From: an uncultured Pseudohongiella sp.
GTDB taxonomy: Bacteria; Pseudomonadota; Gammaproteobacteria; Pseudomonadales; Pseudohongiellaceae
Direction of reading: 5' to 3'
DNA length: 32,000 bases
Assembly (NCBI GenBank): GCA_951812965.1
Contig: OX638341.1
Span: 570,438 to 602,437, forward strand
The notes beneath the pieces were generated by a model. It did not search any database. It had not been told where the DNA came from and saw nothing but the letters and a program-made list of their open reading frames with translations. Positions within the stretch are counted from its first letter, which is position 1. Each line of letters opens with the position of its first letter. The translations under genes were made by a program, and so were the position numbers. Shown piece after piece: positions 1 through 32,000 of the stretch.

Positions 1-1067
1 CCTTCGATGACGCGCCGGAAGTTCTCGCCGGAAATGTCCATGCTCGCGAGATGACGCTCGGCGCTGTCTTCGTACGTGAACAGAATCGTTTCGCCGTCGG
101 GTGTGAAGCGGGGCGATCCGACATTGCGGTGTAGGCGTTCGCTGAGCACCCGGGCCGGGCCGCCGGTGGCTGGAGTTATTGCCAGGTGCCGGGTAGCGTA
201 CCAGATGATTTCCGGTTCGGTAACGCTGGTGTGGGCGATGTATCGTCCGTCCGGGCTCCAGGCGGGTGAGTTGTCCGAACCCGGATTGTCGGTAATCCGC
301 AACAAGGTCGCGCCGGCGTCGGGATTGTCCGCCGCCACCACCCAGATATCGGAATTGCTGTTCGCGTCGGGTTCGTCGGTGCGATTGCTGACGAAAGCGA
401 TGAGCCTGCCGTCGGGACTCCAGGCCGGCTGGTAATCGTCGTAGTCGCCGGACGTGATCTGCACCGCCTCGTGTTCCGCGCCGGGTGCAACGTCCTGAAC
501 GTACAGATGCGTCCGGCGGCGGTCGAGATAACCGGCGTAATCGCGCTTGAATTGCAGGCGGTCGATCACCCAGGGACGAGGTTCGTCATCATCTTCCTCT
601 GTCGGGTCCCGAACCACCAGCGCAAGCCGCGATGCGTCGGGCGACCAGGCGAAATCGTTCACGCCCTGTTCGATGTGGGTGAGTTGGCGCGCTTCGCCGC
701 CGCGGCGGTCCAGCGCCCAGACTTGAGTCCGGCCCTCGTTGCGCGAGGCCAGGAACGAGAGGAAGCGGCCGTCCGGGCTCCATTGCGGATTGCTCGCCGA
801 GGAGCCGGGGCCGCTCATGGGCAATACGGTGTCGTCGACGGTGGAAACCATCCAGACGCGGGTTTCGCTGCTGTCGTCTTCGAGGCTGGTCGTGCGCACG
901 GTATACGCGACCCAGGCGCTGTCGGGACTGATTTCCGGGCTGCCCACGGCCTTCATTTCAAACAGGTCTTCGGGTTCAAGCAACCGGGTTTCCTGGGCGC
1001 CGGCGGTAAATGCCGCCAGCGCCAGACCTGCCGCAAATAGTCCCGGTATCAGTTGTTTCACGTTCAT
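1..1067 (-). CDS. S9 family serine peptidase paralogue, N-terminal part only (signal peptide plus beta-propeller region); the 3' end lies beyond the window
   Basis: Edge-truncated ORF, absent from the supplied track. The reverse complement of 961-1067 reads MNVKQLIPGLFAAGLALAAFTAGAQETRLLEPEDLF. The reverse complement of 3-59 reads ERHLASMDISGENFRRVIEG. Both are colinear with the complete S9 peptidase at 1483-3474 (MTKFIPGLFAGLLALAAAGVSAQETRLLKPEDLF ... ERHLASIDTSGESFSRIIEG). The plus-strand shadow ORFs 76-435 and 2411-2848 are also near-identical to each other. I translated only the two ends of this ORF. Confidence 0.8.
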   Translation of the reverse strand, partial: MNVKQLIPGLFAAGLALAAFTAGAQETRLLEPEDLFEMKAVGSPEISPDSAWVAYTVRTTSLEDDSSETRVWMVSTVDDTVLPMSGPGSSASNPQWSPDGRFLSFLASRNEGRTQVWALDRRGGEARQLTHIEQGVNDFAWSPDASRLALVVRDPTEEDDDEPRPWVIDRLQFKRDYAGYLDRRRTHLYVQDVAPGAEHEAVQITSGDYDDYQPAWSPDGRLIAFVSNRTDEPDANSNSDIWVVAADNPDAGATLLRITDNPGSDNSPAWSPDGRYIAHTSVTEPEIIWYATRHLAITPATGGPARVLSERLHRNVGSPRFTPDGETILFTYEDSAERHLASMDISGENFRRVIE

Positions 1068-1096
1068 GAAATCTCCCGTTTTGTTGTATCGCCCGC

Positions 1097-1116
1097 GGGC
1101 GAGGCATGCCTCGCCC
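1097..1116. repeat. REP-like palindrome copy R1 (gggcgaggcatgcctcgccc)
   Basis: Perfect 20-bp palindrome in the intergenic gap between the two S9 peptidase genes. Its right arm and the ctac flank form the start of the tandem array. Confidence 0.85.
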
Positions 1117-1421
1117 CTACCGGGGAATTCGCTTCGGTAGCAAACAATGTGTGCGTCGCCCATACCGGGAAATTCGCACCGGTTGCCTGCAATATGCGCG
1201 TCGCCCCTACCGGGAAATTCGCACCGGTTGCCTGCAATGTGCGCGTCGCCCATACCGAAAATTCACGCCGGTTGCCTGCAATGTGCACGTCGCCCATACC
1301 GAAAATTCACGCCGGTTGCCTGCAATGTGTGCGTCGCCCATACCGAAAATTCACGCCGGTTGCCTGCAATGTGCGCGTCGCCCATACCGAAAATTCGCAC
1401 CGGTTGCCTGCAATATGCGCG
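1111..1421. repeat. Tandem repeat array, 7 units of 45/44 bp
   Basis: Units start at 1111, 1156, 1201, 1246, 1290, 1334 and 1378 (3 x 45 bp, then 4 x 44 bp). The consensus is tcgccc(a/c)taccg(gg/a)aaattc(gcac/acgc)cggttgcctgcaat(a/g)tg(c/t)(g/a)cg. The first unit is the most diverged. Each unit begins with the REP right half-site gcgtcgccc(c/a)tac. Confidence 0.9.
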
Positions 1422-1431
1422 TCGCCTGTAG

Positions 1432-1451
1432 GGGCGAGGCATGCCTCGCCC
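1432..1451. repeat. REP-like palindrome copy R2 (gggcgaggcatgcctcgccc), inverted relative to R1 by its flanks
   Basis: Perfect 20-bp palindrome. The flanks read gtag...cgcgg here and gcg...ctac at R1, so the two copies bracket the tandem array as an inverted pair. Confidence 0.85.
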
Positions 1452-1482
1452 GCGGTTGGTGATGGCGAGATTCCCGGACGAC

Positions 1483-3474
1483 CTATTTCACATATTGCTC
1501 GTACCAGGCCAGGTAGCGCTCCAGGCGGTCGAGTTGGAATGCCGGCTTGCGAAAACCGTGGTGCTCGTCGGGATAAACGACCAACTGGGTTTCGACACCC
1601 AGCCGCCGCAGCGCCTGATAGAGTTGCTCGGAGTTCTGGATCGGCACGTTCCAGTCGTGCTCCCCGCCCATGATCAGGGTCGGCGTGACGACGTTCGCCA
1701 CATCGTTGAACGGCGACATGCGCTCCCAGCCCTCGGCGTTTTCCCAGGGAAAGCCGACTTCGATTTCCCATTCGTACTGATAATGGTCGTGGCCGTAATT
1801 CGCCCGGTACAGCGCCATGCTCGCGCCGGTGATCGCGCCCTTGAAGCGATCCGATTTGGTGATGACGTAGTTGGTCAGGATGCCGCCATAGGACCAGCCG
1901 CCGACGCCGAGCCGGTCCGGGTCGGCATAGCCCTGTTCGATGGCGTAATCCACCCCGGCCATCACGTCCTCGAAATCCTTCACGCCCCAGTCCGCCCAGA
2001 TCGCATGGGAGAAATCGCGGCCGTAACCGGACGATCCCCGCGGATTGGTCAGCACCACGACATAGCCATTGGCGGCGAACAACTGGGCTTCGAAATTGAA
2101 GGCAAAATCGTATTGCGCGACCGGGCCGCCGTGAATGCGCAACAAGGTCGGGTATTGGAAACTCTCGTCGAAACCCGGCGGCTTGAAGATGAATCCTTCC
2201 ACCTCGGTGCCGTCGGCGCTCGGAAATCGCGCGTTCTCGACTTCCGCAAGTTGCAATTCGTCGAGCCAGGGTCGGTTGGTGAAGGTCAATTGCCGCCGCT
2301 GGTCTCCGGCGCCGTAAAACACTTCGGCCGGCATATGTGGCTCGCTGACGAGGCTGGCGATCTGTCCGTCGTCGCTTTGCGACCAGCCGCGCAAGCTCAG
2401 CGGCCCTTCAATGATCCGGCTGAAACTCTCGCCTGAGGTATCGATGCTCGCCAGGTGGCGTTCGCCGCTGTCTTCGAGCACGAACAGCACTTCGTCGCCA
2501 TCCGGAGAGAAGCGGGGCGAGGACACGTTGCGGTCCAGGCGTTCGGTGAGCACCCGCGCCGGGCCGCCGGCGGCCGGAGATATCGCCAGATTGTCGATGG
2601 CGTACCAGATGATCTCGGGTTCGGTGACGCTGGTATGGGCAATGAAATTACCGTCGGGACTCCAGGCCGGCGAGCCGTCGGCGCCGGGATTTTCGGTGAC
2701 CTGCAACAAGGTAGCGCCGGCGTCGGGACTATCCGCCGAAACCACCCAGATATCGGTGTTGTCGCTCAGGTCGGGTTCTTCGGTGCGATTGCTGACGAAG
2801 GCGATCAGGCTGCCGTCGGGACTCCAGGCCGGATCCGAATCGTCATAGTCGCCCGAGGTGATCTGCACGGCTTCCTGTTCCTGGCCGGGCGCCACGTCCT
2901 GGACGTACAAGTGCGTTCGACGACGGTCTAGATAGCCGGTGTAATCGCGCTTGAACTGAATGCGGTCGATCACCCAGGGCTTTTCTTCGTCCTCGTCACC
3001 TTCCGTTTCCTCTTCCGGGTCGCGGATCACCAGAACCAGCCGGCTGCCATCGGGCGACCAGGCGTAGTCGCTGACGCCCTGTTCCACATGAGTGAGTTGA
3101 TTCGCCTCACCGCCGCGTCGGTCAAGGGCCCAGACCTGGGACTCGCCGTCGTTGCGCGAGGCGATGAAGGAAAGAAAACGCCCGTCGGGGCTCCATTGCG
3201 GATTGCTTGCCGACGAACCATCGCCCGTCATGGGCAGCACGGTGTCGTCGGTGGTAGACGCCATCCAGATGCGGGAATCGCTCCCGTCCTCTTCCAGGCT
3301 GGTCGTACCCACAATATAGGCGACCCAGCCGCCATCGGGGCTGATTACCGGGCTGCCAACGGATTTCAGTTCAAACAGGTCTTCCGGCTTGAGCAAACGG
3401 GTCTCCTGGGCGGAGACGCCTGCCGCTGCAAGCGCAAGCAGGCCTGCGAACAGGCCGGGAATAAATTTGGTCAT
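1483..3474 (-). CDS. S9 family serine peptidase (prolyl oligopeptidase / acylaminoacyl-peptidase type), secreted
   Basis: 663-aa ORF with an N-terminal signal peptide (AAAGVSAQE). Repeated WSPDG propeller motifs are present. The serine nucleophile motif is GVGGWSYGG, with C-terminal Asp and His contexts (GGEHDWNVP, PDEHHGF). ATG at 3474 with AGAGGA upstream. Confidence 0.92.
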   Translation of the reverse strand: MTKFIPGLFAGLLALAAAGVSAQETRLLKPEDLFELKSVGSPVISPDGGWVAYIVGTTSLEEDGSDSRIWMASTTDDTVLPMTGDGSSASNPQWSPDGRFLSFIASRNDGESQVWALDRRGGEANQLTHVEQGVSDYAWSPDGSRLVLVIRDPEEETEGDEDEEKPWVIDRIQFKRDYTGYLDRRRTHLYVQDVAPGQEQEAVQITSGDYDDSDPAWSPDGSLIAFVSNRTEEPDLSDNTDIWVVSADSPDAGATLLQVTENPGADGSPAWSPDGNFIAHTSVTEPEIIWYAIDNLAISPAAGGPARVLTERLDRNVSSPRFSPDGDEVLFVLEDSGERHLASIDTSGESFSRIIEGPLSLRGWSQSDDGQIASLVSEPHMPAEVFYGAGDQRRQLTFTNRPWLDELQLAEVENARFPSADGTEVEGFIFKPPGFDESFQYPTLLRIHGGPVAQYDFAFNFEAQLFAANGYVVVLTNPRGSSGYGRDFSHAIWADWGVKDFEDVMAGVDYAIEQGYADPDRLGVGGWSYGGILTNYVITKSDRFKGAITGASMALYRANYGHDHYQYEWEIEVGFPWENAEGWERMSPFNDVANVVTPTLIMGGEHDWNVPIQNSEQLYQALRRLGVETQLVVYPDEHHGFRKPAFQLDRLERYLAWYEQYVK

Positions 3475-3493
3475 GATCTCGCGATCCTCTTGT

Positions 3494-5626
3494 TCAGTCT
3501 GGCAGCCTGTAGGCGACCAGAGCGCCGGGAAAATCGGTGCGCGAACTGCCTATCTGCACCACGATGTACTGCCGTCCGTCATGCAAGTAACTCATTAATC
3601 CGTATTGACCGGGAGCGGGCAGCGGCACGCTGGCCAGCACTTCGCCGCTCATCTTGTCACGGGCATTGAGCGTGAGCGGCCCATCCGGCGCCATCTGCGC
3701 CATGCCTTCGCTCATTGCGCGAGCCTGGACCAGGATGTCAGGCGTCGCCATCTGGATCGACCAACCTTCGCCGCCGCTGTTGGGGATATCCACGCCTTGC
3801 AGCAATTGATGATTGCGAATCGCTGCGCGGGTTTCGCCCACCGGCACGGACCAGAGCTTGTCGCCCGAGTTCATCTGGTAGGCGGTCAACTGATTGTGCA
3901 TCGGCTTGAATACGGGTAGACCCTCGATCGTCGGCAGACCACCGCCGCCGCCCGGCAGCCAGGCCGCCACGGTGCGGCCGGTGGTGGGCGTGCTGTTCGG
4001 CGTGGCGCCGCCTTCGCCCGGTTCGGGATAATTGGGGTTGTCGCGATCGACGCCATTGGTGGGCCGCATGAATCCCGGCGCGCCGCAACTGCGGCGATGG
4101 GAATTGAACATCATGCCGGTTGTCGGATCGGCGGTCGGCGGATGCGGAATGATATTACCGCCGCCCTGGCAGCCCACATTGTTGATCCAGGGGCCGTCGT
4201 AACCCTGCGGCAACGCCGGCACATATAGCCCGCCGAGCCGGAAGCCGTTCAGAATTACCTGGGCCTGCTCGCGCAATTCCGGCGTGTAATCCATGATGAA
4301 CTCATCGGTGATGCCGTCGATGACGATCCGGTCCACCGGTTCCGGCCAGGTGGGATAAGGCTGGGTCGGCGAGGTGTAATTACCGGGAACTTCGGTTTGC
4401 AAAACCTCCCGGTCCTCTATCGGCCAGATCGGTTCCCCGTTTTCCCGGTTGAAGGCGAAAATCAGGCCCTGCTTGGTGTTCTGGATCACCGCCGGAATCG
4501 CCCTGCCATTGACATTGAGATCCATAAGAATGGGCGCCGCCGGCAGATCGTAGTTCCATTGATCGCTGCGATGAATCTGGAAATGCCAGGCCCGCTCGCC
4601 GGTTGCTACGTCGAGCACCAGCAGGCTGCCGCCGAAGAGATTGTCGCCGGGCCGGTGACCGGTATAGGACTGCACCGTGGAGGCATTGGTCACCATGTAG
4701 ACCAGGCCGAGTTCGGGGTCGGCCGAAGCCGGCGCCCAGGTGGAAATGTCACCGGAGAAGCGCCAGGCGTCGTTATGCCAGGTCTCGTTGCCGATTTCGC
4801 CGGGCCGCGGAATGACGTGGAATTTCCACAGATTCTCGCCGGTGGCTGCGTCAAAGCCCATGATGTCGCCGGGTACGTTCTCAATGCGCGTCTGGCCGTA
4901 ACTCGGCTGATGGCCGACCAGCGTCACGACTACGCCATTGACGACGATGGGCGGAGCGGAAGCGGTAACCATGCCGAGTTCGCGCGGTATGCCGTAGTCG
5001 GGATCGTATTCCCCGCCGGCGGTTACGTAATCCTCCCAGGGACCCCATCCGTCCACCAAATAGGGAAGCAGGTCGACGACCCCGGTTTCCGGAAATCCGC
5101 CGACGGGAAAGGCGGAACCCCAGTTTTCGAGCGGGCGGCCGGTCTTTGCGTCCAGCGCCCAGAGGAAGAAGCCCGGCGTGGTGATGTAGATCACGCCGCG
5201 GCCGTCGACTTCGCCGTAGGACACGCCCTTGCCGTATGCTTGGCGCGGCGATCGCTGGTGGCGGATCGATTCCGGCTCGCGGAAGGTCCAGAGAGTTTCG
5301 CCGGTGGCCGGGTCGATGGCGACCACCTGGCGCCGGGGCGTAGCCACGGTATACAGGATCCCGTCAACGTAAATCGGTGTGGAGCGGGAGAAATAGTCGA
5401 CATTCGGGCCGAAGTTGTCGCTGCGCCAGATCCAGGCCTGTTCGAGATCGGCGAAATTCCCAGCGTTGATCTGGTCGTTCGGCGTATACCGCGTATGGCC
5501 GATATCGCCGCCGAGATAGCGCCATTCGCCGTTCTCCGTGCCGGTGAGCTGCTGCGCCTGGGCAACGCCCGCCAGCGAAAACGCCGCCAGCAGCGCCAGC
5601 GCGAAACCTGCCATTCTGGAAATCAT
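3494..5626 (-). CDS. PQQ-dependent (quinoprotein) dehydrogenase, periplasmic beta-propeller
   Basis: The long ORF 3494-5683 has the N-terminal pattern typical of quinoprotein dehydrogenases (GEWRYLGGDIGHTRYTPNDQIN...NFADLEQAW, then repeated G.LY..T......VAID..TGE.LW). I prefer the ATG at 5626 because it is preceded by GGGAGGA with 6 nt spacing. That start gives a canonical signal peptide, MISRMAGFALALLAAFSLAGVAQAQQ. Confidence 0.85.
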   Translation of the reverse strand: MISRMAGFALALLAAFSLAGVAQAQQLTGTENGEWRYLGGDIGHTRYTPNDQINAGNFADLEQAWIWRSDNFGPNVDYFSRSTPIYVDGILYTVATPRRQVVAIDPATGETLWTFREPESIRHQRSPRQAYGKGVSYGEVDGRGVIYITTPGFFLWALDAKTGRPLENWGSAFPVGGFPETGVVDLLPYLVDGWGPWEDYVTAGGEYDPDYGIPRELGMVTASAPPIVVNGVVVTLVGHQPSYGQTRIENVPGDIMGFDAATGENLWKFHVIPRPGEIGNETWHNDAWRFSGDISTWAPASADPELGLVYMVTNASTVQSYTGHRPGDNLFGGSLLVLDVATGERAWHFQIHRSDQWNYDLPAAPILMDLNVNGRAIPAVIQNTKQGLIFAFNRENGEPIWPIEDREVLQTEVPGNYTSPTQPYPTWPEPVDRIVIDGITDEFIMDYTPELREQAQVILNGFRLGGLYVPALPQGYDGPWINNVGCQGGGNIIPHPPTADPTTGMMFNSHRRSCGAPGFMRPTNGVDRDNPNYPEPGEGGATPNSTPTTGRTVAAWLPGGGGGLPTIEGLPVFKPMHNQLTAYQMNSGDKLWSVPVGETRAAIRNHQLLQGVDIPNSGGEGWSIQMATPDILVQARAMSEGMAQMAPDGPLTLNARDKMSGEVLASVPLPAPGQYGLMSYLHDGRQYIVVQIGSSRTDFPGALVAYRLPD

Positions 5627-5743
5627 CGATATTCCTCCCGATTGCCGGATTTGGAGGGCGAATGCCCCGATTGGACCGACCATCGAGAGTAAAAGTTAAA
5701 TCCCGGAATGTCCACGTCTGACCGTGGCCTTGCCCCAGCCCGC

Positions 5744-6130
5744 TCAGCCGACGATCTTCAGACTCGTGTGTATTGCCAGCATGTCGAAATCACGATCCCG
5801 ATGGAGCACGGCTACGTTCGCATCGATCGCGACCGCGGCGATCAGACAGTCGACAAGCTTGTGCCCCGTCGCCCCGTCCTGTCGGCAGCGGCGATACAGC
5901 GCGGCCGCCCGCTCGTAGTGGGCGGGCGTGGTGGGAAGAACCGTCGTTATCGCGAGCAAGCGGCGCAGCGAACGCAGATGCTCTTCATCGCGAGCCCCCG
6001 CGAGCAATTCCATACGGATCGCGTCGCAGGTGGCGATGTCGCTGTTTAGCGCGGCGTTGACTCGGCGGCAGACGCTAGAGTCAGTGTCGCGAAGAAACTC
6101 GACCCATGCGGACGTGTCGACAAGGATCAC
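5744..6130 (-). CDS. vapC: Type II toxin VapC (PIN-domain ribonuclease)
   Basis: 128 aa: [14 protein letters not shown]...[11 protein letters not shown]...DCLIAAVAI...VLHRDRDFD. The PIN acidic residues are in their usual places. The GTG start overlaps the upstream antitoxin stop as GTGA. Confidence 0.9.
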
Positions 6131-6330
6131 GACAAGCGGTCGCGGCGCATCTCGTCCAGATTGCCTTCCCAGCCCGATCCTCGCATCTCGCGCGCCTCGG
6201 TCAGGCTAAGCGGTTCCTCCGACAACATGCGCAAAGCCAGGTTAACCGCTTCGCGCTTCGTGGTCAGACTATACCGGCGCATGACATCGGCACAGGCATT
6301 ATCGTCGATATCTATATTTGTGCGTGACAT
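6127..6330 (-). CDS. vapB: Type II antitoxin VapB
   Basis: These are the last 67 codons of track ORF 6127-6747: [67 protein letters not shown]. It overlaps vapC by 4 nt. The longer ORF version runs into the IS end and is not credible. Confidence 0.8.
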
Positions 6331-6336
6331 GTGTTC

Positions 6337-6365
6337 ACCATACACCTTTGATATGCATTGGGCAA
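6337..6365 (-). promoter_or_regulatory. Candidate sigma70 promoter of vapBC (TTGCCC, 17 nt spacer, TATGGT)
   Basis: On the minus strand, the -35 is at 6365-6360 and the -10 at 6342-6337. The -10 ends 6 nt before the vapB ATG, so the mRNA would be leaderless or have a very short leader. Hexamer match only. Confidence 0.3.
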
Positions 6366-6381
6366 GTTCATGGGTTTTCCT
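6366..6381. repeat. Target-site duplication, left copy (gttcatgggttttcct)
   Basis: Identical 16-mer at 7766-7781, directly abutting both IS termini. It would be 17 bp if the shared preceding 'a' is counted. Confidence 0.8.
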
Positions 6382-7765
6382 TGTAGAGAGCACATAATCT
6401 GTCCGGTCTTGTAGCACAAGGTCTGTCCGGTTCTCATCGGATGCGGGAGGAAGCATCTGATGAGACGAACAGCCTGGTTGCAGGAGACGCGAATGGAACG
6501 TTTTGAGGAAGCCTTTGGTGCGTGGACGGAGAGTCGGCTGACGCAGGAAGAAGCTGCGCGGCTGCTTGGGGTGTGTGAGCGCACGTTTCGGCGCTGGATA
6601 GATCGGTATGAGGAAGCGGGCCTGGACGGATTGATCGACAAGCGCTTGTCGCAAGCATCGAACCGTCGCGCGCCGGTCGACGAAGTGATGGCGTTGGTGG
6701 ATCGCTACCGGAACCGTCACCGGGGTTGGAACGTGCGTCATTTTCATGCCTGGTACCGGCGCGATGGCGGGAAGCGCAGCTACACCTGGGTGAAGAACGC
6801 CTTGCAGGCAGCGGGCCTGGTGGCGCGGGCGTCACGCCGCGGAGCGCATCGCAAGCGGCGGGAGCCGGCGCCGTGGCCGGGCATGCTGTTGCACCAGGAT
6901 GGCAGTCGCCATGAATGGGCGCCGGGTCGGATGTGGGATCTGATCGTGACCATGGACGACGCCACGAACGCGCATTACTCGATGTTCTTTTGCGAGGAGG
7001 AAGGTACGTGGAGCAGCTTTCGCGGCATCCGCGAGGTGATTGATGCGCGCGGTCTGTTCTGTTCGCTGTATACCGACCGCGGCAGTCACTACTGGCACAC
7101 GCCGACGGCGGGCGGCAAAGTGGACAAGGGCAATCCGACGCAGTTTGGACGGGCGATGAGGCAGCTGGGCATCGAGATGATTCCGGCGTACTCGCCGGAG
7201 GCGCGGGGCCGTTCGGAGCGAGCGTTCAAGACGCACCAGGACCGACTGGTGAAGGAGTTGGCGCTGGCGGGGGTTGCGGAGATGGAAGCGGCGAATCGGT
7301 ACTTGCGGGAGACGTACCTGCCGGCCTTCAACGCGGAGTTCGCGCGGCCGCCGCGGGAGGAAGGGTCCGCCTTCGTGGCCTGCGGCGACGCCGATCGGCT
7401 GGACGAGATCCTGTGCGAGCACCATGAGCGGGTCGTCGGGCACGACAACTGCGTACGCTTTCGTCGAAAGGTGCTGCAGATTCCGCCGGATCGGTACCGT
7501 TGTCACTATGTGAAGGCGACAGTCAAGGTCTTGCAGTATCTGGATGGGTGCGTTGCGATCCGCCACGGCCCGCGCGAACTGGCGCGATACGACTCCCAGG
7601 GGAAACTATTGACGGAGAATTTACGGACCGCCGCGTAGGAACGCGGCGGCGGCCGGCGTCTGGGGGGGCCTTTCCGGGCTACGCCCTCCAAGGCCCCCCA
7701 GACGCCAAAAACAAACCGGACAGATCATTTGCTACAGAACCGGACATTTCTATTTGCTCTTAACA
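6382..7765 (+). mobile_element. Complete insertion sequence, IS1202 / ISNCY-type, 1384 bp
   Basis: Both termini start with TGT. IRL is TGTAGAGAGCACATA and IRR (reverse complement) is TGTTAAGAGCAAATA, a 12/15 match. The similarity continues through repeated TGTCCGGT motifs for about 50 bp. The element carries a single transposase ORF and is flanked by a 16-bp direct repeat. Confidence 0.8.
6460..7638 (+). CDS. DDE (rve-type) transposase with N-terminal HTH, IS1202/ISNCY-like
   Basis: 392 aa. HTH region: [36 protein letters not shown]. Catalytic core: [11 protein letters not shown]...[10 protein letters not shown]...YTDRGSHY...[28 protein letters not shown]. From memory, this is the pattern of ISNCY/IS1202-group transposases. 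An alternative start is at 6493 (MERFEE). Confidence 0.85.
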
Positions 7766-7781
7766 GTTCATGGGTTTTCCT
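7766..7781. repeat. Target-site duplication, right copy (gttcatgggttttcct)
   Basis: Identical to 6366-6381. Confidence 0.8.
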
Positions 7782-7801
7782 GGCGGTTCGCATGGTTGTT
7801 A

Positions 7802-9253
7802 TCAGCGCACGAGACGGCGCCAGCCGATGACGATCGAGGTAATGGAAAAGCCCAGTCCGGCCAGGCTGAGCAGGATGACTGTCAAATCCCAGAGTGGGCG
7901 GCTTTCCCGCAGGAACTGGAAATCCAGGCTGTGCAAGCCGTTGAACAGCCATCTCTCCAACCTGCCGCGGCGAGTCAGGCGGTTGACCACCTCGCCGGTA
8001 AGCGCGTCGATGTGATACCAGGTGGCTTCCGCGTCGTCGAATCGGGCGCGGAACACCGGCAGCGGCTGGTGCATGAAGTGCCGGGAGTAGTAATACTCGT
8101 CGTCGCCTTCGAGCAGTTCGAGGCTGGTCAGCGTGGCATCGGGCAGCAGCCCGGGCACGGCGCCGCTTATTCTGGCGGCAAGGTCCGTCTGCCGACCCAA
8201 ACCGAAATCCGGCAGGCGTTCTCCCGAGGCGAGCGTGCTGACGCTATATGGCTGTCCTCCCAGGTAGAGCCAGTCGACTTGCTTTACCGGCCCGCCGGCG
8301 GGGGCCGGAAGGGAAAAGTCGCTCAGGCGCAAGGAGAATTGGCCCTGGTAGCCTGCGATCTGCGGCAACGGCGATGTGGCGGGAGTGAACACGCCAAGGG
8401 GATTCATCGACATCAGCCCGCTGAACAGGAACGTAGCTATGAATGCCAAGCAGCAAAGCCCGCCGATGTGATGCCATTTCATCACCCCGGCGTACGGGCT
8501 GGCCTTGCGTTCCCCGTTGCGCGCCCCGTTGTGCGCGAACAGGCGCAATTGCAACAGGCCGATAACGGCGCCGGTCACGAGCGAGACCAATCCGATCACG
8601 GACAGCCAGATGACGAGTTGCGCCCAGAATCCGGAAAACTGCCGGATCGCCAGCGGGTAAATCCAGTGGATCGTGGAGCCGGGCCAGTTCCAGAACCGCT
8701 CCCGGCCGGTGGTGTCGCGCACCACGCGGCCGTCGCGGTCGGATATGTAAAGCACCGTGCTCGCGGCATCGTTGAGCGCCACCTTGTGCAGCGGGCGCGA
8801 TGGATTGAGCGAGGCCGTGATGGTCCATTGATCGATTTCGATCAGCCCTTCGTATTCCGGTTCGGCCGCGCCCGAGCGCAATCCCGAGGCAGCCGCGACC
8901 GCCATGGCGCCGCGCTCTCCCAGCCGATCCATACGCTCTCCGGTATCGGCAAAAACCGTGGCCGAACGGCCATCGACCGCCCCGAGACGATAAACCGGCC
9001 GGTCGGCGAGCATGGCAAGGCTGAGCGAGTGCCAGGCGGTAATCTCGCCTGCGCGCCGGGCGGCCTCGAACGGGGTCAGCTCGATCTGGTTCCGCTGCAG
9101 CTCCGGATGCGCCGCCACGGACTCGGCGTATGTCAGTTCGGGATAGTCGACATACATCATGACGATGCCCGAGGCGAACCAGAGTGCGAAAATCAGACAC
9201 ATGCCGATGCCGATCCAGCGATGGGCGAGAAACAGCATTCGCTTCCAGTTCAT
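7802..9253 (-). CDS. PepSY-associated transmembrane protein (PiuB/FoxB-like, iron-uptake associated)
   Basis: 483 aa. The N-terminus MNWKRMLFLAHRWIGIGMCLIFALWFASGIVMMY is the typical PepSY_TM helix signature, and several further TM segments follow. It is divergent from a TonB-dependent receptor gene. Confidence 0.8.
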   Translation of the reverse strand: MNWKRMLFLAHRWIGIGMCLIFALWFASGIVMMYVDYPELTYAESVAAHPELQRNQIELTPFEAARRAGEITAWHSLSLAMLADRPVYRLGAVDGRSATVFADTGERMDRLGERGAMAVAAASGLRSGAAEPEYEGLIEIDQWTITASLNPSRPLHKVALNDAASTVLYISDRDGRVVRDTTGRERFWNWPGSTIHWIYPLAIRQFSGFWAQLVIWLSVIGLVSLVTGAVIGLLQLRLFAHNGARNGERKASPYAGVMKWHHIGGLCCLAFIATFLFSGLMSMNPLGVFTPATSPLPQIAGYQGQFSLRLSDFSLPAPAGGPVKQVDWLYLGGQPYSVSTLASGERLPDFGLGRQTDLAARISGAVPGLLPDATLTSLELLEGDDEYYYSRHFMHQPLPVFRARFDDAEATWYHIDALTGEVVNRLTRRGRLERWLFNGLHSLDFQFLRESRPLWDLTVILLSLAGLGFSITSIVIGWRRLVR

Positions 9254-9425
9254 GGTTTTTCCTGACTACCGGTCAGCACAATTTGTAACAGTATGAAGGC
9301 GATTTCTCACTTACCATTTTCCACCTGATATGGCGATCACCAGCAACGTTTCGGCGTCTGCCTTTTTCGGAATTCTATCTTTGGGATTGTCGTTCGCCAC
9401 GAATTATTGAGGCAAGGATGAGGTA

Positions 9426-11621
9426 ATGGGAAGCAAATTTCGAAACTGGGCTTTCTTCGGGATACCGGTGCTGATGCTCGGACTCGGGTCCGCGGCGTTC
9501 GGCCAAGACAATATCGGCGAAGAATCGACCGTCGTCTACCCTGCCTCCTATTTCGAAGAATTTTCCCCGATCACCGCCCAGGACATGCTCGACCGAATCC
9601 CCGGCATGTCCTCCAGAGGCGGCCCCGGTGGCGGCGGACCGCCGCGCGGTTTTTCCGGCGGACCCGGCGGCGGCGGGCCTTCCAGCGTGACCCGGGGAGG
9701 ACGCGGCTTCGGCGGCGGCCGCAGCGGCGGCAACGAAATCCTGATCAACGGCAAACGCACCGCGGGCAAGAACAACAACACCACCAGCATTCTCGACCGC
9801 ATCACCGCCGACCAGGTCGAGCATATCGAAATCATTCGAGACACCAGCGGCTCGCTCGACGTGCGCGGCTCCGGCCAGGTCGTCAACGTGGTGCTGTTCG
9901 AGGAGTTGTCGGACACCAGCATCTCCTACGACGTCAATATGGACCGCTATCTCCGCGACGAAGTGCGGCCCGGCGGCAATTTCGCCCTCAGCGGCCAGTC
10001 CGGTGGCCTGAGTTACGTAGTCAGCGCGAGCGCGACGCCCCGTTATTTCGAGCAATTCACCTGGGAAGATTCGATTCTCGGCGATTACTCACCGAACGAC
10101 TACATCTGGGAAGAGCGGACCACGGATTCGATTACCTACGACTTGAGCACGAATCTGGATTACCAGTTCAGCGCCAACAGCAGCGCGCGCCTTAACGCGC
10201 TGTATTCGCAAAACGACCGGCCCCAGTCGGTAATGCGCTATATAACCGACCTGAAAGTCCAGCCGAACGTGCAGGACATCGAACGCGAGGCCATTCCCGG
10301 AGAATCCAGCAGTTGGGAGATCGGCGGCGACTACGAATATCTGGCCGCCAACAACTCGCGTTTCAAAGTGTTGTTCATCGCCAATGAAAACGATAATTCC
10401 GCATTACGCGAGCGCTTCGACGTGCTTGCCGACGGCGAAGACAAAAACCTTTTCCTCAGCACCGATTCCCTGATTACCGAACGCATCGTCCGCGGTTCCT
10501 ACACTTTCGACATCGGCGCCAACATGGATCTGGAACTGGGCGCCGAGGGCGCCCAGACCGTGCTCGACTCAAGCCTTGCATTGGGCATCGCCGGCTCCGG
10601 AACGCCGGCGGATCACGTCGGCGGGCTGGTTCCGGTATCCATTGCCAACGCGGTATCCGAAGTCGAGGAAGTCCGCTACGAGCCTTTCGCCATCCACAAT
10701 TGGGTCATCAATCCGCGCATGACGCTGGAATCTACCCTGCTATATGAAAGCTCGACCATCAGCCAGACCGGCGACTTCAACAACTCGCGGGACTTCGAGT
10801 TCCTCAAGCCGAAAGTCGACCTGCGCTACAACCTGACGCCGCAACTGCAACTGCGCGGCTCGATCGAACGGGTTGTGCTGCAACTCAGCTTTGCCGATTT
10901 CGTCGCCGCCAACGACGACCAGGACGACGATTCGAACACTCAGGCGGGCAACGTCAATTTGCGCCAGGAATGGCTGTGGAAGTACGATTTCAACGCCGAA
11001 TACCGGCTGCCGAACGATTACGGAGTGCTGGATGGGAATCTCTACTATCACGCGCACCACGACAGAATCGAGCGCATCGACGTCACCGTCGACGAAGACA
11101 ACCTGCTTTCGGCAAACGGCAATATCGGCGACGGCAACATGTGGGGCTTCCGCGGCAACGCCGCCATCCGCATGCGCATGTTCGACATGCCGAACCTGCA
11201 GTTGACCGCCAGCCTCACGGTGGAAGATTCCTCCATCATGGACCCTTTCCTCGGATACGAGAGACGCTTCCAGAACATGGCCCGCGGCTTCAATTCCTTC
11301 GGCTTCCGCCACGACATTCCGCGCTGGAATCTCAACTGGGGCGGCAGGTGGATGAACCGGCATGACGGCAATATCCTGCGCATCGACATCGACGATATCG
11401 AGTACGCCAGCGGCGACCCGCGCGGGTCGCTGTTCGTCGAATACATCGACAGCCGCGGATTGACCTGGCGGATCGAAGGGCAGAGCCTCACCAACCCGGA
11501 AAGTTGCCGCGAGCGCCTGCGCTATCTCGGCAGGGTTTCCGCGGGCATCCTCGAAGAAATCGAATATCGCTGCAACTACTCCGGCCGCACGCTGAACTTC
11601 AAAGTCTCCGGCACTTTCTGA
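9426..11621 (+). CDS. TonB-dependent outer-membrane receptor
   Basis: 731 aa with signal peptide (LGSAAFGQD). Candidate TonB box ESTVVYP. Plug motifs: DMLDRIPGM and EILINGKR...ILDRITADQVEHIEIIRD. A long beta-barrel region ends in ...NFKVSGTF, with the terminal aromatic residue. Confidence 0.88.
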   Translation: MGSKFRNWAFFGIPVLMLGLGSAAFGQDNIGEESTVVYPASYFEEFSPITAQDMLDRIPGMSSRGGPGGGGPPRGFSGGPGGGGPSSVTRGGRGFGGGRSGGNEILINGKRTAGKNNNTTSILDRITADQVEHIEIIRDTSGSLDVRGSGQVVNVVLFEELSDTSISYDVNMDRYLRDEVRPGGNFALSGQSGGLSYVVSASATPRYFEQFTWEDSILGDYSPNDYIWEERTTDSITYDLSTNLDYQFSANSSARLNALYSQNDRPQSVMRYITDLKVQPNVQDIEREAIPGESSSWEIGGDYEYLAANNSRFKVLFIANENDNSALRERFDVLADGEDKNLFLSTDSLITERIVRGSYTFDIGANMDLELGAEGAQTVLDSSLALGIAGSGTPADHVGGLVPVSIANAVSEVEEVRYEPFAIHNWVINPRMTLESTLLYESSTISQTGDFNNSRDFEFLKPKVDLRYNLTPQLQLRGSIERVVLQLSFADFVAANDDQDDDSNTQAGNVNLRQEWLWKYDFNAEYRLPNDYGVLDGNLYYHAHHDRIERIDVTVDEDNLLSANGNIGDGNMWGFRGNAAIRMRMFDMPNLQLTASLTVEDSSIMDPFLGYERRFQNMARGFNSFGFRHDIPRWNLNWGGRWMNRHDGNILRIDIDDIEYASGDPRGSLFVEYIDSRGLTWRIEGQSLTNPESCRERLRYLGRVSAGILEEIEYRCNYSGRTLNFKVSGTF

Positions 11622-11720
11622 TACGGAAGTCGTGGTCGCCGCGGTTCGTTCTCATGTTCCACCGCGATAGCCTCTTGTCCCGGCGCCAAAACCAACTGGA
11701 ATCTGCGCTCCGGCTGGAAT

Positions 11721-13085
11721 ATGCTCGCGGCCATGACTACGCTGATCTACCCGACCACCAATTTCACCCGCACCGAACAAGTCAACATCGTCCGGGGCGA
11801 TGGGATTTATGTGTACGACGCATCCGGCAAGCGCTATCTCGAAGGCCTCGCCGGACTGTGGTGTTCAGCGCTCGGCTACGGCAACAGGGAACTTATAGAG
11901 GCCATTACCGCGCAGCTCGAGAATCTTTCCTATAGCCACATGTTCGGCGGTCGTACGCATCAGGTCGGCATCGACCTGGCCGAGCGGCTGGCCGCCATGC
12001 TGCCGATCGCGGACGCGAAGATCTTCCTGGCCAATTCGGGCAGCGAAGCCAATGATTCGATGATGAAGATGCTGTGCTATTGGGCCAACGTAACCGACCA
12101 GCCGCGGCGCAAGAAAATCATCGCTTTCGAACGCGCCTATCATGGGGTCACCCTGGCATCGGCGGCGTTAACGGGTCTGCCGGTCAATCACATGCATTTC
12201 GATATCCCAGTCGACGAACTCGGCATTTTGCGCGCGGAAACGCCTCACTATTACCACGGCCACAGGGAAGGTGAGACCAAAACCGAATTCGCCGAGCGGC
12301 TGGTGGCGGATGTCGAGCAGCTAATATTGCGGGAAGGCTCCGAAACCATCGCCGCCTTCATCGCCGAACCCGTCGGCGGCGCCGCCGGCGTCGTGGTGGC
12401 CCCCAATGCCTATTATCCCGCGCTGGGCCGCATGCTCGAACGCCACGGCGTCCTGTTCTGGGCCGATGAAGTCATTTGCGGATTCGGCCGCACCGGCAAT
12501 GTATTCGGATCGACTACCGTCGGCATTCAGCCGCAATTGATGAGCCTGGCCAAGCAAATGTCCTCGGCCTATGTACCTATCAGCGCCGCGGTTATTCCGG
12601 GCTCAATGTACGAGGCCATGGTGGAGCCGAGCAACCGGGCCGGCGTTTTCGGCCACGGCTTCACCTATAGTGGCCACCCCGTCGCCTGCGCCGCGGCCCT
12701 GAAGGCGATCGAGATCTATGAGCGCGACGGCCTGTTCACCCATGCCGCCGAAGTCGGCGACTACATGCAGCAGCGCCTCGGCGAATTCAACGATCACCCG
12801 CTGGTCGGCGAAGTGCGCGGCAAGGGCCTGATCGGCGCGGTGGAACTCGTTGCCGACAAGTCGAACCGCGTACCGTTCCCGGACGGCCGGGCCGGCGCCA
12901 TCGCCATGCAATGCTGCAAGGAGCACGGCCTGCTGATTCGCGCCGTGGCCGGCAATTCCGTCGCCTTCTGCCCGCCCCTGATCATCACTCGGGAGCAGGT
13001 GGACGAAATGATCGAACTCTTTGACCGCGCCCTGGCCATGGCCACTGATGCCATACGCCGGGAAATGCCGGAAATCGTGAAATGA
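11721..13085 (+). CDS. Class III (omega) PLP-dependent aminotransferase, SpuC / beta-alanine-pyruvate type
   Basis: 454 aa. Motifs: NSGSEANDSMMKM, AYHGVTLASAALTG, FIAEPVGGAAGVVV, WADEVICGFGRTG, and the PLP lysine context SLAKQMSSAY. An alternative start is at 11733. Confidence 0.88.
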   Translation: MLAAMTTLIYPTTNFTRTEQVNIVRGDGIYVYDASGKRYLEGLAGLWCSALGYGNRELIEAITAQLENLSYSHMFGGRTHQVGIDLAERLAAMLPIADAKIFLANSGSEANDSMMKMLCYWANVTDQPRRKKIIAFERAYHGVTLASAALTGLPVNHMHFDIPVDELGILRAETPHYYHGHREGETKTEFAERLVADVEQLILREGSETIAAFIAEPVGGAAGVVVAPNAYYPALGRMLERHGVLFWADEVICGFGRTGNVFGSTTVGIQPQLMSLAKQMSSAYVPISAAVIPGSMYEAMVEPSNRAGVFGHGFTYSGHPVACAAALKAIEIYERDGLFTHAAEVGDYMQQRLGEFNDHPLVGEVRGKGLIGAVELVADKSNRVPFPDGRAGAIAMQCCKEHGLLIRAVAGNSVAFCPPLIITREQVDEMIELFDRALAMATDAIRREMPEIVK

Positions 13086-14863
13086 GGCAACCAATGAAAA
13101 GCTTTTGGACTTGTATCGAACGGTTGGGACGGTACGCTTGCGCGGGCGAGGCGTGCCTCGCCCCTACAAAAACCCACCTGACTGAAAATGTAGGGGCGAG
13201 GCATGCCTCGCCCGCGCATGGGTTGATTTCGCTCGGCTTGCTGTGCGGCCTCATCCTGGCGGGATGCGGCCCGGCCGAGCAAGGACCGCCCGCCGAGGTG
13301 GATCTGATTCTGACCAATGGCAAGGTGCTCACGGTCGATGAGGACTTTTCGATCCACGACACCGTGGTGGTCGATGAAGGCCTGATCGTCGCCACCGGCG
13401 ACGCTTCACTGTTGCAAGACTACAGCGCCGCCGAAGTCGTCGACCTGCAAGGCAAGGTCCTGATGCCGGGATTCGTCGATTCCCATACCCATATCCGCGG
13501 ACGGCCGAATCACTATATTGATCTGACCGAGACGGGCTCGGTCGTCGAGATCCAGCAACTGGTGGAGGCCAAGGCGGAACAAGTCGGGGCCGGCAATTGG
13601 GTTACCGGCTACGGCTGGTCCGAGGACCAGTTGACCGAAGGCCGCCGGCCCCTGCGCGACGATCTCGACGCGGCGGCGCCGGATAATCCCGTCATCCTGA
13701 CTCGCGCTGGCGGCCATAGCGCCGTGGCCAACAGCATGGCGCTGGATCTGGCCGATGTCACTCCGGATACGCCGGACCCAGAAGGCGGCGTGATCGAGCG
13801 CAATCCCGACGGCAGTCTGAACGGGGTCATTCGCGAACGGCAGGGAATCGTCAGCCGGCTGGTGCCGGACGCGACGCCGGATGAGTTGGTCGACAGCCTC
13901 GAAGTCAACCTGAATAACCTGCTCGCCGATGGCATTACCAGCATCATCGATGCATCCAAGGCGCCCGCGGAATACGCCATGTGGGAAGGACTCTACGACA
14001 GCGCGGAATTGCCGCTGCCGCGGGCCGCGCTGCAGTTCCAATGGTACGATCCACCGGCCATCGCCGCGGTCAAGGCCAGGGTCGGCGAGGGTAACGAATT
14101 TCTCAAGGTCGGCCCGATCAAGGTCTTCGCCGACGGCGGCTTTACCGGCCCCGCGGCTTTCACGAAGGAGCCATACCGCGATCAGGGCGACTATCGCGGC
14201 TATCTCGACATGCCGGAGGAAGACCTGATCGCCCATCTCAACGAAATCCACGACGCCGGCTGGCAAATGGGCATTCACGCCATCGGCGACGCCGCCATCG
14301 AACTCGTGGTCGATATTCTGGCGGGCGCCCTGGAGCGCAATCCGCGCGAGGACCACCGCCATTTTCTGAACCACTTTTCCATGCGGCCTTCGGACGCCAC
14401 CATGGAAACCATGGCGCGGCACGGGATTGCCATCACCCAGCAGCCGAATTTCACCTATACTCTGGAAGGACGTTACGTGGAAAATCTCGACGGCTGGCGG
14501 CTGCAGCACAATAATCCCCTGCGCTCGCCGATGGACCATGGCGTGACGGTGGCGATTTCAAGCGACATCCTGCCGATCGGCCCCATGGTGGGGCTGTACG
14601 CGGCGGTGACGCGCAAGGGCATGACCGGCGCGGTCTATGCGGAGGAAGAAAAAATAACAATGGAGGAGGCAATACGAGGCTATACCCGAACCGGCGCCTG
14701 GCTGCTGTTCGAGGAGGACGTGAAAGGCTCGCTGGAGCCCGGCAAATATGCCGACATGATCGTGCTCTCGGACGACTTGCTGACCATCGACCCCGAACGG
14801 ATCATGGATGTCGAAGTCGAGCAGACCTGGCTGGCGGGACGCCTCGTGTATACCAGTCAATGA
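13082..14863 (+). CDS. Amidohydrolase family metallo-hydrolase (Amidohydro_3 / YtcJ-like), probable lipoprotein
   Basis: HxH metal motif PGFVDSHTHI; later GIHAIGDAA and the C-terminal GSLEPGKYADMIVLS. Lipobox LILAGC. The start is uncertain. The maximal ORF starts at ATG 13082, in an ATGA overlap with the aminotransferase stop, but that version translates the REP doublet 13144-13213. An in-frame TTG at 13223 would give MISLGLLCGLILAGC. The stop at 14863 overlaps the next gene's start as ATGA. Confidence 0.85.
   Translation: MRQPMKSFWTCIERLGRYACAGEACLAPTKTHLTENVGARHASPAHGLISLGLLCGLILAGCGPAEQGPPAEVDLILTNGKVLTVDEDFSIHDTVVVDEGLIVATGDASLLQDYSAAEVVDLQGKVLMPGFVDSHTHIRGRPNHYIDLTETGSVVEIQQLVEAKAEQVGAGNWVTGYGWSEDQLTEGRRPLRDDLDAAAPDNPVILTRAGGHSAVANSMALDLADVTPDTPDPEGGVIERNPDGSLNGVIRERQGIVSRLVPDATPDELVDSLEVNLNNLLADGITSIIDASKAPAEYAMWEGLYDSAELPLPRAALQFQWYDPPAIAAVKARVGEGNEFLKVGPIKVFADGGFTGPAAFTKEPYRDQGDYRGYLDMPEEDLIAHLNEIHDAGWQMGIHAIGDAAIELVVDILAGALERNPREDHRHFLNHFSMRPSDATMETMARHGIAITQQPNFTYTLEGRYVENLDGWRLQHNNPLRSPMDHGVTVAISSDILPIGPMVGLYAAVTRKGMTGAVYAEEEKITMEEAIRGYTRTGAWLLFEEDVKGSLEPGKYADMIVLSDDLLTIDPERIMDVEVEQTWLAGRLVYTSQ
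13144..13163. repeat. REP-like palindrome copy R3 (gggcgaggcGtgcctcgccc, one mismatch)
   Basis: Same core as R1/R2 with flanks gcg...ctac. It forms an inverted doublet with R4, 30 nt away. Confidence 0.8.
13194..13213. repeat. REP-like palindrome copy R4 (gggcgaggcatgcctcgccc)
   Basis: Perfect core with flanks gtag...gcg. It is the inverted partner of R3. Confidence 0.85.
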
Positions 14864-15963
14864 GCATCTCGACCGATATTCAGATCGAATTCATCGACAT
14901 AAGCAAGTCTTACGACGGCAAGACCATGGTTCTGCCGAACCTCAACATGAGCGTTCGCAGCGGCGAGTTTCTGACCTTGCTGGGACCGTCCGGTTCCGGC
15001 AAGACGACCTGCCTGATGATGCTGGCGGGATTCGAAACGCCGACATCGGGCGAAATCCGCGTCAACGGCGAGTCGGTGCACAAGCTGCCGCCGCAAAAGC
15101 GCGACATGGGCATGGTGTTCCAGAATTACGCGCTGTTCCCGCACATGACCGTTGGCCAAAACCTGTCCTTTCCGCTGGAAGTCCGCGGCATGGCGCCCGA
15201 CGAACGCGAGCGCCGGGTAAAACGGGCGCTGGAAATCGTGCGTCTGGAAGGCTATGGGGACCGTCGTCCAGGCCAGTTGTCCGGCGGCCAGCAGCAACGG
15301 GTGGCGATCGCCCGGGCGCTGGTGTTCGAGCCCGGCGTGGTGTTGATGGACGAACCGCTCGGCGCTCTCGACCGCCGCCTGCGCGAACAGTTGCAACTCG
15401 AAATTCGTTCGATTCAGCGCGAACTCGGCGTGACCATGGTTTATGTCACCCACGATCAGCAGGAGGCGATGACGCTGTCGGATCGCATCGCGGTCTTCAA
15501 TCACGGCGAAATCCAGCAGGTGGCCGCGCCTGAGACGCTCTACGAGGAGCCGGCTCGGGAGTTCGTGGCGCGATTCGTCGGCGACAACAATCTGCTGCGA
15601 GGCACGGTGCACTCCGTAGACGGCGAGATCTGCAAGGTCCAAGTGGGCGAAGGACTGATCGAGGCCTTTATGGTCGAACCGCTCGAAGTCGGCGCGCAAA
15701 CGGTGCTGGCGATTCGCCCCGAGCGCGTGGTGCTGTCACCGTCGATGGAATACAGCAATACCGTAACCGCCAGTGTCGACGACATGGTTTTCCAGGGCGA
15801 TCACTGGCGAGTCAGCGTCACGACTTACGATCAACCCGAATTCGTCGTCAAGATTCCCAATTTCATCGGCCAGGGCGGCATACTCCCCGGCGACCGCGTG
15901 CGCGTAGGTTGGACGGCGATCGACTGCCGCGCGCTGCCCGAGGAAAATCTGAAGGCGGCGTAA
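14860..15963 (+). CDS. ABC importer ATP-binding protein, PotA-like
   Basis: 367 aa. Walker A GPSGSGKTT, signature LSGGQQQRVAIARAL, Walker B VVLMDEPLGALD, H-loop VTHDQ, and a C-terminal TOBE-like domain. Confidence 0.92.
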   Translation: MSISTDIQIEFIDISKSYDGKTMVLPNLNMSVRSGEFLTLLGPSGSGKTTCLMMLAGFETPTSGEIRVNGESVHKLPPQKRDMGMVFQNYALFPHMTVGQNLSFPLEVRGMAPDERERRVKRALEIVRLEGYGDRRPGQLSGGQQQRVAIARALVFEPGVVLMDEPLGALDRRLREQLQLEIRSIQRELGVTMVYVTHDQQEAMTLSDRIAVFNHGEIQQVAAPETLYEEPAREFVARFVGDNNLLRGTVHSVDGEICKVQVGEGLIEAFMVEPLEVGAQTVLAIRPERVVLSPSMEYSNTVTASVDDMVFQGDHWRVSVTTYDQPEFVVKIPNFIGQGGILPGDRVRVGWTAIDCRALPEENLKAA

Positions 15964-16007
15964 ACAATGCAAGGCGAATTCCACTCAACCGTCATTCCGC
16001 GCCGTAG

Positions 16008-16027
16008 GGGCGACGCATGCGTCGCCC
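16008..16027. repeat. REP-like palindrome copy R5, variant core (gggcgaCgcatgcGtcgccc)
   Basis: Perfect 20-bp palindrome between the ABC ATPase and binding-protein genes. Relative to R1/R2/R4 it carries a paired substitution, G to C in the left arm and C to G in the right arm. The pair keeps the stem intact. Confidence 0.85.
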
Positions 16028-16060
16028 TCGGGTCATTTTGAATGTTCAGGAAAGCAACTT

Positions 16061-17197
16061 GTGAGACACAGCGGCATGATCCCCGGCAATAGTGCAAAAC
16101 CAGGCCGATGCCGGGGCTGTTCGACGGTGTTCGGTCTGCTGCTGGCGCTGTCGTTCGCGATATTTTCCACCGCAGCCGGCGCCCAGACATTGACCCTGGT
16201 TTCCTGGGGCGGCTCCTATGCCCGATCGGTGGAGCGCGCCTGGGTCGAGCCGTTCATGGAGGAGACCGGGATTACCGTGCGCGTGGAGGATTACAACGGC
16301 GGTCTGGCCCAGATTCGCGCCCAGGTCGAAACAGGCAACGTGTTTTGGGACGTCGTCGATATGACGACGCCCGACGCGGTGAGAGGCTGTGACGAAGGCA
16401 TGCTTGAGTTCATTCGGCTGGAAGATCTGCCCCCTGCCCCGGATGGAACGCCCGCCAGCGAGGATTTTCCCCCCGGTAGCCGCTCGGAATGCGCCGGCGG
16501 CGGTATCGTGTCGTCGACGATCGTTGCCTTTAATAACGAACTGTTCCCTGGCGAAAAACCGTCCACGCTGGAAGATTACTTCGATCTGGAAAAATTTCCG
16601 GGCCGCCGAGGCATGCGGCGCGTACCCGTGGTCAATCTGGAATTCGCGCTGATGGCCGACGGCGTGCCGCTTGAAAGGGTCTACCAGACGCTGGACACCG
16701 ATGAAGGCGTTGCGCGAGCGTTTGCCAAACTCGACACGATCAAGGACCAGATCGTGTTCTGGGAAGCCGGCGCCCAGCCGCCGCAGATGCTGGCGGATCA
16801 GGAAGTCGTCATGACAACGGCCTATAACGGCCGCATATTCAACGCCCAGATACTTGAAAACCAGCCGTTCACGATAATCTGGGATGGCCAGGTTCAGGAA
16901 ACCAGCGGGCTGGTAATCGTATTGGGAACGCCGCGGCTGGAAATCGCCGAACAATTCCTCGAATTCATCTCGAGCTCGGAAAGCCTGGCGGCGATCAGCA
17001 AATATATTTCCTATAGCCCCACTCGTAATTCCGCCAATGCACTGGTCTCGACGCATCTGGACACCGGCATCGACATGGCGCCACATATGCCCGCCGCCGA
17101 GCAGAATATGCGCCGCGCGCTGAACAGCGACTGGCTCTGGTGGGCCGACAACAGGGACGAAATGAATGAGCGCTTCGCCGTATGGCTAACTCGCTGA
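16061..17197 (+). CDS. ABC importer periplasmic substrate-binding protein, PotD/PotF-like
   Basis: 378 aa with signal peptide (FSTAAGAQT). It begins LTLVSWGGSY, typical of family-1 polyamine-type binding proteins. GTG start at 16061 preceded by AGGAAA; an alternative ATG is at 16076. Confidence 0.85.
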   Translation: MRHSGMIPGNSAKPGRCRGCSTVFGLLLALSFAIFSTAAGAQTLTLVSWGGSYARSVERAWVEPFMEETGITVRVEDYNGGLAQIRAQVETGNVFWDVVDMTTPDAVRGCDEGMLEFIRLEDLPPAPDGTPASEDFPPGSRSECAGGGIVSSTIVAFNNELFPGEKPSTLEDYFDLEKFPGRRGMRRVPVVNLEFALMADGVPLERVYQTLDTDEGVARAFAKLDTIKDQIVFWEAGAQPPQMLADQEVVMTTAYNGRIFNAQILENQPFTIIWDGQVQETSGLVIVLGTPRLEIAEQFLEFISSSESLAAISKYISYSPTRNSANALVSTHLDTGIDMAPHMPAAEQNMRRALNSDWLWWADNRDEMNERFAVWLTR

Positions 17198-18381
17198 CCA
17201 ACAGACGGCTACGCGCAGCCCTGCTGGCGGCGCCGCTGTTCGTGTTTGTCTCCGTGACCTTTATCGCGCCGCTGGCAACGATGATGATGCGTAGCGTCTA
17301 CGAGCCGGTAGTCGCCGAATCCTTGCCGGAAACCCTGGCGGCGCTGGCGGATTGGGATGGCCGGGAATTGCCGAATGAAGCGACTTTCCGCGTTGCGGGA
17401 ATGGAATTTATCGCCCTGAACGAGCGCCGCGCACTGGGCTCGGTAGCGACCCGGGTCAATCGGCTCGAAAGCGGCATGCGCAGCACCATGCTCGGCGTCG
17501 CCCGCGAGCTGGCAAACGATCCTCCGGCCGGCGCCTGGCGCGAAGCCATGATCGCCGCCGATGAAGACTGGGCCGAAGTTTCGAGTTGGCTGGCGGTTCG
17601 CAGGGCGGGCGAGCGCATCACGCCAAGACACTATCTGAACGCTCTCGATCTGGACCGGGGCGCCGCCGGGGAAATCGTCGCCCAGCCCGAGGACCGGCGC
17701 ATCTACGTTACCTTGCTGTTGCGCACCTTCGCCATCAGCGCCGCCATAACCGGAATCTGCCTGCTGCTGGCTTACCCCGTCGCCTGGCTGCTGGCCCATG
17801 CGCGGCCGAGCCGGGCCGGACTGCTGTTGCTACTCGTGCTGGTGCCGTTCTGGACTTCGCTGCTGGTGCGCACGACTTCCTGGATCGTGCTGTTGCAGAA
17901 TCAGGGCGTGATCAACGATCTGCTGGTGGCGCTGGGAATCCTTGCCGAGGAACAGCGTCTGTCGCTGATTTACAACATGACCGGCACCATCATCGCCATG
18001 GTGCACGTGCTGCTGCCGTTCATGATCCTGCCGCTGTATTCGATCATGCGCACGATTCCGCCGCGGCACATGCAGGCGGCGGCTTCGCTGGGCGGCTCGT
18101 TCTGGCAGTCCTTCCGCCGGGTTTACTGGCCGCAGTCGCTGCCCGGCGTAGCCGCGGGCTCGCTGCTGGTATTTATTATGTCCATCGGCTTTTACATCAC
18201 TCCGGCCCTGGTCGGCGGCCGCACCGGGCAACTGATTTCGAGCATGATCGCCTACCACATGGAACAATCGCTGAACTGGGGCCTGGCGGCGGCGCTCGGC
18301 GCCATTCTGCTGTTGCTCGTGGTGCTGCTCTACCTGATTTATAGCCGTCTGGTGGGAGTCGACAGGATGAGTCTGAGCTGA
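17182..18381 (+). CDS. ABC importer permease, PotB-like, with long periplasmic loop after TM1
   Basis: 399 aa. TM1 is followed by roughly 150 hydrophilic residues. The core permease then has multiple TMs and an EAA-like loop (MQAAASLGGSFWQSFRRVYWP). It overlaps the neighbouring genes at both ends. Confidence 0.88.
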   Translation: MANSLTNRRLRAALLAAPLFVFVSVTFIAPLATMMMRSVYEPVVAESLPETLAALADWDGRELPNEATFRVAGMEFIALNERRALGSVATRVNRLESGMRSTMLGVARELANDPPAGAWREAMIAADEDWAEVSSWLAVRRAGERITPRHYLNALDLDRGAAGEIVAQPEDRRIYVTLLLRTFAISAAITGICLLLAYPVAWLLAHARPSRAGLLLLLVLVPFWTSLLVRTTSWIVLLQNQGVINDLLVALGILAEEQRLSLIYNMTGTIIAMVHVLLPFMILPLYSIMRTIPPRHMQAAASLGGSFWQSFRRVYWPQSLPGVAAGSLLVFIMSIGFYITPALVGGRTGQLISSMIAYHMEQSLNWGLAAALGAILLLLVVLLYLIYSRLVGVDRMSLS

Positions 18382-19214
18382 TGAGCGCCGCGAAGAATCC
18401 TGGCGATTCGAGACTGCGCCGGTGGCTGCATGTCGGCTTCTGCGCCGCGGTGCTGTTTTTCCTGGTGGCGCCGGTGCTGGTGGTGATTCCGCTCAGTTTC
18501 AACGCCGAGCCCTATTTCACTTTTACCGAGGGCATGTTGCGGCTGGATCCGGACGCCTGGTCCCTGCGCTGGTATCGCAATGTGTTGGAAGAAGGCCGCT
18601 GGCTGCCGGCGCTGGGCAAGAGCCTGACAATCGGCATTGCCGCCACCGTGATAGCCACGACGCTTGGCACGCTGGCGGCGCTCGGCCTGAGCAGCCCGGC
18701 GATGCCGGGACGTGGAATGGTGACGGCCCTGCTGATTTCGCCAATGGTGACGCCGATCATCATCACCGCGGCCGGCATGAGCTTCTTCTACTCCGACATG
18801 GGGCTCGGGCAGACCTATACGGCGCTGATACTGGCCCATGCGGTGCTCGGCGCGCCTTTCGTGGTGATCTCGGTCAGCGCGAGCCTCAGCGGCTACAATC
18901 ACGATCTTAATCGAGCGGCGGCCAATCTCGGCGCCAACGGCTGGACAACCTTGCGCCGAGTGCAACTACCGCTGATCGCGCCCGGCGTGTTCACGGGCGC
19001 CTTGTTCGCCTTTGCGGCCTCATTCGACGAAGTGGTCGTGGTGCTGTTCATCGGCGGGCCGGAGCAACGCACCATCCCGCGCGAGATGTGGGCGGGCATC
19101 CGCGAACAAATCAGTCCGGAAATCCTGGCCGTAGCCACCTTCCTCATCGTCTTCGCCATCCTGCTGCTGGCCGCCGTCAACTGGCTCCGCCAGCGCGATT
19201 ATGTGCGAGCCTGA
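18381..19214 (+). CDS. ABC importer permease, PotC-like
   Basis: 277 aa, six predicted TMs, EAA loop LNRAAANLGANGWTTLRRVQLPL. Its start shares one nucleotide with the upstream stop (TGATG). Confidence 0.9.
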   Translation: MSAAKNPGDSRLRRWLHVGFCAAVLFFLVAPVLVVIPLSFNAEPYFTFTEGMLRLDPDAWSLRWYRNVLEEGRWLPALGKSLTIGIAATVIATTLGTLAALGLSSPAMPGRGMVTALLISPMVTPIIITAAGMSFFYSDMGLGQTYTALILAHAVLGAPFVVISVSASLSGYNHDLNRAAANLGANGWTTLRRVQLPLIAPGVFTGALFAFAASFDEVVVVLFIGGPEQRTIPREMWAGIREQISPEILAVATFLIVFAILLLAAVNWLRQRDYVRA

Positions 19215-20206
19215 TCCGACGCCTCCCTCTGCCCTGAATCCGCTTTCCGGGCGTGGACGATGAAGCCCGGCGTGAAAATGCCGAGTTCGCCCGCCTCGAC
19301 CAGGCTGTCCGCCGCCAAATTAAGCAACTCCGCCGCTTCGCTGGCGCCTTGGGGGAGTACGCGCAATTTCTCTAGGGTTTTTGTCAACGCCGCGGTAACT
19401 CGGCGGCCCGCCGGAATTCTCGCCAACGAAGTCAATGACAAATCGCGCGACTGAAGTCCCATGTACCACGGGCTCCGCGAATCCCATTCCTCGTGCTGGT
19501 CGATGGTGGCCGCGACCTGGAAACCCGCTGCGCGAATTGCTTCGACCTGCTCGCCGGTCCGCAACAGCTTGCCTAGCATGTTGCCCTTCTCTATCCCCGC
19601 GCGCGCGGCGCGATGACTCTCCACGGCATCATCGTAGCGATCCGTCAGACACCAGTCGATCACCACAATCTCGCCGCCGGGCTTGAGCAGCCGGTATAGC
19701 TCGCGAAAGACCGGTTCCTTATCCGGCGCATGACAGATTGCCTCGAACGAGTACATGGCGTCGAAAGAGTCGTCAACCATCGGCACGTCCATGAAATCCG
19801 CGTGAAGGAACCGGCAGGTCTCCGTCAGCCCCGATTTACGAAGCAGCTTTTTGCCGCGCGCGACCTGTTCGCCACTGATGTTGATCCCCGTGATGCTCGC
19901 GCCCGTCGTCTTGGCGATAGTAACCATTGGGCCGCCGATGCCGCAGCCCAAATCCGCGACCTCCATTCCGGCTTTGAGAGAGAGCATTGCGCCGATGAAG
20001 GCTTCCTGGCGTTGGTGCGAATCGGCGAGGCTCTCTCCCGGCATGCGCGGCGAGAAATGGAACGAGGATCCCCAGGCGAATTCGTAAAACGGAGTGACCT
20101 GTCTGTAATAGCGCCTGACGAGCGCGAAGTGCTCGCGGTTGCGTCGCATGCCCGGGCTTGAATCGTTCGTTCCCGCCAATCCCTTCTGCGTATCCAGGTG
20201 GCTCAT
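19199..20206 (-). CDS. Sterol C-24 methyltransferase-like SAM-dependent methyltransferase (SMT/ERG6 family), copy B
   Basis: 335 aa. FYEFAWGSSFHF (compare ERG6 YEYGWGSSFHF), SAM site VADLGCGIGGP, YSFEAICHAP (compare IEATCHAP), LKPGGEIV. A C-terminal region ends GIFTPGFIVHARKA, resembling the Sterol_MT_C tail. The comparison with ERG6 is from memory. Confidence 0.75.
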   Translation of the reverse strand: MSHLDTQKGLAGTNDSSPGMRRNREHFALVRRYYRQVTPFYEFAWGSSFHFSPRMPGESLADSHQRQEAFIGAMLSLKAGMEVADLGCGIGGPMVTIAKTTGASITGINISGEQVARGKKLLRKSGLTETCRFLHADFMDVPMVDDSFDAMYSFEAICHAPDKEPVFRELYRLLKPGGEIVVIDWCLTDRYDDAVESHRAARAGIEKGNMLGKLLRTGEQVEAIRAAGFQVAATIDQHEEWDSRSPWYMGLQSRDLSLTSLARIPAGRRVTAALTKTLEKLRVLPQGASEAAELLNLAADSLVEAGELGIFTPGFIVHARKADSGQREASDQART

Positions 20207-20275
20207 TTATGCGCCGGCTTCAAGAAGTGTTCAAGCGATCCGGCCTGGAGGACCAAAAAGTCATTCGAGGCGGGA

Positions 20276-21307
20276 TCAGGGCTCATCAGGCTTCCTTGCC
20301 AGCGCGAAGTACATCGGCGTAAAAATTCCACGCCGACCGGCCTCGGTGAACGCCAATGCCGCCGTGTTCAGGAGTGCCGACACCCGATGCGCACCTTTCG
20401 GAACGACTCCGAGACTCTCCAGCAGCTTGACCAGCGTATGGGTCACGACGCGTCCCCATCTGCAACTCCAGATCGTTTCCAGCGATGGCCCCGCACTGAT
20501 CAGAGGCTCATACCAGGCAACGTCCGATGCGGCTTCCATGGAGAGGTCGCGAGCATCCAGCAGTTCGAATCCGACCTTCCGCAGCGCGTCATCGACCTCG
20601 TGCGGGAAGGCGATTTCGGGCAAGCCGCCGCCCAGTTCGATGTCGGCCTTGAGGCGGAGATGATCAGAATCTTCCTCATCGAACCGGTCGGTCAGGCAGT
20701 ACTCGTAAGTTCCGAAACGTCCGCCCGGTTTAAGAACCCGCAACACTTCGGCGAAGGCGTCCGCCTTGTTCGGCGCACAGCAAGTGGTCTCTATTGAGTA
20801 AACGGCATCGAAGGAATCATTCGGGAAGTCCATCTTCATGAAATCTCCCACCACGTATTCCGCCAAGTGCTCCAGACCCGCCTCTTCGGTGTACTTTCGG
20901 GCGCGCTCCACCTGGTAGTCGCTGATGTTCACGCCCACCACCGCCGCTCCGCTGAAACGCGCTATCTCGCGTTGCGGTCCGCCGATCCCACAGCCGAGAT
21001 CGAGAACCGACATTCCGGGACGCAGTCCGAGCATATGAGCGAGATAGTGTTCGTGCCTCGCGAGTGAAGCCGTAAAGCGCTCACCCTTTGCCCGCGCCGC
21101 GAAGTGGAAGGATCTGTCCCATCCGTATTCGTAGAAGTCGGTGGTGAGGTCGAAATAGAGCTTGACGAAGTTCCGGTATTCGGCGAGCCGCAGATCCTGT
21201 CCACCACGTGCTTCGCCTCCGTATCGGTGCTCGTATTCCCCGATAGCGGAAGCCACATCGTCATTCTCCACCGCTCCCTTGAGTAAACCGGACAGTCTTG
21301 CCGTCAA
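20276..21307 (-). CDS. Sterol C-24 methyltransferase-like SAM-dependent methyltransferase (SMT/ERG6 family), copy A
   Basis: 343 aa. TTDFYEYGWDRSFHF...ASLARHEHYLAHMLGL...VLDLGCGIGGPQREIARFSG...VVGDFMKMDFPNDSFDAVYSIETTCCAP...VLKPGG...ADIELGGGLPE...GIFTPMYFALARKP. It is colinear with my memory of yeast ERG6 over nearly the full length. TTG start at 21307 preceded by GAGGGG. Confidence 0.8.
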   Translation of the reverse strand: MTARLSGLLKGAVENDDVASAIGEYEHRYGGEARGGQDLRLAEYRNFVKLYFDLTTDFYEYGWDRSFHFAARAKGERFTASLARHEHYLAHMLGLRPGMSVLDLGCGIGGPQREIARFSGAAVVGVNISDYQVERARKYTEEAGLEHLAEYVVGDFMKMDFPNDSFDAVYSIETTCCAPNKADAFAEVLRVLKPGGRFGTYEYCLTDRFDEEDSDHLRLKADIELGGGLPEIAFPHEVDDALRKVGFELLDARDLSMEAASDVAWYEPLISAGPSLETIWSCRWGRVVTHTLVKLLESLGVVPKGAHRVSALLNTAALAFTEAGRRGIFTPMYFALARKPDEP

Positions 21308-21557
21308 GGTGATTTTCCCCTCACATTAGCAATTTCCGGTTGTCCGCGCAGACACCGAATCGGCACGGATGATAGCAACGTTCGCCCTTCCCCCACAATC
21401 TGTAGACCAGGCAACGCGCAGACTATGCTTTTTTGCGACTGTTCCGGCGCAAAACGTGAACTTTACTCACTTTTAAAGTCCAAATATCGCTCGGTTGATG
21501 CGGACACGTGCTGTCTGATCGTGAGATTTTGGCGGGGGCGGGTGTCCCATGACCAGT

Positions 21558-21586
21558 TTGCAATCGACCTATTTTTGGACTAAATT
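21558..21586 (+). promoter_or_regulatory. Candidate sigma70 promoter of phd-parE (TTGCAA, 17 nt spacer, TAAATT)
   Basis: -35 at 21558-21563 and -10 at 21581-21586, in an AT-richer gap. AAGGTGA and the ATG at 21611 follow. Confidence 0.45.
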
Positions 21587-21610
21587 CAGACCTGTTTCAA
21601 GGTGAAAATC

Positions 21611-21877
21611 ATGACACTAGCAAGTAACATCAAACCGATCAGTTATCTGAAATCGCACGCCGCCGAAATTGTCCGTACGCTGGGAGAAACGACCGAGCCC
21701 TACATCATCACGCAAAACGGTCAGGCTAAGGTCGTGGTGCAAGATATAGACAGTTACGAGCGCATGCAGGAAACCATTGCCCTGTTGAAGATACTCGCGC
21801 AAGGGAAAGAACAGATCGAAGCGGGCAAAGTACGGGACGCGGCGGATGTGATAGCGACCCTCCGCGCACGACGTTAA
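21611..21877 (+). CDS. phd: Type II antitoxin, Phd/YefM family
   Basis: MTLASNIKPISYLKSHAAEIVRTLGETTEPYIITQNGQAKVVVQDIDSYERMQETIALLKILAQG is the typical Phd/YefM fold signature. The track ORF begins at GTG 21602. The ATG at 21611 has the better RBS spacing. Confidence 0.88.
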   Translation: MTLASNIKPISYLKSHAAEIVRTLGETTEPYIITQNGQAKVVVQDIDSYERMQETIALLKILAQGKEQIEAGKVRDAADVIATLRARR

Positions 21878-21888
21878 CCGACACCCCC

Positions 21889-22215
21889 GTGCCGCACCTG
21901 TTCAAACTAACAGACGCCGCGGCCGGCGACCTCGAAGACTTGTGGGAATACATCGGGCAACATGACTCTCGAGATGCCGCCGATCATGTGTTGACCCGGC
22001 TCGAAGAGGCTTTCTCAAGCCTTTCCGAGCGGCCGTCGCGCGGAGCATATCCGAAGGAATTGCTGGAATTGGGGTTGCGGGAATTTCGCGAAATTTTCTT
22101 CAAACCCTTTCGAATCATTTACCAGTTGCAGGACGATATCGTCTATGTCGTAGCCGTCGCCGACAGTCGCCGCGATGCGCGCTCCTTACTCGAAAGGCGC
22201 CTGCTTCGAGTTTGA
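21889..22215 (+). CDS. parE: Type II toxin, ParE/RelE family
   Basis: 108 aa. LTDAAAGDLEDLWEYIGQHDSRDAADHVLTRLEEAFSSLSERPSRG...FREIFFKPFRIIYQLQDDIVYVVAVADSRRD is the ParE pattern. It starts 12 nt after the antitoxin gene. Confidence 0.85.
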   Translation: MPHLFKLTDAAAGDLEDLWEYIGQHDSRDAADHVLTRLEEAFSSLSERPSRGAYPKELLELGLREFREIFFKPFRIIYQLQDDIVYVVAVADSRRDARSLLERRLLRV

Positions 22216-22229
22216 GTGGGCCGGAATCT

Positions 22230-24227
22230 CTATTCGAAAACAGCTTCATTGGCGCGGGCTATGTCCATGTAGGCGTTCTTGAAGCCTGGCAGCAGGTAAC
22301 CTTCGCTGATGAGTTTGTCGGTGGCGGCTTCGTATTTTTGCAGGTAATCGTCGAAGGACTGGTACAGGCCCGCGACCGAGTTGCGCAGGTCGCCGGATTG
22401 CACCGCCGCGGCGGTATTGGTCGGGAACGGAATGTAGCCGCCGGCGAGCCGGGCCAGGGAGCGCTCGGCGCCGGTTGCGGGGGCGCGCAGGTTCCACGGG
22501 GTGAAAGTCGCCAGGGGGACTGCCGTCAGGGGCGGCAGCACGGTGCTTTCAGTGAAGTCGTTGTTGTCGGAATTTACCGCCGGCGCCAGCGCTCCGTACA
22601 GGTGGTCGGAAGACTGCGGATGCCGGTCCACGATGCGTTCGCTGTTCCAGCGCGGACCATATTCGGCATGAGCCGGACGGTAGAGCGCCTCAGGATGATT
22701 CACGCCGCGTAACGGAGTCCAGACCGCGCGATTGATGCGGCCGTCTACGTGGGAAGGCGCCAGCGTGCCGTCGGCGATGCGCGGATAGCGTGATTCGGGC
22801 GGCTCCTCGCCTTCCGCTACCCAGCGATACATGGCAACGAGCAGGGAATCGGCTATCGGCGCCCACAAGTTCGGATTCCTCGGCAATTGCGTATTGGCGT
22901 CTTCGCGCGGCGTTCCATTGCCCGAACCGTGCTGGGAGCCACCGATGGTGTAGAAACGCACGTTCGGCGGAATATATGCGTCTTCGCTGCCGTCGGGTGT
23001 GGTATGCGGCAGCGAGCCCGCGCGCACCCAGTATTCGTTTGAAGTCTGGACGTGGAACACCATCGGCGCCGTGCCGCTGGCCCTGGCGCGGCGCAGGATG
23101 CCGTCGTTGCGGCCGGTCCATGGGTCGGTGCTTTCGCCATAAGTAAAGGGGAACAGATCGTTCGGGTACAGGTGATTGGAATGTTGTCCGTTGGTGCGGG
23201 TGGGCATGGCGAAGCGGAGGTTGAACATGCCGTAGCCACCGCCGGCGATCACCGGAATTACGCCGTCGAAAACCTTGCGCGATTCGAGATCGGCATTGAA
23301 TCCGTCGTACATGAATTGCCGCAACAGCCGCCCGCTCTGGGAATTGCCCCAGGCCACAGTGTGTTCGATGTCGACCAGGCCGAGTTGCGCCAGTTGTTCC
23401 TCGCCTTCACCTCCATACCGCATGAGCGGTACGAGATCGCGGATCGCGGCCATACCGGCGCCCGCAAGCACCGGGTCCCGGGCCTCGTAAACAAGCTCGT
23501 AGATCATGCCGGGCTCGAAGCCGCCGTCCAGCGCGAGGTTGACGATGGGCTGACTGCTGTCCGGCTCGTCGACGACCGACAGCTCAAAACGCGAACGTTC
23601 GATCGGGATGCGCGCATCGGTCTGGTATTGCCGCCGGTTGAGGCTTGCTTCGCGCAGGCCGCGCTCGGTCGGCGCATAGGCCAGATGTCCGCTGCCGGCG
23701 ATATTTACCTCGTCCGCCGGGCTGTTGACGATGACCTCGTAGCGGACGTCGCCGGTTATGAGATCGTCAGCCGAGCCGACGACGGGGGCGTGCAGGCGCA
23801 GGCGACTTGGTCCCGGCGTGATTTCGTTGATCCAGCCGGTGACGAGATAAGTGAAGCCGAGGCCGGCCAGCGGATGATCGAAGGAAATTTCCGGCGCGAC
23901 CCGCGAGCCGCCGCGGTTATTGACGTTGTATAACAGGCCGCCGTTGGCGATGTCCGCCGAGGGCGCCAGCACCCTGAAGTCGGCGGAATACTCGACCATG
24001 CCTTCGCCGTTGCGCGGCGCGTAGGCGATGTCGGCGATCATGGCGTTGCCCGAATGATCCGGGTCCAGGCTCAGGTAAAGCACGCCTTCGATCACATCGT
24101 AAGTGAAATCGTGTCCTGCGCTCGAAAGCGTTTCGCGGCTGGTGATTTCGATGCGGTCGACACCGGCGAAAGTAATCGACGGCAACAGCAGGAAAAGGAA
24201 AACAAGCAGGCGCGGCAGACTCGTCAT
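22230..24227 (-). CDS. Secreted alpha/beta-hydrolase-domain protein of unknown function (Abhydrolase_10-like large family)
   Basis: Signal peptide MTSLPRLLVFLFLLLPSITFAG. N-terminal VDRIEITSRE...LDPDHSGNAMIADIAYAPRNGEGMVEYSADFRVLAP...GGLLYNVNNRG. Candidate nucleophile elbow WGNSQSGRLLRQFMYDGFN. I prefer the ATG at 24227 (GGAG with 8 nt spacing) over the GTG at 24236. Confidence 0.65.
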   Translation of the reverse strand: MTSLPRLLVFLFLLLPSITFAGVDRIEITSRETLSSAGHDFTYDVIEGVLYLSLDPDHSGNAMIADIAYAPRNGEGMVEYSADFRVLAPSADIANGGLLYNVNNRGGSRVAPEISFDHPLAGLGFTYLVTGWINEITPGPSRLRLHAPVVGSADDLITGDVRYEVIVNSPADEVNIAGSGHLAYAPTERGLREASLNRRQYQTDARIPIERSRFELSVVDEPDSSQPIVNLALDGGFEPGMIYELVYEARDPVLAGAGMAAIRDLVPLMRYGGEGEEQLAQLGLVDIEHTVAWGNSQSGRLLRQFMYDGFNADLESRKVFDGVIPVIAGGGYGMFNLRFAMPTRTNGQHSNHLYPNDLFPFTYGESTDPWTGRNDGILRRARASGTAPMVFHVQTSNEYWVRAGSLPHTTPDGSEDAYIPPNVRFYTIGGSQHGSGNGTPREDANTQLPRNPNLWAPIADSLLVAMYRWVAEGEEPPESRYPRIADGTLAPSHVDGRINRAVWTPLRGVNHPEALYRPAHAEYGPRWNSERIVDRHPQSSDHLYGALAPAVNSDNNDFTESTVLPPLTAVPLATFTPWNLRAPATGAERSLARLAGGYIPFPTNTAAAVQSGDLRNSVAGLYQSFDDYLQKYEAATDKLISEGYLLPGFKNAYMDIARANEAVFE

Positions 24228-24323
24228 GGCGGTCACTCCACAATATTCGGAAGAGAATCAGTAGAACGGCCCGATCATTTCAAAGCCGGATTACTTGGTC
24301 AAGACTGGGCCCGCCTTCAGCAT

Positions 24324-24351
24324 GTAGGGGCGAGGCATGCCTCGCCCCTAC
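24324..24351. repeat. REP-like palindrome copy R6, full 28-bp perfect palindrome (gtaggggcgaggcatgcctcgcccctac)
   Basis: It lies between the DUF1499 gene's stop and the hydrolase gene's start, and carries both gtag and ctac flanks. Confidence 0.9.
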
Positions 24352-24379
24352 AATCTTGCATGTATCTGAACCTGAAGAG

Positions 24380-25120
24380 TCAGCGCGCGTCCTCGACGCG
24401 GCCGATGATTTCGAATATGCGTTCGGCATTGGCGCCGAGATCGACTACTCCGACTCGCGATACCGAGCGGACGTCCATGCGGGTGCCGGCGTCCGTTTCA
24501 CGCAGCCTGACCACGAGATCGTCCTTGAAACCGAACCAGAACGTCGTTGCAATTGCCTCGATTTCGCCCTGCTCCGGATCCTCGCGCACGAGTTCGAGCC
24601 CCATGTCGATGAGAACGCCACGGACGAGTTCGAACATTTCGTCCCGCGGCAAATCCATGTCCAGCGGCCCCAGGTCAGGATAGCCTTCGCGTTGCAAGGG
24701 GCCGATCGTTTCACTGTCGTAGAAGAGCGGGTTATCGCCTTCGCCGCGCAGCGACGCGACCACGGTGAACTCGGGAGGATCCTCGATATCCGTACTCACG
24801 TTGTGAATCGGAGCCACGGTAAACGCCGACGCCACCGCAACGCCAAGATAGGTAGCCGCCAGCAGGGAAATCGCGGCGCCCGGCGCCGCCAGCGGCGGGC
24901 GCTCACCAGCCTTCCTGTGGCGCACCAGGGCGATGACGCCCAGAATCAGGCCGACAATTCCCATAACCAGGCCCAGGGGCGCGAGCAGCAATCCGATGCC
25001 GAAAGACCACAGGCCAATGCGAGTGCCGAGCCCGCCGAGCACGGGAAGGAGAATTGCGAGCAGGCCGAGCCCCAAAGAGAACGAGGCGAGCTTGCTTCTT
25101 TTCGATGATATCTGGTTCAC
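24380..25120 (-). CDS. DUF1499-domain membrane protein
   Basis: N-terminal TM helices, then the DUF1499-type C-terminus (FKDDLVVRLRETDAGTRMDVRSVSRVGVVDLGANAERI). I prefer the GTG at 25120, preceded by GAGGAG with 6 nt spacing. The longer track ORF (to 25153) would translate REP copy R7. Confidence 0.75.
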   Translation of the reverse strand: MNQISSKRSKLASFSLGLGLLAILLPVLGGLGTRIGLWSFGIGLLLAPLGLVMGIVGLILGVIALVRHRKAGERPPLAAPGAAISLLAATYLGVAVASAFTVAPIHNVSTDIEDPPEFTVVASLRGEGDNPLFYDSETIGPLQREGYPDLGPLDMDLPRDEMFELVRGVLIDMGLELVREDPEQGEIEAIATTFWFGFKDDLVVRLRETDAGTRMDVRSVSRVGVVDLGANAERIFEIIGRVEDAR

Positions 25121-25142
25121 ACGGGTCTCCTCGAACGATTCC

Positions 25143-25166
25143 GGGCGACGCATGCGTCGCCCCTAC
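25143..25166. repeat. REP-like palindrome copy R7, variant core (gggcgacgcatgcgtcgccc + ctac)
   Basis: Same compensated variant as R5. It lies between the EamA gene's stop and the DUF1499 gene's start. Confidence 0.85.
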
Positions 25167-25195
25167 ATGACAGGTCATTTTATGCCAGGGTGGGC

Positions 25196-26158
25196 CTAGT
25201 CCGCATGGGGCGTGACAATGTGCGCGGGAAGATCTTCATCCTTCGTCCTGGGCACGATGGCGGTCAAGGCGGAACCGAGCACCAGCACCATGGCGCCGCC
25301 GATGGAAATCCAGCCCAGCCGATCCGAAAACGCATAGTCCGGGTTCACGAGCACCACAAGTTTCAGCGAGCTGATGGTGAACAACGGGGCCAGCGCCAGC
25401 ACCGCGCTGACCTTGGACGCATCCCAGCATTTCAGCGCTTCGGCGAAGCAGCCGTAAGCGATCACGGTATTCAGGCAGGCGAAGGCAAGCAGGCCGTATT
25501 GCAGGTTACTCAGGCCGAAAAGCGAGCCGGGGTTGATAAAAGGCAACAGCACCAGCGCGGAAAACATGTAAATAAGCGATAAAATCTGCGCGGAGCTGAA
25601 CTCGGAATGGAGCTTCTTCTGCAATAAGGCATAGATCGTCCAGCCAACCGCCGACGCCACCACGATCAGCACGCCGATGGTCTGCGCGTTTTCCGGATCG
25701 AGCAGTTCCAGCAGTCGATCGTGAAAAAACAGCGCAAGGCCGACTACGATCAGCGCCGTTCCCAGTTTCTGGGCGATGGTGAATGGCTCTTGGTAGAACA
25801 CCACGCCGCCGAAGATCAGGAACAGCGTTGTCAACTGGATGACGGCTTCGGCGGTTTCTCCGTTGACGAAATTCAGGGAGACGCTGAACAGGTAATAATT
25901 GCTGCATAGTCCGACAGCGGCCAGCAGCAGCCACCAGCCGGCGCCGTTGACAAATTGCCGGGGCGTCGGCAAGCGCCCGAGCCATGCCAGCCAGGGGAGC
26001 AGAATCGCCGCCGCGACCAGGAAGCGGTACCAGACTATGGTCTGGGCATCCATGCCGAGCAGCAACTCTTTCAGAGTTACCGGCAGCATCCCCCACATGC
26101 CGGCCGCCACCAGGGATAAAAAGAATCCGGCGACGGGATTTCTCGCTTGGTTTTCCAT
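25196..26158 (-). CDS. DMT-superfamily transporter (EamA/RhaT-like, 10 TM)
   Basis: 320 aa, uniformly hydrophobic, with two EamA-like halves (LLSLVAAGMWGMLPV..., ...ASAVGWTIYALLQKKL...). Confidence 0.85.
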   Translation of the reverse strand: MENQARNPVAGFFLSLVAAGMWGMLPVTLKELLLGMDAQTIVWYRFLVAAAILLPWLAWLGRLPTPRQFVNGAGWWLLLAAVGLCSNYYLFSVSLNFVNGETAEAVIQLTTLFLIFGGVVFYQEPFTIAQKLGTALIVVGLALFFHDRLLELLDPENAQTIGVLIVVASAVGWTIYALLQKKLHSEFSSAQILSLIYMFSALVLLPFINPGSLFGLSNLQYGLLAFACLNTVIAYGCFAEALKCWDASKVSAVLALAPLFTISSLKLVVLVNPDYAFSDRLGWISIGGAMVLVLGSALTAIVPRTKDEDLPAHIVTPHAD

Positions 26159-26204
26159 GCAGTCTTGCGGATTCCCGGAATCCCCTCATTCAGGCCGGGG
26201 CAGA

Positions 26205-27407
26205 CTATCGCCCCAGGTTTTCGTAGATAACGACATTGCGCGTAGCCGAACCGATAGCGGCCAGGTCGATATCTCCATCACCGTCCATATCGGCCGCCGC
26301 GAGGCCGGATACCGCCACCCCGGCATCCAGGTTTTCGCGGCGCCAGCGTTCTGCGCGGTCGTCGTATTGATAAATTGCCAGTTGGTGCGGTTCGGAACGG
26401 CCGCCGGCGATGATTTCGTCGACGCCGTCGTTGTCGAGGTCCGCCGTGATCAGGCCATGGCCGCCGGCAATACTGTCATCGATTTCAATCCGGTTCCAGG
26501 GAAATTCACCGCCCTGGTAAACCACCACCTGGTTGCCGTGCCAGGGTTCTACCGTGGCGACATAGCGGCCGCCGGGAAAGTTTCCGACGTCTACTTCACT
26601 TGAGCCGATATTGGGCCGTTCCGGACCTTGCAGACCCTCGCCGATCTGTGTCTTTGCCACCGCCTGCCCATTGGTCGCGAGCTGGAACAGATGCACGCCG
26701 CCGAAACTCGCCGTCAGCAGGTCTTCCCGGCCGTCGCCGTCCCAGTCCACGCTGCTCATGCCGTGCGACAATTCCAGGCTGTGGTCGAGGACCACGCCGT
26801 TCCAACTCTCTACCGTTAAATCCTGCGGCACGGGATAGGACTTCAATTGCAGGCCGACATCGTAAAGCGGCCCGCTTGCGCCGATGCCGATAATTGGCAG
26901 GTTAACCAATTCCTGGCTGCCATCGCCGTTCACATCGGCCCAGCGAATTCGGTGAGACGTCGGAATCTCGTCGATGTAATGCGCCGGCCATTCTTCGTTG
27001 GCCATGGGGTCACCGGGATTCTCCATCCAGTGAATCACACCGCCGCCGGTGGAATTGCCGAGGCTGAAATCGTGCGCCAGCGCCAGGTCCGTGTCGCCGT
27101 CGCCGTCGATGTCCAGCGGCGCACTGGAGATGTTGCCCTGCATGGTCGAAGTGACCGCGTATTTGTCCCAATCCGGATTGCGGAACCAGGCCAGTTGCCC
27201 CGGGTTGGTCGCCCAGGCGACGACGTCGGTCAGGCCGTCGCCGTCGATATCGGCGAAATCCACGCCGTAACCGCCCTGGAATTCGGTGTCCAGCACCCGC
27301 CGCTCGAATTCCGGTAAATCCTGAGCTGCGGTCCCGGCGGCCACAAAAAGCACGGCAACGGCGCCCAACGCCCGGAAGCGGAAGCTGAAATTACTGATTT
27401 CCCTCAT
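26205..27407 (-). CDS. Secreted FG-GAP / VCBS repeat protein (beta-propeller)
   Basis: Repeated calcium-binding-type motifs: DIDGDGLTDVV, DIDGDGDTDLA, DVNGDGSQELV, DWDGDGREDLL, DLDNDGVDEII, DMDGDGDIDLA. I prefer the ATG at 27407, which gives the signal peptide MREISNFSFRFRALGAVAVLFVAAGTAAQ. Confidence 0.8.
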   Translation of the reverse strand: MREISNFSFRFRALGAVAVLFVAAGTAAQDLPEFERRVLDTEFQGGYGVDFADIDGDGLTDVVAWATNPGQLAWFRNPDWDKYAVTSTMQGNISSAPLDIDGDGDTDLALAHDFSLGNSTGGGVIHWMENPGDPMANEEWPAHYIDEIPTSHRIRWADVNGDGSQELVNLPIIGIGASGPLYDVGLQLKSYPVPQDLTVESWNGVVLDHSLELSHGMSSVDWDGDGREDLLTASFGGVHLFQLATNGQAVAKTQIGEGLQGPERPNIGSSEVDVGNFPGGRYVATVEPWHGNQVVVYQGGEFPWNRIEIDDSIAGGHGLITADLDNDGVDEIIAGGRSEPHQLAIYQYDDRAERWRRENLDAGVAVSGLAAADMDGDGDIDLAAIGSATRNVVIYENLGR

Positions 27408-27492
27408 GCCCGGAGCACCATTCGCAGTATCGATTCGGAAGGGCGAATCAAGGTACTGCCAATTCCACCGCAAAGCAAACGCTTTCCGGGCT

Positions 27493-28038
27493 TCAGCCCA
27501 TGTGGCGCGAGAACCGGGCCTTGAGGAAGTCCATCTGGTCGGCGAGCACGTTGTGATTGGTCAGATAGAGAAACTCGTACTGATTAGGCACGAAAGGAAT
27601 CGCGAGCAATTGCATGCCTGCTTCTTCCGGCGTGCGGTCGGCCTTGTGGTTGTTGCAGCGGCGGCAGGAAGTCACGACATTGGTCCAGCGATCCCGCCCG
27701 CCCCGGGACAAGGGCAACACGTGGTCGCGCGAAAGATCGGCGCTCGCGTGTTCATTGCCGCAATACATGCACAGATTCTGGTCACGGCGGAAAAGGATGC
27801 TGTTTTCCAGCGGCGGCTGGTACTGGTCCCGATGCACCTTGCCTTCGCAGGCCACGATGCTCGGCAGCCTGAGAACGGAGCGCTCGCCGAGCCGGTTGTA
27901 GCCGCCGCGAATTTCGAGCACGGCCACACCCATCGACCAGATAACCATTTCCTTGACGATGAGCGTGGCGGTCTCTTCCCGCGTCAGCCAGGCCACGGGC
28001 GAACCGGCCTTGTTTAACCGCAGTACTTTAGCGTTCAT
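27493..28038 (-). CDS. HNH endonuclease, stand-alone
   Basis: 181 aa. HNH core: CMYCG...DLSRDHVLPLSRGGRDRWTNVVTSCRRCNNHKADRTPEEA. AAGGA lies 8 nt before the ATG. Confidence 0.85.
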   Translation of the reverse strand: MNAKVLRLNKAGSPVAWLTREETATLIVKEMVIWSMGVAVLEIRGGYNRLGERSVLRLPSIVACEGKVHRDQYQPPLENSILFRRDQNLCMYCGNEHASADLSRDHVLPLSRGGRDRWTNVVTSCRRCNNHKADRTPEEAGMQLLAIPFVPNQYEFLYLTNHNVLADQMDFLKARFSRHMG

Positions 28039-28079
28039 GCAGAAATCCTTGTCGCGAGTGCAAAGCCAGGCTCAAGCTG

Positions 28080-28108
28080 AATATCGGCTTGAACGCGGTG
28101 GATTGTAA
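28080..28108 (-). promoter_or_regulatory. Candidate sigma70 promoter of the HNH gene (TTACAA, 17 nt spacer, GATATT)
   Basis: On the minus strand, the -35 is at 28108-28103 and the -10 at 28085-28080, about 40 nt upstream of the ATG at 28038. Hexamer match only. Confidence 0.3.
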
Positions 28109-28149
28109 CCTCCCCCCACGCTTTGTCGAGGTCTAAGGAAAATTAACCC

Positions 28150-28262
28150 GTCGCCGTCGGGTCAGGGGAAGTGCAGCGGACGCCGTCAATACGTCCGTGT
28201 AGGCTTCGGGCTCGGCGTCCTGCCTCGCACGCCCGCTGCACTTCCCCTGACCCGACGGCGAC
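28150..28262. repeat. 113-bp element with perfect 30-bp terminal inverted repeat
   Basis: Left arm 28150-28179 is gtcgccgtcgggtcaggggaagtgcagcgg. Right arm 28233-28262 is ccgctgcacttcccctgacccgacggcgac, its exact reverse complement. The 53-nt centre contains a further 8-bp stem, ggacgccg / cggcgtcc (28178-28185 and 28213-28220). Confidence 0.9.
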
Positions 28263-28410
28263 TCACGTTGTGCAGGCCCTTCATACTGTCATTCTGCGCG
28301 TAGCAAAGCGAAGTCGCAGAATCTCCCCTCCCTGGCGCCTGGACTGTGCAGGCTGTTGCTGTTCCGGTTAGGCTTGCCCTCGTATGGGTTGAACTCAAGC
28401 GGGAGGTTTC

Positions 28411-29307
28411 ATGAAAGGGGATATTGAGAAGCGTGACGAACCCTTGCTGTTGATCGGGGATCGGCTTTCGATCGGAACCTTGCTGCGTGTGTTCCGCTTC
28501 AAGATCGTTGTCACATGGACGTTGACCACGCTGGAAACCGCGATGCTCGCCTTTTTCCCGCTGCTGATGGGGCGCTCGATCGACGGCTTGCTGGGTGACG
28601 AATACACGGCCTTTTATCAACTCATCGCGGCCATGGCGGTACTGATCGTCGTGGCGACCGGGCGGCGCGTGTACGACACGCGCGCTTACGGCTCGATGCG
28701 GGTCGCGCTGGGCCGGGCCCAGGCGCATCGCGCCGGGGAGGAAGCGGTTTCGGTCACCAATGCGCGTGTGCTCATGGGGCGCGAACTGGTGGATTTTCTG
28801 GAAGAGGAGGCGCCGCTTTCGATAACGGGGCTGATTCAGGTCGTCGTCGCCATCGCGGTGCTGTTCAGCTTTCACGGCCTGCTGGCCCTTGCCGCCAGTA
28901 TCGCGGCCGCCGTCATGCTGGGAATTTACGGCCTTTCGGCGCGCCGCTTTTTCACGCTGAATTCCGATCTGAACGAGCAGACCGAGGCGCAGGTCGCAAC
29001 GCTGGAAAGCCGGGACCTGAGCAAGGTTACGGCGCATCTCGTCGGGCTGCGCCGGCACGAGGTGCGGCTGTCGGACACCGAATCCGTGGTCTACGCGCTG
29101 ATTTTCATCGCCCTGCTGACGATGCTGGGTTTCAATCTCTGGTTCGCGGCGACACAGACCGGCGCGACTCCCGGCGAGATATTCTCCATCGTCACCTATT
29201 CCTACGAGTTCATCCAGATGTCGGTAATCCTGCCGATGGCCTTGCAGAATCTGACCCGCCTGGCGGAAATCACCGAACGCATCAACAAGGCGCGGCCGGC
29301 AACCTGA
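28411..29307 (+). CDS. ABC-exporter-type six-transmembrane domain protein lacking an ATPase domain
   Basis: 298 aa. It has the ABC_membrane-like layout: TM1 and TM2 early, an intracellular helical stretch (YDTRAYGSMRVALGRAQ...), then TM3-6. No Walker motifs. GGGAGG lies 4 nt before the ATG. Confidence 0.7.
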   Translation: MKGDIEKRDEPLLLIGDRLSIGTLLRVFRFKIVVTWTLTTLETAMLAFFPLLMGRSIDGLLGDEYTAFYQLIAAMAVLIVVATGRRVYDTRAYGSMRVALGRAQAHRAGEEAVSVTNARVLMGRELVDFLEEEAPLSITGLIQVVVAIAVLFSFHGLLALAASIAAAVMLGIYGLSARRFFTLNSDLNEQTEAQVATLESRDLSKVTAHLVGLRRHEVRLSDTESVVYALIFIALLTMLGFNLWFAATQTGATPGEIFSIVTYSYEFIQMSVILPMALQNLTRLAEITERINKARPAT

Positions 29308-29419
29308 AACGCAAATCCGCAATTCCCGCGACGTCTCGCCGGATACCGGCGTTACGGCTGAAAACCGCATCGCGGATTGCACTTTCAATTGCAAATGATA
29401 TTCTTGTCCGCATGTATAG

Positions 29420-29611
29420 ATGACCGTGTTTCTGGACGCCAATCCGCTGGTGTACGCGCAAGGCAAGGATACCAAGACCGAGATAGGCCGCCAGATCGTT
29501 CTGCAAGGCGGCGTCATCGGTTCGCGAGCGCCGGATGAGTTCATGAGCGTGCAGCGGCGCAAGTTCAAGGACGGTATTTCCGCCGTTCTCCCGGTGGACC
29601 TTTCCGGCTGA
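29420..29611 (+). pseudogene. N-terminal fragment of a PIN-domain (VapC-like) gene, 63 codons
   Basis: MTVFLDANPLVYAQGKD...GGVIGSRAPDEFMSVQRRKF matches the first half of PIN toxins: the first acidic residue in FLDAN and the second in PDEF. The C-terminal half with the remaining acidic residues is absent. There is no SD and no antitoxin gene upstream. Its stop overlaps the next ATG. Confidence 0.5.
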
Positions 29612-30132
29612 TGCCGCTGACTTCCCCGTACTCTGACGAAGCGCTGGATCACCGCGCGAAACCGGATCCGCTCGACGATCTGATTCGCGCCAGTCCGCCC
29701 CATGAGCGGCTGGTCTCCCGGGCCACCACCGCCGCCATCGCCGTCTTCCTGGTTGGGGCGCTCTTCGCGCCGATCAGGTTCTCGACCGTCATACCCGTCA
29801 TAGCCACGGACCGGGGACAAACGATTGCCGACGCCGGACGGATGCCGTTGCGGGTGGACGTCGCGAGTCTCGATGACGCCTCGCGAAACGCGCTCGCGAT
29901 CCTGTCGCCCGGCGCCGCGGTTACGCTGGTCGGCGATGCCGGGATTGCCGACGGCCGCCTGTTGAGCGTTTCCGCCGCCTCCGCCGGCAACGTCACGATC
30001 GATGTCCGGCTCTCGCCTTCGGCCGAGTTCGAGGTTGCGCCGACGAACCGTGCGGTGCTGCGTATTCCCGCCGGCAGCCGCAGCGTCGCCGCTGCATTGG
30101 CCGGACTCGCCTTGCGAACGGCGTTCGAGTAG
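29611..30132 (+). CDS. Minimal HlyD-like (membrane-fusion / bacteriocin secretion adaptor-like) protein
   Basis: 173 aa. The N-terminus SDEALDHRAKPDPLDDLIRASPPHERL followed by one TM resembles the N-termini of NHLP/bacteriocin-system HlyD proteins (EAL....SPE.LD.L......P..W). The C-terminus resembles only the HlyD beta-barrel part (LSPGAAVTLV...GRLLSVS...VLRIPAGSRS). No coiled-coil hairpin is present. Assignment is from memory of family patterns. Confidence 0.45.
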   Translation: MPLTSPYSDEALDHRAKPDPLDDLIRASPPHERLVSRATTAAIAVFLVGALFAPIRFSTVIPVIATDRGQTIADAGRMPLRVDVASLDDASRNALAILSPGAAVTLVGDAGIADGRLLSVSAASAGNVTIDVRLSPSAEFEVAPTNRAVLRIPAGSRSVAAALAGLALRTAFE

Positions 30133-30161
30133 CGCCGAACATTGAAGGAGCGTTAATCCCA

Positions 30162-32000
30162 GTGCGACTTCCCACCGCAAAGTCCGTCGGAAAATGGCTG
30201 CATCGTTGCCGGGACTTCGTCGTTTACTATCGCAAGACGCCTTCCATCCAGCAGATCGCGGTCAGGGAGTGCGGAGCGGCGGCGCTGGGGATCGTGCTGG
30301 CGCACTACGGCCGATGGGTGCCGATCAACGAACTTCGGGTCGCCTGCGGAGTCAGTCGCGACGGCTGCACCGCGGGGGACCTGCGGCAGGCGGCCGACCG
30401 TTTCGGAGTCGACCTGAAAGGCCAAAGACTTCCGTACCGCTACCTGCGCAGCATCCGCACTCCGGCGATCCTGTTCTGGGAGTTCCAGCACTTCTGCGTC
30501 CTGGAGGGGTTTCGCGGCGACGATTTCCTGATCAACGATCCGGCGCAGGGCCACCGCCTGGTGCGCGAAGACGAGTTTGCCAAGTTGTACACCGGGGTCG
30601 TGCTCACGCTCGAGCCGCGCCCGGACTTCGTCCAGGGCGGGCGGCCTCCCAACATTCGCGACAAGCTCTGGCCCTGGTTCCGTCCTCATCGCAGACTGCT
30701 CCTGATTGCCGTTTTTTGTGGCCTGCTCGGTGCGATTCCAACCTTGGCCGTCCCGCTGCTGCTCGGCGCATTCGTCGACTACGCCCAGGCCGGCGCGACT
30801 GCGACCGCGCTCTACATCGTCGGCGCGGTGGCCCTTGCGGCGATCGCCCTTTTCGCTTTTACCTGGCTGCAGCAGCACGTCCTGAACCGGTTGAGCTTGC
30901 GCGTGTCGGTCGAGCAGTCGGCCCGGCTCGTCTCGACACTGCTGCGCCTGCCAAGGGAGTATTTCGCCCAACGCCTTTCCGGCGATGTCGCTTCGCGCAT
31001 CCAACTCGTCAACAACGTTACCGACGAAGGTTCGACGCAGTTGACGGGCATCTTCATCGAGCTGGCGATCAGCGCCGCGCTGTTCGTATGGATGGCGTAC
31101 GCAGATGCGTGGCTGGCAGCCGGAGTGCTCGCGGTGGCGGCCGCGAACGCGGTGGCGGTGCACATGCTGGTCAGGCTGCGCCTGCACGAGAATCACCGGC
31201 TCAGGCAGGAGCAAGGCCGACTGCTCGGCGCCTGCGCCACCGGATTGCGAAGGCTCGACTCGATTCGGGCGTCCGGTACGGAAGCGGCGCTCTTCTCGCG
31301 CTGGACGGGCTATCTGGCCCGCGAACTCGACATTCGGCAACGGTTCGCCGAGTTCGGCGCGGCGATCGCTACGTCCCCGGCTCTGGCACAGGCGATGGGC
31401 GCCGCGGTCATTCTCTATTTCGGGACGATTCGGGTGCTCGGAGGCGAGATGTCTCTCGGCGACCTGACAGCGTACTTCCTGGTGGGCTCCCGCTTTCTCG
31501 TCCCGATCGGCCGCTTCGTCGACGCCGCCGACCGACTCAATGTGCTGGCGGCGGATCTGCAGCGGATCGACGACGTGGGCGGGGCGCCGGCGCCCGCCCT
31601 GCTCCAGGAGAAGTCGGGGCAGCGTCTTGCCGTGTTCCAGCGCAAATTGCGCTTGGCCGGGCGCCTTGAAATCAAGGGGTTGACTTTCGGCTACCGGCGC
31701 TGGGGGGATCCTTTGCTCTCGGACTTCAGCCTGTCGATCGAGCCGGGACAGCGCGTTGCCGTGATCGGATCGAGCGGCTCCGGCAAGTCGACCCTGGCCA
31801 TGCTCGTGGGGGGCTTGTGGGAACCCTGGGCCGGTGAAATCCTGTTCGATGGGGTTTCGCGGGAACAAATCTCGGCTGAAATCATGGCGGACTCCGTGGC
31901 CTTTGTGGACCAGGAGGTTGCCCTGTTTTCCGGAACGGTGCGGGAAAATCTGACGATGTGGAACCACAAGGTGCCCGACGACCTGATCGTCGCCGCCGCC
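30162..32000 (+). CDS. Peptidase-C39 / permease / ATPase ABC exporter (double-glycine peptide, bacteriocin/NHLP-type); the 3' end lies beyond the window
   Basis: Edge-truncated ORF, absent from the supplied track and open for 613 codons from GTG 30162 (GAAGGAG upstream). I translated VRLPTAKSVGKWLHRCRDFVVYYRKTPSIQQIAVRECGAAALGIVLAHYGRWVPINELRVACGVSRDG...ILFWEFQHFCVLEG...LINDPAQG, which gives the C39 Cys, His and Asp contexts. The TMD contains FAQRLSGDVASRIQ. The NBD starts LEIKGLTFGYRR...IEPGQRVAVIGSSGSGKST (Walker A). Listed ORFs 30194-31669 (+) and 30153-31967 (-) are off-frame or antisense shadows. Confidence 0.9.
   Translation, partial: MRLPTAKSVGKWLHRCRDFVVYYRKTPSIQQIAVRECGAAALGIVLAHYGRWVPINELRVACGVSRDGCTAGDLRQAADRFGVDLKGQRLPYRYLRSIRTPAILFWEFQHFCVLEGFRGDDFLINDPAQGHRLVREDEFAKLYTGVVLTLEPRPDFVQGGRPPNIRDKLWPWFRPHRRLLLIAVFCGLLGAIPTLAVPLLLGAFVDYAQAGATATALYIVGAVALAAIALFAFTWLQQHVLNRLSLRVSVEQSARLVSTLLRLPREYFAQRLSGDVASRIQLVNNVTDEGSTQLTGIFIELAISAALFVWMAYADAWLAAGVLAVAAANAVAVHMLVRLRLHENHRLRQEQGRLLGACATGLRRLDSIRASGTEAALFSRWTGYLARELDIRQRFAEFGAAIATSPALAQAMGAAVILYFGTIRVLGGEMSLGDLTAYFLVGSRFLVPIGRFVDAADRLNVLAADLQRIDDVGGAPAPALLQEKSGQRLAVFQRKLRLAGRLEIKGLTFGYRRWGDPLLSDFSLSIEPGQRVAVIGSSGSGKSTLAMLVGGLWEPWAGEILFDGVSREQISAEIMADSVAFVDQEVALFSGTVRENLTMWNHKVPDDLIVAAA

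What the first reader, a model, noticed from the sequence alone, without database searches (positions are those of the whole stretch)
19199..21307. Two tandem eukaryote-type sterol C-24 methyltransferase (ERG6/SMT) homologues in a bacterial gene neighbourhood
Both minus-strand ORFs carry the SMT signature blocks rather than a generic class I methyltransferase pattern. Copy A has TDFYEYGWDRSFHF, LDLGCGIGGP, YSIETTCCAP and a C-terminal ...GIFTPMYFALARKP. Copy B has FYEFAWGSSFHF, DLGCGIGGP, YSFEAICHAP and ...GIFTPGFIVHARKA. Copy A is colinear with my memory of yeast ERG6 from the N-terminal region to the last residues. Sterol side-chain methylation is classically a eukaryotic trait. As I recall, bacterial SMT homologues have so far been reported mainly from uncultured or metagenomic bacteria, including sponge-associated ones. 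Multiple copies there were linked to successive C-24/C-28 methylations relevant to 24-isopropylcholestane biomarkers. A tandem pair with diverged active-site blocks (H to C in the IEATCHAP block of copy A) fits stepwise or substrate-split methylation. No sterol cyclase or demethylase genes are in this window. The pair sits between a polyamine-type ABC operon and a toxin-antitoxin module.
Basis: partly seen in the sequence, partly recalled or inferred. Interest (0 to 1): 0.8.

Follow-up and report, generated by a model that had tools for sequence, protein, structure and literature searches.

The report
Acquired pair of bacterial sterol methyltransferase genes
Two adjacent genes for sterol side-chain methyltransferases really are present, but they belong to bacterial enzyme groups already described and tested in 2023–2025; the new details are that they arrived together as a small inserted DNA segment and that each differs at one or two residues so far conserved in every working enzyme.

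Summary
The two minus-strand ORFs, 20276-21307 (copy A, 343 aa) and 19199-20206 (copy B, 335 aa), both pass Pfam Sterol_MT_C and a class I methyltransferase domain. They align colinearly with yeast ERG6 (41% and 35% identity).

They are not a new kind of gene. Bacterial SMTs number in the thousands in metagenomes, and dozens have been tested in vitro (Brown et al. 2023; Brown & Welander 2025).

The pair is not a local duplication. The copies are 42% identical and fall in two deep bacterial clades:
- Copy A is in the G249/C199 clade, so the H-to-C change is a clade trait.
- Copy B is in the N249 clade.

Copy A keeps 23 and copy B 24 of the 25 residues conserved in all functional SMTs. The exceptions are F74 and D86 in A and A84 in B, so activity on standard substrates is not assured. 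dN/dS of 0.17-0.27 indicates both are kept under selection.

Close gammaproteobacterial relatives keep the flanking genes but lack about 3.0 kb (~19211-22236) holding both SMTs and the Phd/ParE module, so this is a lineage-specific insertion. No sterol-synthesis genes lie in the window. The sterol source, host-derived or made elsewhere in the genome, is untestable here.

The parts
20276..21307 (-). Copy A (SMT-A), 343 aa, TTG start with a GAGGGG ribosome-binding site upstream. Member of the G249/C199 bacterial SMT clade. Own-numbering key residues: F52 (yeast 74), Y59 (81), Y61 (83), G62 (84), D64 (86), C177 (199), G227 (249).
   Evidence: ORF. Pfam Sterol_MT_C 77 bits plus Methyltransf_11. 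ERG6 colinearity. Residue mapping. The N-terminus aligns from residue 1 with relatives. RBS seen. AF2 pLDDT 90.7. dN/dS 0.17-0.21.
19199..20206 (-). Copy B (SMT-B), 335 aa, ATG start. Long-branch member of the N249/H199 bacterial SMT clade. Own-numbering key residues: Y41 (81), F43 (83), A44 (84), G46 (86), H159 (199), N209 (249). Its last 16 nt overlap the 3' end of the convergent permease gene.
   Evidence: ORF. Pfam Sterol_MT_C 59 bits. Nearest relatives only 58-64% identical. Residue mapping. AF2 pLDDT 86.9, with residues 1-17 disordered. dN/dS about 0.26 with dS saturated.
20207..20275 (-). 69-nt spacer between A and B on the same strand, with no terminator-like site. The two genes are probably co-transcribed (inference).
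   Evidence: Sequence. Terminator scan found none between the genes.
21308..21601 (.). 294-nt divergent intergenic region between copy A and the Phd antitoxin gene. It holds one sigma-70-like match on the minus strand (21600-21571), no more than expected by chance.
   Evidence: 1 site found against 1.1 expected. for the sequence.
21602..21877 (+). Phd/YefM-family antitoxin, 91 aa, part of the inserted segment.
   Evidence: Pfam PF02604, 62.9 bits. GC3 0.61 against 0.73-0.81 in the flanks.
21889..22215 (+). ParE-family toxin, 108 aa, part of the inserted segment.
   Evidence: Pfam PF05016, 66.2 bits. GC3 0.63.
19211..22236 (.). Lineage-specific insert of about 3.0 kb (SMT-B, SMT-A, Phd, ParE), absent from close relatives that keep both flanks. 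GC 0.58 against 0.616 for the window. No flanking direct or inverted repeats.
   Evidence: DNA homology to L091 and L092 ends at about window 19201-19210 and resumes at 22237-22249. Gene tables. Composition. Repeats.
11721..19214 (+). Conserved left flank: class III aminotransferase, amidohydrolase, PotA-like ATPase, solute-binding protein and PotB/PotC-like permeases. Not functionally linked to the SMTs; used as the synteny anchor.
   Evidence: 77-91% protein identity to L091 and L092.
22230..25153 (-). Conserved right flank: Abhydrolase_10 protein and DUF1499 protein. Synteny anchor.
   Evidence: 82-85% identity to L091 and L092.

Best explanation
The two genes encode SAM-dependent sterol side-chain (C-24/C-28) methyltransferases of the bacterial SMT family. 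They are not duplicates of each other. Copy A belongs to the G249/C199 clade, which is common in sponge-associated MAGs. The propylating enzymes all carry the G249 signature, but none was placed in my tree. Copy B belongs to the separate N249 clade.

The two genes, together with a Phd/ParE toxin-antitoxin module, form a roughly 3-kb segment. It was inserted between a polyamine-type ABC operon and an Abhydrolase_10 gene in an uncultured, probably Pseudomonadales-like, gammaproteobacterium. The genes are probably transcribed as one unit from the divergent region upstream of copy A.

Shown here: family membership, clade placement, insertion, purifying selection, and absence of sterol-ring genes within 32 kb.

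Inferred: the substrates are delta-24 sterols, either taken up from a eukaryotic host or the environment, or made by genes elsewhere in the 3.4-Mb genome. From the published residue rules, copy B (N249, F83) would add one or two carbons and not three. Copy A (G249 but Y81/Y83) could add more than one carbon but is a poor candidate for propylation. Both predictions are weakened because A carries F74 and D86, and B carries A84, at positions invariant in every SMT so far shown to be active.
For: Family: Sterol_MT_C plus a class I methyltransferase domain in both, and colinear 35-41% identity to ERG6. Copy A keeps 23 of 25 and copy B 24 of 25 residues conserved in functional SMTs. The same mapping returns 25 of 25 for three published tested SMTs, which validates it (residue list read).

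Clades: residue signatures in 120 relatives each and an NJ tree.

Sterol link of the A-type clade: relative P0038 (60% identity) lies in a cluster with a second SMT, a Rieske/KshA-like oxygenase, an MMPL transporter with a sterol-sensing domain and a P450. Published in-vitro activity exists for bacterial SMTs of both clades.

Selection: dN/dS 0.17-0.27. Confident folds with pLDDT 87-91.

Insertion: relatives L091 and L092 keep both flanks at 77-91% protein identity but lack the segment, and the DNA breakpoints are defined. GC3 is lower in the insert. Copy A's nearest named relatives are Gemmatimonadota (Ca. Palauibacter, 66-69%), a different phylum from the host.

Host taxon: the flanking aminotransferase has a 94%-identity cluster that includes NCBI 'Gammaproteobacteria bacterium' proteins. 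Its 81% cluster includes a protein on a 3,510,664-bp contig, the same length as OZ244788.1 'uncultured Pseudohongiella sp.'.
Against: No enzyme assay exists for either protein or for any close relative. The tested SMTs I could retrieve are only 47-48% identical to A and 43-44% identical to B.

G86 and G84 are among residues reported as conserved in all functional SMTs. G84 was retained by every SMT tested, functional or not, and 7 of 11 inactive SMTs deviated at one or more of the 25 positions. Either copy could therefore be inactive on desmosterol or 24-methylenecholesterol.

No sterol-synthesis or sterol-transport gene is nearby. Whether the genome has an oxidosqualene cyclase could not be checked.

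In the sampled genomes the G249-type loci are never next to a cyclase (0 of 23 against 30 of 55 for the others; p = 1.2e-6), so their physiological substrate is less well anchored.

Operon structure and promoter are inferred only, and the promoter scan is at chance level.

The insertion could formally be two independent deletions in the relatives.
Confidence: 0.6

Rival explanations
1. Division of labour: A and B act in sequence or on different sterols (for example one makes 24-methylene and the other 24-ethyl or propyl products). This would explain why two different SMTs travel together. It is the first reader's idea without the tandem-duplication element.
For: The two genes are adjacent on the same strand, 69 nt apart, with no terminator between them. 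They were gained together. They differ at the product-determining positions 83 and 249. In the published Sandaracinus MAG pair, one SMT ethylates and the other only methylates.
Against: Every bacterial SMT that used 24-methylenecholesterol also methylated desmosterol, and single enzymes perform all steps, so two enzymes are not required. No other A-type plus B-type pair was found in 173 fetched loci, so the pairing is not a recurrent functional module.
Confidence: 0.25
2. Altered chemistry or substrate: one or both proteins methylate a different position (C-26, C-4 as in STRM-type SMT homologues, or C-28 only) or a non-sterol isoprenoid. The Region I substitutions (D86 in A, A84 in B) would reflect a reshaped substrate pocket.
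For: D/N/S86 with R87 is shared by copy A's subclade, including Ca. Palauibacter, and is maintained under purifying selection. A84 is present in 72 of 120 N249-clade members. SMT-family enzymes with C-4 regiochemistry are known in eukaryotes (PMC9136925). Only 4 of 10 additional sponge-metagenome SMTs tested (nine with G249, one with a gap there) were active on the standard substrates. 26-SMTs are still undiscovered. G249-type loci were never cyclase-linked in my sample.
Against: All other catalytic and binding residues, and the Sterol_MT_C domain, are canonical. No positive evidence exists for any alternative product. The A-type relative P0038 sits in a sterol-type gene cluster.
Confidence: 0.15
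3. Inactive passengers: the SMT genes are non-functional cargo kept in place only by the linked toxin-antitoxin module.
For: Both copies deviate at positions conserved in all active SMTs. The segment is an accessory insert carrying an addiction module. No pathway partners are nearby.
Against: Both reading frames are intact and full length. dN/dS is 0.17-0.27 against relatives. The deviating residues are shared by many relatives rather than being private lesions. Both fold models are confident.
Confidence: 0.08
4. Eukaryotic contamination or chimeric assembly: the SMT genes are sponge or algal DNA mis-joined to a bacterial contig.
For: SMTs are classically eukaryotic.
Against: Copy B's 3' end overlaps the bacterial permease gene by 16 nt. 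There are no introns. Copy A has a TTG start with a Shine-Dalgarno site. All close homologues lie on bacterial MAG contigs up to 5 Mb. Both proteins are recorded on one 3,425,201-bp contig. Identity to ERG6 is lower than identity to bacterial clades.
Confidence: 0.01

Closest known systems
Bacterial sterol methyltransferases of uncultured and sponge-symbiont bacteria (Brown, Olagunju, Giner & Welander 2023, Nat Commun, PMC10070321), including two-copy cases such as Aplysina aerophoba JGIcombinedJ30088_10000835 1 of 2 / 2 of 2, Sandaracinus sp. MAG 1 and 2, and the Theonella-associated Chromatiales sp. 1 of 2 / 2 of 2
   Same: Same protein family and domain architecture (class I methyltransferase plus Sterol_MT_C). 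Same kind of source (uncultured bacteria; named relatives of copy A include Ca. Poriferisodalis (name suggests sponge association; my inference) and Ca. Palauibacter, whose order is cosmopolitan marine and also found in sponges). Two SMT genes in one genome or contig. The Chlamydiae MAG in that paper is a precedent for an SMT without other sterol genes.
   Different: Here the two genes are immediately adjacent and come from two different clades. They are not in a sterol gene cluster, and they sit with a toxin-antitoxin module on a 3-kb insert missing from close relatives. Neither protein is closer than about 48% identity to the tested enzymes I could retrieve. Both carry substitutions (F74/D86; A84) at positions invariant in the tested functional set.
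Propylating bacterial SMTs and the G249 / F81 / F83 residue rules (Brown & Welander 2025, bioRxiv 10.64898/2025.12.19.695621)
   Same: Copy A has Gly at yeast position 249, which was necessary for 24-isopropyl production. Copy B has F83.
   Different: Copy A lacks Phe at both 81 and 83; all four propylating enzymes have at least one. It shares only 3 of the 11 residues that were picked as distinguishing propylating SMTs (G249, E350, F362). Copy B has N249, and the G249N mutant lost C30 production.
Saccharomyces cerevisiae ERG6 and eukaryotic SMT1/SMT2
   Same: Colinear over nearly the full length. Regions I-IV and the C-terminal domain are conserved. 41% (A) and 35% (B) identity.
   Different: The two genes sit in bacterial clades, are shorter at the N-terminus, have C199 (A), and have G or N at position 249 instead of Asp. 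The genomic context is bacterial.
STRM-type sterol C-4 methyltransferases (SMT homologues of dinoflagellates, haptophytes and nematodes; Zhou et al. 2022, PMC9136925)
   Same: SMT-family fold used on a sterol substrate. They show that regiochemistry in this family is not fixed at C-24.

Membership tests
Sterol methyltransferase (SMT/ERG6) family | Class I SAM-dependent methyltransferase domain followed by the Sterol_MT_C domain (PF08498), above Pfam gathering scores | tested here: met
   A 77.2 bits and B 58.8 bits against a cut-off of 21.7; Methyltransf_11 83 and 79 bits.
Sterol methyltransferase (SMT/ERG6) family | Full-length colinear similarity to a characterised SMT (ERG6) | tested here: met
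   A 40.6% over 345 aa (E 7e-95); B 35.1% over 322 aa (E 8e-69). The ERG6 sequence was recalled from memory and checked at 28 published positions.
Sterol methyltransferase (SMT/ERG6) family | Region I sterol-binding motif 84-GWGxxFHF-91 (yeast numbering) | tested here: not met
   A reads GWDRSFHF (G86D) and B reads AWGSSFHF (G84A). W85, F89, H90 and F91 are kept in both. The deviations are shared with relatives: D/N/S86 in A's subclade, and A84 in 72 of 120 N249-clade proteins.
Sterol methyltransferase (SMT/ERG6) family | Region II SAM-binding motif 125-DxGxGxxGP-133, E195 (Region III), G217 (Region IV) | tested here: met
   all are present in both copies.
Functional bacterial SMTs (Brown & Welander 2025 criteria) | All 25 residues conserved among SMTs active on desmosterol or 24-methylenecholesterol | tested here: not met
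   A keeps 23 of 25 (Y74F, G86D); B keeps 24 of 25 (G84A). The same mapping gives 25 of 25 for three published tested SMTs (L099, L103, L114).
Functional bacterial SMTs (Brown & Welander 2025 criteria) | SAM-dependent methylation of a delta-24 sterol in vitro | not testable with these tools
   Requires expression and GC-MS. No close relative (above 50% identity) with published per-enzyme data could be identified, because activities are given only in figure images.
Propylating (24-isopropyl-forming) bacterial SMTs | Gly at position 249 (necessary, not sufficient) | tested here: met
   Copy A has G227, equivalent to G249. Copy B has N249, so it does not meet this feature.
Propylating (24-isopropyl-forming) bacterial SMTs | Phe at position 81 and/or 83 in the same protein as G249 | tested here: not met
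   Copy A has Y81 and Y83. Copy B has F83 but lacks G249.
Bacterial de novo sterol biosynthesis gene cluster | SMT adjacent to oxidosqualene cyclase, squalene epoxidase, SdmA/B, CYP51 or sterol reductases | tested here: not met
   Pfam on 20 window proteins. DCTAE motif scan. tblastn with cyclase, Rieske, MMPL-SSD and P450 probes. None is in the 32-kb window. The rest of the genome could not be searched.
Recent tandem duplicates | The two copies are each other's closest relatives | tested here: not met
   42% identity. Each has far closer relatives elsewhere, 78% and 64%. They fall in separate clades in the NJ tree.
Type II toxin-antitoxin Phd/ParE module | Adjacent small antitoxin (PF02604) and toxin (PF05016) genes on the same strand | tested here: met
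   62.9 and 66.2 bits; the genes are 11 nt apart.
STRM-type sterol C-4 methyltransferases | Clustering with BmSTRM / C. elegans STRM-1 rather than C-24 SMTs | not tested
Only the paper's abstract and outline were read.

The most novel reading that the evidence does not exclude
The insert is a self-stabilising, horizontally mobile 'sterol-tailoring' cassette. It lets a bacterium that makes no sterols of its own alkylate sterols taken from a eukaryotic host. Copy A's D/N/S86-R87 subclade and the untested A84 form of copy B's N249 clade would have a substrate or regiochemistry not yet described for SMTs, for example C-26 methylation of codisterol-type sterols. That is the missing enzyme behind 26-methyl sponge biomarkers.
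Probability: 0.08. Interest if true: 0.75.

Novelty: new member of a known kind. Interest (0 to 1): 0.3.

Why it matters
Side-chain-alkylated steranes (ergostane, stigmastane, 24-isopropylcholestane, 26-methylstigmastane) are read as fossils of eukaryotes and early animals. Every bacterial route to such sterols weakens that reading.

This locus adds nothing fundamental to what Brown et al. established, but it contributes three concrete points:
1. SMT genes can move between bacterial phyla as small accessory inserts, here linked to an addiction module. This helps explain their patchy distribution across more than ten phyla.
2. In species-representative genomes, the G249 signature that all propylating enzymes carry is systematically uncoupled from oxidosqualene cyclase genes. 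This points towards modification of exogenous sterols rather than de novo synthesis.
3. Large natural subclades carry substitutions at 'invariant' Region I positions (G86D/N/S, G84A). These give ready-made tests of the published residue rules for predicting SMT activity from sequence.

Tried and rejected
- **Origin look-ups.** Exact-sequence look-ups for copy A and copy B found no gene on record, so the source record and sample could not be named. The collection only says both lie on one 3,425,201-bp contig.
- **Genome scan.** The genome-contig scan did not return the window's own genome. The best hit was 67% identity. The cap then prevented searching that collection for a cyclase from the same organism.
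- **Paper supplements.** The supplements of Brown et al. 2023 hold spectra and gene IDs but no sequences. Per-enzyme activities are only in figure images, so I could not tie A or B to a tested enzyme of known product.
- **Metagenome scan.** It did not sample the close N249-clade loci, so the absence of A+B pairs there is weak evidence.
- **Mobile-element signatures.** A repeat search at the insert borders found only short chance-level matches: no target-site duplication, inverted repeats or integrase. The ISNCY transposase at 6460-7638 is 11.5 kb away, outside the insert, and relatives were not checked for it.
- **Promoter and terminator scan** was at chance level.
- **NCBIfam** has no SMT equivalog. 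The best hits, all far below cut-off, were sarcosine/dimethylglycine and arsenite methyltransferases. I rejected these as artefacts of the shared Rossmann core.
- **Eukaryotic contamination** was considered and rejected (see rivals).


Full report
**1. Observation**

Copy A is 20276-21307 on the minus strand, 343 aa, with a TTG start. Copy B is 19199-20206 on the minus strand, 335 aa, with an ATG start. All the quoted sequence blocks are present.

Both proteins pass Pfam's Sterol_MT_C model (77.2 and 58.8 bits; gathering score 21.7) and the Methyltransf_11/25/31 models. They are 42% identical to each other over 302 residues.

I recalled the yeast ERG6 sequence from memory and checked it against 28 numbered residues given in Brown & Welander 2025; all matched. 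Against that sequence copy A is 40.6% identical over 345 colinear residues (E 7e-95). Copy B is 35.1% identical over 322 residues (E 8e-69).

**2. Family and clade**

NCBIfam has no SMT model, and its hits are all far below cut-off. The PDB holds no true SMT structure. Sequence and fold searches return only generic natural-product methyltransferases.

The large protein collection shows how common the family is in bacteria. More than 4000 proteins match copy A at E <= 1e-20. The nearest are 78%, 73% and 71% identical. Named relatives are 'sterol methyltransferase' of Ca. Palauibacter (Gemmatimonadota) and Ca. Poriferisodalis. Copy B's nearest relatives are only 58-64% identical. They come from Chloroflexota and Gammaproteobacteria MAGs and from JGI metagenomes, where they are called sterol 24-C-methyltransferase.

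A scan of species-representative genomes found relatives in MAGs of more than ten phyla. By their isolate names and my own recollection, many appear to come from sponge microbiomes.

I mapped yeast-numbered positions onto 120 relatives of each copy and built a rough NJ tree. Three bacterial groups emerge:
- a clade with H199 and D or N at 249, usually F83, often next to a cyclase gene;
- an N249/H199 clade, which contains copy B on a long branch;
- a G249, mostly C199 clade, which contains copy A inside a Palauibacter-like subclade.

The copies are therefore not diverged tandem duplicates.

**3. What is already known**

Brown et al. 2023 (PMC10070321) expressed 24 metagenomic bacterial SMTs.
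- Most made 24-methyl or 24-ethyl sterols.
- Three made 24-isopropyl sterols, each by itself.
- Several contigs or MAGs carry two SMTs, including a Theonella-associated Chromatiales MAG.
- The authors concluded that copy number does not predict product.

Brown & Welander 2025 found that:
- Phe at position 81 or 83 raises C30 yield;
- the G249N mutant still makes C28 and C29 products but no C30;
- 25 residues are conserved in all functional SMTs.

**4. Applying those rules**

| | 25 conserved residues kept | Deviations | 81 | 83 | 199 | 249 |
|---|---|---|---|---|---|---|
| Copy A | 23 | Y74F, G86D | Y | Y | C | G |
| Copy B | 24 | G84A | Y | F | H | N |

The same mapping gives 25 of 25 for three SMTs from the published test set that I retrieved: Petrosia LXNJ01014139, Sarcotragus LXNI01004480 and hot spring Ga0114945_10021081. 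For the hot-spring enzyme this agrees with the preprint's statement that it has no obvious deviations.

The deviations are not private lesions. Copy A's nearest relatives have D, N or S at position 86 followed by Arg. A84 occurs in 72 of 120 N249-clade proteins. According to the preprint, G84 was retained by every SMT tested, so the A84 form is biochemically unexplored.

Pairwise dN/dS against the nearest relatives is 0.17-0.21 for A and about 0.26 for B, with dS saturated. AlphaFold models are confident, with pLDDT 90.7 and 86.9. Both genes therefore look functional and selected, but whether they act on the standard substrates cannot be read from sequence.

**5. Context**

The 32-kb window encodes:
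- an S9 peptidase and a PQQ dehydrogenase;
- an ISNCY transposase;
- a TonB-dependent receptor;
- a class III aminotransferase and an amidohydrolase;
- a PotA/B/C-like ABC transporter;
- the two SMTs and Phd/ParE;
- an Abhydrolase_10 protein, a DUF1499 protein, an EamA transporter and an FG-GAP protein;
- several unknowns.

There is no cyclase, epoxidase, demethylase, reductase or sterol transporter.

The flanking aminotransferase identifies the host as a gammaproteobacterium. A cluster 94% identical to it contains NCBI proteins named 'Gammaproteobacteria bacterium'. An 81% cluster contains a protein on a 3,510,664-bp contig, the length of OZ244788.1 'uncultured Pseudohongiella sp.'.

**6. The pair is an insert**

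Two close relatives keep the block aminotransferase, amidohydrolase, ABC transporter, then Abhydrolase_10, at 77-91% protein identity. L091 also keeps DUF1499; in L092 a PPK2 gene follows Abhydrolase_10 instead. The relatives are L091 (aminotransferase 88% identical) and L092 (83%; a 2.53-Mb contig).
- In L092 the last permease and Abhydrolase_10 are about 130 bp apart.
- In L091 the same spot holds a UPF0150 gene and an NYN gene instead.

DNA homology to both ends at about window 19210 and resumes at 22237-22249. The intervening 3.0 kb contains exactly SMT-B, SMT-A, Phd and ParE.

Its GC is 0.58 against 0.616 for the window. GC3 is 0.75 (B), 0.69 (A) and 0.61-0.63 (TA genes), against 0.73-0.81 in the flanks. 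No terminal repeats or integrase were found.

Copy A's nearest named relatives are in another phylum. The simplest reading is horizontal gain at a variable spot. Independent loss in two relatives is the less likely alternative.

The closest homologue of copy A (P0002, 78%) is a lone SMT in an unrelated neighbourhood. No other A-type plus B-type pair appeared in 173 fetched loci.

**7. Sterol linkage across the family**

In the species-representative genomes, 0 of 23 loci with a G249-type SMT have a cyclase-like gene within 10 kb. For the other types the figure is 30 of 55 (Fisher p = 1.2e-6).

Some G249-type genes do sit with sterol-type partners. P0038 lies with a second SMT, a Rieske/KshA-like oxygenase, an MMPL protein with a sterol-sensing domain and a P450. 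The published propylating Aplysina enzyme is in a cyclase-containing cluster (and supplement). The uncoupling is therefore a tendency, not a rule.

The N249-clade relatives examined are also orphans. So is the third-type SMT of the Pseudohongiella-like MAG.

**8. Mechanism proposed**

Both proteins should bind SAM through the intact DxGxGxxGP motif and transfer methyl to the delta-24(25) or delta-24(28) bond of a sterol side chain, as in ERG6/SMT chemistry (established knowledge of the family).
- Copy B (N249, F83) is predicted to stop at one or two additions.
- Copy A (G249, Y81/Y83) may go beyond one addition but is a weak propylation candidate.

The genes are 69 nt apart with no terminator between them. 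They are probably co-transcribed from the 294-nt divergent region shared with the antitoxin gene; this is inference.

The sterol source is unknown: a eukaryotic host (the Chlamydiae precedent) or biosynthetic genes elsewhere in the genome.

**9. Verdict**

This is a genuine but already-known kind of gene: a new member, with modest added value. The added value lies in the mobile-insert context, the cross-clade pairing and the natural variants at 'invariant' Region I positions.

Noticed in passing
window 6460-7638 (+): Complete ISNCY-family transposase gene (NCBIfam NF033594, 359 bits against a cut-off of 250). It lies 11.5 kb upstream of the SMT insert and outside it. Whether relatives carry it was not checked.
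   Followed up: partly
L031, L038, L040, L043-L045, L051, L053-L056, L059, L061, L063, L067, L068, L071, L074, L078, L080 (next to the SMT gene): Most cyclase-like ORFs (DCTAE motif) beside bacterial SMTs are 1150-1580 aa stop-to-stop, about twice the size of a normal oxidosqualene cyclase. This suggests fused squalene epoxidase-cyclase genes. In Brown et al.'s Supplementary Data 1, one Aplysina gene (JGIcombinedJ30088_1000083512) hits both ERG1 and ERG7, consistent with such a fusion.
   Followed up: partly
L001-L080 (species-representative genomes): SMTs with the G249 signature are never within 10 kb of a cyclase-like gene (0 of 23). SMTs of the other types are in 30 of 55 cases (Fisher p = 1.2e-6). 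The published papers, as far as I read them, do not state this split.
   Followed up: yes
L091 17518-18540, against window 19211-22236 and L092 18766-18871: The same intergenic spot between the ABC operon and Abhydrolase_10 holds different small cargo in each relative: UPF0150 (HicB-like) plus NYN in L091, nothing in L092, and SMT pair plus Phd/ParE here. It looks like a recurrent integration hot spot for toxin-antitoxin-type modules.
   Followed up: partly
L083 3720-14317 (JGI 3300027391, Ga0209022_1001158): A sterol-type gene cluster without a cyclase in the 21 kb held. It contains two SMTs (one of an unusual M81/I249 type), a Rieske/KshA_C oxygenase, an MMPL protein with a sterol-sensing domain, a GPP34-P450 fusion protein and an amine-oxidase-like flavoprotein.
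   Followed up: no
window 19199-19214: The 3' ends of the convergent genes for the PotC-like permease (+) and SMT-B (-) overlap by 16 nt. The left junction of the insert therefore lies inside or at the very end of both coding regions.
   Followed up: partly
window 28186-30180 (-), 30153-31967 (-), 7754-9265 (+): Three long ORFs (664, 604 and 503 aa) have no Pfam match. The first two have unusually high first-codon-position GC (0.71-0.81) and lower GC3 than their neighbours. Long overlapping ORFs exist on the opposite strand, so the true reading frames are uncertain.
   Followed up: no
L087 1-301 and 8226-12270: An N249-clade SMT (P0137, 58% identical to copy B) lies between an FMO-like and a FAD_binding_3 monooxygenase gene, on a contig that also encodes an ankyrin-repeat protein. 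From my own knowledge, ankyrin-repeat proteins are often enriched in sponge symbionts.
   Followed up: no
L092 14386-16742 and L091 16312-17427: The solute-binding protein gene of the conserved ABC operon is duplicated in L092. In L091 it has moved to the end of the operon, while in the window it sits between the ATPase and permease genes. Operon order is fluid among close relatives.
   Followed up: no

What the first reader, a model, noticed from the sequence alone, without database searches (positions are those of the whole stretch)
28411..32000. Double-glycine peptide export locus with atypical parts and no visible substrate gene
The C39 domain of the ABC exporter at 30162 onward retains its catalytic contexts: Cys in RECGAAALG, His in FQHFCVLEG and Asp in INDPAQG. 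A leader-cleaved GG-type peptide substrate (bacteriocin, RiPP or signalling peptide) is therefore expected. No convincing precursor ORF lies in the 2.1 kb upstream. The exporter is instead preceded by a stand-alone six-TM ABC membrane domain, a PIN gene fragment and a 173-aa HlyD-like protein. This architecture is not the classical ABC + roughly 400-aa MFP + precursor/immunity arrangement. The locus runs off the window, so precursors, modification enzymes or a second ABC subunit may lie downstream.
Basis: partly seen in the sequence, partly recalled or inferred. Interest (0 to 1): 0.7.

Follow-up and report, generated by a model that had tools for sequence, protein, structure and literature searches.

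The report
Export end of a peptide-antibiotic gene cluster
The window ends inside the export module of a gene cluster that makes a small modified peptide (NHLP/proteusin type). The "missing" substrate gene lies about 7 kb past the window's end, so this is an uncharacterised variant of a known system and not a new one.

Summary
From 30162 the window encodes an ABC exporter with an intact C39 peptidase (Gln31, Cys37, His110, Asp126). No precursor gene lies anywhere in the 32 kb.

The exporter is TIGR03796-like, the cleaving subunit of the NHLP bacteriocin export set. A 98%-identical contig continues the locus. It carries a TIGR03797-like second ABC subunit, a JmjC oxygenase, a disrupted Trp halogenase and a CmcJ-family oxygenase. 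It then carries a 91-aa NHLP-leader precursor, an RND pump with its adaptor, and two orphan genes.

The 3.4-Mb contig that holds the window's exact proteins also holds a precursor ending ...QVAGAGCDGSTDYAWDC.

The 173-aa gene belongs to the system. It sits directly upstream of the exporter in every related locus. Only its first ~60 residues are homologous to the NHLP-system HlyD (TIGR03794). It has no lipoyl or hairpin domains.

The stand-alone ABC membrane gene is only a flanking gene. In a relative it keeps the same neighbours, about 190 kb from the cluster.

The "PIN fragment" has no profile support and evolves neutrally.

Verdict: a known kind of system with a truncated adaptor and an uncharacterised tailoring set. 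Interest is moderate.

The parts
28411..29307 (+). Stand-alone six-TM ABC membrane protein (298 aa, PF13748 ABC_membrane_3). It is a flanking core-genome gene, not part of the export system.
   Evidence: Pfam E 2e-47. At least 368 homologue clusters, about 60% identical in Ruegeria, Kiloniella and Hyphomonas. In relative scaffold_15 it keeps the same left neighbours but is followed by a 172-aa gene, and the RiPP cluster lies about 190 kb away. dN/dS 0.13.
29308..29419 (.). Left junction of the ~16.9-kb RiPP cluster segment, relative to the 'empty' site in L027.
   Evidence: blastn homology of L012 to L027 stops at the ABC_membrane_3 stop codon and resumes at L012 20920. Junction alignment. Window-versus-L012 mismatches peak at 28603-29502.
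29420..29611 (+). Probably a non-functional remnant at the cluster edge.
   Evidence: No hit in Pfam at E<=10, PDB sequences at E<=10 or PADLOC. Present only in the window/L012/L010 lineage. 5 nonsynonymous and 0 synonymous changes versus L012; dN/dS 1.11 versus L010.
29611..30132 (+). 173-aa single-pass membrane protein. Its N-terminal ~60 residues are homologous to the N-terminus of the NHLP-system HlyD (TIGR03794), followed by a small beta-rich domain. Proposed truncated adaptor or accessory subunit of the exporter.
   Evidence: 21 homologues, all about 171-182 aa apart from one 221-aa sequence whose extra N-terminal residues align to nothing. Always directly upstream of ABC1. Profile search and hhalign to TIGR03794-positive proteins: 95% and 94% probability over residues 4-66. 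AF2 model pLDDT 70, with no lipoyl domain or hairpin. dN/dS 0.16-0.40.
30162..32000 (+). ABC1: peptidase-permease-ATPase exporter, TIGR03796-like. First 613 of 738 residues; runs off the window.
   Evidence: TIGR03796 585.6 bits for the partial protein. The full-length near-identical orthologue of contig NODE_431 scores 816.1 bits, next family 331. P0201 on the 3.4-Mb contig has the window-specific residues at the three sites where the window differs from NODE_431.
30237..30623 (+). C39 double-glycine peptidase domain (residues 26-154). Gln31 30252-30254, Cys37 30270-30272, His110 30489-30491, Asp126 30537-30539.
   Evidence: Pfam PF03412 E 2.3e-31. Alignment to LahT150 6mpz E 8e-33. Codon positions.
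30699..31478 (+). Transmembrane domain of ABC1 (residues 180-439).
   Evidence: PF00664 E 3.3e-20.
31716..32000 (+). Start of the nucleotide-binding domain of ABC1, with Walker A GSSGSGKST at 31767-31793. Cut by the window end.
   Evidence: PF00005 E 1.1e-14, profile positions 1-80 of 137. Motif position.

Best explanation
Window 29308-32000 is the 5' end of a ~17-kb biosynthetic gene cluster for a ribosomally made, post-translationally modified peptide (RiPP) with a nitrile-hydratase-like leader (NHLP/proteusin type). The host is an uncultured gammaproteobacterium.

Proposed mechanism:
1. The precursor is about 91 aa. It has a ~79-aa NHLP leader and a 12-aa core, GCDGSTDYAWDC in the window's own genome.
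2. The core is tailored by a JmjC-type oxygenase and a CmcJ/NvfI-type oxygenase. Two conserved orphan proteins may also act on it, and in some relatives a flavin-dependent Trp halogenase does too.
3. The C39 domain of ABC1 (Cys37/His110/Asp126) removes the leader after a Gly-Gly, Gly-Ala or Ala-Gly site. This site has Val at -4, Met or Leu at -7 and Leu at -12.
4. ABC1 pairs with ABC2, a TIGR03797-like subunit that lacks a peptidase domain, and the pair pumps the core across the inner membrane.
5. The 173-aa protein is a cut-down version of the usual HlyD-type adaptor. It keeps the cytoplasmic tail and membrane anchor that contact the ABC transporter. It has lost the lipoyl and alpha-hairpin parts that reach an outer-membrane channel.
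6. The AcrB-type RND pump and its adaptor, encoded in the cluster, may therefore carry the peptide from the periplasm across the outer membrane, or give self-protection.

Shown here: gene content, family assignments, synteny, presence of the precursor in the same genome, and intact catalytic residues.
Inferred: the cleavage register, the heterodimer, the role of the 173-aa protein and the role of the RND pump.

The ABC_membrane_3 gene and the 63-aa ORF play no part.
For: Exporter identity:
- C39, TMD and NBD are present, and TIGR03796 is the best family by a wide margin.
- The catalytic residues align with LahT150.

Downstream continuation:
- Contig NODE_431 is 98% identical to window 22243-32000.
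- It continues with ABC2 (TIGR03797, 660.8 bits) and JmjC_2. It also carries a CmcJ/NvfI oxidoreductase (157.9 bits, cutoff 80) and an NHLP precursor (TIGR03793, 55.1 bits, cutoff 50.9).
- An RND pump and RND_mfp follow.

Same genome as the window:
- The 3,425,201-nt contig holds the window's exact 173-aa, 298-aa, 63-aa and HNH proteins.
- It also holds the full-length ABC1 (P0201) and members at >=90% identity of ABC2, JmjC, CmcJ, AcrB, the RND adaptor and both orphan proteins.
- Its precursor is P0245.

Conservation:
- The same gene set recurs in at least 7 further lineages, in varying order. The most distant has ABC1 at 60% and p173 at 35% identity.
- Across nine distinct precursor sequences (ten with a frameshifted second copy in L030), leaders are conserved and cores vary. 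The eight closer ones fit C-x0-3-D-G-x3-Y-x-[WYF]-D-C, and the distant L033 core is DQDYLYDD.
- V-4, M/L-7 and L-12 fit the C39 recognition rule stated in PMC12537861.
- ABC1 and p173 are under purifying selection.

Adaptor and cell envelope:
- The p173 N-terminus is homologous to the TIGR03794 N-terminus.
- The organism has an outer membrane: the window encodes a TonB-dependent receptor.
Against: - Adjacency of the precursor to the exporter in the window's own genome rests on a 98%-identical contig and on shared contig membership. It was not read directly, because the 3.4-Mb contig could not be fetched.
- ABC1 (816.1 versus 853.3 bits) and ABC2 (660.8 versus 709.4 bits) fall just below the NCBIfam equivalog cutoffs.
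- The C-terminal two-thirds of p173 has no significant sequence or fold match. The best Foldseek E-value is 0.02, and adaptor beta-barrels appear only among weak generic hits. Its adaptor role is therefore an inference.
- A full-length TIGR03794 adaptor could be encoded elsewhere in the genome.
- One relative (L008) has no precursor within 10 kb, and the halogenase is disrupted in NODE_431. Parts of the cluster can therefore decay.
- No expression or product data exist.
Confidence: 0.85

Rival explanations
1. The four genes form one atypical exporter. The stand-alone ABC membrane domain supplies an extra membrane subunit to the C39 exporter, with the PIN fragment and the 173-aa protein as further parts.
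For: All four ORFs are co-oriented and closely spaced. ABC_membrane_3 has no nucleotide-binding domain of its own.
Against: ABC_membrane_3 is absent from every other instance of the cluster. In scaffold_15 it lies about 190 kb from the cluster with the same left-hand neighbours as in the window. Relative to that site, the cluster is a 16.9-kb insertion right after its stop codon. The family is far more widespread than the cluster. A proper second ABC subunit, ABC2, is encoded downstream.
Confidence: 0.04
2. The 173-aa protein is not a transport adaptor. It is an immunity or self-protection protein, or an unrelated small membrane protein that merely travels with the exporter.
For: No Pfam or NCBIfam family matches it. 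No significant fold match exists. Small single-pass proteins next to bacteriocin exporters are often immunity proteins (general knowledge).
Against: Its N-terminal 55-63 residues align with TIGR03794-positive proteins at 94-95% hhalign probability. These include the conserved PDPLDDL-R motif and the membrane anchor. It occupies the position and orientation of the adaptor gene, 29 nt upstream of ABC1, in all lineages, down to 35% identity. It is well conserved while the cores vary.
Confidence: 0.2
3. The locus is a decaying remnant. The exporter and its neighbours are no longer a working system in this genome.
For: The halogenase is split in NODE_431. A neutrally evolving 63-aa ORF sits at the edge. 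A second precursor copy is frameshifted in L030. L008 lacks a nearby precursor.
Against: ABC1, p173 and ABC_membrane_3 show dN/dS 0.13-0.40. The catalytic triad, Walker A and a full-length ORF are intact. The precursor, both oxygenases, ABC2, the RND pump and both orphan genes are present as full-length genes on the 3.4-Mb contig.
Confidence: 0.08

Closest known systems
NHLP/Nif11 three-gene export cassette: TIGR03794 (HlyD-like), TIGR03796 (ABC with peptidase), TIGR03797 (ABC without peptidase). Haft, Basu & Mitchell 2010, PMC2887384
   Same: ABC1 and ABC2 have TIGR03796 and TIGR03797 as their best families by about 480 and 360 bits. They are adjacent and co-oriented, and a TIGR03793 NHLP precursor is linked.
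   Different: No protein reaches TIGR03794. A 173-aa protein that shares only the first ~60 profile positions takes its place. ABC1 and ABC2 score slightly below the equivalog cutoffs. ABC2 carries about 270 extra N-terminal residues with no match. An RND pump is part of the cluster.
LahT / PCAT1 / ComA peptidase-containing ABC transporters (solved structures 6mpz, 4ry2, 3k8u)
   Same: C39 fold signature, Gln/Cys/His/Asp catalytic set, and a leader with hydrophobic residues at -4, -7 and -12 before a GG-type site (PMC12537861).
   Different: Those act as homodimers or isolated domains. Here a heterodimer with a peptidase-less partner is expected. The predicted site in this lineage is G-A rather than G-G (inference).
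NHLP + 'cupin-4' RiPP gene-cluster families noted in sponge microbiomes (Loureiro et al. 2022, PMC9426513)
   Same: An NHLP precursor occurs together with a PF08007 enzyme, from uncultured marine bacteria. PF08007 is called JmjC_2. From memory, this family was formerly named Cupin_4. The cluster here is probably one of these families.
   Different: That paper only lists the families and gives no product, core motif, transporter anatomy or enzyme function. Identity with the cluster here was not tested.
srp proteusin clusters of sponge symbionts (SrpE, SrpC, SrpI; PMC10858898)
   Same: NHLP leader, a short core ending near a Trp, and a flavin-dependent halogenase in some members. Some contigs carry sample labels beginning NGUY21-1, possibly the same metagenome series (inference from the label only).
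   Different: srp has a YcaO cyclodehydratase and an LCCCW core. Here there is no YcaO, the core is C-D-G-x3-Y-x-W-D-C, and there are two Fe/2OG-type oxygenases plus two orphan proteins.
Type I secretion and colicin V-type systems with a full-length HlyD/CvaA adaptor and TolC
   Same: The N-terminal cytoplasmic tail plus single membrane anchor of the adaptor is retained.
   Different: There is no lipoyl domain and no coiled-coil hairpin, so direct docking to an outer-membrane channel is unlikely.
CzlI, the JmjC-family peptide hydroxylase of the curacozole RiPP pathway (PMC11575548)
   Same: A JmjC/cupin Fe/2OG enzyme encoded in a RiPP cluster. Both are related to YxbC (1vrb).
   Different: The enzyme here is closer to the ribosomal oxygenases NO66, MINA53 and YcfD (E 5e-14). 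Its substrate residue is unknown.

Membership tests
Peptidase-containing ABC transporter (PCAT/AMS) | N-terminal C39 domain with catalytic Cys, His and Asp and the oxyanion Gln | tested here: met
   PF03412 E 2.3e-31. Gln31, Cys37, His110 and Asp126 lie in stretches that align with 6mpz.
Peptidase-containing ABC transporter (PCAT/AMS) | Six-helix type-1 exporter TMD followed by a complete NBD | tested here: met
   PF00664 and PF00005 in the window. The full-length 738-aa orthologue of NODE_431 aligns to TIGR03796 positions 1-709 of 710, and the 3.4-Mb contig has a matching 738-aa protein, P0201.
TIGR03796 NHLM_micro_ABC1 (equivalog) | Score at or above the curated cutoff of 853.3 bits | tested here: not met
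   816.1 bits for the full-length near-identical orthologue and 585.6 bits for the truncated window product. It is the best family by far, with the next at 331 bits.
TIGR03796/TIGR03797 NHLP export pair | Adjacent peptidase-less partner ABC subunit (TIGR03797) | tested here: inconclusive
   The partner is present directly downstream in NODE_431 and in all relatives. It scores 660.8 bits against a cutoff of 709.4.
NHLP three-gene export cassette (Haft 2010) | HlyD-like adaptor reaching TIGR03794 (cutoff 156.2 bits) | tested here: not met
   No NCBIfam hit for the 173-aa protein at E<=0.1. The only adaptor in the cluster is RND-type, TIGR01730.
NHLP three-gene export cassette (Haft 2010) | Linked precursor with an NHLP leader (TIGR03793, cutoff 50.9 bits) | tested here: met
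   55.1 bits in NODE_431, and 58.2, 53.2 and 51.5 bits in relatives. Precursor P0245 is on the contig that holds the window's exact proteins. It is not inside the window itself.
HlyD / membrane-fusion protein (173-aa protein) | N-terminal cytoplasmic segment plus single membrane anchor of the TIGR03794 type | tested here: met
   hhalign gives 95% and 94% probability to P0070 and P0073. These proteins hit TIGR03794 positions 1-112 and 1-60 at E 3.7e-27 and 9e-10.
HlyD / membrane-fusion protein (173-aa protein) | Lipoyl (barrel-sandwich) domain and alpha-helical hairpin | tested here: not met
   No HlyD_3, HlyD_D23 or Biotin_lipoyl hit even at E<=10. The AF2 model shows one TM helix and a ~100-residue beta domain with no hairpin. 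Foldseek finds no hit at E<=0.001.
PIN-domain nuclease (63-aa ORF) | Match to a PIN profile, with ~130 aa carrying the conserved acidic residues | tested here: not met
   No Pfam hit at E<=10. No hit in PDB sequences at E<=10 or in PADLOC. No similarity to the real PIN gene of L027. Only 63 aa. dN/dS about 1.
PF13748 ABC_membrane_3 (298-aa protein) | Score above the gathering threshold of 27 bits, with no NBD | tested here: met
   162.1 bits, profile positions 5-236 of 237, and no ABC_tran domain.
Proteusin / NHLP-type RiPP biosynthetic cluster | NHLP precursor with a conserved leader and variable core, clustered with tailoring enzymes | tested here: met
   Nine distinct precursor sequences, ten with a frameshifted second copy in L030. 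They sit next to a CmcJ-family and a JmjC oxygenase in all lineages. Chemistry was not tested.

The most novel reading that the evidence does not exclude
The cluster makes a structurally new class of short NHLP-derived peptides. The motif is ...D-G-x3-Y-x-[W/Y/F]-D-C, tailored by a JmjC and a CmcJ-type oxygenase plus two proteins with no known relatives. It is exported by a two-step route: a heterodimeric peptidase-ABC pump with a minimal 173-aa adaptor delivers the peptide to the periplasm, and a cluster-encoded RND pump expels it. This would be a secretion arrangement not described for NHLP peptides, and it would replace the canonical TIGR03794 adaptor.
Probability: 0.3. Interest if true: 0.6.

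Novelty: new variant of a known kind. Interest (0 to 1): 0.4.

Why it matters
The apparent puzzle is resolved: the exporter's substrate gene is simply beyond the window. This ties an orphan-looking exporter to a complete and widely conserved RiPP cluster whose product is unknown.

Two points could be followed up.

1. The adaptor. In an organism with an outer membrane, the usual ~420-aa HlyD-type adaptor of the NHLP export set is replaced by a 173-aa protein that keeps only the anchor module, and an RND pump is encoded in the cluster. This gives a testable model of how such peptides cross two membranes.

2. The chemistry. The tailoring set (JmjC oxygenase, CmcJ-type oxygenase, two proteins without any family, optional Trp halogenase) and the invariant Tyr-x-aromatic-Asp core motif point to peptide chemistry not yet described. 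NHLP + 'cupin-4' families were noted in sponge microbiomes in 2022 (PMC9426513) but never dissected.

If neither point holds up, this is one more NHLP bacteriocin cluster.

Tried and rejected
- Source contig. Exact look-ups of the window's 298-aa and 173-aa proteins, and of P0001 and P0046, found no indexed contig. The 3.4-Mb source contig could therefore not be read. The 98%-identical NODE_431 and cluster membership tables were used instead.
- GTDB genome scans. A scan with the JmjC protein found nothing. A scan with ABC1 found only remote ABC matches, so no named genome with this cluster was obtained.
- Orphan proteins. The 336-aa family, with only near-identical sequences allowed, gave an unusable model of pLDDT 36.5. 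Its only hint is a weak match to squalene-cyclase-like proteins, E about 0.01. The 360-aa family has no PDB sequence match.
- PIN reading of the 63-aa ORF. Tested in Pfam, PDB sequences and PADLOC without a hit.
- Second adaptor copy. I considered that the 172-aa gene at the far end of the cluster was a second copy of the 173-aa gene. It is unrelated and is the conserved right-hand flank.
- srp cluster. I considered that this was the srp cluster. It is not, because srp has a YcaO enzyme and an LCCCW core.
- Island edges. No tRNA or Rfam family lies in the window. No long direct repeats were found at the edges of the inserted segment.
- Literature. No paper was found on PF13748 function or on this core motif.

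Full report
**1. What is in the window**

On the + strand there are four ORFs:
- 28411-29307, 298 aa
- 29420-29611, 63 aa
- 29611-30132, 173 aa. Its start overlaps the previous stop by one base (TGATG).
- An ORF from GTG 30162 that runs off the window after 613 codons.

Pfam assigns the last ORF Peptidase_C39 (E 2.3e-31), ABC_membrane (E 3.3e-20) and a truncated ABC_tran. They correspond to Cys37, His110 and Asp126, with the oxyanion-hole Gln31 six residues before the Cys.

The closest solved protein is LahT150, the double-glycine protease domain (6mpz, E 8e-33). The ECGAA, HF-VL-GF and INDPA stretches line up with it. PCAT1 and ComA also match. The C39 domain is therefore intact and not a degenerate C39-like domain.

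NCBIfam puts the exporter in TIGR03796, the cleaving subunit of the NHLP bacteriocin export set. The truncated product scores 585.6 bits and the next family 210.

An HMM built from the family's own precursors finds nothing in any frame of the 32-kb window. The observation, including 'no visible substrate gene', is confirmed.

**2. What lies beyond the window**

The HNH protein encoded just upstream (27493-28038, - strand) led to ENA contig NODE_431. This 60-kb contig is 98% identical to window 22243-32000. A longer view of it is locus L012, where L012 position = window position - 25302.

After ABC1 (738 aa; TIGR03796 816.1 bits, cutoff 853.3), the contig carries these genes:
- ABC2, 965 aa. 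TIGR03797 660.8 bits (cutoff 709.4), with no peptidase domain and about 270 unmatched N-terminal residues.
- A JmjC_2/Cupin_8 protein, 503 aa.
- A Trp halogenase split into two ORFs.
- On the opposite strand, a CmcJ/NvfI-family oxidoreductase (NF041278, 157.9 bits).
- On the opposite strand, a 91-aa ORF that passes the NHLP-leader model TIGR03793 (55.1 bits, cutoff 50.9).
- An AcrB-type RND pump.
- An RND adaptor (TIGR01730, 160.5 bits).
- Two genes of 360 and 336 aa with no family.

The precursor would lie about 7.2 kb past the window's end.

The window's own genome could not be fetched. Cluster tables nevertheless show that one 3,425,201-nt contig holds the window's exact 173-aa, 298-aa, 63-aa and HNH proteins. 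The same contig holds:
- a full-length ABC1 (P0201), which has the window-specific residues at the three sites where the window differs from NODE_431;
- members at >=90% identity of ABC2, JmjC, CmcJ, AcrB, the RND adaptor and both orphan genes;
- a precursor, P0245, ending ...ELTGEEMSQVAGAGCDGSTDYAWDC.

**3. The cluster is a conserved unit**

The gene set comprises the NHLP precursor, CmcJ, JmjC, the 360-aa and 336-aa families, the 173-aa protein, ABC1 and ABC2. It usually also includes an RND pump and adaptor, and sometimes an intact 500-aa halogenase. It recurs in at least seven further lineages, in several gene orders. This includes a distant one with ABC1 at 60% and p173 at 35% identity.

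There are nine distinct precursor sequences, ten counting a frameshifted second copy in L030. Leaders are nearly invariant. Eight cores fit C-x0-3-D-G-x3-Y-x-[W/Y/F]-D-C at the C-terminus. The most distant version is DQDYLYDD, so Tyr-x-aromatic-Asp is the constant part.

Relative to a GG, GA or AG site, the leaders have Val at -4, Met or Leu at -7 and Leu at -12. This is the pattern reported to direct C39 domains (PMC12537861, citing Bobeica et al. 2019). In this lineage that register predicts cleavage after G-A, giving a 12-residue core. This is an inference.

**4. The 173-aa protein**

It has only 21 homologues among 5.8 billion clusters. All but one are 171-182 aa. The exception is 221 aa, with extra N-terminal residues that align to nothing. 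None has a Pfam domain. A profile search of 1.84 billion representatives adds only fragments and a handful of weak hits.

Three of those weak hits are recognised by TIGR03794, the NHLP-system HlyD:
- P0070, 304 aa, E 3.7e-27, profile positions 1-112
- P0073, 159 aa, E 9e-10, positions 1-60
- P0071, 79 aa, E 1.8e-08, positions 2-50

hhalign aligns residues 4-66 of the 173-aa family to P0070 and P0073 at 95% and 94% probability. The aligned region is the cytoplasmic tail with the PDPLDDL-R-SPP motif and the membrane anchor.

The rest of the protein has no match. The AlphaFold model (pLDDT 70) shows one TM helix, a ~100-residue beta domain and a short C-terminal helix. Foldseek against PDB gives nothing at E<=0.001. 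Adaptor beta-barrels (MexA, AcrA, MacA, EmrA) appear only among generic weak hits. There is no lipoyl domain and no hairpin.

The gene sits about 29 nt upstream of ABC1 in every lineage and is under purifying selection, with dN/dS 0.16-0.40. I read it as a truncated adaptor or accessory subunit. The homology of the N-terminal module is shown. The function is inferred.

**5. The ABC membrane gene is a neighbour, not a part**

PF13748 proteins of about 290 aa are widespread. There are at least 368 clusters, about 60% identical in Ruegeria, Kiloniella and Hyphomonas. They are absent from all other instances of the cluster.

On scaffold_15 of a relative (351,817 nt), the orthologue (85% identical) lies at about 268 kb. 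It has the same left-hand neighbours as in the window: Abhydrolase_10, DUF1499, EamA, FG-GAP and HNH. It is followed directly by a 172-aa gene. The RiPP cluster lies at 55-76 kb on the same contig.

In NODE_431 that 172-aa gene (95% identical) sits at the far end of the cluster. DNA homology to the 'empty' site stops at the ABC_membrane_3 stop codon and resumes 16.9 kb later. The cluster therefore starts at about window 29308.

No tRNA, integrase or long terminal repeat marks the edges.

**6. The 63-aa ORF**

It is found only in the lineage with this arrangement: the window, NODE_431 and L010/L011. It has no hit in Pfam at E<=10, in PDB sequences at E<=10 or in PADLOC. It shows no similarity to a real PIN gene nearby in L027.

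It differs from NODE_431 by five nonsynonymous and no synonymous changes, and has dN/dS 1.11 against L010. Apart from a PIN-like look of its first dozen residues (my reading, not a test), nothing supports the label. It is best treated as a non-functional remnant at the junction.

**7. Mechanism**

Shown:
- An intact C39-ABC subunit with a peptidase-less partner.
- A linked NHLP precursor with a proper recognition motif.
- Two Fe/2OG-type oxygenases. The JmjC protein is closest to the protein hydroxylases NO66, MINA53 and YcfD. A JmjC peptide hydroxylase is known from the curacozole pathway (PMC11575548).
- An organism with an outer membrane, since the window encodes a TonB-dependent receptor.

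Inferred:
- The oxygenases, the two orphan proteins and, where intact, the halogenase tailor the core while the leader is attached.
- ABC1 cleaves the leader.
- ABC1/ABC2 export the core with the 173-aa protein as a membrane partner.
- The adaptor lacks the parts that reach an outer-membrane channel. The cluster's RND pump may therefore complete secretion or protect the producer. I put this last step at about 0.3.

**8. Comparison with what is known, and novelty**

The transport genes are the NHLP export set defined by Haft et al. 2010 (PMC2887384), minus a recognisable TIGR03794. ABC1 and ABC2 score just under the equivalog cutoffs.

The cluster differs from the srp proteusin clusters, which have a YcaO enzyme and an LCCCW core (PMC10858898). 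It probably corresponds to the NHLP + 'cupin-4' families listed for sponge microbiomes in 2022 (PMC9426513). From memory, Cupin_4 is the former name of PF08007. No product, core motif or transporter anatomy has been reported for them in the papers I could search.

It is a new variant of a known kind and a reasonable genome-mining lead, not a categorically new system.

Names attached to close homologues of the flanking gene and of the JmjC protein say 'Gammaproteobacteria bacterium' MAG.

Noticed in passing
window 28150-28262: A near-perfect inverted repeat lies in the HNH / ABC_membrane_3 intergenic region. The arms are 33 nt and 97% complementary, with a 47-nt loop. The spacer is about 200 nt longer here than in relative L027, which lacks the repeat. 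The repeat is also present in NODE_431 but in none of the other loci fetched. It may be a small inserted element or a bidirectional terminator.
   Followed up: partly
window 28603-29502: Mismatches between the window and the 98%-identical contig are concentrated here: 61 in 900 nt, against about 1% elsewhere. The stretch covers the 3' two-thirds of ABC_membrane_3 and the cluster junction. dS is 0.185 in ABC_membrane_3 against 0.017-0.035 inside the cluster. This suggests a recombination tract at the junction.
   Followed up: partly
window 6382-7766: This segment encodes a 392-aa HTH-domain transposase-like protein (6460-7638). It is 99.7% identical to a copy elsewhere on NODE_431 (L001 17818-19201), so it is a repeated insertion sequence.
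   Followed up: no
window 19199-20206 (- strand): A 335-aa SAM methyltransferase carries a C-terminal Sterol_MT_C domain (PF08498, E 5.9e-16). A sterol-methyltransferase-like gene is unusual in a bacterium.
   Followed up: no
window 27493-28038 (- strand): A stand-alone 181-aa HNH endonuclease whose best NCBIfam hits are the HNH modules of Cas9d and IscB (E 1.6e-13 and 5.4e-11). It sits next to ABC_membrane_3 in the relative genome too, so it is a stable neighbour and not an obvious mobile element.
   Followed up: partly
L012 18757-19839 and 19862-20872 (orthologues in L002, L006, L008, L010, L030, L033): Two proteins of about 360 and 336 aa are conserved with the cluster in nearly all lineages. 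The 336-aa family is missing from L008. Neither has a Pfam or NCBIfam family. The 336-aa family has only a weak match to squalene-cyclase-like proteins (E about 0.01). They are candidate new RiPP tailoring enzymes.
   Followed up: partly
L012 11534-12788; L030 5444-5757: The Trp halogenase is split into 75-aa and 319-aa ORFs in NODE_431 but is an intact 500-aa gene in L008 and L030. L030 carries a second precursor copy interrupted by a frameshift.
   Followed up: partly
L033 8282-8545 (- strand): In the most distant version of the cluster the core is DQDYLYDD, with no cysteines. The two Cys of the other cores are therefore not essential to the family. Tyr-x-aromatic-Asp is the constant motif.
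   Followed up: no
L012 7107-7930 (ABC2 residues 1-274): The peptidase-less ABC subunit has about 270 N-terminal residues ahead of the region covered by TIGR03797. They have no Pfam or PDB sequence match.
   Followed up: partly
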